Of a stretch of DNA of 64,000 nt, positions 1-64,000 are shown one piece after another. The notes below the pieces were generated by a model that searched no databases, was not told the DNA's origin, and worked only from the letters and a program-made list of their open reading frames with translations. Made by a program: the position numbers and the translations under genes. The stretch is from an uncultured Eubacterium sp. (GTDB taxonomy: Bacteria > Bacillota > Clostridia > Oscillospirales > Acutalibacteraceae): the NCBI GenBank assembly GCA_934561395.1, contig CAKTGF010000004.1, forward strand, positions 170,936-234,935, read 5' to 3'. Every line of letters begins with the position of its first letter. Within the stretch, counting starts at the first letter, position 1.

Positions 1-2
1 AG

Positions 3-332
3 GTGCTGTCACCCTTAAGACTTTGCGGCTACACCAAGGACGAAATAAGAAAGCAAGCGAAAAATGCAGGGCTGTTTCTTTGGAACAAGCCTGCCTACGC
101 CTGCCTTGCCACAAGAATTAAGCCAAATGAGGAAATAACCCCAAACGCCCTTAATTTTGTAGAAAAAGCTGAAATGTTTATGATGAATTTAGGCTTTAAA
201 AACATTAGGGTAAGGGTCAGCCAAAATGAGGCAACGATAATTTTAAAGGATAACAACCAAGAATTGCTCAAAGAAAAAAGAAACATTATTGAAAAGGAAT
301 TTTCACAATACTTTAACAAGGTAAATTTTTAA
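3..332 (+). CDS. C-terminal fragment (5'-truncated by window edge) of a PP-loop ATP-utilising enzyme, LarE-like sulfur transferase family
   Basis: 109-aa ORF running from the window edge. The C-terminal region carries the 'ACLATR' Cys-containing motif that I recall from TIGR00268/LarE-type enzymes. A terminator and the ECF metal transporter genes follow. Assignment is from motif memory only. Confidence 0.45.
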   Translation: MLSPLRLCGYTKDEIRKQAKNAGLFLWNKPAYACLATRIKPNEEITPNALNFVEKAEMFMMNLGFKNIRVRVSQNEATIILKDNNQELLKEKRNIIEKEFSQYFNKVNF

Positions 333-345
333 AAATAACCCCCCA

Positions 346-367
346 CCCCGCTTGTGGCGGGGTTTTT
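346..367 (+). terminator. Rho-independent terminator
   Basis: A CCCCGC/GCGGGG stem with a TTGTG loop, followed by a TTTTT run directly after the stop codon of the upstream ORF. Confidence 0.7.
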
Positions 368-411
368 AATATGCTATTATTCCATTTGAAATATGAAAAA
401 GGAGCACTCTT

Positions 412-1407
412 ATGCACATTCCCGAAAATTATTTAAGCCCATCAACCTGTGCCGTGTTCACTGCCGCAACAGTGCCTGCATGGACATACGCTGTAAAAAA
501 GGTAAAAACCACTGTTACAAAGGACAAAATGCCCCTGCTGGGTGTTTTTGCTGCATTTTCATTTGTGGCAATGATGTTTAACATTCCCCTGCCAGGCGGA
601 ACCACCGGCCATGCGGTCGGCGGCACGCTTATAGCGATACTTTTGGGGCCTGAGGCTGCCTGCCTGTCAGTCAGCGTTACGCTGATTATTCAGGCGCTTT
701 TATTCGGTGACGGCGGTATACTTGCAATCGGCCCAAACTGCTTTAATATGGCTTTTGTGCTCCCCTTTGTGGGCTACGGAGTGTATTCACTTATTGCAGG
801 TAAGGCAAAAACAAAAAAAGGCAGATACATCGGTGCGGCAATCGGCTCGTATTTGGGCATCAACGCCGCTTCACTTTGTGCGGCAATAGAATTTGGGGTT
901 CAGCCCTACCTGTTTAAGGCAAGCGACGGCTCGGCACTGTATTGCCCATATGGCTTAAGCACCTCAATACCTGCAATGATGATTGGCCATTTAACAATTT
1001 TCGGCTTAGCCGAGATTATATTTACCGTTGCGGTATTAATGTTTGTTGACAGCACCGCACCTGAAATCGGCAGACAGGCTCCCAAAACAAAAAAAGGCAC
1101 CACAGCTTTGGGAATTTTGCTTGCAATTCTTATTTGCGCCACCCCATTGGGACTTTTGGCAACCGGCACAGCCTGGGGCGAATGGAGCGCAGAGGAAATC
1201 GGCGAAATGGTAAGCTATATTCCCAAGGGCTTTGAAAACGGCCCCCTTGCGGCATTTGAGGCAATCTGCCCAGATTATTCAATAGGCTCGCTGCCTGAAT
1301 GGGTGGGCTATATTCTCTCTGCCGTTATTGGCATTTCAATAGCAATTATAATTTTCAAAACAGTCAGCACCTTTATGAAAGAAAAGGTTAACTATGACAA
1401 GCAGTAA
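412..1407 (+). CDS. cbiM: ECF transporter substrate-specific component, CbiM/NikM family, with a fused C-terminal CbiN/PDGLE-like extension (Lar(MN)-like nickel/cobalt uptake)
   Basis: N-terminal 'MHIPENYLSP' signature of CbiM/NikM and a multi-TM body. There are ~100 extra C-terminal residues with 'TAWGEW...PDY' and an additional TM helix. The RBS AAAGGAG lies 8 nt upstream of the start. Confidence 0.8.
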   Translation: MHIPENYLSPSTCAVFTAATVPAWTYAVKKVKTTVTKDKMPLLGVFAAFSFVAMMFNIPLPGGTTGHAVGGTLIAILLGPEAACLSVSVTLIIQALLFGDGGILAIGPNCFNMAFVLPFVGYGVYSLIAGKAKTKKGRYIGAAIGSYLGINAASLCAAIEFGVQPYLFKASDGSALYCPYGLSTSIPAMMIGHLTIFGLAEIIFTVAVLMFVDSTAPEIGRQAPKTKKGTTALGILLAILICATPLGLLATGTAWGEWSAEEIGEMVSYIPKGFENGPLAAFEAICPDYSIGSLPEWVGYILSAVIGISIAIIIFKTVSTFMKEKVNYDKQ

Positions 1408-2206
1408 CATCCCAAGCTGGTTGTGTGAAAAGCAGGAATACACACCGCAAAGCGACAATTTAACCTTTGCAGCAAAAAGCACCAAGGCTTTGGTAAAAGC
1501 ACTGTCGGGCTTTAAGCGCAGAGGCGCTGAAATAAAGGCGAAAAGGGCAAGCACACCCATTCGCCTTTTTGTTGCGTTTGCGGCTATATTGCTTACAAGC
1601 CTTTCAAAAAATTTCAGTTTTACATTCTTTATGCTCGCCGCTGTAATTTTAAGAATTGCATTCCTAAAGGCGGAGGAAATAAAGGCACTGCTTAAAGTTT
1701 TATTTCCATGCCTTATTTTATCACTGCTGATATTGTTGCCGTCGGCATTTTTAGGTAACCCGAAAACGCCCCTTAACATATTAAGCAAAATTTTTGTGTG
1801 TATAAGTCTTGTAAGCGTTATTAACCTAACATCAAGCTTTAATGAAATAACATTGGGACTGAAAAGCTTTCACATACCCGACATAGTAATTTTCACAATT
1901 GACATTGCAATAAAATACATATTCATTTTAGGGGACATTTGCGTTAATATGCTAACAGCTCTAAAGGTGCGTTCAATTGGTAAAAACAGCAGCAAAAGCA
2001 CCTCTGCCTCCGGTATTTTGGGGACTGTTTTTATTAAAACAAAAGACTGTGCCGACGATACCGCCAAGGCTATGGAATGCCGTGGCTTTTGCGGCGAATA
2101 CCCCGCAGCAAATAAAAAGAGCAGGCTGAGCGTGTATGATTTTGCGGCACTTGCTGCCCTTGTGGCAATACTTATTGCTTATGTATATTTGGAGGCTTTT
2201 GTATGA
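1394..2206 (+). CDS. cbiQ: ECF transporter transmembrane (T) component CbiQ family
   Basis: 270-aa polytopic membrane protein encoded directly after CbiM and before the ATPase, overlapping both. The hydrophobic profile is typical of CbiQ/EcfT. Confidence 0.7.
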   Translation: MTSSNIPSWLCEKQEYTPQSDNLTFAAKSTKALVKALSGFKRRGAEIKAKRASTPIRLFVAFAAILLTSLSKNFSFTFFMLAAVILRIAFLKAEEIKALLKVLFPCLILSLLILLPSAFLGNPKTPLNILSKIFVCISLVSVINLTSSFNEITLGLKSFHIPDIVIFTIDIAIKYIFILGDICVNMLTALKVRSIGKNSSKSTSASGILGTVFIKTKDCADDTAKAMECRGFCGEYPAANKKSRLSVYDFAALAALVAILIAYVYLEAFV

Positions 2207-2838
2207 TAGAATTAAAGGACATTTGCTTTGCTTATGACAGCAAGCCGATTTTATCCCATTTCAATTTGAATATTGACAAGGGCGAATTTGTGGTAATTAA
2301 GGGCGACAACGGCTGCGGAAAATCCACCCTGCTGAATATAATAAATGCCCTCAGTTTTCCCGAAATTGGCTCATACACCTTAAACGGCAAAGCAATTGAC
2401 GAAAAAGCAATGAAAAACGACAGTTTTGCTAAAGAGTTTCATCAGCAAATCGGCTATGTTTTCCAAAACACGGATATTCAGCTTTTTTGTTCAAGAGTTT
2501 ATGATGAAATTGCCTTTGGGCCAAGGCAAATGGGGCTTTCCGCTGACGAAATAAGAAAAAGATGCGATGATTTAATTAAGCTTTTAGACATCGAGGAGCT
2601 AAGGGAAAGGGCTCCCTACCATCTTTCAATGGGAGAAAAGAAAAAGGTTGCCATTGCCGCAGTGCTTGCGGTAAACCCTGAAATTTTAATTCTTGACGAG
2701 CCCATGAATTTTCTTGACAAAAGCTCAAGAGAGTGGATTAAAAGCTTTTTGTTTTCACTAAAGGGTATTAAAACAATTATTATTGTTTCCCACACCGATG
2801 ATTTTGACGAAAATGCCCACAGAATAATTAATATGTAA
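2203..2838 (+). CDS. cbiO: ECF transporter ATPase (A) component CbiO
   Basis: Walker A 'GDNGCGKST', ABC signature 'LSMGEKKK' and Walker B 'ILILDEP'. The protein is 211 aa, a length typical of ECF A components. Confidence 0.85.
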   Translation: MIELKDICFAYDSKPILSHFNLNIDKGEFVVIKGDNGCGKSTLLNIINALSFPEIGSYTLNGKAIDEKAMKNDSFAKEFHQQIGYVFQNTDIQLFCSRVYDEIAFGPRQMGLSADEIRKRCDDLIKLLDIEELRERAPYHLSMGEKKKVAIAAVLAVNPEILILDEPMNFLDKSSREWIKSFLFSLKGIKTIIIVSHTDDFDENAHRIINM

Positions 2839-2894
2839 CCCAAACGGGCCGACCCACAATTGTGAGCCGACCCGTTTTTTACTGTTTTATGCTG

Positions 2895-3614
2895 TTACTT
2901 AATGCACAGCTTATTATCATTATGATACCAAACAAGAATATAACCCGATGGAATTTTTGCCCAAACATTGCCTGTTGATATTTTTTTAACCTTTGAAATG
3001 CTGACAACAGTGCCCTTTTTAAGGCAGGCCTCCGCAGACGCCTTAGTAGAGGTGGCGTGCTTTTTGCCGTCAGCGGTAAGCTGCGACACCTTTTTTCTTT
3101 TTGTAGCGGTGCCGTAGCCGTTATAAACATATCGCTTTTCCGTTAAAGTATATTTGCCGTCCTCAATTTTTGGGGCGTTAACAATATTGCCCTGCTCCAA
3201 GGGGCGCAAAACGCCTAAAAATGAAGAATAGCCGTGCTTTATTTTGGTCATAGGCTCATGCTTTGAGGAGGGGTAGTTTTGGTCATAGGAATAAAAATAC
3301 TTTTCGTTACCCTCTCCCGATGCAATACTGACATGGCCGAGGCCGCTTTTTGATGTGAAAACGCACACATCTCCCTTTTGTGGCACAAATTTGGCGGTGT
3401 TGCCAATCCACTTAAAATTGTGTGTCAAATAATCGGAGGTGTGGCGCTTGTTATAATATTCAATAGCGTTACCGATTGACTGGGGCGTAACCCCCAAAAC
3501 ATTTGCAACAAAGTGCTTTACCAAATCAACGCACTGAATACCATAGGCATTATCGTAATCAAGACCCTTGCCTATAAATTTTTTAACCCAATTGTCCATT
3601 GTCATGGGAATCAT
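2895..3614 (-). CDS. Phage-type endolysin: N-terminal CHAP peptidase/amidase domain plus C-terminal bacterial SH3 (SH3b) wall-binding domain
   Basis: CHAP catalytic Cys context 'GIQCVDLV' and His 'GLGHVSIASG'. The C-terminal 'VWAKIPSGYILVWY' motif is SH3b-like. The start overlaps the holin gene. Confidence 0.75.
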   Translation of the reverse strand: MIPMTMDNWVKKFIGKGLDYDNAYGIQCVDLVKHFVANVLGVTPQSIGNAIEYYNKRHTSDYLTHNFKWIGNTAKFVPQKGDVCVFTSKSGLGHVSIASGEGNEKYFYSYDQNYPSSKHEPMTKIKHGYSSFLGVLRPLEQGNIVNAPKIEDGKYTLTEKRYVYNGYGTATKRKKVSQLTADGKKHATSTKASAEACLKKGTVVSISKVKKISTGNVWAKIPSGYILVWYHNDNKLCIK

Positions 3615-3810
3615 CCTCCTTTCCCTCTAAATTCATAACAGCTGCCAAGCCGGCGGCAAGGGTGGAAACCGCAAGACCTATCAACGCAGATTTGATTGCG
3701 CTTTTTTCGCTGTCAAAATTAATTAATGCTATATTAACCGTAAAATATGCCACAGCCGCCTGCACAAAGGTTCGCAGGGCACGCTTGACGGAATTTTTAG
3801 TTATTTTCAT
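3583..3810 (-). CDS. Holin (small phage holin with 2-3 TM helices and a charged C-terminus)
   Basis: 75 aa with 'TFVQAAVAYFTV' and 'LIGLAVSTLAAGLAAV' TM segments and an acidic/charged tail 'EGKEDDSHDNGQLG'. It lies immediately upstream of, and overlaps, the endolysin. Confidence 0.65.
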   Translation of the reverse strand: MKITKNSVKRALRTFVQAAVAYFTVNIALINFDSEKSAIKSALIGLAVSTLAAGLAAVMNLEGKEDDSHDNGQLG

Positions 3811-4034
3811 AATATATCATACTCTCCTTCAAGTTTATTTATTCTGTTTTCAAGCACAGAAAATCTTTCTTCTATAATCGGTATTCTTTCAGCAAAATTA
3901 TTATGCTTATCAACCTTTTGTTCAAGCTGCTGTATTCTGTATGCGGTCAGCTTTGAGGAGGTTATAATGCCCCCAAAGGTGCCCGACAGTGTGCCGATTA
4001 ATGCCAAAACAGCAACTGCTACCTCACTATTCAT
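3807..4034 (-). CDS. BhlA/UviB/XhlA-like holin-associated membrane protein (N-terminal TM plus C-terminal coiled coil)
   Basis: 75 aa with an N-terminal TM 'VAVAVLALIGTLSGTFGGII' followed by a heptad-like coiled coil 'QQLEQKVDKHNN...NRINKLEGE'. It overlaps the holin start by 4 nt (ATGA). Confidence 0.55.
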   Translation of the reverse strand: MNSEVAVAVLALIGTLSGTFGGIITSSKLTAYRIQQLEQKVDKHNNFAERIPIIEERFSVLENRINKLEGEYDIL

Positions 4035-4231
4035 ATATTCACTCCTTTAAAATTTGTTCCCTAAGATAAGCTCAAAGATTAGAGAAAAAAGGCGGCGTTG
4101 TCAACACATTTTAAGACACAGTACAATTATTTGGGCTGCATTATAGCACAATTTGTGCAATGCGTGCATATTTGAATTTTATGCATATATATTCATTACA
4201 ATGTATATTTATAATAAATTTCAAATTGCTA

Positions 4232-4259
4232 TTGACATATCATTTTAGCAGTGTATAAT
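4232..4259 (+). promoter_or_regulatory. Sigma-A promoter for the arg operon (TTGACA-N16-TGTATAAT) with ARG-box-like operators just upstream
   Basis: TTGACA at 4232-4237 and TATAAT at 4254-4259, preceded by TG. Upstream there is a TTTGAATTTTATGCATAT / ATATTCATTACAATGTATA pair resembling ArgR/AhrC boxes (~4190-4230), and a GCACAATTTGTGC palindrome (~4147-4159). Confidence 0.5.
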
Positions 4260-4330
4260 ATATGTAATTAAATTTTAGTTGGTAAGTATTTGTGCATACT
4301 TATTCTAATATTACGGAGAAATGTATAAAA

Positions 4331-5272
4331 ATGACAAAAGTATTCATTGACGGCAGCCAAGGAACAACAGGCTTAAAGATTTTCAAACGCTTTGAGGGCA
4401 GAAACGATATTGAGCTTTTGCAAATTGCAGAGGACAAGCGCAAGGATGCCCAAGAGCGTGCAAAAATGATTAACGAGTCTGACATTACCTTTCTTTGCCT
4501 GCCCGACCAAGCAAGCATTGAGGCTGTGAGCCTTGTTAAAAACGAAACTGTAAAAATTATTGACACCTCAACCGCTCACAGAACAAACCCGGGTTGGGCC
4601 TACGGCTTCCCCGAGCTTGACAAAAGTTTTAGAGAAAAAATCAAAACATCAAACCGCATTGCGGTGCCCGGCTGTTATGCAAGCGGTTTTAACTCAATTG
4701 TTTATCCGCTGACAGCATCGGGCTTAATGGCAAGGGATTACCCCATAACCTGCTACGCCATGAGCGGCTACACAGGCGCAGGCAAAAAGGGCATTGCTCA
4801 ATATGAGGACGAAAGCCGTGACAGCGAGCTTGATTCTCCAAGGCAATACGCATTAACCCAGCAACACAAGCATTTGAAAGAAATGAAAGCAATTTCAGGG
4901 TTGGAGCGAACACCGATTTTCGCCCCACACATTTGCGATTATCCCTGCGGCATGGTGGTTTCAATACCAATCTTTACCGATATGCTGACCAAAAAGGTTA
5001 CCCCAAAGGAGCTGCGTGAAATGTTTGCCGCTCACTACGAGGGTGAGCAATTTGTAAAGGTCAGAGAGGTTGGCTATTCAACAGCCATGATAGGCGCCAA
5101 CAACTTTGCCCAAAGGGACGATATGGAAATTGAAATTAACGGAAACGAGGACAGAATAATTGTTACCTCACGGTTTGACAACCTGGGCAAGGGTGCAAGC
5201 GGTGCGGCAATACAGTGCCTTAACATTGCAATGGGCATTGACGAAGCAACAGGTCTTAACTTAGGAGAATAA
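4331..5272 (+). CDS. argC: N-acetyl-gamma-glutamyl-phosphate reductase
   Basis: N-terminal 'KVFIDGSQGTTGLKI' Rossmann motif and the catalytic 'PGCYASG' motif. It is the first gene of the argCJBDF order. The ATG at 4331 has GGAG upstream; the track ORF starts 39 nt earlier. Confidence 0.85.
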   Translation: MTKVFIDGSQGTTGLKIFKRFEGRNDIELLQIAEDKRKDAQERAKMINESDITFLCLPDQASIEAVSLVKNETVKIIDTSTAHRTNPGWAYGFPELDKSFREKIKTSNRIAVPGCYASGFNSIVYPLTASGLMARDYPITCYAMSGYTGAGKKGIAQYEDESRDSELDSPRQYALTQQHKHLKEMKAISGLERTPIFAPHICDYPCGMVVSIPIFTDMLTKKVTPKELREMFAAHYEGEQFVKVREVGYSTAMIGANNFAQRDDMEIEINGNEDRIIVTSRFDNLGKGASGAAIQCLNIAMGIDEATGLNLGE

Positions 5273-5274
5273 TT

Positions 5275-6528
5275 ATGGAAAACAAATTTGAACTGATACA
5301 GGGCGGAATTTGTGCCGCAAAGGGCTTTAAGGCAAACGGCACATACTGCGGAATTAAAAAGCTTGCCAACGACGACCCAAGCATAAAGCACAAAAACGAT
5401 ATTTGCCTTTATGTTTCTGATGTGGAGTGCAATGCGGCGGCTGTATATACTCAAAACAAGGTAAAGGGCGCACCCATCCTTGTTACAAAGGCTAACCTTG
5501 AAAAATCCGGCAACAAGGCGATTGCGGTTATTGCCAACAGCAAAAACGCCAACACCTGCAATGCAGACGGCGTTGAAAAAGCAAACAGAATGTGCCAGCT
5601 TGTTGCAAACGAGCTTAACATACCTCGGGAGCAGGTAATTGTTGCGTCAACCGGCGTAATAGGTCAAATATTACCTATCGAGCCTATTGAAAAGGCCGTA
5701 CCCATTCTTGCAAAGGGGCTTTGCTACAACAAAAACAACGAGGCTGCCACAGCTATTATGACAACTGACACTGTAAAAAAGGAATATGCCGTTGAATTTG
5801 AAATTAACGGCGTTAAGTGCAGGCTCGGCGGCATGGCAAAGGGCTCGGGAATGATTCACCCCAATATGGCAACAACCCTTAACTTTATTACCAGCGACTG
5901 TGCAATCAGTGCAGAACTGCTGCAAAAGGCACTGTCAGATATTGTTAAGGTTACATACAACTGCTTATCCGTTGACGGCGACACATCAACAAACGATATG
6001 GTTTGCATTATGGCAAACGGCCTTGCTTTTAACGATGAAATAACAGCAGAGGATGAAAATTACGAAATATTCAAATCGGCATTGTTTGAGGTTATGGCTA
6101 ACCTTACAAGAATGCTTGCAAAGGACGGCGAGGGTGCAACCAAGCTTTTGGAATGTATTACCGTGGGTGCAAAGGATAAGGACACTGCAATCACAGTTGC
6201 AAAGAGCGTTGTCTGCTCCACCCTTTTCAAGGCTGCAATGTTCGGCGAGGACGCCAACTGGGGCCGTGTGCTTTGTGCAATCGGCTATGCCGACGCTGAT
6301 TTTGACATTAACAAGGTTGATGTTGATTTAAAGAGCGACAAGGGCATTGTTTCGGTTTGCAGAAACGGCGCAGGCGTTGAATTCAGCGAAGAAAAAGCAG
6401 CAGAGGTGCTTTCTTCCGATGAAATTCAAATTCTTGTAAATCTTAATTCAGGCGAAAGCGACGCTATGGCCTGGGGCTGCGACCTTACATATGATTATGT
6501 AAAAATCAACGGCGATTACAGAACCTGA
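5275..6528 (+). CDS. argJ: Bifunctional ornithine acetyltransferase / N-acetylglutamate synthase
   Basis: 417 aa with the autoproteolytic 'MATTL' threonine motif ('NMATTLNF') of the ArgJ family. Confidence 0.9.
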   Translation: MENKFELIQGGICAAKGFKANGTYCGIKKLANDDPSIKHKNDICLYVSDVECNAAAVYTQNKVKGAPILVTKANLEKSGNKAIAVIANSKNANTCNADGVEKANRMCQLVANELNIPREQVIVASTGVIGQILPIEPIEKAVPILAKGLCYNKNNEAATAIMTTDTVKKEYAVEFEINGVKCRLGGMAKGSGMIHPNMATTLNFITSDCAISAELLQKALSDIVKVTYNCLSVDGDTSTNDMVCIMANGLAFNDEITAEDENYEIFKSALFEVMANLTRMLAKDGEGATKLLECITVGAKDKDTAITVAKSVVCSTLFKAAMFGEDANWGRVLCAIGYADADFDINKVDVDLKSDKGIVSVCRNGAGVEFSEEKAAEVLSSDEIQILVNLNSGESDAMAWGCDLTYDYVKINGDYRT

Positions 6529-6546
6529 TAAAGAGAGGGCAGTAAA

Positions 6547-7401
6547 ATGGACTTAGATAACAGAATGAAGGCGGAGGTTCTTGCAGAGGCTCTCCCCCAT
6601 ATTCAAAGATACAGAAAGAAAACCATTGTTGTTAAATACGGCGGCAACGCAATGATTAACGAGGAGCTTAAGGAAGCGGTTATGCACGACCTGGTTCTTT
6701 TAACAACCATAGGCATTAAGGTTGTGCTTGTTCACGGCGGCGGCCCTGCCATTAACAGAACCCTTGAGCAAATGGGCATTGAAAGCAAGTTTGTTGATGG
6801 GCTCCGTGTTACGGATAAGGAAACCGTTGATGTTGTTCAAATGGTGCTTGCAGGCAAGGTTAACAAGGATTTGGTTTGCAAAATCTGCAATTTGGGCGGC
6901 CACGCAATCGGCCTTTCGGGTATGGACGGCAATATGATTAAATGCAGCCCCCTTGACACAAGCCACGGCTATGTGGGCGAGATTATCGAAACTAATATGG
7001 AGGTTATTAACGAGGTTCTTGATAATAACTTTATCCCTGTTGTTTCAACAATCGGCTTTGACGAAAAAGGCAACTGCTACAACATTAACGCTGACACCGT
7101 AGCCGCAAGAATTGCAGGTGACCTTAAGGCGGAGGCTTTAATTTCAATGACAGATATTATCGGCCTTTTAAGGGATGTTAACGATGAAAGCTCAAAAATC
7201 CAAAAGGTATTTATAAGCGATATTCCGGCACTTGTAAGCGACGGAATCATTAAAGGCGGTATGATACCGAAAATTGATTCAATGACCCAGGCAATAAGAA
7301 ACGGCTGTAAAAAAGCATTTATTATTGACGGCAGAGTTCCCCACTCCATACTTATGGAAATGCTTACCGACGAGGGCTTGGGAACAATGTTCAGGGGCTA
7401 A
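6547..7401 (+). CDS. argB: Acetylglutamate kinase
   Basis: 284 aa with 'VVKYGGNAM' and 'VLVHGGGP' amino-acid-kinase motifs, in operon position between argJ and argD. Confidence 0.9.
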   Translation: MDLDNRMKAEVLAEALPHIQRYRKKTIVVKYGGNAMINEELKEAVMHDLVLLTTIGIKVVLVHGGGPAINRTLEQMGIESKFVDGLRVTDKETVDVVQMVLAGKVNKDLVCKICNLGGHAIGLSGMDGNMIKCSPLDTSHGYVGEIIETNMEVINEVLDNNFIPVVSTIGFDEKGNCYNINADTVAARIAGDLKAEALISMTDIIGLLRDVNDESSKIQKVFISDIPALVSDGIIKGGMIPKIDSMTQAIRNGCKKAFIIDGRVPHSILMEMLTDEGLGTMFRG

Positions 7402-7415
7402 GAAAGGTAAAATAC

Positions 7416-8579
7416 ATGAACACTAAGGAACTTGACAACAAATATGTTGCACATTCATACGGCAGGTTTGATGTTTGCCTGACTGAGGGCAGCGGCTCAA
7501 CACTTTATGACGAGGCAGGCAAAAAATACATTGATTTCGGTTCGGGAATCGGCGTAAACGCCTTTGGAATTTGCGACGACGAATGGAAAAACGCCGTTAC
7601 CGAGCAGCTTGACAAGGTGCAGCACACCTCAAACCTTTACTACACCGAGCCCTGTGCAAAATTGGCACAGCTGCTTTGCACAAAAACAGGGATGAAAAAA
7701 GTTTTCTTTTGCAATTCCGGTGCAGAGGCTAACGAGGGCGCAATAAAATTTGCAAGAAAATACAGCAACAACAAATACGGCGAGGAGAGGTCAACAATTA
7801 TTACCCTTGTTGACTCCTTCCACGGCAGAACAATAACCACGCTTGCCGCAACCGGTCAGGAGGTTTTTCACACCGATTTCGGCCCCTTCACCCCCGGCTT
7901 TAAATACTGCCCTGCCAACGATATTGAGGCATTAAGAAAAATGGTAACAGACGATGTTTGCGCCATTATGTTTGAGTGTATTCAAGGCGAGGGCGGCGTT
8001 AACAACCTTAACGAGGATTTTGTTGCGGAAATCAACACCCTTGCAAAGGAAAAGGACATTTTAATGGTTGTTGACGAGGTTCAAACAGGCAACGGCAGAA
8101 CAGGCAAATATTTTTCATACGAGCATTTCGGCATTAAGCCGGACATTGTTTCAACAGCCAAGGGTCTTGGCGGCGGCTTGCCCATCGGCGCTGTTTTATT
8201 CGGCGAAAAAACGGCAGACTGCGTTACACCGTCAAGCCACGGCTCAACCTTTGGTGGCAACCCCATTGTTGCCGCAGGTGCAATCAGCATTGTTGAAAGA
8301 ATTGACGATGACTTTTTAATTGCGGTAACCGAAAAAGGCAAATACATAAAGAACTTTGTTAAAAACATTAAGGGTGTTAAAAGCATTTCGGGCATGGGCT
8401 TGATGGTTGGCATTGAAACCCACAAAAACGCCGGCGACATTGCCAAGGAGTGCCTTGAAAAAGGGCTTTTGGTTTTAACCGCTCACAAAAACAAGGTAAG
8501 GCTGCTCCCCGCCCTTAACATAAGCTTTGGCGAATTAAACGAAGGATTAAATATTTTGAAAGAGGTAATTGAAAAATGA
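7416..8579 (+). CDS. argD: Acetylornithine aminotransferase (class III PLP aminotransferase)
   Basis: 387 aa with 'VVDEVQTGNGRTGK' and the PLP lysine context 'STAKGLGGG'. Confidence 0.9.
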   Translation: MNTKELDNKYVAHSYGRFDVCLTEGSGSTLYDEAGKKYIDFGSGIGVNAFGICDDEWKNAVTEQLDKVQHTSNLYYTEPCAKLAQLLCTKTGMKKVFFCNSGAEANEGAIKFARKYSNNKYGEERSTIITLVDSFHGRTITTLAATGQEVFHTDFGPFTPGFKYCPANDIEALRKMVTDDVCAIMFECIQGEGGVNNLNEDFVAEINTLAKEKDILMVVDEVQTGNGRTGKYFSYEHFGIKPDIVSTAKGLGGGLPIGAVLFGEKTADCVTPSSHGSTFGGNPIVAAGAISIVERIDDDFLIAVTEKGKYIKNFVKNIKGVKSISGMGLMVGIETHKNAGDIAKECLEKGLLVLTAHKNKVRLLPALNISFGELNEGLNILKEVIEK

Positions 8580-9478
8580 AGCACTTATTGAAATTACAGG
8601 ATTTGGACAAAAACGAAATTTTAGACATACTTAACCTCGCTGACCAGCTTAAGTATGAAAACCACAACGGCATTAAGCACCATCATCTTAAGGGCAAAAC
8701 CCTTGGCATGATTTTTCAAAAAAGTTCAACCCGCACAAGAGTAAGTTTTGAAACAGGTATGTATCAGCTTGGCGGTCAGGCATTATTTCTTTCAAATAGG
8801 GATTTGCAAATCGGCAGAGGCGAGCCCGTGCAGGACACTGCAAGGGTGCTGTCACGCTATCTTGACGGTATTATGATAAGAACCTTTGAGCAAAAAGAGG
8901 TTGAGGATTTGGCTGAATACGGCTCAATTCCAATTATCAACGGCCTTACCGATTACTGCCACCCCTGCCAGGTGCTTGCAGACCTTATGACAATAAGAGA
9001 ATACAAAAAAAGCTTTGACGGCTTAAAGTTCTGCTTTATCGGCGACGGCAACAACATGGCTAACAGTCTTATTGTAGGTGCAATTACCATGGGTATGGAA
9101 TGTGCAATCGCCTGCCCCGACGATTACAAGCCTGACAGCGAAATAATGAAATGGGCTGAAGAAAACGGCAAATTTACCTGCTCATCCGATATTTTGGCTT
9201 GTGCAAAGGGCGCAGATGTTATTTACACCGATGTTTGGGCATCAATGGGTCAAGAGGAAGAAAAGGCAGAGAGAGAAAAGATATTTAAAAACTACCAAAT
9301 CAACGATGAGGTTATGGCTGTTGCAAATGACAAGGCAATGGTTCTCCACTGCCTGCCTGCACACAGAGAGGAAGAAATAACCGCAAAGGTATTTGAGGAG
9401 CATGCAAACGAAATTTTTGACGAGGCTGAAAACAGGCTCCACGCTCAAAAGGCAGTTTTGGTTAAATTATTAGGATAA
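8576..9478 (+). CDS. argF: Ornithine carbamoyltransferase
   Basis: 'STRTRVSFE' carbamoyl-phosphate-binding motif and 'HCLPA' motif. The start overlaps the argD stop (ATGA). Confidence 0.9.
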   Translation: MKHLLKLQDLDKNEILDILNLADQLKYENHNGIKHHHLKGKTLGMIFQKSSTRTRVSFETGMYQLGGQALFLSNRDLQIGRGEPVQDTARVLSRYLDGIMIRTFEQKEVEDLAEYGSIPIINGLTDYCHPCQVLADLMTIREYKKSFDGLKFCFIGDGNNMANSLIVGAITMGMECAIACPDDYKPDSEIMKWAEENGKFTCSSDILACAKGADVIYTDVWASMGQEEEKAEREKIFKNYQINDEVMAVANDKAMVLHCLPAHREEEITAKVFEEHANEIFDEAENRLHAQKAVLVKLLG

Positions 9479-9494
9479 TAAATCGGTAATTGTT

Positions 9495-10574
9495 ATGACA
9501 GAAAATAAAGAAATTTACATTTGCCTTGAAAACGGTCAAACATTTAAGGGCTACAGCTTTGGTGCGGAAAGCGATGTAATAGGCGAGCTTGTTTTCACAA
9601 CGGGTATGGGCGGTTATATCGAAACCCTGACCGACCCCAGCTATTACGGACAGATTGTAATGCAAACCTTCCCCCTTATCGGCAACTACGGCATGATAAG
9701 CGAGGATATGGAAAGCAAAAAATCCTATGTAAGCGCCTATGTTGTAAGAGAAAAGTGCGATAACCCGTCAAATTTCAGATGTGAGGGCACACTTGAGAAC
9801 TTTTTAAAGGAAAACAATATAGTGGGCGTTTACGGCGTTGACACAAGGGAGATTACAAAAATTATCCGTGAAAGCGGCGTTATGAACGCACAAATCACAA
9901 CCAACCCAAATAAGGTTGATTATGAAAAAATAAAGGAATACAAGGTAACAAAGGCTGTTGAAAGCGTTTCAACCCACAAGCCCGAGCTTTCACCCAGCAA
10001 GGAACACAAATTTAATGTTGTGCTACTTGACTACGGCGCAAAAAAGAACATTATCAGAGAGCTTAACAAGCGTGGCTGCAATGTGGCGGTTATGCCATAC
10101 AACACCAAAGCCGAGGATATCTTAAAATTAGGCGTTGACGGCGTTATGCTTTCAAACGGCCCCGGCGACCCCGGCGAAAACACCGAGGCTGTGGAGGAGC
10201 TTAAAAAACTTATAGGCAAGGTGCCCATTTTCGGAATTTGCCTTGGCCATCAGCTTTTGGCACTGGCTATGGGCGGCGAAACCACAAAGCTTAAATACGG
10301 CCACAGAGGCGTTAACCAGCCTGTTAAAAACCTTGAAACAGGCAGAACCTACATTTCGTCCCAAAACCACGGCTATGCGGTGGTTAGCGAAAGCGTTGAA
10401 AAAAGTGGCGGCGTTATTATGTATGTTAACGCTAACGACAACACCTGCGAGGGTGTGGATTACCCTGACAAAATGGCATTTTCGGTACAATTTCATCCGG
10501 AGGCTTGCTCAGGCCCGCATGACACACAGTTTATTTTTGACAAATTTATTAAAATGATGGGAGGTAACAAATAA
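9495..10574 (+). CDS. carA: Carbamoyl-phosphate synthase small (glutaminase) subunit
   Basis: 359 aa with the class-I GATase 'GICLGHQ' catalytic Cys motif. The stop overlaps the carB start. Confidence 0.9.
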   Translation: MTENKEIYICLENGQTFKGYSFGAESDVIGELVFTTGMGGYIETLTDPSYYGQIVMQTFPLIGNYGMISEDMESKKSYVSAYVVREKCDNPSNFRCEGTLENFLKENNIVGVYGVDTREITKIIRESGVMNAQITTNPNKVDYEKIKEYKVTKAVESVSTHKPELSPSKEHKFNVVLLDYGAKKNIIRELNKRGCNVAVMPYNTKAEDILKLGVDGVMLSNGPGDPGENTEAVEELKKLIGKVPIFGICLGHQLLALAMGGETTKLKYGHRGVNQPVKNLETGRTYISSQNHGYAVVSESVEKSGGVIMYVNANDNTCEGVDYPDKMAFSVQFHPEACSGPHDTQFIFDKFIKMMGGNK

Positions 10575-13500
10575 TGCCTCTTGATAAAAGCATAAAAAAG
10601 GTACTTATGATTGGCTCAGGGCCGATAGTTATCGGTCAGGCTGCGGAATTTGACTACGCAGGCGCACAGGCCTGCCGTGTTTTAAGGGATGAGGGCATTG
10701 AGGTTGTGCTTATCAACTCTAACCCTGCAACAATTATGACTGACAATGCCCTGGCAGACCATATTTACCTTGAACCTTTAACGGAAGGAACCGTAAAGCG
10801 TATAATCGAAATTGAACGCCCGGACTCAATATTATGCGGCCTTGGGGGTCAAACAGGACTTACCATCGGCATGCAGCTTGCTAAAGACGGCTACCTTGAC
10901 CAAATGGGCGTTAGGCTCCTTGGCACAAACGCCGAGGCTATTGATAAAGCTGAGGACAGGCAAATGTTCCGTGACACAATGGTTAAGCTTAACCAGCCCG
11001 TTGTGCCCAGCGACATTGCAAACGACCTTGAAACTGCAAAAAAAATCGCCGACGAAATCGGCTACCCTGTTATTATTCGCCCGGCATTCACATTGGGCGG
11101 TGCTGGCGGCGGCGTTGCTTACAACAGGCAGGAGCTTGACATTATTGCCAAAAACGGCTTAATGCTCTCCCCTATCACACAAATTTTGGTAGAAAAATAT
11201 ATCGCAGGCTGGAAAGAAATTGAGTTTGAGGTTATGCGTGACCATATCGGCAATGTAATTGCCGTGTGCTCAATGGAAAACTTTGACCCTGTAGGAGTGC
11301 ACACCGGCGACAGCATTGTAATTGCTCCGGCTGTTACCCTTTCTGATAAGGAGTACCAAATGCTCCGCTCCGCTTCACTTGACATTATCACGGAGTTAGG
11401 CATTGAGGGCGGCTGCAACTGCCAATTTGCCCTTAACCCCGAAACCTTTGAATACAGCGTTATTGAGGTTAACCCCAGAGTTTCACGGTCGTCTGCGCTG
11501 GCGTCAAAGGCAACAGGCTACCCAATTGCAAAGGTAACAACAAAAATTGCCTTGGGCTACACCCTTGACGAAATTAAAAACGATGTAACAGGCAAAACCT
11601 GCGCTTGCTTTGAACCAACCCTTGACTATGTTGTTGTTAAGGTGCCCAAATGGCCCTTTGACAAATTTGTTCAGGCATCACGCAAGCTTGGCACACAAAT
11701 GAAGGCAACAGGCGAGGTTATGAGCATTGCCCCAACCTTTGAGGCTGCAATAATGAAAGCGGTCAGAGGTGCGGAAATCGGCCTTGACACATTAAACAAC
11801 AAGGCAATAAGCAGCGATAATTTAACAGAGCAACTCCACAGGCAGGACGATTTAAGGCTGTTCACTGTGTTTAAGGCTCTCCAAAACGGTATTTCCGTTG
11901 ATGAAATCCACAACATAACCATGATTGACGAGTGGTTTTTATACAAGCTTAAAAATCTTGTGGAATATGAAAAGGAAATTGCGGGAAATCCACTTTCAAA
12001 GGAGCAGTATTTAAGGGGTAAGAACTATGCCTACCCCGATAAGGCACTTGAAAGAATAAGCGGCTATCCCCTTGCCTTTCATCAAAACTGCGTTTATAAA
12101 ATGGTTGACACCTGCGGCGCGGAATTTGCCGCAGAAACACCATACTTTTATTCAACATACGATGAACACTGCGAATCAAGAGCCCTTGAAAAATCAGGCA
12201 AGGATAAAATTATTGTTCTCGGCTCGGGCCCTATAAGAATAGGTCAGGGCATTGAGTTTGACTACTCCTCGGTTCACTGCGTTTGGACATTAAAGGAGCT
12301 GGGCTACGAGGTTATACTTGTTAACAACAACCCCGAAACCGTATCAACCGACTTTGACACAGGCGACAGGCTTTATTTTGAGCCCCTGTGCGAAGAGGAT
12401 GTAATGAACATTATTAAGGCTGAAAACCCAATAGGCGTTGTAGTTGCGTTCGGCGGTCAAACCGCAATCAAGCTTACAAAATTTTTGGATGAAAACGGCA
12501 TTAAGATTTTGGGCACCTCTGCCGAATCAATTGACATTGCGGAGGACAGAGAGCGCTTTGACGAGTTGCTTGAAAGCTTTGGTATATGCAGACCCAAGGG
12601 CACATCGGTTATGACCCTTGACGAGGCGCTGAATGCCGCCAACACGCTTGAATACCCTGTTCTTCTTCGCCCAAGCTATGTAATCGGCGGTCAGAATATG
12701 ACCATTGCATACACAGACGATGATGTTAAGCAGTATATGTCAATAATTCTTGCGCAAGGCATTGAAAACCCTGTGCTGGTTGACAAATATATGATGGGAA
12801 CAGAACTTGAGGTTGACTGTATAAGCGACGGCAAGGATGTGCTTATTCCCGGAATAATGGAGCATATTGAGCGTGCCGGCGTTCACAGCGGCGACAGCAT
12901 AGCTGTATATCCGCCATACAATCTTAACGATATGATGCTGGAAAAAATATGCGATATTTCACAAAAGCTTGCACTTTCGCTGGGAACAAAGGGCCTTGTT
13001 AACATTCAATATTTAATTTACAGAAACGAGCTTTATGTTATTGAGGTTAACCCCAGAGCGTCACGCACAATACCTTATATCAGCAAGGTTACAGGCGTGC
13101 CTATGGTAGAGCTTGCCACAAAAATTATGGTTGGCTCATCTCTAACTGAATTGGGCTACGGCAAGGGACTGTATCACATTCCCCCGTATTTCGCCGTTAA
13201 GGTGCCTGTATTCAGCTTTGAAAAGCTTAACGATGTTAACTCACAGCTCGGCCCTGAAATGAAATCCACAGGCGAGGTGTTGGGCGTTGGCAAAAACCTT
13301 AAGGAGGCGCTTTTCAAGGGTCTTGTAAGCGCAGGCTTTAATGTTGATGTTAACAAAAACGGCCACGGCGTTCTTATTACCGTTACCAAGCAGGACAGAT
13401 ACGAAATAGTAAACCTTGCCAAAAAGCTTGACGATTTGGGTGCAAAGCTTTGGGCAACCCCTGAAACCGCAAAGGAAATTGCCCGCCTCGGCATTGATGT

Positions 13501-14602
13501 TAATGTTGTTAACAAACTGCAAGACGATAATTCAATTATGAATTTGGTTGAAAGCGGCAAGCTTGACTACATTGTTTACACCGGCAAAAGCGATAAAAAG
13601 TCAATTGCCGATTATATCAAGCTGCACAACCGTGCAAACCAGCTTGGCATTGCCACATTAACCTCACTTGACACAGCAAACGCTTTGGCAGACATAATTG
13701 CATCACGCTACAACCAAAGCAACACAGAGCTTGTGGATATTAACAATATGCGTAAAGAAAAAAGCATACTTAAGTTCTCTAAAATGGAGGGCACCGGGGA
13801 TGACTACATTTTCTTTAATAACCAATGCGGAATTATTACCTGCCCCGAAAGCTTCGCCATTGAATTTTGTGACAGGCATTATTCCATCGGCGGCGACGGC
13901 ATTGTGCTTATTGAAAACAGCACTGTTGCCGACGCTAAAATGAGAATATTCAACCTTGACGGCTCAGAGGGTAAAATGGCAGGAAACTCCATTCGCTCGG
14001 TGGGCAAGTTCCTTTACGATAACGATATTGTTAAAAAGGATAATATGACCATTGAAACAGCTGCAGGCATTAAGCAGCTTAAGCTCTTTACCCGTGAGGG
14101 CAAGGTATCGTCTGTAACGGTTGATATGGGCAAGGTTCAGTTTAAACCCGAGCTGATACCTGTAAGTATTAATAAGAATAAGATTATTAACGAGCCTATC
14201 AGCGTGCTTGATAAGGAATATAACATTACCTGCGTTTCGGTAGGTAACCCCCACTGCGTAGTTTTTGTTGACAATGTTGATAAGGTAGATATTGAAAATG
14301 TAGGCCCTAAGTTTGAAAGCCTTAACATTTTTCCTGAAAGAGTTAATACCGAGTTTGTAAGAGTGGTTAACCCCAACACAATTAAAATGCGTGTTTGGGA
14401 GCGTGGAAACGGCGAAACCCCTGCCTGCGGAACAGGCGCCTGCGCCGCTGTTGCCGCCGCTGTTGAAAACGGCTATTGCAATAAGGGCGAGGATATAATC
14501 GTTAAGCTCCGTGGCGGCGATTTAATCGTTAATTACAGCGACGAAAGAATTACCCTTTCCGGCAACACAAACCTTGTCTATAAAGGCGAAATTGAATATT
14601 AA
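10574..14602 (+). CDS. carB: Carbamoyl-phosphate synthase large subunit fused in frame to a C-terminal diaminopimelate epimerase (DapF) domain
   Basis: 1342 aa, versus ~1060-1075 aa for a typical CarB. Residues ~1-1064 contain the two ATP-grasp halves (including 'EVNPRVSRSSALASKATG'). Residues ~1065-1342 begin 'LKFSKMEGTGDDYIFF' (cf. E. coli DapF 'MQFSKMHGLGNDFMVV') and contain 'GNPHCV' and 'ETPACGTGACAA', the two catalytic-Cys motifs of DapF. There is no stop codon between the two parts. Confidence 0.8.
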   Translation: MPLDKSIKKVLMIGSGPIVIGQAAEFDYAGAQACRVLRDEGIEVVLINSNPATIMTDNALADHIYLEPLTEGTVKRIIEIERPDSILCGLGGQTGLTIGMQLAKDGYLDQMGVRLLGTNAEAIDKAEDRQMFRDTMVKLNQPVVPSDIANDLETAKKIADEIGYPVIIRPAFTLGGAGGGVAYNRQELDIIAKNGLMLSPITQILVEKYIAGWKEIEFEVMRDHIGNVIAVCSMENFDPVGVHTGDSIVIAPAVTLSDKEYQMLRSASLDIITELGIEGGCNCQFALNPETFEYSVIEVNPRVSRSSALASKATGYPIAKVTTKIALGYTLDEIKNDVTGKTCACFEPTLDYVVVKVPKWPFDKFVQASRKLGTQMKATGEVMSIAPTFEAAIMKAVRGAEIGLDTLNNKAISSDNLTEQLHRQDDLRLFTVFKALQNGISVDEIHNITMIDEWFLYKLKNLVEYEKEIAGNPLSKEQYLRGKNYAYPDKALERISGYPLAFHQNCVYKMVDTCGAEFAAETPYFYSTYDEHCESRALEKSGKDKIIVLGSGPIRIGQGIEFDYSSVHCVWTLKELGYEVILVNNNPETVSTDFDTGDRLYFEPLCEEDVMNIIKAENPIGVVVAFGGQTAIKLTKFLDENGIKILGTSAESIDIAEDRERFDELLESFGICRPKGTSVMTLDEALNAANTLEYPVLLRPSYVIGGQNMTIAYTDDDVKQYMSIILAQGIENPVLVDKYMMGTELEVDCISDGKDVLIPGIMEHIERAGVHSGDSIAVYPPYNLNDMMLEKICDISQKLALSLGTKGLVNIQYLIYRNELYVIEVNPRASRTIPYISKVTGVPMVELATKIMVGSSLTELGYGKGLYHIPPYFAVKVPVFSFEKLNDVNSQLGPEMKSTGEVLGVGKNLKEALFKGLVSAGFNVDVNKNGHGVLITVTKQDRYEIVNLAKKLDDLGAKLWATPETAKEIARLGIDVNVVNKLQDDNSIMNLVESGKLDYIVYTGKSDKKSIADYIKLHNRANQLGIATLTSLDTANALADIIASRYNQSNTELVDINNMRKEKSILKFSKMEGTGDDYIFFNNQCGIITCPESFAIEFCDRHYSIGGDGIVLIENSTVADAKMRIFNLDGSEGKMAGNSIRSVGKFLYDNDIVKKDNMTIETAAGIKQLKLFTREGKVSSVTVDMGKVQFKPELIPVSINKNKIINEPISVLDKEYNITCVSVGNPHCVVFVDNVDKVDIENVGPKFESLNIFPERVNTEFVRVVNPNTIKMRVWERGNGETPACGTGACAAVAAAVENGYCNKGEDIIVKLRGGDLIVNYSDERITLSGNTNLVYKGEIEY

Positions 14603-14603
14603 G

Positions 14604-14636
14604 AAAAAACGGTATTGCATTAAGCAATACCGTTTT
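14604..14636. terminator. Bidirectional rho-independent terminator
   Basis: A perfect CGGTATTGC/GCAATACCG stem with a 5-nt loop, flanked by an A-run 5' and a T-run 3'. It lies between the convergent carB-dapF and XRE genes. Confidence 0.85.
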
Positions 14637-14639
14637 AAT

Positions 14640-14888
14640 TTACAAATTAGTTTTATCAATTCTGTTTTCTATTTCTCTTACAATATCGCTCATTTTAACA
14701 TCAAGTGCATTGCTTAAGCGGTACAGTGTTTCCAATGTAGGCTTACGTTCCCCACGCTCAATGGCGGAAAGATGAGTTCTGCCAATATCGGCTAAACCAC
14801 TCAAAACCTCCTGCGAAACACCTTTTCTTTTTCTGAAATCACATATTACATCTCCTACTATTTTTGAATCAAGAACAGGAACAAACAT
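14640..14888 (-). CDS. XRE-family (Cro/C1-type) helix-turn-helix transcriptional regulator
   Basis: 82 aa with 'RKRKGVSQEVLSGLADIGRTHLSAIERGERKPTLETLYRLSNAL', which matches the HTH_3 pattern. Confidence 0.75.
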   Translation of the reverse strand: MFVPVLDSKIVGDVICDFRKRKGVSQEVLSGLADIGRTHLSAIERGERKPTLETLYRLSNALDVKMSDIVREIENRIDKTNL

Positions 14889-14997
14889 AAAATCACCTCA
14901 AATAGATTTTATGATATGTTCAACCGCATTATGACCACATATGTTGACAATTGCACACTTATGTGTTATATTTTTATAATAAGATGAGGTATTTAAA

Positions 14998-15639
14998 ATG
15001 AACGAAAACAATCAACAACCCCAATACCCACAAGGAGAAAATCAACAATTTCAACAAGGGCAGTATTATCAACAACCTGTGTATATGCCCCAGCAGCCTG
15101 TGAAAAAGAAAAAGCCGCTCCATAAAAAGTGGTGGTTTTGGCTAATAATAGTCATTGTAGCTATTGCAATTATATCATCATTGGGTTCACGTGATGACAC
15201 TGCAACAAACGACAATAGTTCCGGTGTTATCAACACATCAGCGGAAAACACAGAGGTTAGTGCATCTGATACAGAAACAACTGAAAATACAACAGAGTCT
15301 ACAACAAAGGAAACCACAACGGAAAAGAAAGTTCCTACCGAATATCATTCCGCCCTTACAAAAGCGCAAACATACAGCGATGTTATGTATATGTCAAAGC
15401 AAGGAATATATGACCAATTAACCTCTGAATACGGCGAAAAGTTTTCAGAGGAAGCTGCAAAATATGCGGTTGAGCATGTCAACGCTGATTGGAATTATAA
15501 TGCATTGCAAAAGGCAAAAACATATCAAGAAGAAATGGCAATGTCCCCTTCAGCAATACATGACCAGCTAACCTCAAGCTATGGAGAGAAATTCACAAAA
15601 AAGCAGGCAGACTATGCAATTGAGCATTTAAACGATTAA
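14998..15639 (+). CDS. Membrane-anchored protein with two Ltp-family (host cell surface-exposed lipoprotein, PF07553-like) repeats and a Gln/Pro-rich N-terminus
   Basis: Q/P-rich residues 1-35, a single TM 'WWFWLIIVIVAIAIISSL', and a Thr/Glu-rich linker. Two repeats of 'Q/TYxxxMAMS..IHDQLTS.YGEKF(S/T)..A.YA(V/I)EH' follow. Confidence 0.6.
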   Translation: MNENNQQPQYPQGENQQFQQGQYYQQPVYMPQQPVKKKKPLHKKWWFWLIIVIVAIAIISSLGSRDDTATNDNSSGVINTSAENTEVSASDTETTENTTESTTKETTTEKKVPTEYHSALTKAQTYSDVMYMSKQGIYDQLTSEYGEKFSEEAAKYAVEHVNADWNYNALQKAKTYQEEMAMSPSAIHDQLTSSYGEKFTKKQADYAIEHLND

Positions 15640-15660
15640 TGCATATTTGCTATAGTTCAC

Positions 15661-15702
15661 AAAAAATCCGAGATTCACTGATTTGTGAATCTCGGATTTT
15701 TT
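15661..15702. terminator. Bidirectional rho-independent terminator
   Basis: A 13-bp perfect stem ATCCGAGATTCAC/GTGAATCTCGGAT flanked by an A6 run and a T6 run. It separates the Ltp-like gene from the convergent glycopolymer operon. Confidence 0.9.
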
Positions 15703-15714
15703 ATAAATATTTAT

Positions 15715-17274
15715 CTAATTTTTCTTTTCCTCATGGTATTCCTGCTCGGTATTAACATTCCAAACAGCGGATTTATCACTTTTGTTATTAACTATTGCGT
15801 CAACGGCCTCAAAGGCGGTTGCCATTGAATGATCCATATTATTATAGCGGTGCTGGCCGTTTCTGCCAATGCAATAAAGGTTATCAAAGCCATTTAAATA
15901 ATCAACAAGCTTATCCATTTCGCTGTAGGTATCAAAATAAGCAGGATATGCCTTTTTAACACGCTCTCTGTGGGAATCAAGCACATTAGCCCTTGAAGAT
16001 ATTACCCCCATTGAAACAAGCTCGTCAACTGCAAGAGAAACACATTCTTCCTCTGTCATATTCCAAAAACTGTCGCCCTCGGTGCAGAAATATTCAAGCC
16101 CAATCCACACGGTATCCTTTGGTTTATTAACCAAATAAGGCGACCAGTTATTGAACACCTGTATTCTACCCAGCTTTACATGGGTATCCTGCACATAAAT
16201 CCAGCAATCGGGCACAATGTTGTTAATGGTTTTAATATCTGTTTTATTTTTAATTTTAAGGGTGTCAACAAGAAGCCCAACGGTTACAAAATCACGGTAC
16301 GGCAGGCCGTCTGCAATGCGCTTAATATCCCCAGGCACATCAAAGCTCATGGAGTCCACCAAATCTTTAACCGGCATTGACGACATTACAATATCGGCAT
16401 TGATTGTGGTTTCCTTACCGTCCTTTAGATAAGTAACTGAGGTCAAGTTGCCGCCGTTACTGTTAACGCCAACCGCCTTTGCATTCATAACAATGCTTGC
16501 GCCGCCGTTTTTAACATCGTCGGCAACCTTTTCCCAAAGCTGACCGGGGCCGTATTTGGGGTAATAAAATTCCTCAATCAAAGAGGTTTCGTCAGACGCC
16601 TTGCCGTTATTAAACAGCTTGCCCAAGGCATTTTTAACAACCTCGCTGACGGAAATGCCCTTTACCCTTTGCTTTCCCCAGCTGGGGTCAATTTGGCTTG
16701 GGTGCCTGCCCCAAAGCTTTTCGGTATAGCCCTCAAAGAAAATTGAATAAAGGGTCTTGCCGAAATGGTTTATATACAAATCCTCAAGGCTGTTTTCCTC
16801 ACGCTTGTGCAGGCAGGAGGCAATGTATGTAACGCCTGATTCAACAGTTCTTTTAAAGCCCATATTAATAAAGGTTTGGGGCTTCATTGAAATGGGATAA
16901 TCGAAAAACTTGTTTAAAAAATATATTCTTGAAACTCGGTTTCTGATAAGAAAAACATTATCCTCTTTTTCAGGGTCGGGTCCACCCGGAGAAAGCCTTT
17001 TTTCCCTGTTTAAAATTTTATCGTCAAAGGCAGGAGCACCCTGAACAGGCAACTTGTCAGCCCACCATTTCATTACCCTTTCATCCTTTGAAAAGAACCT
17101 GTGGCCGCCGATGTCCATTCTGTTGCCGTTATATTTTACGGTTCGTGAAATGCCGCCGATAGCATCGCTTTCCTCAAGAACGGTAATGTTATATTCCCTG
17201 TTACCCTCTTTTAAAAGAGTGTCGGCAGCGGTCAATCCCGCAGGGCCTGCACCGATAATAACTACATTTTTCAT
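15715..17274 (-). CDS. FAD-dependent flavoprotein, UDP-galactopyranose-mutase-like / amine-oxidase fold (long form)
   Basis: N-terminal '[14 protein letters not shown]' dinucleotide fold. '[12 protein letters not shown]' and '[21 protein letters not shown]' resemble the UGM motifs (GPHIFHT; GYTxKQWG). At 519 aa it is longer than the usual ~380-aa UGM. Confidence 0.5.
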
Positions 17275-17280
17275 GGCGAT

Positions 17281-17496
17281 TTATTTCTCCTCATCCTTGG
17301 CGGAAGAAACCGAATAATCAACAATATCATCTTCAATTTCTTTCTTTTCCTCAATATTAAGGGTCTTTTTAACCTTATTTTTAGCACGCCTAAAGACAAT
17401 GCCAACAACGGCGCCCACAGTTATTACCGCACCTGCCACAATTTGTATTGTGTAGCTCATAACAGAAGGGTCAATATACGCTTTATACAGTTCCAT
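17281..17496 (-). CDS. Small single-pass membrane protein (hypothetical)
   Basis: 71 aa with one TM 'IVAGAVITVGAVVGIVF' and a basic/acidic tail. It lies within the operon. Confidence 0.4.
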   Translation of the reverse strand: MELYKAYIDPSVMSYTIQIVAGAVITVGAVVGIVFRRAKNKVKKTLNIEEKKEIEDDIVDYSVSSAKDEEK

Positions 17497-17519
17497 TTTT
17501 ATCTCCCCTTGGCAAAGAA

Positions 17520-17837
17520 TTATTCTTCAATGTCAATATTTTTCTTAACCTTTTTTGATGCCTTTGCGGCAGAAATATATTCGTCAAGGCCCTCGGTATC
17601 AATTTCGCCGGGGTTTTCCATTCCCTTATCAATCATATTATTAAGGGCGTCAAAGCCGTCGGAATATTTATCCTTAACCTGCTGCGAGGCGTTTTTGTTC
17701 ATATCCTCAGAAACATTGTTTGCCAAATCCTTAAGTGAGGATAAAGCGCCCATAAGCTCCTCAGGGGTTGCCTTATCCAAATCCTTTGGCATATTCTTTT
17801 TAACCTGACCGAGAATGTCTGCAAATGAAAATCCCAT
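17520..17837 (-). CDS. Hypothetical soluble acidic protein
   Basis: 105-aa ORF within the operon, tightly spaced with its neighbours. No motif recognised. Confidence 0.4.
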   Translation of the reverse strand: MGFSFADILGQVKKNMPKDLDKATPEELMGALSSLKDLANNVSEDMNKNASQQVKDKYSDGFDALNNMIDKGMENPGEIDTEGLDEYISAAKASKKVKKNIDIEE

Positions 17838-17840
17838 GAT

Positions 17841-19898
17841 TTACTCCTTATTCTGCTTTTGTTTTTTTATTAATTGCTGAATTATATATTTACCTGCAAC
17901 CTCGCCGTTTTTGCCGAAATTGGAAATATATGTGTTGCGAATGTTAAGTATTTTATCGGCATAGCTGTCCTTTTGCTCCAAAAGGCTCTGCGCCGCATTA
18001 TATGCCTTGCCTGCCTCGTTAACCTCCAGGCTTATGCCAACCTCATTTCTAAGCTTAATTTCCAAAGGCTCAATGCCGATTTGCTTATATTCCTTGTTCA
18101 TAACCTTCATGGGCGTGTTAATAAACAAGCAGGGCTTTAGGGTTACATAGGAATATTCAAAGGCAATTGCCGACCAATCGGTAATCAGCAGGTCTGACTG
18201 ATAAATTGAGTCGCTTGATGTGAAATCAAGCTCAAATTTTAAATCGTCGCCCTTATAGTCAGAGTATTTTTTAACAATTGCGTCAAGCCTTTGCGAATAA
18301 CGCTTAACATATTCGGGATGTGGGCGAACAATAATGTTAAGCCCCTTTCCCAAAAGGGAGGATAAAAGCTCATCCAGGCAAAGGTCAAGAATATTATCCT
18401 CCTGCCAGGAGGGTGCAACAAGCACCCGGGGTGTGCCCCCCTCTCGCCTTGGCATTTGGTCATACTGCTGCTTTAAAATCTCCAAAAAGCCGTAGCCTGC
18501 CATAACAAGGTTCTTTGGCGGTAGATTATAAATCTCCTCCTGCCTGCGGATTTCGGGAATTTGGAACTCACCTATGCAGAAGATAGTATCATAGCTGTCA
18601 AGGCTGTGGTTATTAAGCAAAAGGTGCGTGCTCATAGGGCCGTGCATAGTATAAATATACTCAATATCCTTGCGGATATATGAACGTTTGTAATGGAAAT
18701 TTTCAATATCCGGCATTGTCATTAAAACAATGTCAGCATCCATTTTCATAAACAGGGTTATAAGCTTTTTTTCGCCGATAAAATAGGGCCTTATCTTTGA
18801 ATTTTCCTTGGCTAAATTAAAAATATTATCATTAGGGTCGCTTGTAACATAATGGATAATAATATTTGAATTATTCAGTAAGTAATCAATAATTGTGCTG
18901 AAATATTTGTAATAGCCGTTCCGCTCGGAATAAATAACAAGGTGCTTGTTTGCAACGGAAAAGAATTTTTTATAATCTGCCTTTTCACGCCTGTAAAGCT
19001 GGCTGCCTACCTCAATTTTATTTTTTTGGCCCACGGAATCAATTTTTTCAAGCTCTTTTTTACTTTCCTCAAGAGCCTTATAGTCAATATATTTTTTAGG
19101 GTTTATTATTGCATTTAAAACCAGCTGTTGAACCATTGTGAACAGGTTGCTGAAAATCCAGTAAAGGCCGATGCCTGCCGGCACAAAGCCGCCGAGAACA
19201 AGTGAAATGCCAACCGAAAGTGCATTTGTAGCCAGCTGCTGAGCCCTGCCCTGCTCCGCCTGCAAGGGGTTCATTTTGTTTTGAAACAAGCACAGTGCCA
19301 AAGCGCAGCCCCCTGCTAAAACCGGAACCAAAAGCATTATTCCCCCTGCCGCAATAGGTGTGGAGGATAAATCAAAGCCCAAAAAGTTCATATCAAGGGC
19401 TTTTATTGCCGACAAATCGGTGCCGTCAACCGTAAATCCCTCCTGTATCGCTTTTACAACCGCAAGCTGAATTGAATTTGAGCTGCTGTCAAGTCCCATG
19501 CCGGCACAAACGGAATTAATAAGCGCCGAAGCGGTATTTTTATCCATAGCAAGCACATTGCTCAAGGGATTATAAATAATTTGAACAACGCACATTAACA
19601 GCACAAGCTGAATAACCATGGGCAGCATGCCTGCCAATGGGCGATATTTTTCTCTTTTATAAAGGCTTAACTGCTCCTCTGAAATTTTATCTTTTTCGCC
19701 GTAGTATTTGGCTTTAATCACATTAAGCTCGGGCTGGAGCTTAACAAGTTTTACAGAATTTTTATGGGTCCATAAGGAAACAGGAAGCATAACAACCTTT
19801 GTCAGCAGGGTAAATAAAATTATTGCCAGCCCGTAGTTTGACAGCAGGTTGTAGCAAAGCCGCATTATGTAACCGAAAGGATACGCTAAATACTCCAT
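17841..19898 (-). CDS. Fusion protein: N-terminal YidC/Oxa1-family membrane insertase domain plus C-terminal CDP-glycerol glycerophosphotransferase (TagB/TagF-like) domain
   Basis: Residues ~1-280 contain 'LQPELNVIKAKYYGEKDKISEEQLSLYKREKYRPLAGMLPMVIQLVLLM', matching the YidC/SpoIIIJ conserved region (LQPEM..KY....Q.E...LYK..G.NPLAGCLP..IQ). Residues ~300-685 contain 'YIYTMHGP', 'LVAPSW' and 'IVRPHP', the Glyphos_transf-type blocks of TagF-like enzymes. Confidence 0.65.
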   Translation of the reverse strand: MEYLAYPFGYIMRLCYNLLSNYGLAIILFTLLTKVVMLPVSLWTHKNSVKLVKLQPELNVIKAKYYGEKDKISEEQLSLYKREKYRPLAGMLPMVIQLVLLMCVVQIIYNPLSNVLAMDKNTASALINSVCAGMGLDSSSNSIQLAVVKAIQEGFTVDGTDLSAIKALDMNFLGFDLSSTPIAAGGIMLLVPVLAGGCALALCLFQNKMNPLQAEQGRAQQLATNALSVGISLVLGGFVPAGIGLYWIFSNLFTMVQQLVLNAIINPKKYIDYKALEESKKELEKIDSVGQKNKIEVGSQLYRREKADYKKFFSVANKHLVIYSERNGYYKYFSTIIDYLLNNSNIIIHYVTSDPNDNIFNLAKENSKIRPYFIGEKKLITLFMKMDADIVLMTMPDIENFHYKRSYIRKDIEYIYTMHGPMSTHLLLNNHSLDSYDTIFCIGEFQIPEIRRQEEIYNLPPKNLVMAGYGFLEILKQQYDQMPRREGGTPRVLVAPSWQEDNILDLCLDELLSSLLGKGLNIIVRPHPEYVKRYSQRLDAIVKKYSDYKGDDLKFELDFTSSDSIYQSDLLITDWSAIAFEYSYVTLKPCLFINTPMKVMNKEYKQIGIEPLEIKLRNEVGISLEVNEAGKAYNAAQSLLEQKDSYADKILNIRNTYISNFGKNGEVAGKYIIQQLIKKQKQNKE

Positions 19899-19908
19899 AA
19901 CTCCCCCA

Positions 19909-21654
19909 TCAATACCACTGATAATCAGATTTTATACGCTCGGCTATTTTCCAATTTGAAATATCCGTGGCGTCGCCCTCAATTGAATATTTGTTAAAGC
20001 AAAGCTTGTGCTCTGCCGGGCTGTAAACAGATTGATAAAAAGTTCTGCAGACATTTTCATTTTCGCCTATGTCAAAAACTCCCCTGCCGTAGCTGTTTTC
20101 GGTCTTTAAGCCTGCATCCTTAACAATTGTGGGGATTATATCGGCGGCGGAAACCTGGGCGTGTGAAACCGAAGAGCCCTCGGTATCTGTATTTCTCGGC
20201 TTAACCATAATGCAGGTTTTAACGCCGCTTTCAACCTGAGCGTCCAAATCCTCGGTTTCGGTGTATGGAATACCGTGGTCACCTGCAATTATAATTGTTG
20301 AATTGTCATAAACGCCCAGTTCTTTAAGCTGGTTTAAATATTCGTAAACCAATTTAAAACTGCCCTTTGTTTGGGATAATGAGGTTGCGTTTTCTGTTCT
20401 CTCGCAGTTTTCGTCAAGAACAAAGGGTGTGTGGCAGCCGTGAAGATACAAAAATGTGTAATTTTTATCGCTGCCTGAATCGCTTAAATTGTTTTCAGTG
20501 ATTAAATCGTAAAGTTTGGCGTCGTCATTAGCGTAAATGCCGTTTTCGCAGTTAAGCTTTGACAGATTGTTAGTTCTGCCGGTGTTTGCGTTTTCATACA
20601 TCTGACTTGTTAAGGTCATTGAAAATGAGCGTGCAAAGGAAAGTTCAGTTAAATATTTGAATATATCGGTTTTATTTGGGGTGTAGCCCTCAACCTTTTC
20701 AACATTATCGGCAATTCCGTTAAAGCTTGACGCATCGGAATAAACATAATATCTGTCGGCATAAACGCTTACGCTGTAGCCGTTATTTTTTAAATCCTTT
20801 AAAAACGGCGAGGTTTGGTATGCCTCGTCAAAATACTCGGTGGGCGAGCATTGCAGGCTGTATTCAACGCCGGAAATCATATAGGGCACACCGGGAAATG
20901 TGCGGGTATACATTGATGTGGCGTTGTCAAAAATCGTAAAGCCGTCAAGATCGTCAAAAAAGCTTGGGTCATCCTTAATAACATTTTCGTAATAAGTGGT
21001 ATCAAATCTGTCAAACAATATGTAAATGATATTTTCCTTTTCCGACGCCTTGGTAATATCCTTTTGCGACAGCACATATTCGGTATTTATTCCCTTATCG
21101 GAAAACAGGTTGTATTTGGTAAAATCGGTAACAAGGCTTGCACCGTTCATTACTATGAGCAAAACGCTTAAGTAAATAACAACCTTTTTCCAAACATTCA
21201 TCAGCAGCCCTGAAACAAGAACTATTGCCAGAATAATTATAACATAAATTATAAATGACAGAACAAGGTCGCCGTAGCTTGCGTTTTTAGCGTCGCCCGA
21301 AACAACGGTAACAGCCTTAACGCACAGGTTATCAAAATAGCTGGCAACTATAATTGAAAAAGCAAGAGCTGAAAGCATATTCAGCAAATATCTGTTAAAC
21401 AGCATTAAAAAGCCAAACAGCAGTGCAAAGCCTATAACAAAGCTTAACACCACCAAGCCGATTATATCGCTGAAAGAAAAGGCAAACTCACGCATATTAT
21501 TTGCGTAAATATCAATAGGACCGAAAAGTAAAAATACAAAGGACATTGTAAGTGAGGTCAAAGCCGCAATTATTGCCTTTTCCTTTGTTGAATATTTACT
21601 GAATTTTGGTTTTGAGGAATTTTCTTTGTCTTTCTCTGCTTTACCGAATTTCAT
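19909..21654 (-). CDS. LtaS-like polyglycerolphosphate transferase / sulfatase-family membrane protein
   Basis: A 5-TM N-terminal region followed by an extracytoplasmic alkaline-phosphatase-like domain ('LYLHGCHTPF', 'IIIAGDHGIP'). Confidence 0.6.
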   Translation of the reverse strand: MKFGKAEKDKENSSKPKFSKYSTKEKAIIAALTSLTMSFVFLLFGPIDIYANNMREFAFSFSDIIGLVVLSFVIGFALLFGFLMLFNRYLLNMLSALAFSIIVASYFDNLCVKAVTVVSGDAKNASYGDLVLSFIIYVIIILAIVLVSGLLMNVWKKVVIYLSVLLIVMNGASLVTDFTKYNLFSDKGINTEYVLSQKDITKASEKENIIYILFDRFDTTYYENVIKDDPSFFDDLDGFTIFDNATSMYTRTFPGVPYMISGVEYSLQCSPTEYFDEAYQTSPFLKDLKNNGYSVSVYADRYYVYSDASSFNGIADNVEKVEGYTPNKTDIFKYLTELSFARSFSMTLTSQMYENANTGRTNNLSKLNCENGIYANDDAKLYDLITENNLSDSGSDKNYTFLYLHGCHTPFVLDENCERTENATSLSQTKGSFKLVYEYLNQLKELGVYDNSTIIIAGDHGIPYTETEDLDAQVESGVKTCIMVKPRNTDTEGSSVSHAQVSAADIIPTIVKDAGLKTENSYGRGVFDIGENENVCRTFYQSVYSPAEHKLCFNKYSIEGDATDISNWKIAERIKSDYQWY

Positions 21655-21800
21655 TTATTACTCCCAAATACCGACAGTAATTTGTGCACCAAGCACGAGG
21701 CTGTCTTTAGATAATATATTGATTATAGCATAAATACACAAATCAGTAAAGAAAGTTTATTAATAATTTACAGTAATTATGTAATATGCACAAATAAACA

Positions 21801-21831
21801 TAAAAAAGACCGACTGATTAAACAGTCGGTC
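21801..21831 (-). terminator. Rho-independent terminator of the radical SAM gene
   Basis: A GACCGACTG/CAGTCGGTC stem. On the minus strand it is followed by a T-run (A-run 21801-21807 on the plus strand). Confidence 0.75.
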
Positions 21832-21846
21832 AAGGTTAAAAACAAT

Positions 21847-22458
21847 TTATCTGCCCCTTGCAAAAGAACGCAAAACAAATTTTGCACCAAGGCTTTCGCA
21901 TATTTCTCTTGATTTTTCAATATTTTCCTTGCTGATAACATCCACAACGGTCATGTGCACCTCGTTGCCGCAGGCAACACATTCCTTGGTAAACTTAATC
22001 ATAGCGTCAAAGGCCTTACCCTTAAATATATTTCGGGTAATTTTGTCATACTGCTGGGAATCGGGATTGTTAAGTGACACCGAAATAATATCAATAACAC
22101 TGCATATTTCTTTAGCGGTGGGTCTTTCGTTAATTAAGTCTGAAAGGCCGTTGGTGTTAATTCTCAGCTTAATGCCGGGCTTTTTAGCCTTAACATAGCG
22201 AGCAGCCTCAAGCAAATTATCAAGGGCATTTGTGGGTTCGCCGTAGCCGCAGAATACAGCCTCGTTTACATTTGAAAAATCATAATTATCAATTGCGGCC
22301 TTAATTTCCTCAATTGTGGGCTCCTCGTCAAACCAAAGCCTTTCGGCATCGCCCACAGCGTCGCCCTTTGAGCGAATACAAAAGGCACAGTTACAGGGGC
22401 ATTTGTTGGTTATGTTAAAGTATGTTCCGCCCTCAAGAGTATAAATAATATCTGCCAT
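21847..22458 (-). CDS. Small single-domain radical SAM protein
   Basis: 203 aa with a CX3CX2C cluster 'CPCNCAFC' near the N-terminus and a 'GYGEPT' SAM-binding-like motif. Confidence 0.55.
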   Translation of the reverse strand: MADIIYTLEGGTYFNITNKCPCNCAFCIRSKGDAVGDAERLWFDEEPTIEEIKAAIDNYDFSNVNEAVFCGYGEPTNALDNLLEAARYVKAKKPGIKLRINTNGLSDLINERPTAKEICSVIDIISVSLNNPDSQQYDKITRNIFKGKAFDAMIKFTKECVACGNEVHMTVVDVISKENIEKSREICESLGAKFVLRSFARGR

Positions 22459-22469
22459 AAAGTATCACC

Positions 22470-22973
22470 TTAATTCAACTTAATTTTAGACTTGATTTTA
22501 ACGCCATCAAGCGCAAGAGCAAGCACAATAAAGATAATTGCGCTGCCAACTGCCTGAATAACATTGCCGGGTATATCAACCACAGCGTAGGACTTGTCAA
22601 TAATCAAATCTGCAATATAATATCCGCCAACAGTAATCAAGCCTGCGGGAATTGTCATTAAAGCAGAAACAGGCGTTAAAATCTTTTCACTCTTCTTTGT
22701 TGTCAAAACAAAAATAAGTGCTAAAAGAGATTTGCTGATAATAGTTGCCGGTGCGTATGAAAAATATCCCCCTACAATATCTGCAAGGCCCTCGCCGATT
22801 GCAGCTGCAAGCACAGCCCAAGGGCCGCCGACTACCGATGCACAAATATAAACAAGTGCGTCGCCAAAATGAACATATCCCGATGCAACAGGCACCTTAA
22901 CAAACATTGTGAGCACAAAAATCATTGCTGCAAACATGGCTGAAACCGCCATCTTTTTAACCTTACTATTCAT
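22470..22973 (-). CDS. ECF-transporter substrate-specific (S) component, substrate unknown (QueT/FolT/PdxU-like)
   Basis: ~167 aa with 5-6 TM segments and 'VHFGDALVYICASVVGGPWAVLAAAIGEGLADIVGGY', typical of group-II ECF S components. The likely start is MNSKVKK, inside the longer track ORF. Confidence 0.6.
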   Translation of the reverse strand: MNSKVKKMAVSAMFAAMIFVLTMFVKVPVASGYVHFGDALVYICASVVGGPWAVLAAAIGEGLADIVGGYFSYAPATIISKSLLALIFVLTTKKSEKILTPVSALMTIPAGLITVGGYYIADLIIDKSYAVVDIPGNVIQAVGSAIIFIVLALALDGVKIKSKIKLN

Positions 22974-23086
22974 AATTAGCTCCTCAAACAGTTGAAAAAT
23001 CAGCTTGCCTTTTATTAAAGAATAGTATATAATAACCCCGTGTATAATTAAATGCACAATATTGTTATTTTTTTAAGGTACAGTTT

Positions 23087-24358
23087 ATGAGCAAGTATTT
23101 GGAAATTTTCAATTATTTTAAAGACAGAATATTATCATCCCAGCTTCGTGCCGGTGATAAATTACCCTCGGTGCGCAGTGCCGTTAACATTTTCGGCGTG
23201 AGCAAAACCACAATACTCAATGCCTATTTTGCCCTGCAGGCAGACGGATATATTTTAGCCTCGGCAGGCAGCGGATATTATGTTGCGGATATTGCAAAGC
23301 CCGGCATTGCGGCAGCGGATATGCACATTGACCGCAACCAAGAATCAAAAATCAAATACGATTTAAAAAGCGGCGACGCAGACGCTGAAAGCTTTGATAT
23401 TAGGCTGTGGCAACGCTACATAAAAAATGCGTTAAGGCAGCAGGACAGGCTGTTGTCATACAGCGAGGTTCAGGGAGAGGCGGATTTAAGAGAGACTCTT
23501 TGCGACTACATAAGAGAAAAGCGAAATGTTATCGCATCCCCCGACCAAATTGTTGTGGGCGCAGGGGTTCAAAACCTGCTTTACATACTCTGCTCGCTTA
23601 CTAAAGACAAAAAAACTGTTTCATTCCCTGACGAAAGCTTTTTTCAGGGAATGTCAATATTCAAAAACTTCGGTTATGAGGTTCATACAAGGTATAAGGA
23701 TGCGGATATTATTTATGTTTCCCCCTCACACATGACAAATTACGGCGATGTAATGCCCATAAAAAGGCGCCTGGAGCTGACAAAATACAGCGAGCAAAAC
23801 CACAGCCTTGTTATTGAGGATGATTACGACAATGATTTTATGTATCAGTCAAAGCCCACACCCTCATTGTTTGCACTGTCAAACGCAGGTAATGTTGTAT
23901 ATATGGGCTCGTTTTCAAATGTGCTTATACCCGGTATCAGAATTTCATTTATGGTGCTGACCCGTGAGCTTACAAAAACATTTGCGAAAAACAAGGAGCA
24001 GTTTGCCCAGGCGGCAAGCAAAACCGAGCAAATTGCCCTTTGCGGCTATATCAGGGACGGGCACATTAAAACCCAAAGCAGAAAGATAAGGAGGCTTTAC
24101 ACCGCAAAAACCAAGCAATTTTATGAAATATTGAAAAAAGAGCTGCCAAATGCCAAATGCTCCATAGGCGAAAACGGCTTGCAGGTTAAGCTTGAAAGCG
24201 ATTTTAACAAGGATTTAAGCGTTTTTGAGAAAAACGGAATAAGCGTTAACATTAAAAGCTGCAAAAACGGCCGTATTCAGCTTATTTTAACCTCCTCGGC
24301 AATTGCGCAGGACGATTTAGAGGCCGCCGCAAAGGCACTTAAGGCTGCGCTGTTGTAA
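23087..24358 (+). CDS. MocR/PdxR-subfamily GntR transcriptional regulator with a fused PLP-dependent aminotransferase-like domain
   Basis: N-terminal winged HTH ('LPSVRSAVNIFGVSKTTILNAYFALQADGYI') plus a ~330-aa class-I aminotransferase-fold C-terminal domain. It is divergent from the ECF S / radical SAM pair. Confidence 0.8.
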   Translation: MSKYLEIFNYFKDRILSSQLRAGDKLPSVRSAVNIFGVSKTTILNAYFALQADGYILASAGSGYYVADIAKPGIAAADMHIDRNQESKIKYDLKSGDADAESFDIRLWQRYIKNALRQQDRLLSYSEVQGEADLRETLCDYIREKRNVIASPDQIVVGAGVQNLLYILCSLTKDKKTVSFPDESFFQGMSIFKNFGYEVHTRYKDADIIYVSPSHMTNYGDVMPIKRRLELTKYSEQNHSLVIEDDYDNDFMYQSKPTPSLFALSNAGNVVYMGSFSNVLIPGIRISFMVLTRELTKTFAKNKEQFAQAASKTEQIALCGYIRDGHIKTQSRKIRRLYTAKTKQFYEILKKELPNAKCSIGENGLQVKLESDFNKDLSVFEKNGISVNIKSCKNGRIQLILTSSAIAQDDLEAAAKALKAALL

Positions 24359-24467
24359 ATTTACTGTCCTGTTTTTTAGACTGTACCCCGCTCTTATATT
24401 GCATTAAGACTCTCCTTGATTTACAATGCAATCACAGACAAAAACAAGCCGTAAGGAGGGCACAGTT

Positions 24468-24755
24468 ATGAAAAACATTTTAAAAGCAATCAAGGGCACA
24501 GCAGTATCGGCACTTATTATTTTGGCAGGGTTTTTAGCCATGGTTATCCCCTTTAACCTTTTTGACGAGCTGAGTTCACGGGCAATGAGCATTATATTTT
24601 TCGGCGAAATCGCAGTTTTCATTGTCTTGGGATTTGCATATCTTATCCATAAGGAATTAACTCAAAAAAGAAAATATCAGGAAAAAATCCGCTGTGAAAG
24701 GCGCCAAAGAAAAATTGAAGAAAACAACAAACAATGGCTTAACATAGCCGCATAA
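24468..24755 (+). CDS. Small two-TM membrane protein (hypothetical)
   Basis: AAGGAGGG RBS 7 nt upstream of ATG. Two hydrophobic helices and a basic tail. A terminator follows. Confidence 0.45.
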   Translation: MKNILKAIKGTAVSALIILAGFLAMVIPFNLFDELSSRAMSIIFFGEIAVFIVLGFAYLIHKELTQKRKYQEKIRCERRQRKIEENNKQWLNIAA

Positions 24756-24780
24756 AAAAAGCCCTTAGGGGCTTTTTTTC
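24752..24780 (+). terminator. Rho-independent terminator
   Basis: AAAAAAAGCCC-TTAG-GGGCTTTTTTT hairpin. Confidence 0.8.
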
Positions 24781-24828
24781 TTTACTTTAAAGGCTGTGCT
24801 GTGTTAAAATACTTTCAGAGGTGATTTT

Positions 24829-26652
24829 ATGAGGCTAAAGAAAGTATTATCCGCTTTTTTATCCGCAGTCTTAGTAACAACCGCCTGGGCAATGCCCGTT
24901 TCCTCAAAGTCGGCAACGGCAGCGAGCACAGGCTCAAACCCTGTAATTAAGGGCTATTATGCCGACCCCGATATTGATTGGTTCGACTGCAAATTTTGGA
25001 TGTTCCCAACAACCGATGGTATTATTGACGAAAAGGACGGCTGGTGGGGCTCAAAAACCTTTAAGGCATTTTCCTCCGAGGATATGGTAAATTGGAAGGA
25101 CAACGGAGTTATTTTGGATGTTGAGGCCGACAATGCCGAAGAGGCCGGAGTTAACGAAAACGGCGTACAAATTGCTTATTCCCCATGGTCATACGGCCAC
25201 GCCTGGGCGCCGTCAATTGAAAAAGTGGGCGGCAAATACTATTTTTACTATGTTGCCGCAGTAAAGCCGGAGCTGCAAAACAAATATTGCGCCTGGATAG
25301 ACGAATACACCGACGACAACGGTAATATTGTTAAGGCCCATTATGTGGATGACAAAGCAATAGGCGTTGCTTGGGCAAATTCCCCCACGGGCCCTTACAC
25401 CGCCCTTGAGGATCCGCTGATTTACGGCAAGATGATACAGGACAAATTCGGCAACGATAAAATACCAAGCGTTATTGACCCGTCAATTTTTATGGATGAT
25501 GACGGCAGCGCTTATTTAACCTTCGGCAATTGGTATCCGTATATTGTAAAACTTAATGACGATATGATGAGCCTTGACGAAAGCGTGTTTAAAATTGTAA
25601 GCGGAATACCCATGGGCTGGCATGAGGGCGGCTTTATGGAGTCCCTTGTAATATTCAAAAAGGACGGCAAGTATTATTTTACATGGTCGTCAAACGGCAC
25701 GGCAGATGAAAACTACTGCGTTTACTACGCAACGGCAACTAAAATCACAAACAGGGTTAACGCCCCAAGCTTAATGCTGAAAAAAGATACTAAAAACGGC
25801 ATTTACGGCACCGGGCACCAGTCAATATTATATCTGCCCACAAACAACACCTACTACATTGCCTACGGCAGGCTAAAGGCCAATGCAGACGGCTCCCTTA
25901 CCGACAGTGCAGACCGTGGCAATTACAGAGAATGTTGCATTGACAAAATCACATTTAATGAGTATAACGAGGCGAGCGTAAAGCCCACAAACAAGGGCGT
26001 TGGCAAGGTTACAGCCCACAATTTAGGCGCAAGCATTACCAAAACAAAGGTAAAAAGTCCTGCAACAACAAGCGCAGACGGTATTTTTTACGAATATCAC
26101 AAGTGCAAAAGCTGCTCTAAGGAGCTGTATTCCGCCGTTAAAATCAAGAAAATTTCAAGCGTTTCCCTTTACAGCACCGTGTTCACATATAACGGCAAAG
26201 CACAAAAGCCCACCGTTATTGTTAAGGACAGCAGCGGTAACAAAATACCTGCAAGCTATTATTCAGTAACCTATACCAACAACAAAAATATTGGCACCGC
26301 AACCGCAACAATCAAATTTAAGGGCAAATATTCCGGCACAGTTAAAAGGAGTTTTACCATAAAGCCCAAGGGCACGGAAATCAGCAAATTTACCGCTGTT
26401 AAGGGCGGCGTTAAAGTATCGTGGAAAAAGCAGAGCACCCAAACAAGCGGTTATCAAATAAGATACAGCACCTCGGCAAAAATGAGCGGTGCAAAAGCTT
26501 ACACAATCGCAAAAAACACAATCCTTTCAAAAACGGTAACAAAGCTTTCAAAAAACAAGCGTTACTATTTTCAGGTAAGAACCTATAAGGTTGTAAACGG
26601 CAAAAAGTATTACTCCTCTTGGAGCAATGCTAAATCGGTTATAATGAAATAA
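24829..26652 (+). CDS. Secreted GH43-family glycoside hydrolase (xylosidase/arabinofuranosidase type) with a C-terminal Ig-like domain and a lysine-rich Fn3-like domain
   Basis: Signal peptide 'MRLKKVLSAFLSAVLVTTAWA'. GH43 N-terminal 'GYYADPDIDWF' carries the catalytic Asp context, with the beta-propeller block further in. The C-terminal ~100 aa ('SGYQIRYSTSAKMSGAK...KRYYFQVRTYK') are shared with the giant surface protein. Confidence 0.7.
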   Translation: MRLKKVLSAFLSAVLVTTAWAMPVSSKSATAASTGSNPVIKGYYADPDIDWFDCKFWMFPTTDGIIDEKDGWWGSKTFKAFSSEDMVNWKDNGVILDVEADNAEEAGVNENGVQIAYSPWSYGHAWAPSIEKVGGKYYFYYVAAVKPELQNKYCAWIDEYTDDNGNIVKAHYVDDKAIGVAWANSPTGPYTALEDPLIYGKMIQDKFGNDKIPSVIDPSIFMDDDGSAYLTFGNWYPYIVKLNDDMMSLDESVFKIVSGIPMGWHEGGFMESLVIFKKDGKYYFTWSSNGTADENYCVYYATATKITNRVNAPSLMLKKDTKNGIYGTGHQSILYLPTNNTYYIAYGRLKANADGSLTDSADRGNYRECCIDKITFNEYNEASVKPTNKGVGKVTAHNLGASITKTKVKSPATTSADGIFYEYHKCKSCSKELYSAVKIKKISSVSLYSTVFTYNGKAQKPTVIVKDSSGNKIPASYYSVTYTNNKNIGTATATIKFKGKYSGTVKRSFTIKPKGTEISKFTAVKGGVKVSWKKQSTQTSGYQIRYSTSAKMSGAKAYTIAKNTILSKTVTKLSKNKRYYFQVRTYKVVNGKKYYSSWSNAKSVIMK

Positions 26653-26785
26653 AAATCAGGTTTCAAAAAATTCGTTAATTAATTGTCCATATATGTTAAG
26701 AATTACTAAAAATAGCGAAAAGGTATTGACAAAAAATTAACAAGTGATAAAATCATATAAAAACAAATGATTAGAGGTAATAATT

Positions 26786-27739
26786 ATGGCAAACAGAAGA
26801 GTTGCACTTGTTGGCTGCGGAATGGTTGGTATGAGCTATGCATACGCCCTTTTAAATTCCGATTTATGCAACGAGTTGATTTTGATTGATGTTAATGAGG
26901 ACAAGGCTCGTGGCGAGGCTATGGATTTAAATCACGGTCTTTGCTTTTCAAGCTCACACATGAAAATTCGTGCCGGCTCGTATGAGGATTGCCAATATGC
27001 CGACCTTGTTGTTATTACAGCAAGTGCAGGCAGCAGAAAGCCGGGTCAAACCCGCTTTGACCTTTTAAATAACAATGTCAAAGTTTTCAAAAGCTTTATT
27101 TCAAGGATTGTTGCAAGCGGCTTTAACGGCATTTTCCTTGTTGCATCAAACCCTGTTGATATTATGACAAGAATTACTTACGAGCTTTCGGGCTTCCCTG
27201 CTAACAGAGTTATCGGCTCAGGCACAACTCTTGATACAGCAAGGCTCCGTTATCTTATCGGCGATTATTTTCAGGCTGACCCACACAGTGTTCACGGCTA
27301 TGTTATCGGCGAGCACGGCGACAGTGAGTTTGTTCCCTTCAGCCAGCTTAACCTTTCAACAAAAAATGTTGAGGAATTTTTCAACGACGACCGCTTTAAG
27401 GACGAATACAAGCGTGAGGATGTTTTGGAAATTATTGAAAAGGTTAAAAATTCAGGCGCGGAGGTTATCAAGGCAAAGGGCGCTACCTACTATGGCATCG
27501 GTATGTCGCTTGTAAGAATTACCAAGGCAATTTTCGGCGATGAAAACAGCGTTATTACCGTTTCATCAAGGCTTAACGGCGAATACGGCTTAAGGGATGT
27601 ATATCTCGGCCTGCCCGCTTATGTTAACAGGAACGGCGTTAGAAAAATTCTTCCCCTTAACCTTCGTGACGAAGAGGTTGAAAAGCTTAAAAACTCCTAC
27701 GAAATCCTTAAGGACAGCTACGACAGCCTTTCAATTTAA
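26786..27739 (+). CDS. ldh: L-lactate dehydrogenase
   Basis: 'VALVGCGMVGMSYAYAL' NAD-binding fold, an active-site His context 'IGEHGDSEF', and the Arg in 'GSGTTLDTARLR'. Confidence 0.9.
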   Translation: MANRRVALVGCGMVGMSYAYALLNSDLCNELILIDVNEDKARGEAMDLNHGLCFSSSHMKIRAGSYEDCQYADLVVITASAGSRKPGQTRFDLLNNNVKVFKSFISRIVASGFNGIFLVASNPVDIMTRITYELSGFPANRVIGSGTTLDTARLRYLIGDYFQADPHSVHGYVIGEHGDSEFVPFSQLNLSTKNVEEFFNDDRFKDEYKREDVLEIIEKVKNSGAEVIKAKGATYYGIGMSLVRITKAIFGDENSVITVSSRLNGEYGLRDVYLGLPAYVNRNGVRKILPLNLRDEEVEKLKNSYEILKDSYDSLSI

Positions 27740-27767
27740 CAACAGTATTAAATTTAATATTGCAAAC

Positions 27768-27800
27768 AAAAAATACCGAGGCACGCCTCGGTATTTTTTT
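27768..27800. terminator. Bidirectional rho-independent terminator
   Basis: A TACCGAGGC/GCCTCGGTA stem flanked by an A-run and a T-run. It lies between ldh and the convergent IspD/TarI-like gene. Confidence 0.85.
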
Positions 27801-28455
27801 ATTTATGTTTTTTTGCTGTGAGGAAGGCCTCAAGGTATTTTAAGTCCTCGGGATATGTAAGCTTAAAGTTATTGTTAAAATCGAAATAAAGCTTAATTGG
27901 GGCGCTTTCAGGCAGCTGCTGCGTAACCTCCGTAAGCTTGGAGCATTCGTCAAAGTGCTCATAAAGCAAATTGAAATCAAAGCCCTCGGGAGATTGCATT
28001 AAATAATACCTTTCCCTATCCACCTTTTGGAAATCGTAACAGCCCAGAGAATCTGTAATCTTTTGGGCGGTTACAACTGCGGAGTAATCGTTAAGGTATT
28101 CAAAATAGCTGTCGATATGTTCGCTTGTTACCATTGGCCTTACAGCGTCGCAAACAATGAGCTTTTTGCAGCTGTAATTGCCGTGAATATAATCAAGAAC
28201 ATTTTTAAGGGTTTTATTTCTTGTATCTCCGCCCTGAATTAAATCAATATTGCCTGCCCTGCAAATATCCTCAAGATAAACACTGTTGGCTTTAACATCG
28301 GTGGCAATAACCAATTTATCGGTGCTGTTTGAATTTAAAACAGAGTCAATAACATATTCAATTATCATTTTATCGCAAACCTTGGCGAACTGCTTTGGAA
28401 TTTCAGCACCGAAACGAGCGCCCACGCCGTTTGCAAGAATAGCAACTATGTTCAT
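27799..28455 (-). CDS. IspD/TarI-family sugar-(alcohol)-phosphate cytidylyltransferase
   Basis: 'ILANGVGARFGAEIPKQF' matches the IspD/TarI glycine-rich CTP-binding motif. It is the last gene of the rmlAB operon, not an MEP-pathway context. Confidence 0.65.
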   Translation of the reverse strand: MNIVAILANGVGARFGAEIPKQFAKVCDKMIIEYVIDSVLNSNSTDKLVIATDVKANSVYLEDICRAGNIDLIQGGDTRNKTLKNVLDYIHGNYSCKKLIVCDAVRPMVTSEHIDSYFEYLNDYSAVVTAQKITDSLGCYDFQKVDRERYYLMQSPEGFDFNLLYEHFDECSKLTEVTQQLPESAPIKLYFDFNNNFKLTYPEDLKYLEAFLTAKKHK

Positions 28456-28461
28456 AATTTT

Positions 28462-29481
28462 TTACCTGTCAGAATACATTTTTTCGTAATAGCTTTGGTA
28501 TTCCCCTGAAATAATATTCTCCCACCAGGGCTTGTTTTGCAAATACCAATCTATGGTTTTTTTAATTCCGTCGTCAAACCTTGTTTGCGGCAACCAGCCA
28601 AGCTCGTTATGTATTTTTGCGGGGTCGATAGCATAGCGCATATCGTGGCCGGGTCTGTCGGTAACAAAGGTAATAAGCGATTCGGGCTTGTTAAGGTGTT
28701 TTAATATTGCCTTAACCACCTGCAAATTGGTTCTTTCGTTATGGCCGCCCACATTATAAACCTGGCCTACTCTGCCCTTGCGCATTACCAAATCAATGGC
28801 TGAGCAATGGTCCTCAACATAAAGCCAGTCACGCACATTTTCCCCGGTGCCGTAAACAGGCAGGCTTTGGTCTGCAAGAGCCCTGCTGATAATCAGCGGT
28901 ATCAACTTTTCGGGGAAATGATAGGGGCCGTAGTTATTTGAGCACCTTGTTATTGAAACCGGCAAGCCGTAGGTTCTGTAATAAGCCAGCACCAACAAAT
29001 CTGCCCCTGCCTTTGATGATGAATATGGGGAGGAGGTGTGAATAGGCGTTTCCTCGGTAAAGAAAAGGTCAGGTCTGTCAAGGGGCAAATCGCCATATAC
29101 CTCGTCGGTGGAAACCTGATGGTAGCGCTTAATGCCGTATTTCCTGCAAGCGTCCATAAGTACCTGAACGCCCATAATATTTGTTTTTAAAAAAATTTCG
29201 GGATTTTCTATTGAGCGGTCAACATGGGATTCTGCGGCAAAATTAACCACAATATCCGGCTTATGTTCCTCAAACATCTTGTTGATGGCGTTGCGGTCGG
29301 CAATGTCGGCCTTAACAAAGGTAAATGAGGGGTTATTCATAACAGGCTCAAGGGTTTCCAAATTGCCTGCATAGGTTAAGCTGTCAACACAAATAATTTT
29401 ATCCTCGGGATGATTTTTCAGCTGATAAAATATAAAATTTGAACCGATAAAACCTGCGCCGCCGGTAACAACTATATTCAT
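28462..29481 (-). CDS. rfbB: dTDP-glucose 4,6-dehydratase
   Basis: 'VTGGAGFIGSNF' and the 'YxxxK' short-chain-dehydrogenase catalytic context ('YSSSKAGAD'). Confidence 0.9.
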   Translation of the reverse strand: MNIVVTGGAGFIGSNFIFYQLKNHPEDKIICVDSLTYAGNLETLEPVMNNPSFTFVKADIADRNAINKMFEEHKPDIVVNFAAESHVDRSIENPEIFLKTNIMGVQVLMDACRKYGIKRYHQVSTDEVYGDLPLDRPDLFFTEETPIHTSSPYSSSKAGADLLVLAYYRTYGLPVSITRCSNNYGPYHFPEKLIPLIISRALADQSLPVYGTGENVRDWLYVEDHCSAIDLVMRKGRVGQVYNVGGHNERTNLQVVKAILKHLNKPESLITFVTDRPGHDMRYAIDPAKIHNELGWLPQTRFDDGIKKTIDWYLQNKPWWENIISGEYQSYYEKMYSDR

Positions 29482-29483
29482 TT

Positions 29484-30377
29484 TCAGTCCTCCTCGTGCA
29501 TTGCTTCATCGGCAACATTGTGAAGATATTTGCCGTAATCCGATTTGCCGTATTTTTCGGCAGATTTAAGCAGCTGCTCCCTGTCGATTATGCCCTTGCG
29601 AAAGGCAATTTCTTCGGGAGCTGAAATTCTGATTCCCTGCTGGTTTTGAATTGTTTTTACAAAATTACCGGCATCAATAAGGCTGTCCATAGTGCCGGTA
29701 TCAAGCCAGGCAAAGCCCCTGCCCAACAGCTTAACATCAAGCTGATTTTCATTAAGGTAAAGGCTGTTTAAATCGGTAATTTCAAACTCTCCCCTTGCAG
29801 ACGGGCTTAAACCCTTGGCAAATTCAACACAGCGGTTATCGTAAAAGTAAAGGCCGGTAACCGCCCAGGGAGATTTTGCTTTTTCAGGCTTTTCCTCAAT
29901 AGAAATAACCCTGCCATTTTGGTCAAATTCTATAATACCGAAGCGCTCCGGGTCCTCAACATGGTAGCCGAAAACCGTCGCCCTGCCATTAATCAAAGCG
30001 TTTTCCTTAGCCTGGGTAAGCAGCTTGCTGAGCCCTGCTCCGTAAAAAATATTGTCGCCTAAAATCATGGCGCAGCAATCGTCGCCGATAAAATCCTCGC
30101 CGATAACAAAGGCCTGTGCCAAGCCGTCCGGCGAGGGCTGCTCTTTATATGAAAGCTTAACGCCGTATTGGCTGCCGTCCCCCAAAAGCTTTTTAAAATT
30201 AGGCAAATCCTCGGGGGTGGAAATAATCAAAATATCGTCAATGCCTGCAAGCATAAGTGTGCTGAGAGGATAATAAATCATCGGCTTGTCATAAACCGGT
30301 AAAAGCTGCTTTGATGCAACAAGGGTTAAGGGATAAAGCCTTGTTCCCGAGCCGCCTGCTAAAATTATACCCTTCAT
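29484..30377 (-). CDS. rfbA: Glucose-1-phosphate thymidylyltransferase
   Basis: '[18 protein letters not shown]' and '[17 protein letters not shown]', the RmlA signatures. Confidence 0.9.
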
Positions 30378-30379
30378 AA

Positions 30380-31519
30380 CTAATCTCCTAAACCAAGTTC
30401 TGTAAGTAGCTGTCTTTGTATATCTGCATTACCGCCCCTTGACACTACCTGCCTTGCTGACGATAAAGCCTGCCTGCGCTTTTTTAACACAGCATCAAGC
30501 AATCTGTTAAGCCTTGCCACAGGCAATAACAGCTTGTTTTTGTTGTAATACGGATATGCTTTTTTTAAAAATTCCCTGCTTGGGAACGCAAGCTTTGCCA
30601 GGGTTGAAAGCCTGCTTTTTCCAACTGAATCGACGGGAATTGAATTAACATAATAGCCAAAGCTGCCGCCGTCAAGCATAACGGCGCCAAAGCACTCCTC
30701 CAGCCTGCCGTCAATTTCAAAATCGGCTGAAACAGGGGTGTTAAACCATTTTTTGCACAGTGAAAGGAGCACCCTTGTGCATTGCAGTACCCCTGCGTTT
30801 TCTGCAAGGTGCATTAATTTTTCTTCATCAAAGCCGTTAATGCCTCGGGCCATAGCATCAATATCCATTAACATTCTGACCCCTGCTCCCCTGTATGAAA
30901 GGTGCTTGCACAAATGGCATATAACATAAATCAGCTCGTCATATTCGGACAGGCTGTAATTATAATCATATTTTAAAGCAGAAATATCAAAAATATTGTC
31001 AAAATACGGTGTTTTTAAATCGGCACCGCTATGGAACTCAACTTCCACGCCGCCAATATCAACATTTATAACATTTGTTGAATAATTTTTAATTTTAAAA
31101 TCGGTATTTTTAAGCTGTTTATATACACCGTCAAGGGTGTTTTCTCTTAATATAACATCAATGTCGCCGCTGGTGCGAAGAGCAGGCACAGGGTAATAAT
31201 TTTTAACTGTAACACCCTTAACAAATATATGGTCGATTTTGTTTAAATTCAAAAAATCATCTGTAATTTTTAAAGCACTGCTGCGTTTTTCGTCAGCCTG
31301 CACTGCGTAACCCAGCTGCTGGTTAAAAAGTGACTTTATATTTTCATTTGGCTGATTTTCAGGGGGCAGCAGCTTAATTTGGTTCATTAAAATGCCGCAC
31401 AGGTTATGCTTTTTTGCAAGGGTATATACACTTTGCCAATCAACATTTTCCCCTTTGGGGGCAGTGCCGTTTAAAAAGCTTGCCAGGAGATGAATAAAAT
31501 ATTCTTTTTCAGCTGTCAT
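30380..31519 (-). CDS. Pol-beta-superfamily nucleotidyltransferase of the uncharacterised NTP_transf_5 (PF14907-like) family
   Basis: '[16 protein letters not shown]' is a hG[GS]..D.D nucleotidyltransferase motif, and the protein is ~380 aa. The likely start is MTAEKEYF, which has an AGGAGGGGA RBS. The track ORF begins 60 nt earlier. Confidence 0.6.
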
Positions 31520-31594
31520 TGCATCCCCTCCTAAAAATCGGTATATATTTATTATATTTGCAATATACTGCCAAGTCAAGGAAAAGCAGGCTTG

Positions 31595-32321
31595 CTAAAT
31601 TTTGCACTCGTCATAGCTTAAGCCGCACATTTCCTCAAAGGAGGTTTTAACCGCCTCCTCCGACATATCACAGCTTAAGGAATAAAGGGGTATTTTTGAA
31701 AGGCTGTTAATAAGCTCCAGAGTTTTTACGGTGGCGTTAGCGTCAAAAGGCATATAAACCTGCTTAATAACCTCGCTTAAATTAGCACCGAAGCCGATTT
31801 TTTCAATTTTATTAACAGTTCCCCTGTTCACAATGCATACTGCCTTTAAAGGGGCGCTGGAATAGTTTTGCCAGCCCTCCTTGCCTGCATAAGGGGTTGA
31901 ATAAATAGTTGCGCCGTTATCCGTTATTCTGATAATGGGCTTGTCGCCGTTAACAAATGCCACACCATTACCCAAATATTTTCTCCACAATGAAATATGG
32001 GTGGATTTTCCCGTTCCGCTGGGGGCGGTAAAAACAAAGCCCATATTTTTATAAGATATTGCGGCACCGTGGAGAATAAATCTGTTATAAAAAGGCAGTC
32101 TTTCTGCAATTTCACGGTAAATGCAGGTGGTTTCGGCAAATGCCGGCGAGGGTATGCCCTTGCACATTTCAACCTCTTCAGAAATTTTCTTTTCAGTTGA
32201 CTTAACCGAAAAATCAGGCTCCGCTTCAGTTAAATATTCCTTGCAAAGGTTAAAGGTATCCTCATAATATGTGGTAATGCCGATGTTAAGGTCAGCAAAA
32301 TTAACAGTAAAATTATACATA
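31595..32321 (-). CDS. HPr-kinase C-terminal-domain-like P-loop kinase (HprK-related kinase)
   Basis: 'LHGAAISYKNMGFVFTAPSGTGKSTHISLW...FVNGD' parallels the HprK catalytic core 'LHG..V...G.GVLI.G.SG.GKSE.AL.L...GH.LV.DD'. It is ~242 aa from an ATG with GGAG 6 nt upstream. It is the first gene after a TTGACT-N17-TATAAT promoter. Confidence 0.55.
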
Positions 32322-32382
32322 AAGCACTCCAAACAATTTATACCTTAATTATAAAGGCAAACCGATATTAAGTCAAGCAAGC

Positions 32383-32416
32383 AAAACGCTATGCAGCCTG
32401 CACTGCATAGCGTTTT
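32383..32416 (-). terminator. Rho-independent terminator downstream of the giant surface-protein gene
   Basis: A CGCTATGCAG/CTGCATAGCG 10-bp stem. A T-run follows on the minus strand (A-run 32383-32386 on the plus strand). Confidence 0.8.
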
Positions 32417-32425
32417 AAAACTGTA

Positions 32426-35400
32426 TTATTTACATACAATTGATTTTGTTGACCATGAGGAGTAAACAGTAACTTTTTTACCTTTAACGGTCATTTTTTT
32501 GTATGAGCGAACACGAACATAATACCTTTTGCCCTTTTTAAGCCCTGTTATTTTTTTAGCGTAGGACTTGTTGCTCAGGCCGTATGTTTTTGCACCTGAG
32601 AACTTTGAGCTTGTGCTGTATTGGTATTGATAGCCTGAAACGGCAGTGTTTTTCTTCCAGCTTGCGGTAACATATTTACTGCCTGTTTTTAAGGTAATTG
32701 TTGGTGTTTTAGGCAGGGTGTAGGTGTAGCAAACCGAAGAATATGCGCCGTAGTAATTAACGCCCTTAATGGTTTTATAAGCCCTTATCTTGTACGAATA
32801 AGCCTTTTGAGCGGTTAATGAAGTCTTTTTAAATTCAACAACATTTTTATCAGTAATTGTTTTAATAACCTTTTTAGCGCTCACATCATAAATTTGATAG
32901 CCGGTTACCTTATCGTCCTTAGTCCATGAAAGAGTAATTGACGAATAGGTCCTTGCCTTTGTTTTAACACCGCTGACAGCCTTTGGCACAATGTTAAATG
33001 TTGCTGTGGTTGTACCTGTGAAAGCAGGCGCAATGCCTGTAACAATAATTGTTGCAACGCCGATTTCGGTGTTAGCCTTGTATGTAACCTTGTAGTCAAC
33101 ATCCTTTTCTAAGGTTGCGCCGTTATATGTAACCACCGGGTTAGGTGTTAGCGCAGTGCCCTTGTATGCCTGGTTTGCAACCTTTGAAACGGTTGCCTTT
33201 GAAATATTATCGCAAACATTAAAGTTAACAACATAGGTGCCGGTGTAGTTGCCTGTGCCTGTAATTACGGCAGAAGCAATACCGGATGTGGTGTTGTTAA
33301 CACATTCAACGGTATAATCCTTGTTAAGTGCAAGGGTTGCGTTTGCTCTGTCTACATCCTTAACTGTAATTGTGGGGACAGGTGCAGGGTTCTTATCTGT
33401 GATAATGTAATATCTTGTTCCGTTAATTATTGAGCCGCCGCCCAAAGTTGTTGTTATTGCGCTGATAGGCACATTGTCGTTTGCAAGTGACTTTGGCTTA
33501 ATTTCAAAAAAGACGGTTTTAGAAGAAGCGGCATAGTCGCCCTTACCCTTGATTATAATTTTTGCAATGCCTGCGTTTAAGCACTTTGTGCCTGTGCCGC
33601 CGTTTGCATCCTCATAGGTTAAATCGTAATCAACGCCCTTAAACAGTGTAAGGCCGTTATATGTTACTGTGGGAACAGGGTTAATTGCGCTGCCGTTATA
33701 CTCGTAGCTGTCCTCAATACCGCTAACCTCTGCAAAGTTAATATTATTTGTAACGGTTACGGTAAAGGTTGCGGTTTTTCCGCTCACTGTTTTGGCAACA
33801 ATTCTTGTGCTGCCCTGAATATTCTTTGCAGTGATGGTTGCGGTTCTGGTAGAGGTTTTAACAACGGTTGCAATTGCCTCATTTTCACTTGAAAATGTTA
33901 CACTGTCCTCATCGTAGGCTGAAACAGGCGACATGGTAATGCCTATGTCATAAGTTCCGCCTGTTGCCATTGTGGTTGAGCTGATTGCACCGCCTGTTGA
34001 CGGGTTAATAAACGAAAGCTTGGTTGCCTTTTCGTAAACATAAATCGAGGCACTGCCGAAAATTGTTGTGGAGGTTGGGCTTTGACCACGCTTTACCGCA
34101 TAGCAATAGAAATTAAACAAAGCGGCATTCTTGGTTGTGATTGTGCAGCTTGTGTTTGTTGGGTTCATGGTGTAGTCAAAATAAGTTTTTGCATTATCAA
34201 GGCTCATTGATTGACCGTTGCCCACGGACACCATCCAAACAAAAACATCATTTGTTTCATTACCTGCCAAATCACTGCCCACTGCGCTTAATGTGAAAGT
34301 GTCGCCCTTATATGCCGTGTAGGAATTAATATTGGAATCGGTTTTATTAGCGTTTTGTGCGGTAATTTCAACCTTCTCGGCCGGAACGGCAGGAACAACC
34401 CTTACAAAGGTTTGCTGCTGCTTGCCAAGTTCCGAGGTTGCGGTAACCTGAACATCAACATATGCCTTGCCGTCAAAGTCATAATCGGCATTTGCGGTTG
34501 CGTAGCCTGCAGAGCTGACTGTAAGAGCGTCGGGATTTTGTGATGACCAGCGGATTGTTTCGTCATTTTGAACAGGAGTGGTGTTGGCAACAAGCTGTGC
34601 AGAGTGACCTGCCGGCAGTGTAACGGCCTTGCCGTCCTCCCCTGTTATCGTGTTGATTGACGCAATTTCTGTTTTAACACGAACCTTGCAGTTTGCAACA
34701 ATTGATGGGTCCTTATCGCTGTAAACATAAAGGGTGGTTTCGCCGCTTGCCTTTGCGGTAACAATGCCCTTGTCTGAAACTGTTGCAACGCTTGTGTCGT
34801 TAATCAGATAATTAACGCCGTTTGTGTAGCCGATAGGATAAATTGAAAGGTGCTTTGACGCATCGTAGGTTTTTAAACTTGAAGAATAAAGTTCGATTTC
34901 CTCCAAGGGCTCCTTGGTAAGGTTATTTTCATCATCAAGCTTTAAAAGATTAATTGATGTAATGGGGCTTGACTCGTTAACAGTGATTGCGGCAAAGGCT
35001 GCCAAATCTCTTTTAAGGTAGCCGCCCTTTGAAACAGCACTGCAAACAAGGTAATATGTGCCCGGGTTTGAAATGTTAAATGAACAGCTGCCGTCAGAAT
35101 TTGGAGAATAATAATTTGACGGAGCAAGAGTTGACATTGTTATGTCGGTATAAAGTTTGTAATCGTAGGTGTCGTTAGCAGCCGTATTTGAGCCGGTGGG
35201 CTTAGTTGCCGTAGGCGAAATTGTAATGCTTTGGCCTGCAATTGTTGTTAAACCACTCCACGAGTTGTTAAATTCGGACTTTTTACAAGCTTCAGCAAAT
35301 GAAAAGGTGTCTGTGGAAAGTTTGAAAGAAGTTAAAGCGGTACATTCAACAAGAGAAATTTTCTTAGTATAGCCATAGCCACTTCTGGGTGAAATGGTAA

Positions 35401-36082
35401 TCGTTGTATTTTCCGGCGCTTTAGCATCAGTAAATTTAAATGAGCGTGTGCCGTCATCGTTGCTTGAACAATCAAGATATCTTGCGTCGCTTGCAGCAAT
35501 CGCTAAGGAATCGTCATTAAGAGCGGGGTATTCCTCAAAACCCACCTCGGCAGTGCCGAAATTGGTTTTGCTTACATAGCTGTTAAGATAAAGCACATCA
35601 TCACTAGTATCGCTCGATTTTTTATAGTAATACTCATCCCCCGAATCACTTACGCCGTAAACATTTAATGATGTAATGGGCTGCTTTGTGGAAATTGTAA
35701 GCGACCGGCTTGCAGAGTTGCCGTATTTTGCACTGATAACTGTTGTGCCAACCTCACTTGGCAAGGCAACCTTTGCGGTTTCGGTAACGGTATAAGTGTT
35801 GTCTGCATTTTTGGAAATACGATAGTCATTTGTGGAATTAACAGGCGCACCGTTATCCGTGCTCCAGGTAAAGGCTGACTCTGTATTTTCATCGCCGATA
35901 AGGGCACTTTCGCTAAGGTTATCAATGGTTGCAACAATATCGTATGTAATGCCGGCATAGCAAACATCGTTTGTTGAAAGGGTCATATTAAACTGACCCG
36001 CTGCCAAGGCAAGCAACGGAGTTGTTGCAAGCATTAATGCGGCAATAAGCACCGCACAGCTTTTTTTCAATATTTTTTTCAT
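32426..36082 (-). CDS. Giant secreted/cell-surface protein (~1219 aa) with multiple Ig-like (Big-type) domains and two C-terminal lysine-rich Fn3-like domains
   Basis: Signal peptide 'MKKILKKSCAVLIAALMLATTPLLALAAGQ' after a GAGGTG RBS. It is Thr/Ser-rich with repeated beta-sandwich segments. The C-terminal 'SGYQYQYSTSSKFSGAKTYG...KRYYVRVRSYK' is paralogous to the GH43 C-terminus. I found no LPXTG, SLH or choline-binding motif. Confidence 0.65.
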   Translation of the reverse strand: MKKILKKSCAVLIAALMLATTPLLALAAGQFNMTLSTNDVCYAGITYDIVATIDNLSESALIGDENTESAFTWSTDNGAPVNSTNDYRISKNADNTYTVTETAKVALPSEVGTTVISAKYGNSASRSLTISTKQPITSLNVYGVSDSGDEYYYKKSSDTSDDVLYLNSYVSKTNFGTAEVGFEEYPALNDDSLAIAASDARYLDCSSNDDGTRSFKFTDAKAPENTTITISPRSGYGYTKKISLVECTALTSFKLSTDTFSFAEACKKSEFNNSWSGLTTIAGQSITISPTATKPTGSNTAANDTYDYKLYTDITMSTLAPSNYYSPNSDGSCSFNISNPGTYYLVCSAVSKGGYLKRDLAAFAAITVNESSPITSINLLKLDDENNLTKEPLEEIELYSSSLKTYDASKHLSIYPIGYTNGVNYLINDTSVATVSDKGIVTAKASGETTLYVYSDKDPSIVANCKVRVKTEIASINTITGEDGKAVTLPAGHSAQLVANTTPVQNDETIRWSSQNPDALTVSSAGYATANADYDFDGKAYVDVQVTATSELGKQQQTFVRVVPAVPAEKVEITAQNANKTDSNINSYTAYKGDTFTLSAVGSDLAGNETNDVFVWMVSVGNGQSMSLDNAKTYFDYTMNPTNTSCTITTKNAALFNFYCYAVKRGQSPTSTTIFGSASIYVYEKATKLSFINPSTGGAISSTTMATGGTYDIGITMSPVSAYDEDSVTFSSENEAIATVVKTSTRTATITAKNIQGSTRIVAKTVSGKTATFTVTVTNNINFAEVSGIEDSYEYNGSAINPVPTVTYNGLTLFKGVDYDLTYEDANGGTGTKCLNAGIAKIIIKGKGDYAASSKTVFFEIKPKSLANDNVPISAITTTLGGGSIINGTRYYIITDKNPAPVPTITVKDVDRANATLALNKDYTVECVNNTTSGIASAVITGTGNYTGTYVVNFNVCDNISKATVSKVANQAYKGTALTPNPVVTYNGATLEKDVDYKVTYKANTEIGVATIIVTGIAPAFTGTTTATFNIVPKAVSGVKTKARTYSSITLSWTKDDKVTGYQIYDVSAKKVIKTITDKNVVEFKKTSLTAQKAYSYKIRAYKTIKGVNYYGAYSSVCYTYTLPKTPTITLKTGSKYVTASWKKNTAVSGYQYQYSTSSKFSGAKTYGLSNKSYAKKITGLKKGKRYYVRVRSYKKMTVKGKKVTVYSSWSTKSIVCK

Positions 36083-36157
36083 TTTCAACACCTCGTATTG
36101 ATAAATATAATATTCTGATTTTATTATATCATTACGGAGATATAAAAGCAATCAATA

Positions 36158-36186
36158 AAAACCACCGAAAATATCGGTGGTTTTTT
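36158..36186. terminator. Rho-independent terminator
   Basis: An ACCACCGA/TCGGTGGT stem with an AAAT loop and flanking A and T runs. It lies between the MFS gene and the surface-protein gene. Confidence 0.8.
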
Positions 36187-36187
36187 G

Positions 36188-37531
36188 TCAGTCTTTTACA
36201 ATTTCCTTTAAAAGCTCGTTGTGGTGCTCCCCTTGCTTTGCCCTGACTATTTTAGAGGGAATAAAGCAAAATGCCAAAACGATCGCTGAGCCTAAGAACA
36301 GCTCCATGGGGTAAACAATATCACTTTCGGCAACACCCTTGTTTACAAGGTTAATAATAACCTGTGCCACAATCGGGCCGATAATCATGGGTATTAAAAC
36401 ATACATTACCATTCTGCAGCCCTGGAACAAGCCCTCCTTGCCCTTGGGTATGTAATCACGGTAGGAGGCGGTAAACAGCCCCGCCATAACAAGGCTTACA
36501 CCTATAACAAGTATGCCGCCGACAATAAGTATTGCCAGCTCGGCTGTTGAATTTTTATCCACAAAAAACTTTGCGGACCAAAGCACAACACAGCCCACAA
36601 TGCCTGCAATAACGGTTGGGTAATAAAAGTGCTTTTTGCCGTATTTATCCATAGCGGTTGAAACTATAACCGAGCCGATTGCCGCAACAAGCATAATAAT
36701 GCCAATGGGGATAATGTAGTTTGTAATTTTAAGCGTGCCCTCAACAATGTTGAACAGATAGTTTATGTAGATTTGATACGCAATTGCCGACACCATATTA
36801 CCCGACAGGCAAATGTAAAGCATTTTGTTTTCTTTAATAGTTGAGGGCTTAAGGGAATAAATAAAATCGCTGAAAAAGCTTGCCTCATGATTTGGAACAA
36901 TACCCGGCTTATCACGCATAATGGCAACGCCGATTAAGCCGCCCACCGTTGGGATTATACCCATAATAACGAAAAACTTTTTCCAATCGTCAACAGTTGC
37001 GCTTGCGTTGGTTAGGGAGTCAAATCCGCCGAAAACAATTGCAATTGCAAAAAGGGGCATTATAGCCAAAATGGTATCTATTTTTGCCCTGTTGGCGGTG
37101 TTTGTAACATCTGTTATCCAGGTGTTATATGCGGCGTCGTTACTGATTGAGCCGATAACCGACATTATACAGTCCATTGCAACAACCAAAATTACAAGGG
37201 GTAAAACCATTTCCTTGCTGGGCTTCATGGGCACCAAAGCAAATGCGGCAATAGTAAAGCCCCAAACCACATAGCCCCAGCAAATGAAAACCTTGCGTTT
37301 TCCCTTTCTGTCGCACAGGGCGCCGCCAATAAGGGTTGAAAGGGTGGCAAACGCCGCAGAAAACCCAACAAGCAAGGTTGTTGCGTAAGGCGCCTTTGTA
37401 ATTTCGTTTTGCATAAACCGTGAAAAATACATGTTTTCAACGACCCATGCAACCTGACCCACTAAGCCGAACAGCACAATGGACGCCCAAGTTCTGCCGC
37501 TTAGCTTACCTAATTTTTTAGTATCATTCAT
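36188..37531 (-). CDS. MFS-type transporter (GPH / sugar:cation symporter-like)
   Basis: 447 aa with ~12 predicted TM helices and a 'DRKGKRK' loop motif between TM2 and TM3, typical of the MFS. Confidence 0.6.
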   Translation of the reverse strand: MNDTKKLGKLSGRTWASIVLFGLVGQVAWVVENMYFSRFMQNEITKAPYATTLLVGFSAAFATLSTLIGGALCDRKGKRKVFICWGYVVWGFTIAAFALVPMKPSKEMVLPLVILVVAMDCIMSVIGSISNDAAYNTWITDVTNTANRAKIDTILAIMPLFAIAIVFGGFDSLTNASATVDDWKKFFVIMGIIPTVGGLIGVAIMRDKPGIVPNHEASFFSDFIYSLKPSTIKENKMLYICLSGNMVSAIAYQIYINYLFNIVEGTLKITNYIIPIGIIMLVAAIGSVIVSTAMDKYGKKHFYYPTVIAGIVGCVVLWSAKFFVDKNSTAELAILIVGGILVIGVSLVMAGLFTASYRDYIPKGKEGLFQGCRMVMYVLIPMIIGPIVAQVIINLVNKGVAESDIVYPMELFLGSAIVLAFCFIPSKIVRAKQGEHHNELLKEIVKD

Positions 37532-37533
37532 AA

Positions 37534-37731
37534 CTATTTCTCCTTATAGTACAAATGGCAATGGCAAAAGCCCTCATAATTTTCATCAGCAATTTGCTCC
37601 CTGAACTCCTTGCAAATGCAAAGGTTATCCTCGCACTTCTCAAGCCTGCAGGGGCAGTAGCCGCCTTTTTTAAGCATTGCGGCATAAATTTTGTCGGCAA
37701 TTTCTTTATTTGGATTTCTGTAAATTTTCAT
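37534..37731 (-). CDS. Ferredoxin-thioredoxin-reductase catalytic-subunit-like small Fe-S/disulfide protein
   Basis: 65 aa with CPC(R)...CxC...CHC cysteine spacing ('GGYCPCRLEKCEDNLCICKE...GFCHCH'), matching the FTR-beta catalytic motif. Its stop is 2 nt from the MFS start. Confidence 0.5.
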   Translation of the reverse strand: MKIYRNPNKEIADKIYAAMLKKGGYCPCRLEKCEDNLCICKEFREQIADENYEGFCHCHLYYKEK

Positions 37732-37842
37732 AATATCGTCCTTTTTCTCGGTATTTCTTAATCTTATATAATACCATTATTGCCCATTTGTCAATACAAT
37801 ATAACAAAATTTATAAGTCTGATTTGTTTAAAAAGTGCCGCT

Positions 37843-37880
37843 TAAAAATAACAAAAGCCGGCCTTAACACCCAGTTAAAG
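37843..37880 (-). terminator. Rho-independent terminator of gdhA
   Basis: An 11-bp CCGGCTTTAAC/GTTAAGGCCGG stem (one G·U pair) in minus-strand RNA, followed by a T-rich tract. Confidence 0.7.
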
Positions 37881-37896
37881 CCGGTTTTCTGTAAGA

Positions 37897-39246
37897 TTAA
37901 TAAATACCCTGTGCCATCATTGCCTCTGCAACCTTTTCAAAGCCGGCAATATTAGCGCCTGCCACAAGGTTGTAGCCAAGGTTATATTTTTCCGCAGCCT
38001 CAACAGAATGCTTATGAATATCTATCATTGCGTGATGAAGTCTGTTGTCAACCTCCTCGGCAGTCCATGAAAGTCTTTGGCTGTTTTGGCTCATTTCAAG
38101 GCCTGAAACGCAAACGCCGCCTGCATTAACAGCCTTTGACGGTGCAACAATAACGCCCTCGGTGTCTATCAAATAGTTAAGGGCATCCTCTGTGGTGGGC
38201 ATATTTGCAACCTCTATGTAATACTTTGTGCCGTTTGAAACAATCTGCTTTGCTTCCTTAATGCCAACCTCATTTTGGGTTGCGCAAGGCAAAGCAACAT
38301 CCACCTTAATGCCCCACGGTTTTTCGCCCTTAAAGAAAGGCACACCGAATTTGTCGGCATAGTCCCGGCATCTGTCCCTGCCGGAGGCACGCATTTCAAG
38401 AAGATAATCAAGTTTCTCCTTGGTTACAATACCGTCCTTATCATAAACAAAGCCGTCAGGACCTGAAATTGTAACTGCCTTGCCGCCAAGTTCGGCAATC
38501 TTTTTGCATGCGCCCCAAGCAACATTACCAAAGCCGGAAACTGCAAAGGTTTTTCCCTCGATTGAGTCGCCCTCGTGCTTAAACACCTCGCAGGTGTAAT
38601 AAATTGCGCCGTAGCCTGTTGCCTCAGGCCTGATAAGCGAGCCGCCGTAAGCAAGCCCCTTACCTGTAATTACGCCGTTTTCAAATGCGTCTGTAATGCG
38701 CTTGTATTGACCGAACAAAAAGCCGATTTCTCTTGCGCCAACGCCGATATCGCCTGCGGGAACATCAATGTTAGGGCCGATATGCCTGTAAAGTTCTGTC
38801 ATAAATGCTTGACAAAAACGCATAATTTCGCCCTTGCTCTTGCCCCTCGGGTCAAAATCAGAGCCGCCCTTTGCGCCGCCCATTGGCAGGCCGGTTAATG
38901 AATTTTTAAAGGTTTGCTCAAATCCCAGGAAATACATAATTGACGAATTTACGCTGGGATGAAATCTAAGGCCGCCCTTATAGGGGCCGATGCTTGAATT
39001 AAACTGTACACGATAGCCACGATTAATTTGGGTCTTGCCTGCATCGTCAACCCAGGCAATCCTAAATGTGATAAGTCGGTCAGGTTCCACCATACGGGAT
39101 AAAAGGTCATCCTCAACATACTCAGGATGCTCCACAATTACCGCTTCGAGAGAACGAAAAACTTCTTTTACGCATTGAATGTACTCAGGCTTTGAGCAAT
39201 CACGCCGTTCAACTGTTTTTATAACATTTTCAATATACTCGTTCAT
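37897..39246 (-). CDS. gdhA: NADP-specific glutamate dehydrogenase
   Basis: 'GGAKGGSDFDPRGKS' Glu/Leu/Phe/Val dehydrogenase active-site Lys motif, and a 'GFGNVAWGA' NAD(P) fold. The start MNEYIEN is preceded by a GGAGG RBS. The track ORF begins 42 nt upstream. Confidence 0.9.
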   Translation of the reverse strand: MNEYIENVIKTVERRDCSKPEYIQCVKEVFRSLEAVIVEHPEYVEDDLLSRMVEPDRLITFRIAWVDDAGKTQINRGYRVQFNSSIGPYKGGLRFHPSVNSSIMYFLGFEQTFKNSLTGLPMGGAKGGSDFDPRGKSKGEIMRFCQAFMTELYRHIGPNIDVPAGDIGVGAREIGFLFGQYKRITDAFENGVITGKGLAYGGSLIRPEATGYGAIYYTCEVFKHEGDSIEGKTFAVSGFGNVAWGACKKIAELGGKAVTISGPDGFVYDKDGIVTKEKLDYLLEMRASGRDRCRDYADKFGVPFFKGEKPWGIKVDVALPCATQNEVGIKEAKQIVSNGTKYYIEVANMPTTEDALNYLIDTEGVIVAPSKAVNAGGVCVSGLEMSQNSQRLSWTAEEVDNRLHHAMIDIHKHSVEAAEKYNLGYNLVAGANIAGFEKVAEAMMAQGIY

Positions 39247-39423
39247 AATATGAGTCCTCCTTATAGCATTTCGTGAGCCACCACTCACCTATAAAATAAC
39301 ACTTTTGTTATGAAATGTCAATAATTATTTTTAACATTTATTGGTAAATGTGTATAATTTGACAATGCATAAAGAAAAAGCAGAGCATAAAGCTGTTTAA
39401 GCTCTATGCTCTGCTTAAATCTA

Positions 39424-40386
39424 TTATTTTAACCTTTTTTTCAGTTCATCCACAGTAAGGCATTTTGCATTTTTCAAAAGTTCCTTATATCTATCCATAT
39501 TATATTGTGAATGTTCCGTTTCCTTTGACCATAAATGCACCGTCCAGCTGCTTTCGCCGAAATATGTATTTAAAAGCACGCCTATTACCGCCATTTTAGC
39601 CTTGGATAAAATATCAAAATCATAAACAGCCTGCAAATAATATTTGTAAACAAAATACGCCGCCACATTTTCATTTGAAATGGTATTTTCAATGTTTTTG
39701 TATGTGGGATTTTTTACCCTTTCCACCCATTCCCTGTTAATAACCTCCGGGTTTTTGAAAACATCAATAAAATCAATTTCATCATTGCCGTTAGGATATT
39801 CGCCAAGTTCGTTCTGAACATCTGCGGCCAAATCCAAAATATCGGCTAAGCGCTCATTAAGCGGCTTTTCATCATTTTGCAAAATTTTAAATGTGTTTTT
39901 CCTTGCTGATACAAGCTTAAAATATGTTTCGGCGTCAATATCGTTAAGGCTTGGTGGCTCGGCATTGATTTCATCCTCAAAGGTTAAATGGCCGTTAAGG
40001 TTATAAATCATATCTGCCGCCACCGGGCAGGAAAAGGAAATGCCTATTTCCCTTGTGCCGCCGAAATCATAGATAAACCTGGGAAAGGTTCGGCAGGTGT
40101 ATGGTGTGTGCTCGCCGCCGATTGCAATGTGCATATCGCAAAGATTTTCGTCATTTAAAAACGGGCAGCGCTTTTTAGGGGCAAGGGTAAATATGGTGTT
40201 ATCAAATTCATCCTTATCAAGCACACGGTCAATTCGCTGCTTAATTTCAAGGCTGCTGTCAAGCTTTGAGTAATACATCAGTGATTTTTCGTCTGCATCA
40301 ACCTCCCAGCCTTGGCAGCAGGAATCCGGGCAGGCGCCGGCAATGCATTTAAAATCCTTATAATAAACAGGTTTAACAATCCTCAT
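39424..40386 (-). CDS. FliB/YkgJ-family Cys-cluster protein (annotated in databases as flagellin lysine-N-methylase-like)
   Basis: N-terminal 'YYKDFKCIAGACPDSCCQGWEVDAD' matches the CxxxxCxxxCC zinc/iron-chelating motif that begins FliB-family proteins. There is no flagellar context here. Confidence 0.5.
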   Translation of the reverse strand: MRIVKPVYYKDFKCIAGACPDSCCQGWEVDADEKSLMYYSKLDSSLEIKQRIDRVLDKDEFDNTIFTLAPKKRCPFLNDENLCDMHIAIGGEHTPYTCRTFPRFIYDFGGTREIGISFSCPVAADMIYNLNGHLTFEDEINAEPPSLNDIDAETYFKLVSARKNTFKILQNDEKPLNERLADILDLAADVQNELGEYPNGNDEIDFIDVFKNPEVINREWVERVKNPTYKNIENTISNENVAAYFVYKYYLQAVYDFDILSKAKMAVIGVLLNTYFGESSWTVHLWSKETEHSQYNMDRYKELLKNAKCLTVDELKKRLK

Positions 40387-41437
40387 TAAAATTCACGCTC
40401 GCTAAATAATTATTTTTGTATTTTTTGCTTTTGGAAACATCCTTTATTACATTTATTTCAGGCGGCAGGTTAATGGTCTGACCGTCCCTTGATAGCTCCA
40501 GTTCCAGCAGTGCCCTGTCGCTCCAAAAGGGGAATACATCCAATTCAAAATATTGATTTTCATACAAAAGGCAATATCTGTTTTTAACAATTGGGTGCTT
40601 TTTCGGGTCGGCAAGCGCCTTTAGCTCGTTATATTTTTCAGGGCTGATAACGCTTTCGTACTCGTGGCATTTGTCACCGCTGATTCTTATTTTAACATTT
40701 TCAAAGCAGCAAAACGAGCTGCCTGCTCCCCTTTTTCTGATTCTGTGTGAGCCCGTATCCGACAACAAATAAATCTGCTCAATATCTGTTTTAAACATTT
40801 TATACTTTTTCAGTTTGTCTATATCCGGATATTCTATCAGATACTTAATTTCATGCTCAATATTGCTTAAAATGCAGTCAATTTCGGCAATTACGCCCTT
40901 TACTTTTTTCTCAATATCATCACATGAGCCTACAACCCTAAAATGAGGGTGCCCCACCCAGGCGTCAAGGAGCCTGTCCTGATTGATGAGCGCCTGCTCA
41001 TAGCTTTCATAGCGCTCGCAATCCTTTAAGTAATAGGAATTTGAGGGCAATTCCAGCATTACTGCAGCGTCATATCTGCTCCAAATTTTGATAAAATCTG
41101 TATTAAAATGCTTTTTCATTTTATCGCTCTGCGCCTTGTTAAGATAACTGAACGCATCTGCAATGCCACGGTCATAAAGCACTATGGCATTTTCGCAATT
41201 TTCGTTTTTCAGATGTAATTCGATTTGCTCCTCACGCTGAATTTGGCGTTCAATTACCGCCTTTTCAAAGGCATACATATCGTCACGTGGAAAGCCGCTC
41301 TTAATTACCTCTCTTGCACATTCCGGCATTACGGCAACAAAATAGTTTTTACTTTCATAATGCATTTTAAGATAATTTATAACAGTTGTTTTGCCCGAGC
41401 AGGGAGCGCCTGTAAGGGCTATTCTTGTAACATTCAT
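40373..41437 (-). CDS. Fusion protein: N-terminal NadR-like P-loop kinase (AAA_28) domain plus C-terminal CYTH (triphosphate tunnel metalloenzyme) domain
   Basis: Walker A 'LTGAPCSGKTTV' at the N-terminus. The C-terminal ~160 aa start 'HEIKYLIEYPD' (CYTH EI(E/K)-K-F/L opening motif) and carry charged beta-strand patterns 'RIRKRG...ELDVFP...ELELS'. The ORF overlaps the FliB-like gene by 14 nt. Confidence 0.5.
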   Translation of the reverse strand: MNVTRIALTGAPCSGKTTVINYLKMHYESKNYFVAVMPECAREVIKSGFPRDDMYAFEKAVIERQIQREEQIELHLKNENCENAIVLYDRGIADAFSYLNKAQSDKMKKHFNTDFIKIWSRYDAAVMLELPSNSYYLKDCERYESYEQALINQDRLLDAWVGHPHFRVVGSCDDIEKKVKGVIAEIDCILSNIEHEIKYLIEYPDIDKLKKYKMFKTDIEQIYLLSDTGSHRIRKRGAGSSFCCFENVKIRISGDKCHEYESVISPEKYNELKALADPKKHPIVKNRYCLLYENQYFELDVFPFWSDRALLELELSRDGQTINLPPEINVIKDVSKSKKYKNNYLASVNFNEDC

Positions 41438-41573
41438 TATATCACCGAATAACATTATAGCATAATTATTAATTGTTGTAAATTTGTGCAAAAAAATATT
41501 ATTTTGCTATTCAATTTTGCAATCTTATCTGCTATAATAGTGCTATTAAAAATTTTGGAGGTAAAGCTCGCCT

Positions 41574-43001
41574 TTGGCGGGCAAGCAAACTATGGGTGGC
41601 TTTTTTGGTGCAGTTTCAAGGGAAGACTGCGTATTTGATTTATTTTTCGGTGTAGATTATCATTCTCATTTGGGCACACGCCGTGCCGGTATGGCTGTTT
41701 ACAGCCCTGAGAATGGCTTTGACAAAGCAATTCACAACATCGAAAATGCTCCCTTCAGAACCAAGTTCACAAAAGAATCAAACGAAATGCACGGAACAAT
41801 GGGCATTGGATGCATAAGCGATTTTGAGGCACAGCCGATACTTGTGCGTTCACACCACGGCACATTCGCCATTGCAACCGTAGGTAAAATCAATAACAGC
41901 GACCAAATCGCTGACGAAATAATCAAGGGCAACACCCATTTCTTTGAAATGAAGGGCGGCGGAATTAACCAAACCGAGCTTGTTGCGGCAATTATTAATC
42001 AAAAGGAAAACTTTATTGACGGCATAAGATACGCCCAAGAGATTGTTGACGGCTCAATCAGCATGCTTATTTTAACCCCCAAGGGCATTTATGCCGCAAG
42101 GGACAGATTGGGCAGAACTCCAATCGTTATCGGTCAAAAGGACGAAGGCTACTGTGCAAGCTTTGAAAGCTTTGCCTTTCATAATTTGGGCTACACCGAA
42201 TATAAGGAGCTGGGCCCGGGCGAGGTAGTGGTTCTTTCAGCCGACGAGGGCGTAAAAACCTTAATTCCGCCCGGGGATAAAATGAAAATCTGCACCTTCC
42301 TTTGGATTTACTACGGCTATCCGTCATCATCATACGAGGGCATCAGCGTTGAAAAAATGCGCTATAACTGCGGTAAAAAGCTTGCAATGCGTGATAATGT
42401 TAAGCCTGACATTGTAGCAGGCGTTCCCGATTCGGGTATAGCACACGCAATCGGCTATTCAAACCAATCGGGTATTCCCTATTCAAGGCCTTTTGTTAAA
42501 TACACACCAACCTGGCCAAGGTCGTTTATGCCCACAACCCAAACCAAGCGCAACCTTATTGCTAAAATGAAACTTATCCCTATTCAGGATTTAATTGAGG
42601 GCAAGAGCCTGCTGCTTATTGATGACTCTATCGTAAGAGGAACGCAGCTGCGTGAAACCACCGAATACCTTTTTGCCAGCGGCGCAAAAGAGGTTCATAT
42701 CAGGCCTGCCTGCCCACCGTTGGTTTACGGCTGTAAATACCTTAACTTCTCACGCTCATCAAGCGAAATGGAGTTAATCACAAGGCGTGTTATAACACAG
42801 CTTGAGGGCAAGGAGCCTGACGATGAAATCTTAAAGGACTATGTAAACCCGGACAGCGAAAAATACCAAAGAATGATTGATGAAATCTGCAAGCAGCTGC
42901 ATTTCACATCACTCAGGTATCACAGGCTTGACGATATGCTTGAGGCTGTGGGAATTGACCCTGAAAACCTTTGCACATACTGCTGGGACGGTAAGGAATA
43001 A
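41574..43001 (+). CDS. Amidophosphoribosyltransferase (PurF)-like class-II amidotransferase paralog lacking the N-terminal catalytic cysteine
   Basis: Aligns with PurF throughout ('GVPDSGIAHAIGY', PRPP motif 'LLLIDDSIVRGTQ', C-terminal Cys pair 'CTYCWDGK'). The N-terminus is 'M(AGKQTM)GGFFG' where PurF has 'MCG(I/V)(V/F)G', so the Ntn nucleophile Cys is a Gly. The TTG start at 41574 has a GGAGG RBS at the right spacing. Confidence 0.65.
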   Translation: MAGKQTMGGFFGAVSREDCVFDLFFGVDYHSHLGTRRAGMAVYSPENGFDKAIHNIENAPFRTKFTKESNEMHGTMGIGCISDFEAQPILVRSHHGTFAIATVGKINNSDQIADEIIKGNTHFFEMKGGGINQTELVAAIINQKENFIDGIRYAQEIVDGSISMLILTPKGIYAARDRLGRTPIVIGQKDEGYCASFESFAFHNLGYTEYKELGPGEVVVLSADEGVKTLIPPGDKMKICTFLWIYYGYPSSSYEGISVEKMRYNCGKKLAMRDNVKPDIVAGVPDSGIAHAIGYSNQSGIPYSRPFVKYTPTWPRSFMPTTQTKRNLIAKMKLIPIQDLIEGKSLLLIDDSIVRGTQLRETTEYLFASGAKEVHIRPACPPLVYGCKYLNFSRSSSEMELITRRVITQLEGKEPDDEILKDYVNPDSEKYQRMIDEICKQLHFTSLRYHRLDDMLEAVGIDPENLCTYCWDGKE

Positions 43002-43018
43002 CAAGAATATCAGGACTA

Positions 43019-43050
43019 AAAAACACACCCCCGGTGGGGTGTGCTTTTTT
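43019..43050. terminator. Bidirectional rho-independent terminator
   Basis: AAAAACACACCCC-CGGT-GGGGTGTGCTTTTTT hairpin. It serves the purF-like gene on the plus strand and the lexA/small-ORF operon on the minus strand. Confidence 0.85.
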
Positions 43051-43056
43051 CACATA

Positions 43057-43218
43057 TTACATTGTTGTTCTTATCCAAAAGGCAAGCTCGGAAAGTTCCT
43101 CGCCTGAAAGCTCCCTTGAAAATTTAAGGTTAACAAGCTTTTTGCCGTTTTTGCTGATGCTGACATTATAGTCTGTCTTCTGTGTAATTGTATATCCGTT
43201 TGTTAATAAAGTTGCCAT
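43057..43218 (-). CDS. Small hypothetical protein (53 aa) co-transcribed downstream of lexA
   Basis: Not in the provided ORF track because it is shorter than 60 aa. Translation is ATG with a GGAGGG RBS 5 nt upstream: MATLLTNGYTITQKTDYNVSISKNGKKLVNLKFSRELSGEELSELAFWIRTTM. It lies between the lexA stop and the terminator. Confidence 0.45.
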   Translation of the reverse strand: MATLLTNGYTITQKTDYNVSISKNGKKLVNLKFSRELSGEELSELAFWIRTTM

Positions 43219-43227
43219 AATGCCCTC

Positions 43228-43833
43228 CTAAATTAAATCTTTAATAACCTTAACCGCAACACCCTGAATAACCAAATCGCCCTCAACGATAATATCGTCA
43301 AGTTCTTCGTTTTCGGGATGAAGAATAAATCGTTGATTTTTTACATCCTTGTAAAAGCGCTTTAATGTTGTTTCGTCACCGTAAAGGGCAACAACAATAT
43401 CGCCGTCACGGGCTACTGCCTGCCTGCGTATAACAACCAGGTCGCCGTCATCAATGCCTGCATTAATCATTGAATTGCCGCTGGCAGTGAGCATAAAAAA
43501 CTCGCCGTTGCCAAGCATGCTTGCAGGGAGCCTGAAATAATCAGTAATATTTTGCTCCGCAAAGGTTAATGCACCGCAGGAAATTGTACCCACAACGCCC
43601 ACATTAACACCCTCGGTGTCAAGCTTATCCATAGCATCGGTATGAATACCACGCCTGCCGTTATATTCGATTTCGCCGCTGTTGTTGAGCTGCTCAAGGT
43701 AGCGTTGAACAGTTGACTTGCCCACATTAAGCCGTGCGGCAATTTCCCTAACTGAGGGAGAACGGCCGAACTCAAAATAATATTCCTCGGCAAACTCCTT
43801 AATATCTGATAAAAGTTGTGGATTTTTCGGCAT
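43228..43833 (-). CDS. lexA: LexA-family SOS repressor (S24 peptidase)
   Basis: N-terminal HTH 'SVREIAARLNVGKSTVQRYLEQL' and C-terminal S24 'GNSMINAGIDDGDLVVI...TLKRF' (Ser/Lys dyad). The true start MPKNPQ follows a GTGAGGG RBS. The track ORF extends upstream through the promoter. Confidence 0.8.
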   Translation of the reverse strand: MPKNPQLLSDIKEFAEEYYFEFGRSPSVREIAARLNVGKSTVQRYLEQLNNSGEIEYNGRRGIHTDAMDKLDTEGVNVGVVGTISCGALTFAEQNITDYFRLPASMLGNGEFFMLTASGNSMINAGIDDGDLVVIRRQAVARDGDIVVALYGDETTLKRFYKDVKNQRFILHPENEELDDIIVEGDLVIQGVAVKVIKDLI

Positions 43834-43854
43834 TTTAAGCGCCCTCACTTTCGT

Positions 43855-43907
43855 GGGACATCTTGTCCCATTGACTACATTATAGCAGATGCCGCCTCCC
43901 CTGTCAA
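43855..43907 (-). promoter_or_regulatory. lexA sigma-A promoter (TTGACA-N17-TATAAT) with a perfect GGGACA-N3-TGTCCC palindrome between the -10 and the RBS
   Basis: Read in minus-strand sense, the -35 is at 43907-43902 and the -10 at 43884-43879. A 6-3-6 inverted repeat lies at 43869-43855, overlapping the predicted transcription start. Confidence 0.5.
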
Positions 43908-44044
43908 TAGGAATTTGTAATTTTTTGTTACTTTTTTGTAACTTGTTGTCGTAACTGAAAAGTATTCCTGCTAAATACTTATGCAAGCTCAATTAAAACT
44001 ATTCCAAATAAAAAAGCCCTATGCAATGCATAGGGTAATTTTTA

Positions 44045-46021
44045 TCAGCCAAACAATTCAACAAAGGTATCCTCGGTTATTATTTCAACTCCAAGCTCCT
44101 TAGCCTTGTTGTTCTTTGATGAGGTGGAATTAATATCGTTATTAACCAAATAATTGGTTTTCTTTGAAACCGAGCCGGTAACCTTTCCCCCCTCGGCCTC
44201 AACATACGCCTTAAACTCATTTCTGTTTTTATAAATATGAACATCCCCTGTAATAACAAAGGTTAAGCCGGCACATTTGCCGCCGCTTTCGGTTTTAGGC
44301 TCAAGCCTTTCAACACGAACCTGGGTTAAAAGCTTTTTTAGCAAAGCCTTGTTATCATCGTTTTCATACCATTTTAAAATTGAATTTGAGCGCTCCGGGC
44401 CTATGCCGTCAATATCGTCAAAGGGCTCGTTTTGGCTGTAAAGCCTTTCAAAAAAGCCATCTGTGCCCAGGCTTGCAATCAAGCGCTTTGCAGCGTCCAA
44501 GCCCACCATGGGAATACACAGAGCAAATATAAAATTAACAGGGCCTACATCTCTGCTTTTTTCTATTGACCCAATCAAATTGTCAAAGGATTTTTTACCG
44601 AAGCCCTCCAAACCAACAATTTCTTCCTCGTGCCTTGCAATTGAGTAAATATCCGCAAAATCGGCAATAAAGCCGTTGTTGATAAATTTAACAATCGTTT
44701 CAATTGAAAGACCGTCAATATCCATACCCGACTTGCTGACAAAGCGCTGGTATTTTTTTATGTGCTTTGCAGTGCAGTTTTGGTTTGTGCAGTGTAGGGT
44801 TTCCGCCCCGGTTGCGGCACCGATATGAATTTCAGTGGGAGCGTTGCAAACCGGGCACCTGTCGGGTATTTCAAATGTGGTGCCCTTTGAATCTGCGGCA
44901 ACGCATTTGGGAATAATCATATTTGCCTTAATAACCGTCATTTCAGTAACGCCGTTTGCGCCTATGCCAAGGCGTTTCATTTCGCTGATATTGCACAAAA
45001 GGCAGCGTTTAACCTCTGTTCCCTCCAAATGAACGGGCTTGAACACCGCAACAGGAGAAATTGTTGATGCAGCGCAGCTCCACTCAATATGGTCAAGCAC
45101 GGTTTTGGCCTGGGTATCCTGCCACTTAAAGGCCATGCCTGCATTTGTTGCATGGTGCCCTGTTACAGAGCCGGTTTGTGCGTAATCAGTATCGTCAAAG
45201 GTAACAACAAGGCCGTCAACGGGGATATCCATTTTGCCGGATTTTACCTTTTCGCTCCACTTATCAATAACCTGCACAAGACCCTGTGCGTTAGTAAGTT
45301 CTCTTTGAACAGTGGTAAAGCCCAGTTTGTCAAGATAATCCATTCTGTCGCCCCAAGATTTCATTGGGTAATCAAGGTGCACAAGGGTAAAGGCGTTAAA
45401 ATGAACTCTGCGCTCTTTAACCTCAGCCGCCCTGGTTTTATCCAGCGCCATTGTGCCCGATACAAGGTTTCTTGGGTTGGCGTAGCGCTCATCGTCATTA
45501 TCAATCAGCTCATTAAGCATGTTAAAATCGCTGTAGGAAATTGTAGCCTCCCCACGAACAACAAGATGGCCCTTTTCCTGCAACTTTTGTGGCAAGCCGT
45601 CAATATAGCTTGTAAGATAGGTAATGTTTGTACCGATTGTGCCGTTGCCACGGGTCATAAGCTTGGTTAATTTGCCGCCGTCATAGGTTGCAACAAGGGT
45701 TAAGCCGTCAAGCTTCCAGGAAAGCCAAATATCACGCTCCCCTGCCCATTTTTGAATAACCCCCGGGTCCTTGCTTTTGGCAAGTGAAAGTGCGGGGTAT
45801 TCGTGGGGTTCACGGTTGCCGTCTGCCATATTTTCAACTGCACCGGTGCTTTGCGTGGGGCTGTTTGGAAGAACAATGCCCGTTTCACTTTCAAGAGCGG
45901 AAAGCTCGTCAAACAAGCTGTCCCACTCAAAGTTAGACATAATTTCGTCCCTGTCGTTATAATAAGCCTCGGAGGCGTTATTTAAAATTTCTACCAATTC
46001 TTCAATTCTTTTTTTCTTATC
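44045..46021 (-). CDS. ligA: NAD-dependent DNA ligase
   Basis: Adenylation lysine motif 'SWKLDGLTLVATY', a Zn-finger Cys cluster 'CPVCNAP', and a C-terminal BRCT-like region. The start MDKKKRIEEL is 42 nt inside the track ORF. Confidence 0.9.
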   Translation of the reverse strand, partial: DKKKRIEELVEILNNASEAYYNDRDEIMSNFEWDSLFDELSALESETGIVLPNSPTQSTGAVENMADGNREPHEYPALSLAKSKDPGVIQKWAGERDIWLSWKLDGLTLVATYDGGKLTKLMTRGNGTIGTNITYLTSYIDGLPQKLQEKGHLVVRGEATISYSDFNMLNELIDNDDERYANPRNLVSGTMALDKTRAAEVKERRVHFNAFTLVHLDYPMKSWGDRMDYLDKLGFTTVQRELTNAQGLVQVIDKWSEKVKSGKMDIPVDGLVVTFDDTDYAQTGSVTGHHATNAGMAFKWQDTQAKTVLDHIEWSCAASTISPVAVFKPVHLEGTEVKRCLLCNISEMKRLGIGANGVTEMTVIKANMIIPKCVAADSKGTTFEIPDRCPVCNAPTEIHIGAATGAETLHCTNQNCTAKHIKKYQRFVSKSGMDIDGLSIETIVKFINNGFIADFADIYSIARHEEEIVGLEGFGKKSFDNLIGSIEKSRDVGPVNFIFALCIPMVGLDAAKRLIASLGTDGFFERLYSQNEPFDDIDGIGPERSNSILKWYENDDNKALLKKLLTQVRVERLEPKTESGGKCAGLTFVITGDVHIYKNRNEFKAYVEAEGGKVTGSVSKKTNYLVNNDINSTSSKNNKAKELGVEIITEDTFVELFG

Positions 46022-46360
46022 CATTTCAACAACCCTTGCAGTTATTAATAGTTTTAAATACAACTTTATTATATCACAAATAAAAGGTAATAAAAAGTAA
46101 AATAATTAAAAAATCACAGATCACAAAAGCAGCTCAGGTTACCCTGTATCGTCTTCAAAATTATAGATATTATTTTTTGTTGTTATGGTTTTAACGCTCG
46201 ACCGCTTAGAGGCGTAATGGGTATAAGCTAACGCTTGAAAGCTTAATGCTTGATACCTTCGTTATTACGGTAGAGGAAAAGACTTTACCGCATACGGTGC
46301 ATTTTTCACAGCAATTCAAATTAATTTGAAAAATATTAAAAAAACTCAAAAAAACTGTTG

Positions 46361-46389
46361 ACATTTGTATTGTCATTTGATATAATTCA
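46361..46389 (+). promoter_or_regulatory. Sigma-A promoter of tRNA-Leu (TTGACA-N17-TATAAT)
   Basis: TTGACATTTGTATTGTCATTTGATATAAT ends ~7 nt before the mature tRNA 5' end. Confidence 0.6.
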
Positions 46390-46474
46390 TATCGTTGACG
46401 CGAGAGTGGCGGAATCGGCAGACGCGCACGTTTGAGGGGCGTGTGGGGCGACTCGTACGGGTTCAAGTCCCGTC
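46390..46474 (+). tRNA. tRNA-Leu (anticodon GAG), class II with long variable arm
   Basis: 7-bp acceptor stem GCGAGAG/CTCTCGC, discriminator A and an encoded CCA. T-arm ACGGG-TTCAAGT-CCCGT. Anticodon stem CACGT/GCGTG with the loop uUGAGgg. The variable arm is 13 nt. Confidence 0.85.
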
Positions 46475-46515
46475 TCTCGCACCAAAAAAGCGAATACCCA
46501 TTTGGGTATTCGCTT
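46475..46515 (+). terminator. Rho-independent terminator after tRNA-Leu
   Basis: AAAAAAGCGAATACCCA-TT-TGGGTATTCGCTTTTTTATTTTTT. Confidence 0.85.
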
Positions 46516-46584
46516 TTTTATTTTTTCTGTAATTTCAAAAATAAAGTTACCCCCCGCTCCCTATCGGAACGGAGGGTTTTAATG

Positions 46585-47112
46585 TTATTGGTCATTAGAC
46601 AGTTCCATTCGATACAGTAATTCATCCAAAAATTCCGTTTGTCTGTCAACAGAAAAGCAAAACTGTTTGCCACCCTTTAGGGTTATCTCAATATAGTCTG
46701 AATAATCCCCGGCAATTAATGACCTTTTGGCCTTTCTGCGGTCATATCTTAAGTTGAAATTACTGTTATAGGCGCTTACGATGTCTGAATAATTTATTGT
46801 AAATTTAGGCTTATTCTTTCCGAAGCCCAAATTTTGTGTTGTAATTTCCAAATATGTATCATAAAGAACAACACCCTTAAAGCAGAAACAATATTTAAAT
46901 GCGAAAAACAGGCCGGCTAAAACAGATACCGACATCAGTGCCACAAGAATTTCATCATTAATATATTTATTAATGCCCGTTATTCCCATACCTATTAAGA
47001 TAATAAATAATGCAATTATGGGCATTACAAAATTTCCGCATAATGAGAAAAATCCACTGACAAGCTTATCAATAAAATGAGAATACCTAAAATAATATAC
47101 TTTTGCTTTCAT
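46585..47112 (-). CDS. Bacterial PH-domain (bPH_2 / YdbS-like) membrane protein, paralog A
   Basis: Two N-terminal TM helices followed by a ~100-aa cytoplasmic domain ('KGVVLYDTYLEI...YIEITLKGGKQFCFSVDRQTEFLDEL'). Confidence 0.5.
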   Translation of the reverse strand: MKAKVYYFRYSHFIDKLVSGFFSLCGNFVMPIIALFIILIGMGITGINKYINDEILVALMSVSVLAGLFFAFKYCFCFKGVVLYDTYLEITTQNLGFGKNKPKFTINYSDIVSAYNSNFNLRYDRRKAKRSLIAGDYSDYIEITLKGGKQFCFSVDRQTEFLDELLYRMELSNDQ

Positions 47113-47119
47113 ATAAATC

Positions 47120-47632
47120 CTACACTTTTTGAATTAAGGAATCTAAGGTTTCACAAAATTCCTCTTGATTTTCAATACTGAAAAAATATTTCTTGCCGTT
47201 TTTCATTGTGATTTCAACATTATATGCATTGTCCCCAAAAGGCACAAGTAACGAACCGTGATATTGACTAAATCGCAAATCATTGTAATTTACATTAACG
47301 CTTTCAATTTCATCATATCTTAAAACAATGCGGTTTTTCCAATTTCTAAAGATAATTGTATAACGGGCAATAACCAAATGCTCATCATAAAGGAAAACGC
47401 CCTTTCTTAAAACACAATAAATTACCGTCCATAATATTGAGCAAGCAAGAATTATTTTTTGAATAATACCAATTGCAGTGTCATTGTTAAGATACTGCCC
47501 CAAGCCGATTAATGCCAGCACACGCAAGATAATCAGCGCAAAAATCTGCGGCAGCAGTAAATTCTGCAACGGCAGTACAATTGATTTTAACAGCTTAAAG
47601 GTGCCGTTATAATACCTGAATTTATATCTCAT
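47120..47632 (-). CDS. Bacterial PH-domain (bPH_2 / YdbS-like) membrane protein, paralog B
   Basis: Same architecture and a conserved pattern relative to the adjacent gene ('KGVFLYDEHLVI...NVEITMKNGKKYFFSIENQEEFCETL'). The two form a tandem duplicate pair. Confidence 0.5.
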   Translation of the reverse strand: MRYKFRYYNGTFKLLKSIVLPLQNLLLPQIFALIILRVLALIGLGQYLNNDTAIGIIQKIILACSILWTVIYCVLRKGVFLYDEHLVIARYTIIFRNWKNRIVLRYDEIESVNVNYNDLRFSQYHGSLLVPFGDNAYNVEITMKNGKKYFFSIENQEEFCETLDSLIQKV

Positions 47633-47708
47633 ATAATTATCCTCAATACATGGTTATACCCTATTGTTTTTACAAGCAATAGGGTTTATCAGTTATACCG
47701 GATTAAAG

Positions 47709-48356
47709 TCAAAACAGCTTTGATATGTAGCTTGGGCTGTCGATAATTGCGGAGGGATTTTCTGCAAACAAAACGGAAAAGCTCCTAAAGCCCCAAGAGC
47801 ATCCGATTGCCTCAATGCCTGCGTTTTTTGCGGTTTGCATGTCAACCTCGCTGTCGCCGAAGAAAATTGCCTCCTTGGGGGTGCAGCCCATTTTCTCCAG
47901 CGCCATATTGGTGGTTTGCGGGTTTGGCTTGGTGGGAACGCCGTCAACGCAGCCGATTACAACATCGAAATAATTTTTGCCGAAAATATACTCAACCATG
48001 GAAACGGCAGCAACATTTGGTTTGTTTGTAACAACGGCAAGGGCTATTCCCTTTTCCTTAAGAATATCAAGCTGTTCCTTAATGCCGTCGTAAGCGTGGG
48101 CGTGGTCAAGCTTAATTTTGTTATAAATAACCTTAAACTCCTCATACCTTTGGGTAAGAGTTTGCTCATCAAGGGTAAAGTTAAAGGCTCTGTCAACCAA
48201 TTTTTTTGCGCCGTTACCCACAAAGTTTCTGTAATCGTCCATAGTCCATTTGGCGTCAAAGTTATACTTTTTAATCAGTATTTCGCAAGCACCTGCCAAA
48301 TCGTCAATAGTATTTACAAGTGTTCCGTCCAAATCAAATACTGCACATTTAATCAT
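47709..48356 (-). CDS. HAD-superfamily hydrolase (phosphoglycolate-phosphatase-like subfamily IA)
   Basis: 'AVFDLDGTLVNT' motif I, a 'VVTNKP' motif II region and 'FGDSEVDMQTAKNAG' motif IV. Confidence 0.75.
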   Translation of the reverse strand: MIKCAVFDLDGTLVNTIDDLAGACEILIKKYNFDAKWTMDDYRNFVGNGAKKLVDRAFNFTLDEQTLTQRYEEFKVIYNKIKLDHAHAYDGIKEQLDILKEKGIALAVVTNKPNVAAVSMVEYIFGKNYFDVVIGCVDGVPTKPNPQTTNMALEKMGCTPKEAIFFGDSEVDMQTAKNAGIEAIGCSWGFRSFSVLFAENPSAIIDSPSYISKLF

Positions 48357-49623
48357 ACAAATCACTCAAATCCTGTTCTTTTTTCTTTTTTATCTTATTA
48401 ACAAAGGCGCACACAAGCACCACAATCACAACGCCGCCCAAAGCAGCGGATTGTATATATATATTTCTTTCGTTTTTAACGCTTTCCGCACTGAGCTTGC
48501 CGCTTTTAACCTGTGACCAAAGCGAGTTTTCAAGCTCCAAAATATTTTGGGGAAGATTTTTAAAGGGCTGTGACAAAGGTTTTTCCTCGGGATAAACCGC
48601 AGGGTTGTTATAAAGGGAGGACTCCTCATTATCCTTTACGGTTTTATTTGCCGAGGCGTAGTAGATAAACTCCGAATTTGCCAGGGCAACCTCAGGCTCG
48701 TGCATAAAGTTAATGAACGCCTCCGCCCCTTTTTTGTTCTGTGTGCATTTGGGAACGCAAAAGGCATCGTAAAAATCGTTAACGCCTTCTTTGGGGAAGC
48801 AATAGTCCAGGCTGTCGCTGTTTTCACTCATTAAAACATAATCCCCTGCGTAATAGGTGGCAAATGCATATTCCCCGGATTCCATAAGGTTAAACACCTC
48901 GTCCATAACATAAACGGGGTTAACCTTGTCCTTTTGCTCTGCCAAAAGATTGGCGGCGTCCACCCAATCCTGCTCGGAATTGGTGTTTAAATCCTGTCCC
49001 AGCATAAGCTGTGCAATTGCAAAGGCGTCACGGGAGTTGTTGAACATAAGCACCTTGCCACGGTACTGCTCATCCCAAAGAACCGACCATGAATCCGGCT
49101 CCTCTTTAACCAAATCCTTGTTATAAATCAATAGGGTTGTGCCGGTGTTAAAGCAAACAGAATACTTTTGCTCCGGGTCAAAATAAAGATTTTTGCAATC
49201 GTCACGGATATATTTATCAAAATTAGGGATATTTGAATAATCAAGCTCCAGCAGCATATCCTCGTCAATCAGGCGCTCAATCATATAATCACTGGGAACT
49301 ATAACATCATAGGACACACCGCCGCCTGTTAGCTTTGAATACATATTCTCGTTTGACTCAAAGTTGGTGTAATTAACCCTTGCGCCGGTCAGCTTTTCAA
49401 ACTCTGCTACAACGTCCATAGAACCGTCGGAGCCGTCTGAAATATATTCGCCCCAGTTGTAAACATTAACGGTGGTGCCCTGCAAGCCTAAATTTTTATA
49501 ATATTCCTTTTGCTCGGCTGAAAAATAATCATCCTCCGCAGCAAAGGCGTTTACGCCAAAGCCTGCACAAAAAGCAAAGGCCACGGCAAGGGAAAGAACA
49601 GCAGAAATAATTTTTTTAATCAT
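48349..49623 (-). CDS. potD: Spermidine/putrescine ABC transporter substrate-binding protein, with an unusual extra C-terminal TM helix
   Basis: Signal peptide, then the PotD-type fold ('VNVYNWGEYISD'). The final ~35 aa, 'ALGGVVIVVLVCAFVNKIKKKKEQ', form a hydrophobic anchor. Confidence 0.75.
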   Translation of the reverse strand: MIKKIISAVLSLAVAFAFCAGFGVNAFAAEDDYFSAEQKEYYKNLGLQGTTVNVYNWGEYISDGSDGSMDVVAEFEKLTGARVNYTNFESNENMYSKLTGGGVSYDVIVPSDYMIERLIDEDMLLELDYSNIPNFDKYIRDDCKNLYFDPEQKYSVCFNTGTTLLIYNKDLVKEEPDSWSVLWDEQYRGKVLMFNNSRDAFAIAQLMLGQDLNTNSEQDWVDAANLLAEQKDKVNPVYVMDEVFNLMESGEYAFATYYAGDYVLMSENSDSLDYCFPKEGVNDFYDAFCVPKCTQNKKGAEAFINFMHEPEVALANSEFIYYASANKTVKDNEESSLYNNPAVYPEEKPLSQPFKNLPQNILELENSLWSQVKSGKLSAESVKNERNIYIQSAALGGVVIVVLVCAFVNKIKKKKEQDLSDLYD

Positions 49624-50435
49624 TTTTTCTCCCCCTTTCTTTCCGAACGGCTTTGTGCAATGTTCATAAGAACAAGCAAAACCAAAATAACCGCAAACAT
49701 AAGGGTTGAAAGCGCAAACATATCAGGCTTAACACGCTTTTTGGTAAGTGAAAAAATATAAATAGGCAGCGTTTGGAATGAAGGGCCGTTAGTGAAATAA
49801 GAAATAATGAAATCATCAAGAGACAGTGTAAACGACATTACGCAGCCTGTGATTATTCCGCTCATTATTTCAGGCAAAACCACCTTGATAAAGGCGTTAA
49901 AGGGCTTGCAGCCAAGGTCAACTGCCGCCTCGTAAACATTCATATCAAACTGCCTGAGCTTTGGTGTAACATTCAGTATTACATAGGGCAGGCAAAAGGT
50001 TACATGGGCAATTAAAATTGTCCAAAACCCAAGCACCTGTGAAACATTGATAAGCGTGCCTGCAAACACAAACAAAAGCATCATTGAAATGCCCGTGACG
50101 ATTTCCGGGTTCATCATGGGTATGTTGGTGGCACTCATCATTGCACGCTTATAAAGCTTATTCTTTGAATTAAACAGACCCACTGCCGCAAGCACACCCA
50201 AAACCGTTGACACCGCAGATGTTGCAACGGCAAGAACAAGGGTGTTTTTTAATGCGTCCATAGCGGAACTGTTGGCAAACATTTCCTTCCACCAATAGGT
50301 TGTAAAACCGCTCATTTGGTAGGTTGAGGAAGAATCGTTAAAGGAAAACACGGTCATTACAACAATGGGTGCATACAAAAACAGAAAGATAATTGCCATA
50401 TATACCTTTGAGGTAAAGGAGGTTTTCTTTTTCAT
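49620..50435 (-). CDS. potC: Spermidine/putrescine ABC transporter permease
   Basis: 6-TM permease with an EAA-like loop. It overlaps potD and potB. Confidence 0.8.
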   Translation of the reverse strand: MKKKTSFTSKVYMAIIFLFLYAPIVVMTVFSFNDSSSTYQMSGFTTYWWKEMFANSSAMDALKNTLVLAVATSAVSTVLGVLAAVGLFNSKNKLYKRAMMSATNIPMMNPEIVTGISMMLLFVFAGTLINVSQVLGFWTILIAHVTFCLPYVILNVTPKLRQFDMNVYEAAVDLGCKPFNAFIKVVLPEIMSGIITGCVMSFTLSLDDFIISYFTNGPSFQTLPIYIFSLTKKRVKPDMFALSTLMFAVILVLLVLMNIAQSRSERKGEKK

Positions 50436-51253
50436 ATAACAACACCTCCGTCTTCTGTTCCGTCGTCAAAATAATTCATTATGCCAAGGCAAACGAATAT
50501 AAGAAGCATCAGCACAAAGCTGAGCGACGCACCAAGGTTATAATTGTTTGCGCTTTGGAACTGGGTTTCAATAACATCGCCGATTAAAACAATTTGACCG
50601 CCGCCAAGCTTTTGGGTAATGTAAAAGGTTGAAACGCAGGGCACAAAAACCATTGTTACACCGCTGAGCACACCTGCAAGCGAGGTGGGCAGAACTACCC
50701 TTTTAAACACCTGAAGTTTGTTTGAGCCCAAATCCTGGGCAGCCTCAATAAGCGAATTATCCATTTTTGAAAGAACGGAATAAATGGGTAAAATCATATA
50801 GGGCAAAAAGTTATAAACCATGCCCAAAATTACCGCTCCGCCGTTATTAATCAGGTGCAGACTGTTTAAATTCAGGCGGCTAAGCAGGGTGTTTATTACG
50901 CCGCTGTCGCCCAAAATTGTCATAAGGCTGTAGGTTCTGATTAAAAAATTCATCCACATGGGCAGCATTACAAGCAAAACAATGGTTCTTTGGGTTCTGT
51001 GGGTGTGCTTTGACATAAAATATGCAAAGGGATAGCCCAGCAAAAGGCAAATAACCGTGGCTATTAAGCCATATTGAATTGAAAGCAATATGGTTGAAAA
51101 ATAGTTGCCTATCTGCTGAAAATTAGAAAGTGTAAAGGCGCCGCTTTTGTCAGTCAAGGCATAGTAAAGCACCATAATAAGGGGTGCAATTATAAACAGC
51201 AGTGCCCAAACAAGATAGGGCTTGTCTAAAAGCTTTTTTGCTGTCTTATTCAT
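50432..51253 (-). CDS. potB: Spermidine/putrescine ABC transporter permease
   Basis: 6-TM permease with an EAA loop '[21 protein letters not shown]'. The start is taken at MNKTAKK. Confidence 0.8.
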
Positions 51254-52385
51254 TTTCTTCTTCCTCCCAATTATAAGAGGCGTCTGAAATATGGTCCATC
51301 TCATCCGAGAAGGTGGAATAGTCGCCGAACTCGCCGGAGTATTCGCTGCGTTTCATAATGTGAATAGCATCGGGCTCAATATACATACCTATGGTTTGGT
51401 CAACCTTTAAGTTTTCCCTGGTGGTTTGAATCATCCAGATAAAGCCGCCAACATCAACAAGTATTTCAAAATGAACACCCTTAAAGGTTACGCTTGTTAT
51501 TTTGCCTGTAAGTGCGGCGTCTGCACCGGGCTCAACAATTTGAATATCCTCAGGTCTTACAACAGCCTCAACAAACTCGTTTTTCTCAAAGCCGTGGTCA
51601 AGGCATTTGAATTTAACGCCGCCGAAGGTTACAAGATAATCGTCAATCATAATGGCGTCAACAATATTCGATTCGCCGATAAAGTCGGCAACAAAGGCAT
51701 TGACCGGCTCATTATAAATATCCTCGGGTGTGCCGATTTGCTGTATTTTACCCTTATCCATAACAACCACAGTGTCGCTCATAGAAAGAGCCTCCTCCTG
51801 GTCGTGGGTAACATAAATAAATGTAATGCCCAGCTCCTGCTGAATATTTTTAAGTTCACGCTGCATATCCTTGCGCAATTTTAAATCAAGAGCGCCCAAG
51901 GGCTCGTCAAGGAGCAAAACATGGGGCTTGTTTGCAAGTGCTCTTGCAATTGCCACACGCTGCTGCTGACCGCCTGAAAGTGAGTCAACGGTACGCTTTT
52001 CAAAGCCCTTAAGGTTAACCAGCTCAAGCATTGAGGCAACGGTTTTGCGCACATCTTCCTTGGGCATTTTTTGCAGCTGAGGGCCAAAAGCAATGTTTTC
52101 ATAAACATTCAAATGAGAAAAAAGAGCATAACGCTGGAAAATGGTATTCACATGCCTTTTGTGTGGCGGAACATCATTGATTCGCTTGCCCTCAAAAATA
52201 ACATCCCCGCTGTCAGGCTTTACAAAGCCTGCAATTGCACGAAGGGTTGTTGTTTTGCCGCAGCCTGAAGGGCCAAGCAGCGTTATAAACTCTTTTTCGT
52301 TAATATATAAATTCAGATTTTCCAAAACGGTGTTATCACCGTAGCTGACCTTAACGTTCTTTAAATCAATTATTTTCTTGTTCAA
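51246..52385 (-). CDS. potA: Spermidine/putrescine ABC transporter ATPase
   Basis: Walker A 'GPSGCGKTT', signature '[15 protein letters not shown]', Walker B 'LLLDEP', and a C-terminal TOBE-like regulatory domain. Confidence 0.9.
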
Positions 52386-52542
52386 TTATGCACTTCCTCT
52401 TTGTAACCCGATTTATGCTTTATATTATAATTTGCACATATAGTAAATATATAATTTTTAATACACGATGTCAACAATTTTGACATATTTTTTGCAAGTT
52501 TATACACAAAAGCTGCCACCCGAAAGCAGTGGCAGCCTTAAT

Positions 52543-54291
52543 CTATTTTTTAGGAAATTGGGAGTTGTAAAGTTCAAAGTAAAAGCCTTTTTTATCCAAA
52601 AGTTCCCTGTGATTTCCCTGCTCGATAATATTCCCGTTTTTCATAACCAAAATTATATCTGCTTCCTTAATTGTGGCTAATCTGTGGGCAACAATAAAGG
52701 TTGTTTTGCCCTGCATCAGATTTGAAAATGCCTTTTGTATTTTAATTTCGGTTCTTGTGTCTATTGATGAAGTTGCCTCGTCAAGAATCAAAACAGGCGG
52801 TCTGCAAAGCATAAGCCTTGAAATGCAAAGCAGCTGCTTTTGACCTTGGGAAAGAGAGCCGCCGTCCTCGCCTATTACCGTGTCGTAGCCGTAGGGCAAG
52901 CGCTTGATAAAGGAGTGAGCGTGAGCTTTTTTTGCAGCCTCAACGATTTGTTCGTCTGTGGCATTTTCAACGCCTAAGGCAATATTTTCCTTAATCGTGC
53001 CGGCTTTAAGCCAGGTGTCCTGCAGCACCATTCCGATATTTGACCTTAAGGATTTAAGCTTAACCTCGGAATATGGCTTACCGTCAATAACTATCTGCCC
53101 GCTGTCAGGCTCATAAAACCTCATTAAAAGGTTAATAAGAGTTGTCTTGCCGCAGCCTGTGGGGCCTACGATAGCCACCCTTTGACCGTTTTTAACGGAA
53201 AGATTAAAGTCCTCGATCAGCTTTTTATCTTTTATATAAGAAAAACTTACATTCTTAAGCTCTATATTGCCGTTAACATCCACAAGTTCTAAAGCGTTTT
53301 CACTGTCCGGAGCGATTTCCTTCTCCTCCAAAAGCTCAAACAGCCTGCCTGCACAGGCGATGGCGTTTTGCAGCTCTGTAATAACGCCGCTTATTTCGTT
53401 AAAGGGCTTGGTGTATTGATTTGCGTATGACAAAAAGCAGGTTAACACACCAACCGTAATAGCCTGCTGCTGTGTTTTAACCGCAAGCATAGCGCCGAAA
53501 AGAGCCACCGCTGCATAAACAATGCTGTTAACAAACCTTGTTGCCGGGTTTGTAATTGATGAAAAGAAAACTGCCTTAAGAGAATAGCCCTGCAAGCGAT
53601 TGTTGATTTCATCAAAGGCTTTGATATTTTCTTCCCCGTGGGAATAAGCGTCAACCAGCTTTTGGTTGCCAATCATTTCATCAATAAATGAGGTTTGCTC
53701 GCCCCTGGTTTCGGATTGCAGCTTAAACATTTTGTAGGTTCTCTTTGCAATATACCTTGCAATAAAGAACGAAAGCGGAGTTACCAAAACAACAACAATG
53801 GTTATCCACAAATTAATTGAAAGCATAAAGCCGATTGTGCCGAAAATTGTTATAACCCCTGTAAAGAACTGTGTAAAGCCCACCAGCAGGCCGTCTGCAA
53901 ACTGGTCAACATCGGCAATTACTCTTGCTACAATATCCCCTGTCGGGTTTGAATCAATGTATGAAATGGGCAGGCGCTCTATTTTGCTGAAGGCTCTGTC
54001 CCTCATATCACGAACTACATTAAAGGTTATTTTGTTGTTGCAAACATTCATAAGCCATTGAGAAAGGGCAACAACGCCGATAATAACGCATACCTTAACC
54101 AAAATTGGGATTATGCCTTTAAAATTAACCAAGCCCTCGGCAATAATGCAGTCAATGGCGTTACCGATAAGAACGGGCACATAAAGGGTGCCTGCCACGC
54201 TTACAATCGCAAGGAGCATTGAAAGAATAAGATAAATTCTGTATCTTCCCACATAGGAAACCACTTTTTTAATTACGGTTTTATTGTTCAT
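52543..54291 (-). CDS. ABC exporter, fused permease-ATPase (heterodimer partner 2)
   Basis: A 6-TM N-terminal domain plus Walker A 'GPTGCGKTT', 'LSQGQKQLLCISR' and 'ILILDEATS'. Confidence 0.8.
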   Translation of the reverse strand: MNNKTVIKKVVSYVGRYRIYLILSMLLAIVSVAGTLYVPVLIGNAIDCIIAEGLVNFKGIIPILVKVCVIIGVVALSQWLMNVCNNKITFNVVRDMRDRAFSKIERLPISYIDSNPTGDIVARVIADVDQFADGLLVGFTQFFTGVITIFGTIGFMLSINLWITIVVVLVTPLSFFIARYIAKRTYKMFKLQSETRGEQTSFIDEMIGNQKLVDAYSHGEENIKAFDEINNRLQGYSLKAVFFSSITNPATRFVNSIVYAAVALFGAMLAVKTQQQAITVGVLTCFLSYANQYTKPFNEISGVITELQNAIACAGRLFELLEEKEIAPDSENALELVDVNGNIELKNVSFSYIKDKKLIEDFNLSVKNGQRVAIVGPTGCGKTTLINLLMRFYEPDSGQIVIDGKPYSEVKLKSLRSNIGMVLQDTWLKAGTIKENIALGVENATDEQIVEAAKKAHAHSFIKRLPYGYDTVIGEDGGSLSQGQKQLLCISRLMLCRPPVLILDEATSSIDTRTEIKIQKAFSNLMQGKTTFIVAHRLATIKEADIILVMKNGNIIEQGNHRELLDKKGFYFELYNSQFPKK

Positions 54292-56021
54292 TATTTCTGC
54301 GCCTCCTTTTCGTTAAATTGAGAGGCGTAAATTTCCTTATAAACCTCACAGTTATTAAGGAGTTCACTGTTTGTTCCCATGCCAACGCATACACCGTCGT
54401 CAAGAACAATGATTTTGTCAGCCGTTAAAATTGAAGAACAGCGCTGTGAAACGATAAACAGCGTAGGCTTGTAATCAAGGCTTAATACAGCCTCACGCAA
54501 TGCCTTTTCCGTTGCAAAATCCAAAGCGGAGGCGCTATCGTCAAGCACAATAATTTCAGGTCTTGAAACAATCGCTCTGGCAATTGAAAGCCTTTGCTTT
54601 TGACCCCCTGAAAGGTTGGCACCATTTTGCTCAATTACGGTGTCCAAACCGTCTTTTTCATAAATACTGTCATATATTTGGGCAATGCGTAAAGCATTGT
54701 CAATTTCTTTATCGGTGGCATTTTTCTTGCCCCATTTAATATTATCCCTTACCGTTCCGCTGAAAAGAACAGCCTTTTGCATAACAAAGCCGATTTTTGA
54801 GCGCAGCTCCTCAACATCGTAGGAGTTAACATTTTTGCCGTCAACGCTTACAACGCCCTTTGTTGCGTCATAATAGTGCGGAATAAGGCTTACAAGGCTT
54901 GATTTGCCCGAGCCGCTGGAGCCGATAATGCCCACAACATCGCCCTTGTTTGCAGAAAACGAAATGTTTGAAAGGCTTTCATCTCCTGCGCCGTTATATT
55001 TAAGAGAAACCTTGTCAAACTTAACGGCACAGTCATTGAGCCTTTCGTTATCGTCGGTAAATTTAAGAGTGTTTTTCATATCAAGAATTTGTGAAATTCT
55101 TGAGCCGGAGGCAAAGGCCTTTGAAATGGTAACAATAAGGTTTGCAAATTTAATAAGCTCAACTAAAATTTGGCTCATATAGTTGTAAAGAGCAACAACA
55201 TTACCCTGCGAAAGCGAGCCGCCGTCAACACGCAATGCGCCGTAGTAAATTAAAAGAACAATGCCCAAATTAACGATAATGTATGTTAACGGGTTCATGA
55301 GTGCGGATATTCTGCCCACTGCCCTTTGAAAATGAGCAAGCAAATTGTTTTTATCGGTAAACTTGCCGTATTCCTGCTTCTCCTCTGTAAAGGCACGGAT
55401 AACCCTTGCACCTGTAAGATTTTCCCTTGTCATAAGGGTAATGCCGTCAAGGGTATTTTGAACATCACGGTACATGGGCACGGTTGCTTTCATAATCAAA
55501 ACAATTACAAACGAAAGCAAAGCGATAACCGCTAAGAAAATAAGGCTTGCCTTAACATCAATGGTAAGCGCCATTACAAAGGCACCCACCGTTATAAACG
55601 GAGAGCGCAAAAACAACCTCAACACCATATTAACACCGTTTTGAGCCTGGTTAACATCATTTGTCATTCTGGTAATAAGGGTGGAGGTTCCCACGCCGTC
55701 AATTTCGTTAAATGACAGTGACTGTATTTTCTCAAACAGCGCATGTCTAAGCCCTGTTGCAAAGCCTGTGGCAGCCTTTGCGGCAAACCACTGGGCTGTA
55801 ATTGCGGCAATCATTCCCACCACTGCAAGAACAACCAAAAGCGCCGACCTTGAAAGAACAAGGCTCATATCGTTATTACGGATACCGTCGTCAATAATAG
55901 ATGCCACTACAAGGGGCACGATAAGCTCAAAGCAGGCCTCGAGCATTTTAAACAACGGCGCAAAAGCGGATTCTTTTTTGTAATCCTTTAAATACACCAA
56001 TAATTTTTTCATTTCATACAT
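54291..56021 (-). CDS. ABC exporter, fused permease-ATPase (heterodimer partner 1)
   Basis: A 6-TM N-terminal domain plus Walker A 'GSSGSGKSS', 'LSGGQKQRLSIARAI' and 'IVLDDSASALD'. It is translationally coupled to the partner gene. Confidence 0.8.
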   Translation of the reverse strand: MYEMKKLLVYLKDYKKESAFAPLFKMLEACFELIVPLVVASIIDDGIRNNDMSLVLSRSALLVVLAVVGMIAAITAQWFAAKAATGFATGLRHALFEKIQSLSFNEIDGVGTSTLITRMTNDVNQAQNGVNMVLRLFLRSPFITVGAFVMALTIDVKASLIFLAVIALLSFVIVLIMKATVPMYRDVQNTLDGITLMTRENLTGARVIRAFTEEKQEYGKFTDKNNLLAHFQRAVGRISALMNPLTYIIVNLGIVLLIYYGALRVDGGSLSQGNVVALYNYMSQILVELIKFANLIVTISKAFASGSRISQILDMKNTLKFTDDNERLNDCAVKFDKVSLKYNGAGDESLSNISFSANKGDVVGIIGSSGSGKSSLVSLIPHYYDATKGVVSVDGKNVNSYDVEELRSKIGFVMQKAVLFSGTVRDNIKWGKKNATDKEIDNALRIAQIYDSIYEKDGLDTVIEQNGANLSGGQKQRLSIARAIVSRPEIIVLDDSASALDFATEKALREAVLSLDYKPTLFIVSQRCSSILTADKIIVLDDGVCVGMGTNSELLNNCEVYKEIYASQFNEKEAQK

Positions 56022-56152
56022 CCTTGAATTTTATACAGATATATTATATAACCAAATTGGGATATGTCAATTAAAAAAATGTTGAAAAATAGTTTGTGTG
56101 TGATATAATTTATTTAGCATTATTAATTTGAAGAGTAAGAGGTAGATTAGTT

Positions 56153-57463
56153 ATGGAAAATAAACCGGTTACTGCAATAATCGTAGGTGCAGGCCACAGG
56201 TCATTTGTTTACAGCGAGCTTGCCAAAACCAACCCGGAAATGTTAAAAATCGTGGGCGTTGCCGACCCTAACCCGGTAAGGCGCAAAAAAGCAATGGAAT
56301 ACTTCGGCTTCGGCGAGGATATGTGCTTTGAAAATGCAGACGAGCTTGCTAAAAAAGGCAAGTTGGCAGACGCTGTTATTAACGGCACCATGGACCACCA
56401 GCATTTGGAAACCGCCGTTCCGCTTTTAAACTGTGGCTACGATATGCTGCTTGAAAAGCCCTTTGCTCCCAACGAGCCCGATATGCGTGAAATTGTTGAA
56501 TGTGCAAGAAAAAATAACTCAAAGGTTATGATTTGCCATGTTTTGCGTTACACTCCTTTCTATTATTCAATAAAGGAAAGAATCGTTAACGGCGACCTTG
56601 GCGATATTATCAACATTCAAACCACCGAGCATGTTTCTTACCACCACCTTTCAACATCATATATCCGTGGCAAGTGGGCAAACAGCGACAAATGCCACAC
56701 ATCAATGCTTTTGGCAAAGTGCTGCCACGACCTTGATATTATGATGTGGATGATGGCAGAAACCAAGCCCACACAAATCAGTTCATTTGGTGGGAAATAT
56801 CAATTTAAGCCTGAAAATGCCCCCAAAGAGGCAGGCACAATTTGCATGAAGGACTGCCCACTTGTTGACACCTGCGTTTATTCGACCAAAAGGCTTTACA
56901 TAGACCACCCGGACAGATGGTCATTTTATGTTTGGGACGCCCTTGAGGGTATTGAAAACCCAACAATTGAGGATAAAATCGCACTTATGAAAACCGACAA
57001 CCCATACGCAAGGTGCATTTACAAATGTGATAACAACGTTGTTGACCACCAATCTGTAATGGTTAATTTTGCATCCGGCGCAACAGGCACCCACAATATG
57101 GTCGGCGGTTCATCTGAGCCCAGAAGATACATTCACATTGTGGGCACAAAGGGCGAGCTTTTCGGCAATTTTGAGGATTCAAAATACACCGTGCTTAAAA
57201 TTAATCCCTCACCTGACGCTCACAACGAGGAATGTGATGTTGAAGAGGTTGACTTAAGAGTGACCGGAGATATGGTTGGCGCATACGGCGGCCACGGCGG
57301 CGGAGATGAAAGGCTTGCAGCTGACTTTGTAAAATACATCAGGGGCGAAAAGCCCAGCCTTGCATGCACATCTATTTTTGACTCGGTAGCCGGCCATTTA
57401 AGCGTTTATCTTGCGGATAAATCAAGAGAAAACGGCGGCGAACCCCAAGCGGTTATACTTTAA
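56153..57463 (+). CDS. Gfo/Idh/MocA-family NAD(P)-dependent oxidoreductase
   Basis: N-terminal 'VTAIIVGAGHRSFVY' Rossmann fold and 'LLEKPFAPN', the family's EKP motif. Confidence 0.75.
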   Translation: MENKPVTAIIVGAGHRSFVYSELAKTNPEMLKIVGVADPNPVRRKKAMEYFGFGEDMCFENADELAKKGKLADAVINGTMDHQHLETAVPLLNCGYDMLLEKPFAPNEPDMREIVECARKNNSKVMICHVLRYTPFYYSIKERIVNGDLGDIINIQTTEHVSYHHLSTSYIRGKWANSDKCHTSMLLAKCCHDLDIMMWMMAETKPTQISSFGGKYQFKPENAPKEAGTICMKDCPLVDTCVYSTKRLYIDHPDRWSFYVWDALEGIENPTIEDKIALMKTDNPYARCIYKCDNNVVDHQSVMVNFASGATGTHNMVGGSSEPRRYIHIVGTKGELFGNFEDSKYTVLKINPSPDAHNEECDVEEVDLRVTGDMVGAYGGHGGGDERLAADFVKYIRGEKPSLACTSIFDSVAGHLSVYLADKSRENGGEPQAVIL

Positions 57464-57505
57464 TTTAACCCCATAAAATAAACATTTTGCTATACGGAGG
57501 TTATT

Positions 57506-58459
57506 TTGTCTGTTTACTACGGAATTGCTTTTGCCGCTTCGCTTGTGCTCACTGTAATTTGCATTATAAAGCACAAGGGCAAAAACTTGGAATTAATCGG
57601 TCTTTTCGCAGCAATGCTGATAACAAATTTCGGTTATTTTTTCATATCAATATCCCATGGCAAGGAAACAGCATTACTATTTAATACAATATCATATTTG
57701 GGCAGCGTGTTTTTACCTTATTTTATGCTTCGCATTGTTGTAAAGTTAAATGATGTTAAAATATGTCCCCGCCTTAACGCAGCACTTATCTCGGCATCGG
57801 CAATTGTGTTTATAATTGCCGCAAGTCCCCCGTTTTCAGGCGTTTACTACAAATCATACGATATTGATAAAATCAATAACGCAACAGTGCTTGTTAAAAC
57901 CTACGGGCCGCTGCATAATTTATATAAGATTTTCATTGTCGCCTATTTGCTGGCAATAGTATGCTTTTTAATTTACACCTTCACAAAAAAGGCAGACAAA
58001 AAAATCAAAATCTCTGCGTTTTTAACCTTAATAATGGCAATAAATATATTTTTCTGGATTGGGGAATCAATTGCCCACAGTCGGTTTGAATATATGTCAT
58101 ATTCCTATGTTATAACCCAACTTTTGCTTTTGCTGTTTTACGAAATAATCAACGATTTATATTTTCAGTCACAGCTTGAAGAAATTGTGCCGGAAATTGA
58201 AAAATTAGGCTTTTCAAAGGCACAGGCTCAAACCATTATTGACCGTTTGGAGGATTCGGCAAAGCTTACCAACCGTGAAAAGCAGGTTGCCGCACTTCTT
58301 ATTGAGGGCAAAAAACGCAAGGAAATTGCCGATACCCTGTTTGTTACCGAAAGCACAATAAAAAAGCACTCCTCATCTGTTTACAAAAAGCTTAATGTTG
58401 AAAACAGAAAGGAACTTTTGGAAAAGGTTAAGACGTTAGAAAATATCAAAACAGAATAA
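57506..58459 (+). CDS. Membrane-anchored LuxR/GerE-family transcriptional regulator (6-7 TM N-terminal domain plus C-terminal HTH)
   Basis: The C-terminal 'LTNREKQVAALLIEGKKRKEIADTLFVTESTIKKHSSSVYKKLNVENRKEL' is a canonical LuxR-type HTH. The preceding ~230 aa are polytopic. Confidence 0.7.
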   Translation: MSVYYGIAFAASLVLTVICIIKHKGKNLELIGLFAAMLITNFGYFFISISHGKETALLFNTISYLGSVFLPYFMLRIVVKLNDVKICPRLNAALISASAIVFIIAASPPFSGVYYKSYDIDKINNATVLVKTYGPLHNLYKIFIVAYLLAIVCFLIYTFTKKADKKIKISAFLTLIMAINIFFWIGESIAHSRFEYMSYSYVITQLLLLLFYEIINDLYFQSQLEEIVPEIEKLGFSKAQAQTIIDRLEDSAKLTNREKQVAALLIEGKKRKEIADTLFVTESTIKKHSSSVYKKLNVENRKELLEKVKTLENIKTE

Positions 58460-58487
58460 GGCAGGTTTAAGCCTACATCGCACAACA

Positions 58488-58528
58488 TAAAAAAACACAC
58501 AACAGCAAACAGCTGTTATGTGTTTTTT
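58488..58528. terminator. Bidirectional rho-independent terminator
   Basis: An ACACAACAGC...GCTGTTATGTGT stem flanked by A7 and T7. It lies between the LuxR-like gene and the minus-strand tRNA. Confidence 0.7.
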
Positions 58529-58614
58529 TGGTGCAGGAAATGGGACTTGAACCCACACGAACTAACGTTCACAGGCTTCTGAGACCTGAGCGTCTGCCAT
58601 TCCGCCACTCCTGC
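58529..58614 (-). tRNA. tRNA-Leu (anticodon CAG), class II
   Basis: Minus-strand sequence GCAGGAG...TTCCTGCACCA. T-arm GTGGG-TTCAAGT-CCCAT. Anticodon stem CAGGT/GCCTG with loop cUCAGaa. Long variable arm. Confidence 0.8.
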
Positions 58615-58770
58615 GTGTTTAATTTGCACAATAGTTAAGATACCACAACTGACCGAAAAAGTCAATTAATACTTTTATTAAAATTAAAATGTATTATCAA
58701 TTCGCTTTTTCGGCTAAATGTATATGTTGATAAAATCGGCAGATATGCTATAATAGCTGTGGTGATGAAA

Positions 58771-59844
58771 ATGAATAACATAAATAAATGCATTGAAATA
58801 CTTAACAACCTGGGGGCCGACGCTCTTTTGCTTTGCAACGAGGCGAACATGCACTACATTTGCGGCTTTTCCCCCAGCGAGGGTATGATTTTGATTTTCA
58901 AAAACGGCGACAGCTATCATTTAGTGGATTCAAGATACACCGAAATCGCCATGCAGCACGCCAAAGAAAGCTGCCTTAAGGTGCTTGAAATTACCAAAAG
59001 ATTCAGCGAGCATGTTGCTGACATTTTTAACGAGCATGGTGCAAAATCACTGGTGTTTGAAAACGAAACCATATCATATTCCACATATAACGCTGTAAAA
59101 AATGCCATTAGTTCTGCCGAGCTTGTTAACCTTGACAACCGTCTTATGCTTTATCGCAACCGCAAGGAGGCAGAGGAAATTGTATTTATGAAAAAGGCAA
59201 ACCAAATTGCGGAAAAGTCCTTTTTAGAGCTGCTTAATGATGTTAAGCCCGGCAAAACTGAAAAGGAGCTTGCGGCGGAATTTGAATACATTATGGCGAA
59301 AAACGGCTCTGACGGAATATCTTTTGACACCATTCTTTTATCGGGCGCACACACATCGATGCCACACGGCGTGCCCTCTGAAAACACAATCAAAAGCGGC
59401 GATTTTGTGCTGTTTGACTTTGGTGCAACCTTTAACGGCTATCATTCTGATATGACAAGAACCGTTGCCGTGGGAAGTGCCACTGACGAAATGATAAGCG
59501 CCTATAATCTGGTTTTAAACGCCCAAAAAGCAGGCATTAAAGCACTTAACGCAGGGGTTAAATGTGCCGATGTTTACAAGGCGGCTTATGATGTTTTGGA
59601 TAAGGAAAATATGGCGCAGTATTTCAGGCACGGTCTTGGTCACGGGGTCGGCCTTGAAATACACGAGGGCTTTAACGCCTCCCCCAGGAGCAAAGATACA
59701 TACGAGGCAGGCAATGTTACATCTGTTGAGCCGGGAATATATCTTCCCGATAAATTCGGCATAAGAATTGAGGATGTTTGCTACCTTGCCCCACGAGGCA
59801 GAGAAAATTTAAGCAATGTTACAAAGGAATTAATTATCTTATAG
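58771..59844 (+). CDS. M24-family Xaa-Pro aminopeptidase/dipeptidase
   Basis: Metal-ligand blocks 'FDFGATFNGYHSDMTRT', 'HGLGHGVGLEIHE' and 'EPGIY'. Confidence 0.85.
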   Translation: MNNINKCIEILNNLGADALLLCNEANMHYICGFSPSEGMILIFKNGDSYHLVDSRYTEIAMQHAKESCLKVLEITKRFSEHVADIFNEHGAKSLVFENETISYSTYNAVKNAISSAELVNLDNRLMLYRNRKEAEEIVFMKKANQIAEKSFLELLNDVKPGKTEKELAAEFEYIMAKNGSDGISFDTILLSGAHTSMPHGVPSENTIKSGDFVLFDFGATFNGYHSDMTRTVAVGSATDEMISAYNLVLNAQKAGIKALNAGVKCADVYKAAYDVLDKENMAQYFRHGLGHGVGLEIHEGFNASPRSKDTYEAGNVTSVEPGIYLPDKFGIRIEDVCYLAPRGRENLSNVTKELIIL

Positions 59845-59871
59845 CATTATCTGATTATCTCATATAATTAT

Positions 59872-59907
59872 AAAAAGGAGCGGATGGTTACCCATTCGCT
59901 CCTTTTT
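59872..59907 (+). terminator. Rho-independent terminator
   Basis: AAAAAGGAGCGGATGG-TTAC-CCATTCGCTCCTTTTTT. Confidence 0.8.
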
Positions 59908-59966
59908 TGTATATACATTTGCAAAATTACTCAATAATACTTTTTCAAATTAACAAACAAATCAAT

Positions 59967-62045
59967 TTATTTAAGGCTGATTGCCAGCTGATATGCCGAT
60001 TCGGTTGCATTGGCAATTCTGCCGACCTTAACACTGTCTCCGATATTATAAACGGTATATGCCTTGCTTTTATCGCCGTTAAGCTCATCAAACAAAGCGT
60101 TATTTGGGCGGCAGCCCATTGAAAGCACAACATGGTCAGCCTTAACCTGTGTGTGCTCAAAGGTCTTTGTATTTTCAAGAACCACGCAATCGTCCTTAAT
60201 TTCAACCAGTTTGTGTGACGGCATAAACACCGTGCCAGCCTTTTCAAGCTTTGGCATTGCATCGTCAACCTGCTGGAACCAAGCGCCGGGGGCAATTTGG
60301 TCGGCCATTTCAACAATTGTTACCTTGTTAAACTGCTTGCACAAAAGCTCCGAGGTTTCAAGGCCGGTCATGCCTGAACCGATAACCACAACATTTTTGT
60401 AATAAAGTTTAACCGTGCCGTTTAAAACATCGGTAACGGTTGAAACATTATCCCTTTGGAATGGCTTTGGGAAAACAGCGTCGGCACCGGTTGCACAAAT
60501 AACATAATCAGGTGCCATGTTATCAATCATTTCCTTGGTTGCAAGGGTGTTATAAACAATTTTTGCACCTGCGTTTTCTGCGTTAACAGTTAAATCCTTG
60601 ACGCACCAACCAATTTTTTCCTTATCGGGTGGCATTTTTGCGAGGTTAATTTGACCGCCCGGGCAGCTTTCCTTTTCAAGCACGGTTACATCAAAGCCAC
60701 GCCTTGCCAGCAGCTCTGCCGCTGTTAAACCTGCAACGCCTGCGCCGATAATAACAACCTTTTTGCCCCTGCCGTTGCGGTTTAATATTTCGCCCTCTCT
60801 GCCCACAAAGGGGTTAACGGAGCACTGACCGTGAGTATATTTATATGCGTTATGCATCATGCTTTCAAAGCAATAAAGACAGGCAATACAACGCTTAACG
60901 GTATCCTCCCTGCCATTTTCAACCTTTTCAACCCAATGGGGATCGGCAATTAAAGGTCTGCCAAGGGAAATAAAGTCCTGTATTCCGTCCTGCAACTGTT
61001 TTTCAGCCTGCTCAGGGGAGCGAATCATATTAGCCGCAATAACGGGAATATCAACAACCTTTTTAACCTCCTCTGCCAAATACTTGCGCCAACCGGGGGT
61101 AAAGGTTGTGGGCTCAAGCCAATAGTTAAAGGTGTCATAGCAGGCGGAGGAAACATCAATGGCGTCAATGCCCTTGTCATTAAGGATTTTTGCCATTTTA
61201 AGGCCTTCTGCCAAATCGTAGCCCTTGCCCTTTTCCCCTATTTTATCATACATTTCATCAACTGAAAGGCGCACAACAATGGGGAAATCCTTGCCGCATT
61301 TTTCTCTTATGCCGTCAATAATTTCAAGCAAAAATCTCATTCTGTTTTCAAGGCTGCCGCCGTATTCGTCATTACGCCTGTTGGTGTTCGGCGAAAGAAA
61401 TTGCTGAATAAGGTAGCCGTGAGCAGCATGGAGCTCAACACCGTCGCACCCTGCTTTTTTAACACGCACTGCGCCCTCAACAAACTGGTTAACAAGGTGT
61501 TTAATGCCGAATTTTGTAATTCCCCTGTTAACGCTTTCTGACATTTTGGATTTTTCGCACCTGCTGGGTGCAATAACCCTGGGCACAATGTCATTATCCT
61601 GCAGCACCTTGCCCGGTGGGATAATAGCCCCGGTCAAAAGCTTGGCATAGGCAGAGCCCATTAACGAATCGCAAGCGTTTGAAATAGGCACAGTGCCAAT
61701 CATCAGGCCCAAATTTTGCCTGCCCGGATGATGCAGTTCAACCATAATTTTAGCCCCGTAGGAGTGAACACGCTCAACCATTCTTTTAAGGGGCTCTATT
61801 TGATAATCGTGCGACATGGCAAGCTGACCGAAGGATGAAGCCCCCGTCATATCGTTAACACGGGTAATCTCAGTAAAAATAAGACCCACGCCGCCCTTGG
61901 CACGCTCAACATAATAATTCATCATGGTGTCGGTAACCTTGCCGTTAAACTGGCCGAAACCCATGCACATGGGCGCCATAACAACCCTGTTTTTTATTTC
62001 AACATTACCTATTTTCATTGGGGAAAAAAGCATTTCGTATTTCAT
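59967..62045 (-). CDS. Two-domain flavoenzyme: Old-Yellow-Enzyme-type FMN oxidoreductase fused to an FAD/NAD(P) pyridine-nucleotide-disulfide-type reductase domain (2-enoate / 2,4-dienoyl-CoA reductase family)
   Basis: N-terminal 'MLFSPMKIGNVEIKNRVVMAPM' and 'GCDGVELHAAHGYLIQQFLSP' (OYE). The C-terminal half carries 'KVVIIGAGVAGLTAAELLARRGFDVTVLE' and a second 'VVVIGSGMTGLE' fold. Confidence 0.8.
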   Translation of the reverse strand: MKYEMLFSPMKIGNVEIKNRVVMAPMCMGFGQFNGKVTDTMMNYYVERAKGGVGLIFTEITRVNDMTGASSFGQLAMSHDYQIEPLKRMVERVHSYGAKIMVELHHPGRQNLGLMIGTVPISNACDSLMGSAYAKLLTGAIIPPGKVLQDNDIVPRVIAPSRCEKSKMSESVNRGITKFGIKHLVNQFVEGAVRVKKAGCDGVELHAAHGYLIQQFLSPNTNRRNDEYGGSLENRMRFLLEIIDGIREKCGKDFPIVVRLSVDEMYDKIGEKGKGYDLAEGLKMAKILNDKGIDAIDVSSACYDTFNYWLEPTTFTPGWRKYLAEEVKKVVDIPVIAANMIRSPEQAEKQLQDGIQDFISLGRPLIADPHWVEKVENGREDTVKRCIACLYCFESMMHNAYKYTHGQCSVNPFVGREGEILNRNGRGKKVVIIGAGVAGLTAAELLARRGFDVTVLEKESCPGGQINLAKMPPDKEKIGWCVKDLTVNAENAGAKIVYNTLATKEMIDNMAPDYVICATGADAVFPKPFQRDNVSTVTDVLNGTVKLYYKNVVVIGSGMTGLETSELLCKQFNKVTIVEMADQIAPGAWFQQVDDAMPKLEKAGTVFMPSHKLVEIKDDCVVLENTKTFEHTQVKADHVVLSMGCRPNNALFDELNGDKSKAYTVYNIGDSVKVGRIANATESAYQLAISLK

Positions 62046-62131
62046 AAATTCACCTTATATATAAATTTCTACAAATTCCGCTTATATAAATCAAGGGCAA
62101 ACCGAAGTCCGCCCTTTATAATCACTGACTA

Positions 62132-62761
62132 TTAATCTAAATCGTTTTTCTTTTTACTGAATTCCATCTGCTGTTTGGCAAGTTCTGCCTTTTTATCCTC
62201 ACGCTTGCACCAATTTCGATACCACAGCCAAATTATAAATACAAGAACAACAAGTGCAATGGGTATCATCAAGGTTTTAAGCACATTTTGAACAATCCTT
62301 AAATTTTGGAAAGCGGTAAAATAAAATCCCCAGCGAACATTAACAGGGTCAACAGTGCCGTTTACCGAGCCGTTGGGATAATAAATGCCATCGGGAAGAT
62401 ATTGCTTTTCGCCGTTTTCGTCAATATAGTAAACAGAAATTGCCTCACTTACATCATCGGTATTCTCCGGGTCAAAATCCGGGTTATCCTCACGATAAAA
62501 GGTCATATACTCGCCGTCGATTTGTTCTTGGCTTGTAATCTTTTTATTCATAAGCAGATTGGTAACAATTTTTGACCTGTAAAAAATATCAGTAGCCTCT
62601 TTATTGTTGCCGTAGCTGTTTATTGTAAAAACGCCGACACCCAAACCGATAGCGATTGCTATTGCAACGACAACGGCAATTGTAAACCTGTAAAACTTAA
62701 GGTCTTTTGCATTAATTTGCTTTGTTTTTTCATCCATAATTTTCATCCTTATACTTAACAA
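62132..62761 (-). CDS. Hypothetical bitopic membrane protein with an extracytoplasmic domain
   Basis: TM helices near residue 25 and the C-terminus bracket an ~130-aa D/E/Y-rich domain. The start may be the internal MKIMDEK. Confidence 0.35.
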   Translation of the reverse strand: MLSIRMKIMDEKTKQINAKDLKFYRFTIAVVVAIAIAIGLGVGVFTINSYGNNKEATDIFYRSKIVTNLLMNKKITSQEQIDGEYMTFYREDNPDFDPENTDDVSEAISVYYIDENGEKQYLPDGIYYPNGSVNGTVDPVNVRWGFYFTAFQNLRIVQNVLKTLMIPIALVVLVFIIWLWYRNWCKREDKKAELAKQQMEFSKKKNDLD

Positions 62762-62793
62762 AAGGAGCAGCCGAGTACCCCTTTTGTTGAAAT

Positions 62794-63723
62794 TTATTTG
62801 TTCTTATTTTTTGCCTTCTTACCTGCGTTAAGCTTTTCCTTAGCCTTGGCAACAAGCTCTGCTTGCTCCTTGGCAGCTTCTTTTTCAGCTTGCTCACGCT
62901 CTCTTTCACGCTTGATAGCGTCCTGGCGTTCTTTTTCATCCTTGGCAGCCTTACGGGCAAGTCTTTCCTCCTCAAGAGTTTCGTCGCTCTTGGCAGGAGC
63001 CTTTGCAACAAGGAAGTTTGCAACGGTAGCAATAACAAGTAATGCCAACGCAACAAAATAGCCCCAACTTACGCCGCCGTGAGCGTTATACATTGAAATA
63101 TCCCCAAGGGTAAAGCCAATATAGCTTGATGTTGCAGACATACCCACTGTGAAGAGCACACCGCTTGTGATTGCGCTTGCAACGCCCAAAACATCAAACA
63201 CAAACATTGCCTTGGTTTTTGAGTGCTTGAATGTAAATATAATAAGGAAAAATGCAATTACAAACATTAGCAGCGACAAAACCATAAACAACAGTGAAAG
63301 CATTGTGTATGTAACCGGGCCGCTGTAGCCCTCATAGCCCATATTGGTAAAATAAAGCCCTGCGTTGCCGAAAAAGCTTTTGAACAAATCAATTAACGAT
63401 TTTCCGTCTGTAAAAATGCCGATAACATCAAAGCCCAGGCTTTCTGCATCGCTTTTAATGTATGCCCATGGCAAAATATAGCCGATAACAGGTATAAAAG
63501 ATAAGACAATTCTTGCAATTCGCAGTTTTGTTCCCCAAATTGAATAAGCAACACGGTTGAGGTTTTTGTAGAATGCCGAAAACTTTAACTCGGCTTTTAT
63601 ATTATCTTCCTCAAGCCTTTCTTCCCAATTATAGTTAGGGATGCTCACACCGCAGGCTGAACATTCCGCCTTGATATTGTAGATATGCAGCTTTTTGCCG
63701 CAATTAGGACAGGTACTTGACAT
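62794..63723 (-). CDS. Membrane protein with an N-terminal zinc-ribbon and a C-terminal Lys/Glu-rich coiled tail
   Basis: 'CPNCGKK...CSACG' zinc-ribbon, then ~5 TM helices. The final 70 aa are a low-complexity KE-rich region (EEERLARKAAKDEKERQDAIKREREREQAEKEAAKEQAE). Confidence 0.45.
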   Translation of the reverse strand: MSSTCPNCGKKLHIYNIKAECSACGVSIPNYNWEERLEEDNIKAELKFSAFYKNLNRVAYSIWGTKLRIARIVLSFIPVIGYILPWAYIKSDAESLGFDVIGIFTDGKSLIDLFKSFFGNAGLYFTNMGYEGYSGPVTYTMLSLLFMVLSLLMFVIAFFLIIFTFKHSKTKAMFVFDVLGVASAITSGVLFTVGMSATSSYIGFTLGDISMYNAHGGVSWGYFVALALLVIATVANFLVAKAPAKSDETLEEERLARKAAKDEKERQDAIKREREREQAEKEAAKEQAELVAKAKEKLNAGKKAKNKNK

Positions 63724-64000
63724 AAGGACGCTCCTTAAACTTTATTCACGAACTATTTTAATATCTTTTAATACCAATGTCAACTAAAATATCGGCGGGG
63801 AAAGAAATTTGTCATATTGTATAGTTTATACATAAATTTTTTGGTATCTAAATAAAAACATTTTTATTGAAAAACTATTGATTTAGCAAACTTGCTATGA
63901 TAATATAGTACCGATAATTATTTTGGGGTATGTTGCATACTGCCCTTTAGCAGAAACGAGGGATTACATTTGGCAGAAGCAGTTGATGAAATAACCATAG

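Follow-up and report, generated by a model that had tools for sequence, protein, structure and literature searches.

Carbamoyl-phosphate synthase (CPSase) is a textbook case of allostery, with UMP, IMP and ornithine as its known effectors. The canonical chemistry of diaminopimelate (DAP) epimerase, DapF, depends on two thiols, one on either face of the alpha-carbon, and in the Cys/Thr-type enzymes of the proline-racemase family one catalytic cysteine was lost along with a functional change. In E. coli, DapF also stimulates RppH by direct binding, having no hydrolase activity of its own on the RNA substrate, and its C73A/C217A double mutant is devoid of epimerase activity (PMC6061791). Neither a CarB-DapF fusion nor a natural DapF lacking Cys73 was found in a full-text search of the published literature, and a GapMind 2026 preprint mentions DapF2 but not such a fusion.

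Here, we describe a CPSase large subunit (CarB) that ends in a DapF-like domain, and we propose, with a probability of roughly 0.5, that this domain is an epimerase-dead, DAP-binding module on the allosteric end of the CPSase. This is based on the loss of one catalytic cysteine and the retention of the pocket, which make a ligand-binding add-on more likely than a second working enzyme.

The fusion gene and its operon

In the 64-kb window (the whole stretch of DNA analysed), the fusion gene is the final member of an argC-argJ-argB-argD-argF-carA-carB unit, recognised from ORFs and Pfam families, with the families of argC to carA taken from the called genes on contigs L001-L004, whose fusion gene encodes the window protein:

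4232..4259, + strand: candidate operon promoter TTGACA-16-TATAAT, called from a 12/12 consensus match alone, 33 nt 5' of the argC start
4292-5272, + strand: argC, ORF, Pfam Semialdhyde_dh
5275-6528, + strand: argJ, ORF, Pfam ArgJ
6547-7401, + strand: argB, ORF, Pfam AA_kinase
7416-8579, + strand: argD, ORF, Pfam Aminotran_3
8576-9478, + strand: argF, ORF, Pfam OTCace
9495-10574, + strand: carA, ORF, Pfam CPSase_sm_chain and GATase
10574..14602, + strand: CarB::DapF-like fusion, one ORF of 1342 aa
14606..14636, no strand assigned: terminator-like hairpin of 13 bp with A and T runs at its flanks (bidirectional), 4 nt past the stop codon

The genes argC to carA (4292..10574, + strand) are tightly packed, some of them overlapping, and the carA stop overlaps the carB start as TAATG, with GGGAGG lying 9-10 nt upstream of the carB ATG. 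The operon ends at the hairpin, and the fusion gene is its last, as the first-pass annotation had placed it. That annotation also called a dapF in an arginine operon unusual, which is correct for the window's clade but not for distant fusions, which adjoin purine genes or pyrG instead. A Rfam scan of the window returned two tRNAs only, and no riboswitch or leader was found at the operon.

Within the fusion gene, the parts are arranged as follows:

10574..13711, + strand: CPSase large subunit part; CarB models match aa 1-1046
13403..13663, + strand: MGS-like allosteric domain of CarB, aa 944-1030 (Pfam), aligned to E. coli CarB
13712..13771, + strand: CarB C-terminal tail and junction, aa 1047-1066, NQSNTELVDINNMRKEKSIL, containing Met1059 and the A6 run
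13758..13763, + strand: A6 homopolymer; orthologues do not conserve it, their longest A run being 2-6
13772..14599, + strand: DapF-like domain, aa 1067-1342, a full two-lobed DapF fold

Both CarB equivalog models, NF003671 (1442 bits, cutoff 599) and TIGR01369 (1403 bits, cutoff 1027), cover aa 1-1046, and the Pfam domains stand in CarB order (CPSase_L_D1 x2, CPSase_L_D2 x2, CPSase_L_D3, MGS), giving the layout of two preATP-grasp/ATP-grasp halves, an oligomerisation domain and a C-terminal MGS-like allosteric domain. The gene for the partner glutaminase, carA, directly adjoins. This is a complete and presumably active CPSase large subunit that pairs with the upstream CarA. The complete CarB (aa 1 to about 1054) is followed by a complete DapF fold (aa 1067-1342), attached behind the MGS-like allosteric domain on the CarB C-terminal tail. 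As first described, the two are joined without stop, ribosome-binding site or spacer, and no Shine-Dalgarno-like sequence occurs at the junction.

A conserved junction

The first-pass annotation allowed that a single-base error might have run two genes together into this ORF, and it took the A6 run for a classic site of indels or slippage. The run is indeed present, and it is the one feature in favour of such an assembly or sequencing artefact between neighbouring genes, the probability of which we consider negligible. The identical 1342-aa protein is encoded on at least 10 contigs, the four that are shown coming from four separate metagenome assemblies. Among GTDB species-representative genomes 179 relatives were found, and in the 80 that were fetched the junction is uninterrupted (80/80), with differing junction nucleotides. 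Full-length status was taken from genome loci, as the homologue listing contained gene calls of at most 704 aa; among the newly fetched loci, 62 have a complete ORF, which is 1334-1391 aa long in 60 of them. DAP_epimerase occurs in all 120 of the best homologues found with the junction query, at identities down to 56%, and nearly all of them also carry MGS, a few shorter calls having DAP_epimerase only. The junction peptide is strongly conserved in relatives ('NTELVDINxMRxEKGILKFSKM') and is under selection (dN/dS 0.10), and the A run measures 2-5 nt in 77/82 orthologous junctions with the reading frame kept. Were the run A7, codon 1071 would be the only in-frame ATG left to the DapF part, and a start there would cut into its first strand. 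The independent assemblies, the 80 conserved genomes and the variation of the A run with the frame kept together refute the single-base error. The A6 run is thus not a site of slippage or error, and that the fusion is genuine is virtually certain.

It is highly improbable that one ORF yields separate CarB and DapF-like proteins, through slippage on the A6 run or initiation at Met1059. When an A7 run was simulated, the frame stopped at residue 1066, so that a -1 shift would give a 1066-aa CarB, and Met1059 (13748-13750) is conserved in the window's clade. Set against this are the short A run in those 77 loci, the position of A6 outside the canonical X XXY YYZ register, the lack of a Shine-Dalgarno sequence ahead of the ATG at 13748 and the presence of Leu at the Met1059 position in some distant fusions. 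Moreover, Met1059 aligns by eye with a Met in the E. coli CarB C-terminal tail and is, by that alignment, likely a CarB residue.

A DapF fold without its first catalytic cysteine

By sequence and fold, the domain matches DapF: TIGR00652 (DapF) covers aa 1067-1341 at 266-271 bits (cutoff 114.65), PF01678 DAP_epimerase scores 186 bits, PDB DapFs match at E = 1e-64, and 'FSKMEGTGDDYIFF', 'GNPHCV' (aa 1224-1229) and 'ACGTGACAA' are all present. An AF2 model of the MGS and DapF-like region (pLDDT 89) is closest to the ligand-bound DapF 9mro (TM 0.92, target-normalised; rmsd 2.1 Å); with a pTM of 0.67 and a linker pLDDT of 63-72, it gives no firm geometry between this domain and the allosteric domain. 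The domain has no above-cutoff match to the model of PhzF and the one-base isomerases of this fold, PF02567 scoring 20.2 bits (cutoff 27), and identity to PhzF structures is 13-15%.

The two catalytic positions, in H. influenzae DapF numbering with the reference sequence verified against PDB 1bwz, are:

13979..13981, + strand: Ala1136 (GCA) at the catalytic Cys73 position, within 'KMAGNSIRS'
14426..14428, + strand: Cys1285 (TGC), the second catalytic cysteine (Cys217 equivalent), retained

Hence the first-pass annotation erred in reading both catalytic-cysteine motifs, one of them in 'GNPHCV', which is not such a motif: the CGNG motif has lost its Cys73, and only the cysteine of ACG[TS]G is present. 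Position 73 is Ala in 113, Gly in 6, Ser in 1 and a gap in 1 of 121 close fusions (Cys in 0/121), and Ala in 82/82 locus-derived orthologues, while Cys73 and Cys217 are each found in 106/108 stand-alone DapF representatives. It is the sole column conserved at 80% or more both in stand-alone DapFs and in the window's clade in which the residue differs. In contrast, Cys217 is Cys in 119/121 close fusions, and N64, G74, N75, N157, H159, N190, E208, R209, C217, G218 and T219 are conserved in 117-121/121, so that the DAP-binding residues are kept in the window protein as in its relatives. N11 is Asp in the window, as in 71/121 of its clade, and dimer-interface position 268 keeps an aromatic residue (Y/F). 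The domain is under purifying selection, with dN/dS of about 0.085 against 0.050 for CarB (150 pairs from 62 orthologues), values that are approximate as dS is saturated (about 1.8-2). Thus, an essential catalytic residue has been lost while fold and pocket are kept under purifying selection, as in a pseudo-enzyme. As canonical chemistry needs both thiols, the domain would be unable to run normal two-base LL-DAP/meso-DAP epimerisation, and it is probably not a canonical epimerase.

The same pattern extends to the wider family of fusions, found in Oscillospiraceae, Treponema, Syntrophomonas and others, some of which are Cys/Cys. A second set comprises 120 fusions, of which 83 have Cys at position 73, 17 Ser, 14 Gly, 4 Ala, 1 Phe and 1 Asn; at position 217, 104 have Cys, 11 Ser, 4 Ala and 1 Thr. 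Parsimony on a neighbour-joining (NJ) tree requires at least 10 changes at position 73 and at least 5 at position 217, so that, judged from this tree, the catalytic cysteines have been lost repeatedly among fusions. Fifteen fusions lacking both cysteines keep all pocket residues, one of them differing at aromatic position 13. Across fusions, Ala/Gly73 lineages keep Cys217 (A/C 109, G/C 18), Ser73 lineages have mostly lost it, and N11D is seen only in the Ala73 clade. The fused DapF domains form one clade in the NJ tree, and the fusion apparently had a single origin; it is a fixed feature of hundreds of anaerobic Bacillota, of some Spirochaetota and of further lineages.

Two further candidates were rejected. 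The only possible free-standing Ala73 DapF, P0124 (289 aa), begins with 'MDINALR', inside the CarB tail, and is therefore a truncated gene call of a fusion. A second fusion type, P0121 (OTCase N-domain with MGS and DapF-like parts), has a single representative and looks like an argF-carA-carB deletion or chimera.

What might the domain do? A genuine bifunctional CPSase/DAP epimerase, as the first-pass annotation offered on finding the fusion, is a long shot; the fusion itself stands (80/80 loci), but with Cys73 in 0/121 the second activity would need an unconventional second base, such as a water molecule lodged in the Ala cavity and activated by Asp1076, the replacement of Asn11. The TIGR00652 equivalog score far above cutoff and the intact pocket are consistent with such an enzyme, as is the limitation of N11D to the Ala73 clade, and, given Cys/Cys fusions such as P0126 (1349 aa), the ancestor of the fusions may have had both activities. 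Nevertheless, Asp11 occurs in only 71/121 of the clade, 15 family members lack both thiols, and single C73A/S mutants of DapF are reportedly essentially inactive as epimerases. The double Cys mutant is likewise inactive (PMC6061791).

Another option is that the domain has been neofunctionalised into a one-base enzyme, with Cys1285 and His/Glu helpers abstracting the alpha-proton from a D-configured DAP-like substrate, the outcome being elimination, dehydration or isomerisation rather than epimerisation, in parallel with PhzF and the Cys/Thr-type trans-3-hydroxy-L-proline dehydratases. This we consider unlikely. The retention of Cys217 in 119/121 of the Ala73 clade, the invariance of H159 and E208, the contrast at position 217 between Ala/Gly73 and Ser73 lineages and the presence of PhzF and 3-Hyp dehydratase among fold-search neighbours would fit it, and single-Cys mutants of H. 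influenzae DapF are said to retain stereospecific HF elimination from 3-fluoro-DAP. However, a candidate substrate is absent, the pocket is that of the DAP-specific DapF, the PhzF Pfam match is below cutoff, and fusions lacking both cysteines are equally conserved, which argues against a family-wide need for thiol chemistry.

It also seems improbable that the module is purely structural, stabilising a CPSase dimer or tetramer without any ligand. DapF is an obligate dimer whose dimerisation is essential and well documented (PMC6061791), so that as a C-terminal fusion after the allosteric domain it would stabilise the CPSase assembly, and the aromatic residue at position 268, the short and conserved junction and the repeated loss of catalytic residues agree with this. 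A structural role alone leaves unexplained why eleven buried residues that contact the ligand hardly vary, even where a lineage has lost both cysteines.

We therefore return to the epimerase-dead, DAP-binding module. Judging from the cysteine-less fusions, the fused domain can do without epimerase chemistry, and we put the odds of a ligand-binding regulatory or scaffold role at about even. Selection would act on the binding of DAP, or of an amino acid closely resembling it, with the chance that the ligand is DAP itself somewhat below even. Its most likely use would be as a sensor or clamp beside the allosteric and oligomerisation surface of CPSase. By our rationalisation, carbamoyl-phosphate output would be tuned in this way to the aspartate-derived DAP, lysine and cell-wall branch. 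In its most specific form, a dedicated allosteric sensor that binds LL- or meso-DAP without turnover, relays this via the neighbouring allosteric domain and so switches CPSase activity or oligomeric state, having evolved from a once bifunctional CarB-DapF enzyme as its catalytic thiols were repeatedly lost, this proposal is tentative and rather doubtful. Separately, H159 and E208 are invariant and Cys217 is nearly so (119/121) in the window's clade, which would perhaps be unnecessary in a pure binder and equally fits residual one-base chemistry.

Under the DAP-binding reading, another gene of the genome would provide the actual DAP epimerase activity. By tblastn, no second dapF or carB was found in the 64-kb window and about 1.3 Mb of fetched loci, and neither was a separate dapF, dapF2 or ddh, these sequences representing a small share of the genomes. 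The record names and samples of stand-alone DapFs gave no link of a canonical dapF to any fusion-bearing genome.

If true, the proposal would mean that an effector-type domain derived from a cell-wall/lysine enzyme provides a new CPSase input in many, mostly uncultured, gut Clostridia. Should the sensor form be correct, arginine/pyrimidine synthesis would be tied to the supply of cell-wall/lysine precursors by a form of regulation not known before, at work in gut and environmental anaerobes by the hundreds. That the cysteines were lost repeatedly and independently while the pocket was kept is also a clean natural example of the passage from enzyme to pseudo-enzyme. In practical terms, pipelines name these fusions 'carbamoyl-phosphate synthase large subunit' or 'diaminopimelate epimerase, partial', as a result of which reconstruction tools could count the DapF step in genomes whose sole hit is an epimerase-dead domain and mis-predict lysine/DAP prototrophy.

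Comparison with known systems

E. coli CarB (PDB 1jdb/1bxr/1ce8) is matched over its full length, with all domains in order and carA directly upstream here too. The window CarB differs in having about 280 additional C-terminal residues and in lying in an arginine operon rather than a pyrimidine context. The alignment retains what we take to be the residues that bind phosphate at the UMP/IMP site (K954 as R, T974, T977, K993) and part of the presumed ornithine site (E783, D791, T1042), whereas, in the same numbering, N1015 is Y, T1017 is G, E892 is V and Y1040 is T.

Compared to DapF (EC 5.1.1.7, including H. influenzae 1bwz/2gke), the domain conserves every DAP-contact residue, along with Cys217 and an aromatic residue at the dimer interface, and it has the same two-lobed fold as 2otn (B. 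anthracis) and the cyanobacterial 9mro, at 40-41% identity. It differs in that Cys73 is Ala, Asn11 is Asp and the position-79 Cys is Ser, and in being fused to CarB, not free-standing, with no dap/lys genes adjacent; the stand-alone gut DapF P0391, unlike the fusion, lies in a dapF-aminotransferase pair. The trans-3-hydroxy-L-proline dehydratase (6r76, 4k7g), of the same fold superfamily, is a structural neighbour, but the Cys/Thr-type enzymes have 12-15% identity, another substrate pocket and Thr, not Ala, as the replacement.

Among fusions, the Cys/Cys protein P0126 (1349 aa, MGI6497870.1, Oscillospiraceae bacterium) has the same architecture and junction peptide. Such Cys/Cys fusions keep both catalytic cysteines and could be truly bifunctional; their context differs, adjoining pur genes or pyrG. 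The aminotransferase (DapL-like)-DapF fusions P0213 and P0249 (687 aa) likewise carry DapF as the C-terminal domain, but there the partner catalyses the preceding DAP-pathway step and both cysteines are kept, a metabolically coherent pairing unlike that with CarB. The E. coli DapF-RppH complex (PDB 6d13, 6vck) similarly uses the DapF fold as a protein-binding enzyme regulator (PMC6061791, PMC4227774), although its DapF is fully active and free-standing, its partner is an RNA pyrophosphohydrolase, and the association is non-covalent, unlike in the fusion.

The fusion gene and its surroundings

The gene is a single open reading frame, 10574..14602 (+), of 1342 codons (ORF listing and translation), and, as the first-pass annotation had described, it joins CarB and DapF in one polypeptide. 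The NCBIfam CarB equivalogs NF003671 (1442 bits) and TIGR01369 (1403 bits) cover aa 1-1046 and the DapF equivalog TIGR00652 scores 266 bits on aa 1067-1341 (cutoff 114.65), with Pfam finding the complete CarB domain series, the last of which is the allosteric domain MGS (aa 944-1030), followed by DAP_epimerase. No more than a dozen or so residues separate the ends of the CarB and DapF family models, and a conserved 'INxMR' appears, by eye, to line up with the Met-containing C-terminal tail of E. coli CarB. The comparison of CarB allosteric residues, which uses E. coli residue numbers, is indicative only.

The junction (...NTELVDINNMRKEKSILKFSKMEGTGDDY...) contains no stop codon, no Shine-Dalgarno-like sequence and no spacer, also as annotated earlier; carB itself is preceded by GGGAGG and its ATG overlaps the carA stop. 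The same annotation correctly placed the fusion gene last in the operon argC-argJ-argB-argD-argF-carA-carB. The features relevant here are as follows.

4232-4259: candidate operon promoter (12/12 match to the sigma-70 consensus), after which the argC-carB unit begins
13758-13763: A6 run at the junction
13979-13981: GCA codon of Ala1136, at the position of DapF Cys73
14606-14636: operon-end hairpin, 13 bp

The genes upstream of the operon are ordinary: a cbiM(+PDGLE)-cbiQ-cbiO ECF-type cobalt transporter (412-2838 (+)) and a CHAP-domain protein (2895-3614 (-)). Directly after the terminator lies a divergent pair (14640-15639). Its minus-strand gene encodes an 82-aa HTH_3 (Cro/C1-type) protein, and its plus-strand gene, which follows an 11/12 promoter match (14944-14972), a 213-aa protein containing two Ltp ('host cell surface-exposed lipoprotein') repeats; the pair resembles a prophage-derived repressor and superinfection-exclusion module. 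Further on, a 685-aa ORF (17841-19898 (-)), also present at the locus L001, joins a YidC/60KD_IMP insertase domain (aa 22-262) to a CDP-glycerol glycerophosphotransferase domain (aa 482-593) and adjoins a sulfatase/LtaS-like gene (19909-21654).

Fusion or artefact

The A6 run had raised the possibility that two genes were merged by a single-base error. At least 10 contigs encode the 1342-aa protein without a single difference; the four of them that were listed belong to four separate assemblies (ERZ27287164, ERZ28614726, ERZ4566954 from a Hadza gut sample, and ERZ27287073). When the last 402 residues (MGS and the DapF-like part) were used as query, DAP_epimerase was present in 120/120 best matches, down to 56% identity, with MGS alongside it on the same polypeptide in nearly all. 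In GTDB, scanned with one genome for each species, 179 relatives came to light. The 80 best are all MAGs labelled Eubacterium sp., Oscillospiraceae, Ruminococcaceae or Clostridia (Eubacterium sp. CAG:251, FR889161 scaffolds, and Firmicutes bacterium CAG:341 among them), and all 80 align across the junction without a break, at 74-90% identity. Further assemblies with the fusion include UMGS127 (NZ_UQCC01) and UBA9115 (DPVM01). ORFs rebuilt from DNA measure 1334-1391 aa in 60 of the 62 newly fetched genome loci with a complete ORF; the two shorter ones (L011, L070) break inside carB, upstream of the junction, as does the earlier-fetched L005. The junction peptide is nearly invariant among orthologues and the DNA beneath it differs, the longest A run being 2-5 nt in 77/82 loci. 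In simulation, one additional A (A7) would end CarB at residue 1066 and leave codon 1071 as the sole in-frame ATG for the DapF part, truncating its first strand, and one A fewer (A5) would let reading continue to residue 1122.

Given the separate assemblies, the contiguity of all 80 relatives and an A run that is not conserved, we reject sequencing or assembly error, slippage and a two-gene arrangement, and the one-base merger is refuted. The fusion is real.

Several relatives have carB frameshift-split upstream of the junction (L005 5307-9350, L011, L070 and L086 6057-11254), for example into 878 + 449 aa in GCA_054290425.1, with MGS and the DapF-like part still fused in all of these, and in L086, a long-read-style contig, carA and carB lie in many pieces. 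At L088 (10001-11989) the fusion gene is called at only 662 aa (C-terminal CarB half, MGS and a Ser/Ser DapF-like domain), with unrelated genes upstream and pyrG downstream; in that lineage CarB may be split, or truncated at its N-terminus. The 512-aa cluster representative P0121 directly joins an OTCase N-terminal domain to the CarB MGS and a Gly73 DapF-like domain, and looks as if a deletion or mis-assembly had removed the 3' end of argF, carA and most of carB. In L010, a 27-aa stretch (13893-13973), some 2.7 kb downstream of the fusion, matches part of the DapF-like domain at 85% identity and may be a small duplicated fragment.

Catalytic thiols and the DAP pocket

DapF works with two cysteines, Cys73 and Cys217 (H. 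influenzae numbering; the reference was checked residue for residue against PDB 1bwz). Both had been annotated as present, with 'GNPHCV' as the first catalytic motif, but 'GNPHCV' is the pocket motif containing Asn157 and His159, and only Cys217 is kept (Cys1285 of the window protein). Aligned with DapFs of solved structure, the window protein has 'AGNS' where they have the CGNG motif of Cys73, so that Ala1136 stands at that position; its codon is at least two substitutions from any Cys codon, and the difference is thus not a base-calling slip. Asn11 is replaced by Asp1076 and the second cysteine of CGNGxRC by Ser.

Across 121 sequences (the window protein plus its 120 best fusion homologues), Cys never occurs at position 73, which is Ala in 113, Gly in 6, Ser in 1 and a gap in 1, with N64, G74, N75, N157, H159, N190, E208, R209, C217, G218 and T219 conserved in 117-121/121; Ala73 is found in 82/82 locus-rebuilt orthologues. 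An exhaustive HMMER search, for which only the domain served as query, covered 1.84 billion cluster representatives. Its best 150 include 108 full-length stand-alone DapFs, with Cys73 in 106/108 and Cys217 in 106/108. Position 73 is the only column conserved at 80% or more in both stand-alone DapFs and the window's clade yet with a different residue. The DapF-like domain is not decaying. Nei-Gojobori dN/dS, computed for 150 pairs taken from 62 full-length orthologues, is 0.085 in the DapF-like part, 0.056 in MGS and 0.050 in the remainder of CarB, values that are rough with dS saturated. Modelled with AF2, the last 402 residues reach a mean pLDDT of 89, and the DapF part is closest to 9mro, a ligand-bound cyanobacterial DapF (TM 0.92, rmsd 2.1 A); with a pTM of 0.67 and a linker pLDDT of 63-72, the model does not fix the interdomain geometry.

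The representative search also returned P0126, a full-length fusion of 1349 aa with both cysteines, deposited as 'carbamoyl-phosphate synthase large subunit [Oscillospiraceae bacterium]'. A second search seeded with its C-terminus yielded at least 120 further MGS+DapF fusions, from Oscillospiraceae, Clostridia, Treponema/Spirochaetes, Chitinivibrionia and Syntrophomonadaceae among others. In this set (120), position 73 is Cys in 83, Ser in 17, Gly in 14, Ala in 4 and other in 2, and position 217 is Cys in 104, Ser in 11, Ala in 4 and Thr in 1. A neighbour-joining tree of DapF columns (235 fused domains, 13 stand-alone representatives and H. influenzae DapF) places 235/235 fused domains in one clade against the stand-alone DapFs, with the window's Ala73 group monophyletic, and by Fitch parsimony position 73 must have switched between Cys and non-Cys at least 10 times and position 217 at least 5 times, both estimates being rough. 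Cys217 is nearly always kept in Ala/Gly73 lineages and mostly lost in Ser73 lineages. Fifteen fusion proteins have neither cysteine and keep the listed pocket residues (15/15), one deviating at aromatic position 13; the dimer-interface aromatic residue is kept throughout the thiol losses. As far as alignments and tree can show, the fusion has a single origin, with DapF directly behind the C-terminal tail of CarB, and the catalytic thiols, not the DAP pocket, have been lost many times within the family.

A possible role on carbamoyl-phosphate synthase

What might such a domain do? Single C73 mutants of DapF are reportedly inactive. With the catalytic Cys73 gone, the canonical two-base mechanism should be impossible in the window's clade, and we infer that epimerisation is not the property selected in the fusion. 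Of the genuine bifunctional enzyme suggested earlier, the fusion stands, supported by assemblies and relatives, and a CPSase/epimerase is doubtful because Ala1136 replaces Cys73; in E. coli DapF, replacing both cysteines (C73A/C217A) abolishes epimerase activity (PMC6061791). The leading alternative to the binding role set out below would be one-base catalysis through Cys1285, which is strictly retained.

The most economical reading is that the DapF-derived domain would still bind DAP or a near-identical molecule and act on the CPSase to which it is covalently joined. It would serve as an allosteric sensor or as a dimerisation clamp that adjoins the allosteric domain and depends on ligand. A purely speculative rationale would start from two facts: aspartate is used by both pathways that consume carbamoyl phosphate, and DAP is a cell-wall precursor made from aspartate and attached to UDP-MurNAc-peptide, itself a pyrimidine-nucleotide-linked intermediate. 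Gene context varies among fusions: the window's clade has the arg operon, L086 has carA-carB::dapF with a purine operon behind it, and in L088 pyrG is the neighbour. In L005, a more distant relative, the fusion is closely followed by a 449-aa Mur-ligase-family gene (9805-11154) and one for an Amidase_3 (MurNAc-L-Ala amidase), a cell-wall neighbourhood that could equally be coincidental.

Full-text searches of one literature library found no description of a CarB-DapF fusion or of a natural DapF lacking Cys73, which does not prove that the wider literature has none. The architecture is already in public databases, unremarked, under ordinary CarB or 'DapF, partial' names. What is new is that catalytic cysteines have been lost systematically and repeatedly while the pocket stayed, and the implication that CPSase carries a non-catalytic, possibly regulatory, domain derived from DapF. 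A non-catalytic regulatory role has precedent in DapF as an activator of RppH (PMC4227774, PMC6061791). In contrast to the window protein, a typical gut DapF that stands alone (P0391, Cys/Cys) belongs to a dapF-aminotransferase gene pair, and aminotransferase-DapF fusions keep both cysteines.

Follow-up and report, generated by a model that had tools for sequence, protein, structure and literature searches.

Enzymes of the LtaS/LtaP type and their relatives (GacH, OpgB, EptA/MCR-1 and the PbgA fold) combine five N-terminal TM helices with an extracytoplasmic alkaline-phosphatase-superfamily domain that carries a Thr nucleophile position, an Asp/Glu metal ligand and H-x-P and GDH motifs. LtaS, GacH and EptA use it to transfer head groups from ordinary phospholipids. 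TagF, TagB, TarL and the TagF-like capsule polymerases (Cps3D/Bcs3 type) are PF04464 enzymes of the cytoplasm, with a GT-B-like two-domain fold and His-containing motifs; TagF, TagB and TarL are peripheral membrane proteins. Insertases of the YidC/Oxa1/SpoIIIJ group have a 5-TM core with a positively charged groove and a C-terminal ribosome-binding tail, and YidC and other insertases scramble lipids (PMC11047089). Extracytoplasmic modification can follow a three-component logic, as in GtrA/GtrB/GtrC and CsbB/GtcA/YfhO, where a nucleotide-activated donor is used in the cytoplasm to load a lipid carrier, which a small membrane component then flips so that an outward-facing transferase can decorate the polymer (PMC7389260). 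In the field of the Lic (LicB/LicC/LicD) and Pnt (PntC) pathways, PMC6697681 gives CMP-AEP as the activated phosphonate and, in its abstract, calls tailoring after C-P bond formation enigmatic. According to the abstract of PMC8942020, only about 5% of bacterial genomes encode PEP mutase.

The locus described here brings members of several of these families together in one operon. It lies in a window of 64,000 nucleotides (the whole stretch of DNA that we analyzed) and is composed of the following features:

21808..21831, minus strand: terminator of the preceding radical-SAM gene, which marks the upper limit of the operon; stem of 9 bp (6 GC pairs) followed by a T-run
21722..21750, minus strand: sigma-70-like operon promoter, TTTACT-17-TATAAT with extended -10 TG, 10/12 consensus matches
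21654..19909, minus strand: A, LtaS-like protein, 581 aa
19898..17841, minus strand: B, YidC::TagF-like protein, 685 aa
17837..17520, minus strand: C, 105 aa
17496..17281, minus strand: D, 71 aa
17274..15715, minus strand: E, UGM-like flavoprotein, 519 aa
15658..15705, both strands: bidirectional intrinsic terminator at the operon end, stem 18-21 bp

All five ORFs are real and lie, in this order, exactly where the initial annotation had read them, and HMM annotation upholds its three large domain calls (LtaS-like A, YidC::TagF B and UGM-like E). The genes are separated by 10, 3, 23 and 6 nt from A-B to D-E. The promoter sits between the upstream terminator and the start of A, whose ATG is preceded at 8 nt by GGGAG. 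Strong bidirectional terminators had been proposed at both ends of the operon. The downstream hairpin fits this description (-29.1 and -26.3 kcal/mol, z-scores -10.3 and -8.2 on the two strands), with U-runs on both strands and flanking A and U runs, and is common to the operon and a convergent Ltp-lipoprotein gene. The upstream one, 21831..21808 (-16.5 kcal/mol, z-score -6.4), is not clearly bidirectional, since only the minus strand has a U-run. Proteins identical to B and E are found on several independent contigs, up to 288-605 kb, so the fusion in B is not an assembly artefact.

Protein A has the architecture of the LtaS relatives. A basic cytoplasmic N-terminus and five TM helices (about aa 23-181) precede an LtaS/PbgA/EptA-like domain of the alkaline-phosphatase superfamily, which is therefore predicted to lie outside the cell. 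The protein matches Pfam Sulfatase (37.1 bits, cut-off 25) and no NCBIfam model, those of LtaS included. The closest structures to its AF2 model (pLDDT 91.8, pTM 0.86) are PbgA (6xlp, 4.5e-10) and LtaS (2w5q, 4.6e-9) in Foldseek, and the family profile ranks LtaS first in the PDB (4.6e-12). Across the alignment D215, D218, P254, H408 and D459-H460 are invariant and T252 nearly so, and the CxPxR motif of sulfatases is absent. Judged by these columns, A keeps the Thr nucleophile position and the metal-ligand motifs. It differs from LtaS/LtaP and their relatives in its low identity to them (17-19%) and in its genetic linkage, sometimes by fusion, with D and a TagF-like enzyme of the cytoplasm. 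Its donor is probably not bulk phosphatidylglycerol.

Protein B is a YidC insertase core that bears a TagF-like phosphotransferase domain on its cytoplasmic C-terminus:

19089..19898, minus strand: YidC domain of B, aa 1 to about 270
17844..19001, minus strand: TagF-like domain of B, aa about 300-685

The first domain is recognized, in each case above the cut-off, by Pfam 60KD_IMP (120.5 bits, 9e-35) and TIGR03592 (115.5 bits, 3e-33) and the second by Glyphos_transf (39.7 bits, cut-off 22.1, 3.8e-10). The PF04464 match covers residues 482-593 in B; in the fused relative P0484 it spans profile positions 96-349. Foldseek places the AF2 model (pLDDT 88) closest to a TagF-like capsule multienzyme (8qoy, 1.1e-9), TagF (3l7l, 1.5e-9) and YidC (6al2, 4e-6). 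The YidC domain preserves the full 5-TM core and the motifs PLAGxLPxxIQ and GLYW..SN...QQ. When aligned to E. coli YidC and B. halodurans YidC2, K34 of B falls on the conserved TM1 Arg of the hydrophilic groove, and this Lys is invariant in 66 sequences. Besides this replacement, B departs from ordinary insertases in a variable extracytoplasmic TM2-TM3 insert of roughly 50-70 aa, in the 385-aa enzyme that takes the place of the ribosome-binding tail, and in the Pf3/M13-like mini-protein (D) encoded in its neighborhood. The TagF-like domain is predicted to be cytoplasmic because the YidC C-terminus is inside. It resembles TagF in its GT-B-like two-domain fold (TM 0.56 on target) and in the motifs HG..STH (H419, H425), APSWQ.DN (495-502), RPHPEY (525-530) and ITDWS (572-576), all invariant columns in alignments A1 and A2, the correspondence with the catalytic His of TagF being at motif level rather than per residue. 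Unlike TagF/TagB/TarL, it is fused to a membrane core and has no TagO/TagA/TagD/TagGH context.

Full-length homologs of B are present in at least 581 species-level genome stretches. We surveyed 80 species-level genome loci in which the homolog shares 45-66% identity with B. D was found in 72 of them, directly downstream of B in 58, and A in 59; the pairing of LtaS-like and TagF-like transferases is real and strongly conserved. About a quarter of the loci had no tblastn match to A within 10 kb, partly due to contig ends or to divergent A-like proteins. C was detected in none of the 80 loci and E in one. Co-conservation of all five genes, which had been anticipated, does not hold: the conserved unit is A, B and D.

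Neither Pfam nor NCBIfam has a family for D, a 71-aa single-pass membrane protein in which YIDPS, at the outer interface, is followed by a single TM and a basic and acidic cytoplasmic tail (predicted N-out; conserved motif A-YIDPS...IQA.AG...A.GA...WRKAKKK...IDEN.KEVE). Its homologs comprise 348 representatives at E<=1e-3, and among the best 150 of these 35 are D::A fusions and two are B::D::A fusions. The three parts form a single chain in RefSeq WP_244386239.1 from the cultured Raoultibacter timonensis, on contigs up to 4.0 Mb. Fusion proteins retain a hydrophobic leader and an AxA|YIDPS site between the parts, and the predicted topologies of the YidC C-terminus, A and the fusions are consistent throughout. 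The two small proteins had been regarded as uncharacterized, operon-specific partners. C likewise has no family, but D is no operon-specific partner; it belongs to the module's core and is often fused to A.

Two alternative routes in one operon, one through each transferase, had been suggested. The occurrence of both proteins in single fused chains makes it likelier that they act one after the other, each on its own face of the membrane. Our preferred reading, which we hold tentatively, is that A, B and D form an envelope-modification machine in which B loads, YidC flips and A transfers, accompanied here by a lineage-specific C and E pair. A head group would be activated as a CMP-linked donor, which depending on the lineage may be CDP-alditol, CMP-aminoethylphosphonate, CMP-hydroxyethylphosphonate or similar. 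On the cytoplasmic side of the membrane, B would use its TagF-like domain to load the phospho- or phosphono-head group onto an acceptor held in the membrane, presumably a diacylglycerol-type lipid or glycolipid, with release of CMP. The hydrophilic groove of the fused YidC, with its invariant Lys34, would bring this charged group across to the outer leaflet, where the Thr of A would attack the lipid-linked donor and transfer the head group to a glycopolymer, a glycolipid or the wall. D would be a YidC-type client that remains as a subunit beside A. The scheme resembles the Gtr and CsbB/GtcA/YfhO systems in logic only and not by homology, as all families differ; those systems move a sugar through a small flippase, and A+B+D would move a phospho- or phosphono-head group with synthase and flippase in one polypeptide.

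Alternatively, the YidC core of B could do no more than insert A and D. According to such an explanation, it would insert the polytopic A and D, a client like Pf3 coat or M13 procoat, and tether the TagF-like enzyme; another transporter would export the modified ordinary lipid-linked precursor, and A would use common phospholipids. The retention of all canonical motifs and of the positive groove charge agrees with this, as does the topology of D, which is that of classical YidC-only substrates whether or not a cleavable leader is present, and signal peptidase I genes adjoin leader-bearing D genes in seven loci. However, it leaves unexplained why an outward LtaS-type enzyme and a cytoplasmic CMP-dependent transferase are fused in one chain, and why head-group activation genes lie between the two transferases in one operon; moreover, no other exporter is conserved nearby. 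We therefore consider a purely scaffolding role decidedly unlikely.

Candidate donor genes in the relatives bear on what the proposed loading step would use. A LicC/PntC-type nucleotidyltransferase is encoded within 7 kb of the module in 34 of the 80 loci. In the other 46 none is nearby, and the head group there may differ or be made elsewhere. These genes often share an operon with PEP mutase (13 loci; TIGR02320, 401 bits), phosphonopyruvate decarboxylase (11 loci; TIGR03297, 466 bits) and Fe-ADH (13 loci), or with an AEP-type ABC importer (PhnS2/T2/U2-like, nine loci). In two loci (L060, L035) the donor genes separate B from A or D, in the same orientation and with overlapping stops and starts. 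AEP import and a nucleotidyltransferase adjoin the module in L075-L077, and LicC+CobD-like fusions do so in L026, L030, L049 and L071. Such operon contexts, phosphonate and LicC-type activation alike, point to CMP-phosphonates or other compounds as donors for B. The upstream steps are those of the Lic and Pnt pathways (PMC6697681), including LicC/PntC-type nucleotidyltransferases, PEP mutase fusions and AEP-type importers; unlike those pathways the module has no LicD-type transferase, and the YidC-TagF and LtaS-like proteins would do the transfer.

None of these upstream genes is found in the window. A scan of ORFs >=150 aa and tblastn with TagD- and LicC-type probes returned no TagD-, TagO-, LicC- or PEP-mutase-like gene, in line with the reported absence of tagD and tagO; a few flanking ORFs were judged by the Pfam labels of their counterparts in L085 and L087 alone. 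The operon holds no donor-synthesis gene. One possible candidate lies outside it:

27799..28455, minus strand: divergent cytidylyltransferase of the IspD/TarI family, last in an NTP_transf_5-RmlA-RmlB operon

This ORF scores 96.9 bits with Pfam IspD, 117.9 with TIGR00453 (cut-off 181) and 90.8 with the TarI subfamily NF001183 (cut-off 166), and may be linked to the module. In an 80%-identical relative (L085), a different IspD/TarI-like gene and an SDR gene head the gene string directly upstream of A. On the strength of that pair, our best guess for the donor in this window is a CDP-alditol.

The same donor genes offer an argument for synthase-type export, likened to that of cellulose or hyaluronan synthases. 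In this scheme a lipid-anchored chain of poly(alditol-phosphate) or poly(hydroxyethylphosphonate) would be built in the cytoplasm by the TagF-like domain, the YidC groove would thread this anionic chain outward as it grows, and A would extend, trim or ligate it to its final acceptor. Glycerol-, ribitol- and hydroxyethyl-phosphonate units have a free hydroxyl and could polymerize, and in 13 loci the companion of PEP mutase is Fe-ADH, not an aminotransferase. The closest structures to the C-terminal domain of B, 3l7l and 8qoy, are true polymerases, and the module has no conserved neighbor of the ABC (TagGH-type) or Wzx exporter kind. On the other hand, AEP and the aminopropanol-phosphate of the LicC+CobD-like fusion variants have no free hydroxyl for chain growth and cannot polymerize, which favors transfer of single units. 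In addition, YidC is a groove rather than a channel, known to pass short hydrophilic segments only, and a polymerase has no obvious need for a fused LtaS-type partner. Export of a growing chain thus appears unlikely, and we retain the load, flip and transfer scheme for A+B+D.

C and E have a different distribution. Apart from E at one distant locus (L015), they occur beside the module only in the closest relatives (B 69-96% identity), and all five genes form one string here and where B is 80-96% identical. C is a soluble helical protein with homologs only in L087 and L085, which belong to the source lineage, and at L088:6684-6965 (50% identity, 2e-24), directly upstream of a stand-alone E homolog. 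By this distribution C travels with E and not with the core. E scores 795 bits with NF005549 (PRK07208.1-5), a separate, uncharacterized family named 'hypothetical protein', and only 32.9 with the bacterial UGM model TIGR00031 (cut-off 303.75); Pfam gives no GLF match. Among solved structures it is closest to UDP-galactopyranose mutases (3e-18 with the single sequence, 2.5e-21 with the family profile), those of T. cruzi and A. fumigatus aligning over nearly the full length. It shares with these long-form enzymes the FAD GxGxxG motif, the GGH histidine loop, three Arg and active-site Tyr and Trp, and differs in a Trp at one active-site Tyr position (FNNWSPY). The family-invariant residues at UGM active-site positions are G56-G57-H58, Y183, W188, R203, W358, Y360, R370, Y443, R471, Y477 and N479, so the expected catalytic residues are present on alignment. 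E is accordingly classified, from its sequence, as a long 'eukaryotic-type' UDP-galactopyranose-mutase-like FAD enzyme of the NF005549/PRK07208 family. The galactofuranose formation ascribed to it is plausible, though unconnected with the core module.

This bears on the model of the initial annotation, in which the five genes act as a unit to make a galactofuranose-containing glycerol-phosphate polymer similar to teichoic acid, by parallel routes from phosphatidylglycerol (LtaS-like) and CDP-glycerol (TagF-like), with C and D as helpers. Its domain families are as stated, the five genes are co-transcribed here and in the relatives with B 80-96% identical, and E adjoins the module at L015 too. 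Nevertheless, C and E are missing from 79-80 of the 80 loci, homologs of E mostly lie in contexts unrelated to the module, and the window has no tagD or CDP-glycerol gene. The relatives tie the module to CMP-phosphonate, IspD/TarI-like plus SDR or other LicC-type activation genes, not specifically to glycerol-phosphate. The interpretation is partly supported in its components; as a whole we find it very improbable, and the glycerol-phosphate polymer is not supported. C and E are instead a lineage-specific add-on to A+B+D. The most likely product of E is a furanose nucleotide sugar, UDP-Galf or a similar compound, destined for a glycan of this envelope; C would be the small partner of E, and neither would be needed by the core.

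We found no description of an A+B+D machine in the literature searched. As read from the conserved gene set, A, B and D constitute a three-part membrane machine in hundreds of gut Clostridia, whose probable role is to decorate the cell surface with groups linked through phosphate or phosphonate.

The five genes of the operon, all on the minus strand, lie at exactly the coordinates proposed in the initial annotation. We call the encoded proteins A to E in the order of transcription.

Features of the operon
21750..21722, minus strand: sigma-70-like promoter with an extended -10, 5' of A
21654..19909, minus strand: A, LtaS-like protein, 581 aa
19898..17841, minus strand: B, YidC::TagF-like protein, 685 aa
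17837..17520, minus strand: C, small protein, 105 aa
17496..17281, minus strand: D, small protein, 71 aa
17274..15715, minus strand: E, UGM-like protein, 519 aa

Consecutive genes are separated by only 10, 3, 23 and 6 nt, and GGGAG precedes the first ATG. At the distal end, the hairpin at 15658..15705 terminates both the operon and a convergent Ltp-lipoprotein gene; its two strands fold at -29.1 and -26.3 kcal/mol, and a U-run follows the stem on both. The hairpin upstream of the operon (21831..21808; -16.5 kcal/mol) is the terminator of the radical-SAM gene that precedes it. Proteins identical to B and E were found on several independent contigs of up to 288-605 kb; together with the coordinates and boundaries, this indicates that the operon is real and not an artifact of assembly. 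The convergent gene (14998..15639, plus strand), which has the bidirectional terminator in common with E, encodes a Gln/Pro-rich membrane-anchored protein with two Ltp-family repeats (PF07553) of a kind known from prophage superinfection-exclusion lipoproteins.

Other genes of the window deserve a brief description. At 10574..14602 (plus strand), a single 1342-aa reading frame joins the large subunit of carbamoyl-phosphate synthase to an entire diaminopimelate epimerase domain (Pfam DAP_epimerase at the C-terminus, 2.7e-55). This CarB-DapF fusion is unusual to our knowledge, and a 1342-aa CarB gene with matching domain content is found also in L085, a locus of the same lineage as the window. 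At 32426..36151 (minus strand), the gene downstream of that for an MFS transporter encodes a probably surface-located protein of 1241 aa, in which Big_2 and fn3 repeats occur. At 39424..41491 (minus strand), the gene for a homolog of the flagellin lysine-N-methylase FliB (195.6 bits against NF038110) overlaps that for an AAA_28 ATPase, with no flagellin gene nearby among the annotated ORFs. Finally, at 43228..46063 (minus strand), a gene for an S24 (LexA-like) peptidase adjoins that of a 672-aa protein resembling NAD-dependent DNA ligases; with 110.8 bits for the adenylation domain, its domain scores are rather weak, and it may be a second, divergent LigA paralog.

In public databases B is annotated as 'membrane protein insertase YidC', A as 'sulfatase-like hydrolase/transferase' and the other proteins as hypothetical. 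The N-terminal part of B is a complete YidC core, with 120.5 bits against PF02096 (cut-off 35) and 115.5 against TIGR03592 (cut-off 84.3). The AF2 model of the protein (pLDDT 88) contains the helices of the 5-TM YidC core, and Foldseek matches this part to E. coli YidC (6al2). Scores against the NCBIfam equivalogs of housekeeping YidC/SpoIIIJ are all far below cut-off, for example 99.6 versus 365. The residue Lys34, which is invariant in 66 homologs of B, aligns with the TM1 Arg in the hydrophilic groove of E. coli YidC and B. halodurans YidC2; the positive charge of the groove is thus kept, with Lys instead of Arg.

The C-terminal part of B matches PF04464 with 39.7 bits (gathering score 22.1) over profile positions 186-292, and in the fused relative P0484 the match spans positions 96-349. 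By fold, a TagF-like capsule multienzyme (8qoy) and TagF (3l7l) rank first and second in Foldseek (E approximately 1e-9, TM 0.56 on TagF), ahead of generic GT-B enzymes. Searching PDB sequences with the profile of B returned only YidC and not TagF, so that the link to TagF rests on Pfam and fold. In the enzyme domain, H419, H425 and H527 are invariant in the 66 sequences and lie in HG..STH and RPHP motifs, while APSWQ.DN, RPHPEY and DWS are invariant or nearly so; at the level of motifs, these histidines include candidate counterparts of the catalytic H444 and H584 of S. epidermidis TagF. Since the YidC core has an established topology with its C-terminal end in the cytoplasm, the TagF-like domain is cytoplasmic.

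Protein A has a polytopic N-terminal membrane part followed by an extracytoplasmic domain of the alkaline-phosphatase superfamily. Its AF2 model (pLDDT 92, pTM 0.86) shows five long helices (aa 23-181) before a domain with the alkaline-phosphatase fold, and the closest solved folds in Foldseek are PbgA/YejM (4.5e-10) and LtaS (4.6e-9), then sulfatases and MCR-1. When PDB was searched with a profile built from 55 homologs of A, LtaS ranked first (4.6e-12). The generic Pfam Sulfatase model is the sole family match, and no NCBIfam family, curated LtaS models included, is found at E ≤ 0.1. We compared A with the LtaS residues E255, T300, D475 and H476. D215, D218, P254, H408, D459 and H460 do not vary among the 55 homologs, and conservation at T252 reaches at least 90%; the GDH and HxP motifs align with LtaS. 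The metal ligands and the catalytic Thr are therefore kept, where T252 is equated with LtaS T300 by its position in the T-F-P...S-G motif rather than by a significant alignment. This motif stands where sulfatases have C-x-P-x-R...T-G, which favors a phosphotransferase with a Thr nucleophile and disfavors a sulfatase. In two other loci (L083/L084, 7869-9908), an A-like protein encoded upstream of B combines a faint sulfatase match with PG_binding_1 domains, whose presence suggests action at the cell wall.

Full-length homologs of B were found in at least 581 confirmed stretches, counting one genome per species, from Eubacterium-like bacteria, Oscillospiraceae, Lachnospiraceae, Christensenellales, Acutalibacteraceae and other Clostridia. 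We measured co-location in the best 80 loci, where B is 45-66% identical. D is encoded in 72 of these 80 loci, directly downstream of B in 58, and A in 59, adjoining B in 53. C is never found, and E occurs only once (L015). All five genes occur in this order only where B is at least 80% identical, which holds for L087 (96%) and L085 (80%), the closest relatives; L086 (69%) has the order A-B-D-E, lacking C. The five genes therefore do not form one co-conserved unit, as the reading in the initial annotation would require; only A, B and D recur.

The association of these three proteins extends to gene fusions. D has one TM segment and no family match in Pfam or NCBIfam, and an exhaustive search recovered 348 representatives at E ≤ 1e-3. 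Among the best 150 of these 348, 35 are fusions of approximately 700 aa with D at the N-terminus followed by full-length A, and two are chains of approximately 1330-1360 aa with the order YidC, TagF-like, D and A. One of these triple fusions comes from a cultured organism, Raoultibacter timonensis (RefSeq WP_244386239.1), and has no informative neighbors. Every fusion junction fits a topology with the enzyme domain of B inside and the catalytic domain of A outside. A, B and D, both co-located and fused in one chain, are thus tied together as a core, and we are confident that A-B-D is the real unit, forming one machine for envelope modification.

In many D proteins, and in all fusions inspected, a hydrophobic leader ending in AxA directly precedes the YIDPS motif. 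The two classical YidC-only substrates are M13 procoat, which has a leader, and Pf3 coat, which has none. Because D similarly occurs with or without a leader, it looks like YidC substrates of this type. A reading in which the YidC domain of B acts only as insertase and scaffold can be set beside this likeness; we consider it quite improbable. Genes for signal peptidase I adjoin those of leader-bearing D proteins in seven loci. In L039 (Waltera hominis CLA-AA-H183, 10001..17989; order B-D-A-A-A) and other Lachnospiraceae loci (L030, L036, L049, L063, L071 and L074), B-D is followed by two or three tandem paralogs of A. A signal peptidase I gene adjoins these modules, where D has a cleavable-looking leader (AxA|YIDPS), and may encode a dedicated peptidase for D. 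We also considered D as a covalent protein carrier, whose YIDPS motif the TagF-like domain would modify on Ser or Tyr ahead of translocation. Such a role is unlikely, as the motif in the D::A and B::D::A fusions lies within a short loop that two membrane segments flank.

The remaining two proteins belong together. C has no TM segment and no match in Pfam or NCBIfam. In L088, a stand-alone homolog of E is directly preceded by a small ORF to which C is 50% identical, and this associates C with E. The best family of E is NF005549 (PRK07208.1-5, 'hypothetical protein'; 795 bits), and in PDB it has extended matches only to UDP-galactopyranose mutases, namely the long enzymes of T. cruzi and A. fumigatus. 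The alignments to 4dsg and 4u8k/4u8l include GGH, QRV, CWIY, GR..F.NWSPY, AYP and a further motif of 14 letters. The FAD fold and the UGM histidine loop (G56-G57-H58) are present, as are the arginines R203, R370 and R471 and the aromatic/amide residues Y183, W188, W358, Y360, Y443, Y477 and N479; none of these UGM active-site residues varies among 27 members of the family. Given that E scores 32.9 bits against the curated bacterial UGM model TIGR00031 (cut-off 303.75), and has no match to Pfam GLF, we call it UGM-like in mechanism and outside the curated family. E most likely interconverts the pyranose and furanose forms of a nucleotide sugar, with UDP-Galp and UDP-Galf as a candidate pair. 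The invariance of the whole active-site set ruled out a phosphonate-catabolic FAD amine oxidase.

Homologs of E usually lie in contexts unrelated to the module; E is an accessory and no part of the machine. Its recruitment behind D in the lineage of the window, and its place directly upstream of the module in L015, suggest a role in making a glycan that belongs to the same structure of the envelope. In some contexts the homolog of E is followed by a polytopic membrane protein of approximately 510-540 aa. In L015 (5096-8210) and L089 (7001-10068) the stop and start codons overlap; the partners (approximately 510-520 aa) are 37% identical to each other, have no Pfam family and could be furanosyl-transferases or polymerases. 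A 541-aa ORF in the same position in L090 (7001-10172) has no similarity to them.

For clues to the substrate, all ORFs up to 7 kb from B in these 80 loci were grouped into clusters, and we annotated those that recurred.

Recurrent neighbors of B (up to 7 kb away) among the 80 loci
HTH plus LicC/PntC-type nucleotidyltransferase: 22 loci
Fusion containing PEP mutase (TIGR02320, 401 bits), mostly nucleotidyltransferase + cytidylyltransferase-like + mutase: 13 loci
Phosphonate-type Fe-ADH: 13 loci
Phosphonopyruvate decarboxylase (Ppd; TIGR03297, 466 bits): 11 loci
PhnS2/T2/U2-like importer of 2-aminoethylphosphonate (AEP): 9 loci
LicC-like + CobD-like fusion: 4 loci

Overall, 34 of the 80 loci encode a head-group nucleotidyltransferase (NTase), and PntC enzymes are known to make CMP-AEP. 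These genes and those of the module are intermixed along one strand, as in L060 (D, B, NTase, PEP mutase, Fe-ADH, Ppd, A), L035 (A, B, Ppd, NTase, PEP mutase, Fe-ADH, D) and L077 (A, B, D, PhnS2T2U2, NTase). Since PEP mutase is present in only approximately 5% of bacterial genomes, according to PMC8942020, its adjacency to the module is far beyond chance. The gene context of the relatives points to CMP-linked donors other than CDP-glycerol, and the module probably handles CMP-activated phospho- or phosphono-head groups. The initial annotation had instead proposed a glycerol-phosphate and galactofuranose polymer made by two routes. Its domain calls and the pairing of LtaS-like and TagF-like proteins are borne out, its glycerol-phosphate and two-route components are not, and we regard that polymer as very improbable. 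Scanned ORFs of at least 150 aa and tblastn probes of the TagD and LicC types revealed no TagD-, TagO-, LicC- or PEP-mutase-like gene in the window.

In L085 an IspD/TarI-like cytidylyltransferase and an extended SDR are encoded directly upstream of A, a pair that we take to resemble CDP-pentitol pathways. The window has no such pair; its sole candidate is a divergent IspD-like gene at 27799..28455, 6 kb from the operon. This gene is part of a minus-strand operon (27799..31579) encoding an NTP_transf_5 protein (399 aa), RmlA, RmlB and the divergent IspD/TarI-like protein, with no RmlC or RmlD. Its product may be an activated sugar or alditol of an unusual kind, and the operon is a possible source of donor for the module. 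The RmlB-like protein was rejected as the equivalent of the L085 SDR, which resembles enzymes of the UDP-glucuronate decarboxylase type, because the two are only 23% identical. Similarly, the ABC transporter at 48349..52385, beside a phosphoglycolate-phosphatase-like HAD gene, was ruled out as an AEP importer, as it is of the PotABCD type (spermidine/putrescine).

A mechanism that could accommodate these components is a lipid shuttle. A CMP-linked donor would be made in the cytoplasm, and the TagF-like domain of B would release CMP as it loads the phospho- or phosphono-head group of this donor onto an acceptor bound to the membrane. The YidC groove of B would then carry the charged head group to the outer leaflet, where A would take it on its Thr and deliver it to a surface acceptor. 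D would be a YidC client that stays as a subunit of A. We infer these steps from the observed domain identities, topology, co-location, fusions and linkage to head-group activation genes, and we hold the mechanism as a whole tentatively, with slightly less than even confidence. The main alternative, polymerization coupled to export, is unlikely, as AEP and aminopropanol-phosphate head groups offer no hydroxyl for chain growth. The shuttle is preferred also because LtaS- and EptA-type enzymes use lipid head groups as donors. Further reasons are that insertases, YidC among them, scramble lipids (PMC11047089) and that the proposed A-B-D logic runs parallel to that of the three-component CsbB/GtcA/YfhO and Gtr systems (PMC7389260).

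A broader reading, which we consider rather doubtful as a whole, is that the YidC fold is the transbilayer conduit of a self-contained B-D-A synthase/translocase/transferase that installs CMP-activated phospho- or phosphono-head groups on the envelope of many gut Clostridia and Coriobacteriia. The head groups would be aminoethyl- or hydroxyethyl-phosphonate or alditol-phosphates, and some lineages might even build a C-P-linked 'phosphono-teichoic acid'.

Each domain comes from a known superfamily, and we group the module with the systems known for extracytoplasmic modification of the envelope and for phosphotransfer of the teichoic type; a YidC domain that truly moves the cargo across the membrane could set it apart as a category of its own. 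In the searchable literature, which is incomplete, we found no paper on the YidC-TagF fusion or its pairing with an LtaS-like protein, and no description of the YIDPS mini-protein or of the link to phosphonate operons. Papers on PRK07208, phosphonate-teichoic links and Galf/LTA in Clostridia likewise yielded no description of the module. A widespread fusion of YidC to an enzyme, coupled to an LtaS-like transferase, would surprise a specialist.

Counted at species level, the genomes of gut and rumen Clostridia that carry the module number at least several hundred, and Raoultibacter has it as one fused chain. Should the proposed role be true, the module offers a testable candidate route of nucleotide-activated phosphonates and related head groups to the Gram-positive surface. 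The phosphonyl tailoring steps that follow C-P bond formation are called enigmatic in PMC6697681. If the conduit reading is true, the module would carry out the transfer step that is missing from phosphonate tailoring in Gram-positive bacteria, and B would be the first Oxa1-superfamily protein with non-protein cargo as its dedicated function. Should the model hold, it would extend YidC/Oxa1 biology from protein insertion to the dedicated handling of lipid-linked cargo and explain the co-occurrence of LtaS-like and TagF-like proteins in organisms without canonical teichoic acid operons. Zwitterionic or anionic decorations on the surface of abundant gut commensals bear on how the immune system recognizes these bacteria, on the adsorption of phages and on resistance to cationic peptides.

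Follow-up and report, generated by a model that had tools for sequence, protein, structure and literature searches.

The Staphylococcus aureus pathway formed by YpfP, LtaA and LtaS divides its work across the membrane: a lipid is modified by a transferase in the cytoplasm and then carried outward by a membrane protein, and LtaS, which has five transmembrane (TM) helices, acts on the outside. Enzymes of the TagF family have variable extra N-terminal domains and bind the membrane monotopically; H444 of TagF and H300 of TarL act as the base, and TarL H433 acts on the leaving group (PMC10901376). Purified Escherichia coli YidC scrambles glycerophospholipids in vitro, as Bacillus subtilis MisCB does in silico (PMC11047089). 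CMP-aminoethylphosphonate (CMP-AEP) and CDP-choline are known activated forms, and the later transfer steps are called enigmatic (PMC6697681). Here we describe a gene, located in a 64,000-nucleotide stretch of DNA (the window), that joins a YidC/Oxa1 core to a TagF-like domain, together with neighboring genes for an LtaS-like protein and a small membrane protein referred to as YxDP (Table 1).

Table 1. Coordinates of the features of the module and its surroundings in the window.
Feature	Position	Strand	Description
Terminator of upstream radical-SAM gene	21808-21831		Precedes promoter-like site
Promoter-like site	21722..21750	-	TTTACT, 17 nt, TATAAT, extended -10 TG; consensus match, predicted; lies before the five-gene unit
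LtaS-like partner, 581 aa	19909..21654	-	Five N-terminal TM helices and an extracytoplasmic alkaline-phosphatase-superfamily domain
Fusion gene, 685 aa plus stop	17841..19898	-	YidC core, linker and TagF-like GT-B domain
YidC/Oxa1 core, residues 1-265	19104..19898	-	60KD_IMP, TIGR03592, PDB matches, Foldseek
Elements of YidC core			EH1-like helix, TM1 (K34), C1 hairpin, TM2, TM3, TM4, TM5 (YW..SN motif)
Groove residue K34 (codon)	19797-19799	-	In TM1 of YidC core
Extracytoplasmic TM2-TM3 insertion, residues 110-185	19344..19571	-	Lineage-variable, partly helical, ~76 residues
Linker, residues 266-315			Between YidC core and GT-B domain
TagF-family GT-B phosphotransferase domain, residues 316-685	17844..18953	-	Glyphos_transf, fold, profiles
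Catalytic histidine H419	18642-18644	-	TagF-like domain
Catalytic histidine H527	18318-18320	-	TagF-like domain
Motifs of TagF-like domain			APSW (495-498), RPHP (525-528), DWS (574-576)
105-aa ORF	17520..17837	-	Soluble, probably helical; between fusion and YxDP genes
YxDP small membrane protein, 71 aa	17281..17496	-	Invariant Y7-x-D9-P10
FAD-dependent oxidoreductase (PRK07208/NF005549), 519 aa	15715..17274	-	Last gene of unit
Hairpin and T-run	~15660-15695		After FAD oxidoreductase gene; read from sequence

The fusion gene runs from ATG to TAA without interruption, and the AlphaFold2 model of its 685-residue product has a pLDDT of 90.5. The original prediction placed a YidC/Oxa1 domain and a TagF-like domain in one open reading frame, and this was confirmed by Pfam and TIGRFAM models, by fold and by profile-profile alignment; its boundaries (1-280 and ~300-685) are essentially right beside ours (1-265 and 316-685), and both PF02096 and PF04464 pass their cut-offs, with the N-terminal domain scoring as YidC/Oxa1. 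It had also allowed that a frameshift or stop might part the two domains, and no separating stop or frameshift was found across seven contigs, more than 100 homologues and 80 genomes. Those seven contigs, drawn from NCBI, Logan and ENA and up to 288 kb long, have the exact 685-aa sequence, the full-length homologues are 51-99% identical to it, and the YidC-TagF architecture is repeated in 80 species-representative genomes. With identical copies in separately made assemblies and orthologues in at least 80 species, the fusion is not an artefact. The suggestion that such a fusion was undescribed holds for the literature searched, in which we found no paper describing one, but not for public data, in which the architecture is common. 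Far from rare, it is widespread but unstudied in gut Clostridia, and the family is abundant in those of humans and ruminants (Eubacterium coprostanoligenes, Lachnospira eligens, Ruminococcus flavefaciens and many MAGs).

The N-terminal part of the fusion has the features of a complete YidC core. Pfam 60KD_IMP (PF02096) matches residues 22-262 over profile positions 1-162 of 163 (120.5 bits; cut-off 35), and TIGR03592 (yidC_oxa1_cterm) scores 115.5 bits (cut-off 84.3). Sequence matches in the PDB include the YidC proteins of E. coli and Bacillus halodurans, K34 aligning with R366 of the former, and Foldseek matches include 3wo7 (TM-score 0.68) and 6al2 (rmsd 3.9 over 265 columns). Helices in the AlphaFold2 model span residues 22-36, 38-64/69-82, 87-109, 186-209, 218-238 and 241-264, and the model and Foldseek matches together indicate the five-TM core fold with its cytoplasmic C1 helical hairpin. 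The stretch PLAGMLP..IQ, pointed out in the original prediction, is TM2. Between TM2 and TM3 there is also an insertion of ~76 residues (110-185) that the original prediction did not mention; the Pfam match covers 241 residues for a 163-position profile, and the insertion varies in length from 0 to 92 residues among fused representatives.

In the YidC core, residues K34, P39, P93, Q97, G242, Y246 and W247 are invariant among 70 aligned sequences. In a set of 52 divergent fused representatives, 50 are ungapped at position 34, and all but one of these (49 of 50) have K or R there. Even where identity of the YidC domain falls to 21-52% among the fused representatives, the groove charge at K34 and the P/Q/YW/N motifs are retained. 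Mean pairwise identity is 0.58 for the core and 0.62-0.65 for the catalytic halves, as against 0.35 for the TM2-TM3 insertion. Because conservation of the core matches that of the catalytic halves and position 34 is almost always K or R, the groove appears to be under selection, which argues against a passive anchor.

Pfam Glyphos_transf (PF04464) matches only residues 482-593 of the fusion protein (39.7 bits, cut-off 22.1; profile positions 186-292 of 367), and in relatives its coverage extends to profile positions 12-292 (P0121) and 12-349 (the fusion of locus L045). That the C-terminal half is TagF-like beyond residues 482-593 follows from its fold and from profile-profile alignment. The best PDB match in Foldseek is TagF (3l7k_D; E 1e-9, TM-score to target 0.57), which ranks ahead of generic GT-B enzymes; the alignment to TarL-family sequences spans 252 columns, approximately residues 392-670 (probability 96.9%, E 1.4e-10); and the profile of the family matches TarL (8va1) and Cps3D (8qoy) with E ~2e-6. 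Using hhalign, H419 falls on the W299-H300 column of TarL and H527 on the column of H433 (xHP), and both histidines are invariant in fused and standalone relatives alike. The domain belongs to a distinct clade, with weak and partial Glyphos_transf scores. We predict that it lies on the cytoplasmic side, since both the canonical topology of YidC (N-out, C-in) and natural triple fusions demand this.

The fusion gene belongs to a five-gene unit (21654 to 15715) comprising three core proteins and two accessory genes, which is probably co-transcribed head to tail. The LtaS-like partner has TM helices at residues 27-45, 67-85, 89-107, 130-148 and 158-176 by hydropathy scan, and Pfam Sulfatase matches residues 208-515 (37.1 bits; cut-off 25). 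This general model is the sole family model that matches the partner, which has no name at source; NCBIfam returned no match at E <= 0.01, and no curated LtaS or EptA model recognises it. Among proteins of known structure its best match is S. aureus LtaS (2w5q/2w5r, E ~3e-6), with the GDH and HxPF motifs aligned, and D215, T252, H408, D459 and H460 are invariant among 35 sequences (the window and 34 orthologues). We take D215 and T252 to be the equivalents of E255 and T300 of LtaS. The YxDP protein has a short outer-face N-terminus, a TM helix at ~17-35, a basic stretch (RRAKNKVKK) and an acidic cytoplasmic tail, and the Y, D and P are the only invariant residues in its alignment. Its family comprises 898 clusters with no Pfam domain, and all source names are "hypothetical". 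The N-terminus takes one of two shapes, a short acidic tail with one TM helix or a signal-like helix followed by a ~10-residue loop and a TM helix, which presumably resemble the YidC-only substrates Pf3 coat (short tail) and M13 procoat (helix-loop-TM), respectively.

The two accessory genes are less widely shared. The 105-aa ORF, whose exact sequence occurs on 46 contigs, has no homologue in the 80 related loci and no Pfam or NCBIfam match, and is lineage-specific and probably not a core part. The FAD-dependent oxidoreductase (795 bits to NF005549) is at the same position only in loci L027, L028 and L031, an accessory present in a minority of the related loci. No cytidylyltransferase gene is found in the window operon, the nearest being an IspD-family gene of unassigned specificity ~6 kb away, and no genes of the tagO, tagA, tagB or tagGH type are annotated among the genes scanned around the module in the window.

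We compared the module with 80 related loci from species-representative genomes, counting neighbor genes within 7 kb. Through this comparison we found what the original prediction had missed of the context, namely the LtaS-like partner, the YxDP protein and natural fusions of all the parts. An LtaS-like gene lies within 7 kb of the fusion in 70 of the 80 loci, on the same strand and a median of 19 nt upstream, and the LtaS-like protein is joined to the YidC-TagF chain in 16 of 52 fused representatives. The YxDP gene is present in 73 of the 80, and YxDP also occurs within fusion proteins, where it is joined to the TagF-like domain or the LtaS-like protein, or lies between the two. Natural fusion orders are LtaS-like::YidC::TagF-like, YidC::TagF-like::LtaS-like, YidC::TagF-like::YxDP::LtaS-like (the fullest single chain), YxDP::TagF-like and YxDP::LtaS-like, and two natural fusions checked in DNA are uninterrupted ORFs. 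All of these orders fit one topology, with YidC and YxDP N-out/C-in, the TagF-like domain inside and the LtaS-like protein N-in/C-out.

Standalone TagF-like proteins make up about two thirds of the family representatives. Six standalone loci were sampled: all six have YxDP, five have a confirmed LtaS-like or Sulfatase-family gene (the sixth, L084, has only a 538-aa candidate of this kind), none has YidC and one has a flippase-type (Wzx-type) gene. Three relatives (P0156, P0230 and P0243) have one YxDP helix at the N-terminus in place of YidC. Because homologous systems without YidC exist, the chemistry does not depend on the YidC part; nor is a dedicated flipping module obligatory, given that all six standalone loci lack YidC and a flippase-type gene is present in just one of them.

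Neighboring genes also suggest what the related systems transfer. Of the 80 related loci, 35 have cytidylyltransferase genes inside the 7-kb range; these are TagD-like, LicC-like, LicC with choline kinase, CTP_transf fused to PEP mutase, or NTP_transf fused to aminotransferase, suggesting glycerol-phosphate, phosphocholine or aminoethylphosphonate as the donor head. Fourteen of the 80 loci encode a motif-positive PEP mutase, 12 encode a two-domain TPP enzyme that resembles phosphonopyruvate decarboxylase, and five encode Fe-ADH; at L019 and similar loci, the phosphonate genes and the module form one co-directional run. In loci supplying phosphocholine or AEP donors, transfer of single head groups is more likely than polymerisation, because the head groups of CDP-choline and CMP-aminoethylphosphonate have no hydroxyl for chain extension.

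As judged from sequence, the parts of the module keep their catalytic residues; they co-occur across many species and are naturally fused to one another. We tentatively propose, with somewhat less than even confidence, that the fusion stands at the center of a membrane machine of four parts, which brings small head groups linked through phosphate or phosphonate out of the cytoplasm to the cell surface. The cytoplasmic TagF-like domain would take a CDP- or CMP-activated head group (by locus, glycerol-phosphate, phosphocholine or 2-aminoethyl/hydroxyethyl-phosphonate) and, with H419 as base and H527 protonating the leaving group, transfer it to the hydroxyl of a hypothetical lipid carrier in the inner leaflet, releasing CMP. 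The hydrophilic, positively charged YidC groove (K34) would then thin the bilayer so that the charged head group could pass into the outer leaflet, a step modelled on the scrambling of glycerophospholipids by YidC in vitro. The LtaS-like partner would next attack the phospho(no)diester via its Thr252/metal centre, handing the head group over to a glycopolymer of the wall or membrane as extracytoplasmic acceptor and freeing the lipid carrier to return to the inner leaflet. YxDP may play a structural part, linking the cytoplasmic enzyme with the one on the outer face, its Y-x-D-P turn lying, we would guess, near the LtaS-like active site. For the module in the window, the activated donor would come from elsewhere in the genome. 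We infer this three-component scheme of loading, flipping and transfer, with a lipid-linked intermediate, from topology and fusions, and the conserved groove and the known lipid scrambling by YidC make the YidC core a candidate for the flippase component.

A more specific version of the proposal is possible, though somewhat unlikely: that the YidC fold was recruited to conduct lipids instead of inserting proteins, with loading inside, passage through the groove and handover to the LtaS-like enzyme outside, carried out by one polypeptide or, in other species, by two to four, providing a route for phosphonates, phosphocholine or glycerol-phosphate onto the surfaces of gut Clostridia and some Lentisphaerota, and with the hitherto unrecognised YxDP protein as an essential subunit. 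Weighing against the head-group relay are the standalone proteins that form two thirds of the family representatives, without YidC at the six sampled loci, the restriction of known YidC scrambling to ordinary glycerophospholipids, and the window operon's lack of a cytidylyltransferase. Moreover, the YxDP helix found at the place of YidC in some relatives fits simple anchoring, in which the YidC core would do no more than hold the TagF-like domain at the membrane beside its partners and the groove would have no function of its own. The variable N-terminal domains and monotopic membrane binding of TagF-family enzymes (PMC10901376) are in keeping with an anchor, as are the standalone homologues that work without YidC and the single YxDP helix of P0156, P0230 and P0243. 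However, the features of the groove would be expected to disappear from a core that served purely as an anchor, and the position-34 charge and P/Q/YW/N motifs persist at 21-52% identity in a core that is as conserved as the catalytic halves while the extracytoplasmic insertion drifts freely; we therefore regard a passive scaffold as quite unlikely. The same groove could instead serve a built-in insertase or assembly chaperone that inserts and holds YxDP, and perhaps also the five-TM LtaS-like partner, in which case both enzymes would still act in one head-group pathway and the lipid would cross by other means. The shape of YxDP, presumably that of a classic YidC-only substrate (Pf3 coat, M13 procoat), its invariant Asp in the translocated segment and the invariant Lys/Arg in the groove, its co-occurrence in 73 of the 80 loci, and the retention of the full set of canonical YidC motifs together with the C1 hairpin speak for such a role. 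Yet the same YxDP protein is found in systems with no fused YidC, making a dedicated insertase unnecessary, and is part of the same chain in the four-part fusions; a stoichiometric, covalently attached insertase is also an odd solution for a catalytic activity, and L045 already has a housekeeping YidC. On this evidence an insertase role is unlikely.

The original prediction called the C-terminal domain a teichoic-acid polymerase and offered coupling of polymer synthesis to translocation as one possibility, beside a membrane anchor or scaffold. On that reading the fusion would be a poly(glycerol-phosphate) polymerase of the classical teichoic-acid kind, with a YidC part that links making the polymer to its translocation. 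The Glyphos_transf match, the standing of TagF as best structural match, the retention of both catalytic histidines and the TagD-like cytidylyltransferases of some relatives agree with such a polymerase. "Teichoic-acid polymerase" is nevertheless not the best description of a domain that falls in a clade of its own, matches Pfam weakly and over part of its length, has no annotated tagO/A/B/GH-type neighbors in the window and is partnered with an outer-face LtaS-like enzyme. Many loci, moreover, supply phosphocholine- or aminoethylphosphonate-type donors, which would not be polymerisable for want of a free hydroxyl, and the YidC groove suits short polar segments, not long polyanions. We consider a polymerase improbable; the original interpretation stands for the domains and the unbroken frame but not for rarity or the polymerase label, and it overlooked the genomic context. 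Least probable of all, and very much so, is a housekeeping YidC in which an accessory cytoplasmic domain replaces the ribosome-binding tail, notwithstanding its canonical core and the name "membrane protein insertase YidC", the only one assigned automatically by NCBI and JGI. No rnpA, yidD or jag-type gene is present among the annotated window neighbors or the recurrent neighbor families of the 80 loci, the neighbors of the fusion are envelope-modification genes, and L045 has, in addition to the fusion, a separate housekeeping yidD-yidC pair (186.6 bits to the YidC model for the housekeeping protein versus 81.7 for the fusion).

Were the lipid-conduit version correct, it would be the first natural case of Oxa1-family lipid scrambling as a selected function; scrambling by YidC/Oxa1 has so far been an in vitro and in silico activity with no known dedicated use, and the fusion could show whether that activity is put to use in nature. 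It would also supply a missing transferase route for surface phosphonates, phosphocholine or glycerol-phosphate in gut Clostridia and some Lentisphaerota, and zwitterionic surface decorations of gut Clostridia affect host recognition. Databases at present misdescribe the module, with the fusion entered as plain "YidC", the partner unnamed and YxDP a "hypothetical protein" without a domain family.

Relative to YidC/Oxa1/Alb3 proteins (E. coli YidC, B. halodurans YidC2, B. subtilis SpoIIIJ and MisCB), the fusion shares the full five-TM core, the C1 hairpin, the positive charge in TM1 at the position of E. coli R366, and the P, Q and YW..SN motifs. It differs in having Lys in most members at the groove position that is Arg in the YidCs aligned here, in lacking a lipoprotein signal and a P1 domain, in its 76-residue TM2-TM3 insertion, and in a 370-aa enzyme that takes the place of the C-terminal ribosome-binding tail. 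It lies outside the rnpA/yidD context of housekeeping yidC and is an extra paralogue in at least one genome (L045). With TagF, TarL, TarF, TagB and the capsule polymerase Cps3D, the C-terminal domain has in common the GT-B fold, both catalytic histidines, a cytoplasmic location, the AP(S/T)W, xHP and TD(W/Y)S motifs, and an association with cytidylyltransferase genes. Attachment to the membrane is through a covalent polytopic YidC core or a YxDP helix, whereas the TagF family uses amphipathic helices; unlike that family, the clade is paired with an outer-face LtaS-like enzyme, and its likely donors include phosphocholine and phosphonates, implying single transfer and not the polymerisation carried out by TagF.

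Among multi-component pathways, the Lic (LicA/LicC/LicD) and Pnt (PntC) systems (PMC6697681) share with the related loci LicC/PntC-type cytidylyltransferases, choline-kinase domains, PEP mutase fusions, a TPP enzyme like phosphonopyruvate decarboxylase, AEP-type aminotransferases and Fe-ADH. The transferase described for them is LicD, whereas the related loci have the TagF-like/LtaS-like pair as candidate; two phosphonate papers searched by keyword, including PMC6697681, make no mention of such a pair. In several gut bacteria the module forms one co-directional run with complete phosphonate head-group pathways, and the pair is a candidate for the enigmatic phosphonate step, that of moving AEP from CMP-AEP (and, by the same logic, phosphocholine from CDP-choline) to surface polymers where LicD is not the answer. 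The idea of loading inside, flipping and transferring outside is common to GtrA/GtrB/GtrX, CsbB/GtcA/YfhO and ArnC/ArnEF/ArnT, (see PMC7389260), but those systems handle sugars on undecaprenyl phosphate with GT-A enzymes, small GtrA/EamA-type flippases and GT-C transferases, and none has a TagF-like, YidC or LtaS-like component. The same logic is found in YpfP-LtaA-LtaS, with which the module also shares an LtaS-type Thr/metal centre on the outer face. The inner enzyme of the module is, however, TagF-like instead of a glycosyltransferase, its putative lipid mover has a YidC fold instead of being an MFS flippase, its parts are fused or adjacent and include the extra YxDP subunit, and its head groups are apparently variable.

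The fusion gene is an uninterrupted reading frame for 685 residues, with ATG as start codon and TAA as stop. Its N-terminal half had been placed in the YidC/Oxa1 family by the original prediction, and profile searches bear this out: the Pfam model 60KD_IMP (PF02096) matches residues 22–262 over its full profile length with 120.5 bits (cut-off 35), and TIGR03592 scores 115.5 bits (cut-off 84.3). Compared with PDB sequences, the fusion matches YidC proteins only (E. coli 3wvf and B. halodurans 3wo6), and K34 pairs with R366, the groove arginine of E. coli YidC. In the C-terminal half, Glyphos_transf scores 39.7 bits (Pfam threshold 22.1), limited to residues 482–593. An AlphaFold2 model built with 70 homologues as input is confident throughout (mean pLDDT 90.5, pTM 0.75). 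Among solved structures it is closest to TagF, the teichoic-acid polymerase (3l7k, E 1e-9), with generic GT-B enzymes next; its N-terminal half matches the YidC proteins of E. coli and B. halodurans (TM-score 0.68 to 3wo7). The fusion is a member of both the YidC/Oxa1 and the TagF-like family by every testable criterion, and its partner is LtaS-like.

A frameshift or stop codon between the two domains had been raised as a possible flaw, and none is found. The exact 685-residue sequence occurs on 7 contigs (NCBI, Logan and ENA; longest 288 kb), and more than 100 full-length homologues of 51–99% identity share the architecture. An origin as an artefact or by frameshift is ruled out by the intact reading frame, the recurrence in independent contigs, these homologues and the triple-fusion reading frames described below. 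Phylogenetically, the architecture extends to 80 species-representative genomes. Cultured carriers are Eubacterium coprostanoligenes ATCC 51222, Lachnospira eligens and Clostridium aminobutyricum DSM 2634, and carriers among metagenome-assembled genomes (MAGs) include Ruminococcus flavefaciens, many Oscillospiraceae and Lachnospiraceae, and three Lentisphaerota; a few fusion loci are labelled with other taxa, perhaps through binning errors. Source records that give the protein a name call it just "membrane protein insertase YidC".

The C-terminal domain (residues 268–685), searched against 1.84 billion representatives, has 480 relatives at E <= 1e-30. Ten residues, H419 and H527 among them, are invariant when the window domain is aligned with 59 standalone relatives (those lacking a fused YidC), and a profile made from these 60 sequences reaches the solved TagF-family enzymes TarL (8va1) and Cps3D (8qoy) at E ~2e-6, with H527 corresponding to TarL H433. 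Only the family profile reached these two structures; single-sequence PDB searches returned only YidC for the full-length query and noise for the C domain of another representative, P0121. A canonical TagF paralogue that could serve as an alignment bridge was sought in the 80 loci, and the sole candidate (420 aa, locus L037) was too divergent. Profile–profile alignment by hhalign with TarL-family fragments covering the two histidine motifs gave a probability of 96.9% (E 1.4e-10, 252 columns) and put IEYIYTM-H419-G on EIIQVW-H-A and RP-H527-P on KM-H-P; the fragments came from a search seeded with a TarL fragment, whose returns were all <=253 aa, several of them covering the WH motif. In TarL, the catalytic base is H300, which follows W299; H433 touches the alpha-phosphate and aids departure of CMP, and both histidines are needed for activity (PMC10901376). 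Because H419 and H527 land on these catalytic columns, the TagF-type catalytic apparatus is present and invariant.

The YidC core is not degenerate. Among 70 close homologues its mean pairwise identity is 0.58, similar to the 0.62–0.65 of the catalytic halves, and reaches 0.66 in TM4-5; K34, P39, P93, Q97, G242, Y246 and W247 are invariant. A second set comprised 52 fused representatives with YidC parts 21–52% identical to that of the window. In this divergent set, 49 of the 50 sequences without a gap at position 34 have lysine (41) or arginine (8) there; W247 and N251 never vary, and P39, P93, Q97, Q206, Q213 and N262 hardly do. The extracytoplasmic TM2-TM3 insertion has 76 residues in the window protein and ranges from 0 to 92 across the same representatives. 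Since groove residues are kept while the length of the insertion varies, selection acts on the groove and not on the insertion. In two representatives, P0121 (943 aa) and P0128, the YidC core is preceded by an extra extracytoplasmic N-terminal region of 200–320 residues that no Pfam model matches.

In the window, the fusion gene lies head to tail with four others in a unit where it comes second; the gaps between the genes are 10, 3, 23 and 6 nt (table). The annotated flanking genes are unrelated or housekeeping: arginine biosynthesis, an ECF S-component, a GntR regulator, a GH43 glycosidase and lactate dehydrogenase.

Features of the five-gene unit and of its surroundings in the window
Feature	Position	Strand
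Gene 1, LtaS-like	19909-21654	-
Gene 2, YidC-TagF fusion	17841-19898	-
Gene 3, 105-aa ORF	17520-17837	-
Gene 4, 71-aa membrane protein (YxDP)	17281-17496	-
Gene 5, FAD oxidoreductase	15715-17274	-
Upstream border: terminator and promoter-like site	21831-21722	
Downstream border: hairpin with T-run	~15660-15695	
Lipoprotein_Ltp repeat protein	14998-15639	+
CarB/DapF-type protein	10574-14602	+
Five-gene run with RmlA-like and RmlB genes	27799-32332	-
IspD-family gene of that run	27799-28455	-
Big_2/fibronectin type III protein	32426-36151	-

Two of the fusion's neighbours recur. Of the 80 related loci, 70 have an LtaS-like gene no more than 7 kb from the fusion gene, at a median of 19 nt upstream on the same strand, and 73 have the small Y-x-D-P (YxDP) protein in that range. 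The LtaS-like partner has five transmembrane helices, it is closest, among solved structures, to S. aureus LtaS, and its invariant residues (D215, T252, H408, D459 and H460) fit the catalytic set expected of the alkaline-phosphatase superfamily. In the YxDP family (898 clusters, no Pfam domain, named only "hypothetical") the sole invariant residues are the Y, D and P of the motif, which precedes a single transmembrane helix; this leads into a basic stretch and then an acidic tail. Many members have a hydrophobic N-terminal segment ending in A-x-A; we considered a cleaved signal peptide and do not claim one, cleavage being uncertain because this segment is internal in four-part fusions. Six sampled standalone loci, in which the C domain has no fused YidC, all encode a YxDP protein; an LtaS-like or Sulfatase-family gene was confirmed in five, and some also contain phosphonate genes.

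The other two members of the window unit are rarer. The soluble 105-aa ORF, with no Pfam or NCBIfam match, occurs as an exact sequence on 46 public contigs and in 0/80 related loci, and is thus a genuine, lineage-specific insertion into the operon. The last gene encodes an FAD-dependent oxidoreductase of the uncharacterised PRK07208/NF005549 family (795 bits); such a gene is found in 3/80 loci, the distant relatives L027, L028 and L031, where it also directly follows the YxDP gene. Convergent with the operon, and sharing its terminator region, is a gene whose 213-aa product combines a Q/P-rich N-terminus with one transmembrane helix and two Lipoprotein_Ltp repeats (157.7 bits), a domain family described as host cell surface-exposed lipoprotein. 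Beyond it lies an arginine-biosynthesis operon (ArgJ, ArgB, ArgD, OTCase, CarA) whose last gene encodes 1342 residues and would be a CarB::DapF fusion: the large chain of carbamoyl-phosphate synthase, complete up to the MGS domain at about residue 1030, is followed by a pair of diaminopimelate-epimerase domains (PF01678, 186 bits) that extend to residue 1325.

Natural fusions join the same parts in several orders. Among the best 149 C-domain representatives of the 480 relatives, 97 consist of the C domain alone, 36 are YidC-C, 8 Sulfatase-YidC-C and 8 YidC-C-Sulfatase. Examples of every architecture have their domains confirmed by Pfam, and two triple fusions are uninterrupted reading frames in the contig DNA; one of the two lies on a 251-kb scaffold. 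One variant adds a choline/ethanolamine-kinase domain; in P0142 (905 aa) such a domain, of APH fold, follows the TagF-like domain and puts transferase and head-group kinase in one chain. The YxDP segment links the C domain to the LtaS-like part in four-part chains (P0129, P0139, P0145 and P0148), and it forms the N-terminus of P0156, P0230 and P0243, whose C domains otherwise stand alone, and of LtaS-like proteins in loci L072 and L088. In L088, adjacent genes at 2405-4834 and 5001-9086 (P0129) have identical YxDP segments (…AYAYVDPSVMTYTIQALAGVAVALSAVLGVAFRKTRRK…), ahead of the LtaS-like domain in one (809 aa) and inside a YidC::TagF-like::YxDP::LtaS-like chain in the other, which suggests that the YxDP::LtaS-like unit was recently duplicated. 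All fusion orders are consistent with YidC N-out/C-in, a cytoplasmic TagF-like domain, YxDP N-out/C-in and the LtaS-like part N-in/C-out; because every arrangement fits this single topology, the four parts probably form one machine.

Genes that could supply an activated donor are frequent near the fusion. A cytidylyltransferase-containing gene lies within 7 kb in 35/80 loci, mostly on the same strand, and may be TagD-like, LicC-like, LicC fused to choline kinase, CTP_transf_like fused to PEP mutase, or NTP_transferase fused to a class-V aminotransferase. PEP mutase with the EDKxxxxxNS motif, described as Ppm-specific in PMC6697681, is present in 14/80 loci, a two-domain TPP enzyme resembling phosphonopyruvate decarboxylase in 12/80 and Fe-ADH in 5/80. 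Locus L019 has a co-directional run of YxDP, fusion, cytidylyltransferase, cytidylyltransferase::Ppm, Fe-ADH, Ppd and LtaS-like genes, and in L. eligens the fusion is flanked on both sides by LicC/kinase-type genes. PMC6697681 also shows CMP-AEP and CDP-choline to be the activated forms, terms the tailoring steps after activation enigmatic and names LicD-like enzymes as associated transferases; a keyword search of this paper and of PMC8942020 found no mention of YidC or glycerophosphotransferase.

The window's own operon contains no donor-supplying cytidylyltransferase. The nearest is an IspD-family gene, which scores below the cut-offs for both IspD and TarI (ribitol-5-phosphate cytidylyltransferase) and is a possible source of the module's activated donor. 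It belongs to a five-gene run with genes for a 245-aa protein, NTP_transf_5, an RmlA-like thymidylyltransferase and RmlB (TIGR01181, 494 bits). Downstream of this run is a gene for a 1241-aa, probably surface-exposed protein with Big_2 and fibronectin type III domains.

The module comprises a cytoplasmic TagF-type phosphotransferase whose active site is intact, an intact YidC core, an LtaS-type phosphotransferase of the outer face that keeps its catalytic residues, and the conserved YxDP micro-protein. These parts are linked by co-occurrence (LtaS-like gene in 70/80 loci, YxDP in 73/80) and natural fusions, and genes for CDP/CMP-activated head groups are frequently nearby. We tentatively propose a relay across the membrane. 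The TagF-like domain would move a head group onto the hydroxyl of a membrane lipid, the loaded lipid would pass the bilayer, and the LtaS-like enzyme would then consume it outside, as LtaS and EptA use their lipids, phosphatidylglycerol and phosphatidylethanolamine, respectively. For the crossing step, the YidC groove, which is conserved in this family, is the obvious candidate. Scrambling of glycerophospholipids has been reported for purified E. coli YidC in vitro and for B. subtilis MisCB in silico (PMC11047089). In phosphocholine and AEP loci a single transfer without polymerising would be expected on chemical grounds, because these head groups have no free hydroxyl.

Our confidence in a flippase role for YidC is lowered by the standalone systems, which have neither YidC nor a consistent flippase gene: a substitute flippase sought in the six standalone loci gave a Polysacc_synt gene in one. 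These systems, and the single YxDP helix that takes YidC's place in some relatives, are the reason to weigh two other roles. YidC might serve the YxDP subunit, which is shaped like a classic YidC-only substrate, as its built-in insertase or holdase; we regard this as unlikely, though a serious contender. A passive anchor, which would explain how a YxDP helix can occupy YidC's position, is somewhat more doubtful again, and conservation of the groove speaks against it.

Two further readings fit poorly. The original prediction had described the C-terminal half as a TagF-like teichoic-acid polymerase; the TagF fold and the catalytic histidines stand, but a classical polymerase is improbable. Most improbable is a housekeeping YidC that happens to carry an extra domain. 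Against it, L045, a Lentisphaeria MAG locus, has a separate housekeeping yidD-yidC pair only 4.5 kb from its fusion (3280-5453 and 9977-11857), which makes the two YidC paralogues near neighbours; 60KD_IMP gives the housekeeping YidC, with its periplasmic P1 domain, 186.6 bits versus 81.7 bits for the fusion.

The fusion architecture itself is visible in domain databases. Our literature search, with most subscription journals outside it, found no description of the fusion, and prior mention elsewhere is possible. What is new is that these elements come together: a YidC core and a TagF-like enzyme in one chain, the LtaS-like and YxDP proteins as partners, and the connection with genes for phosphonate and phosphocholine activation. 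In function, the module comes closest to the YpfP-LtaA-LtaS route to lipoteichoic acid and to the three-component Gtr and CsbB-GtcA-YfhO systems, both of which are built from protein families that differ from those of the module.
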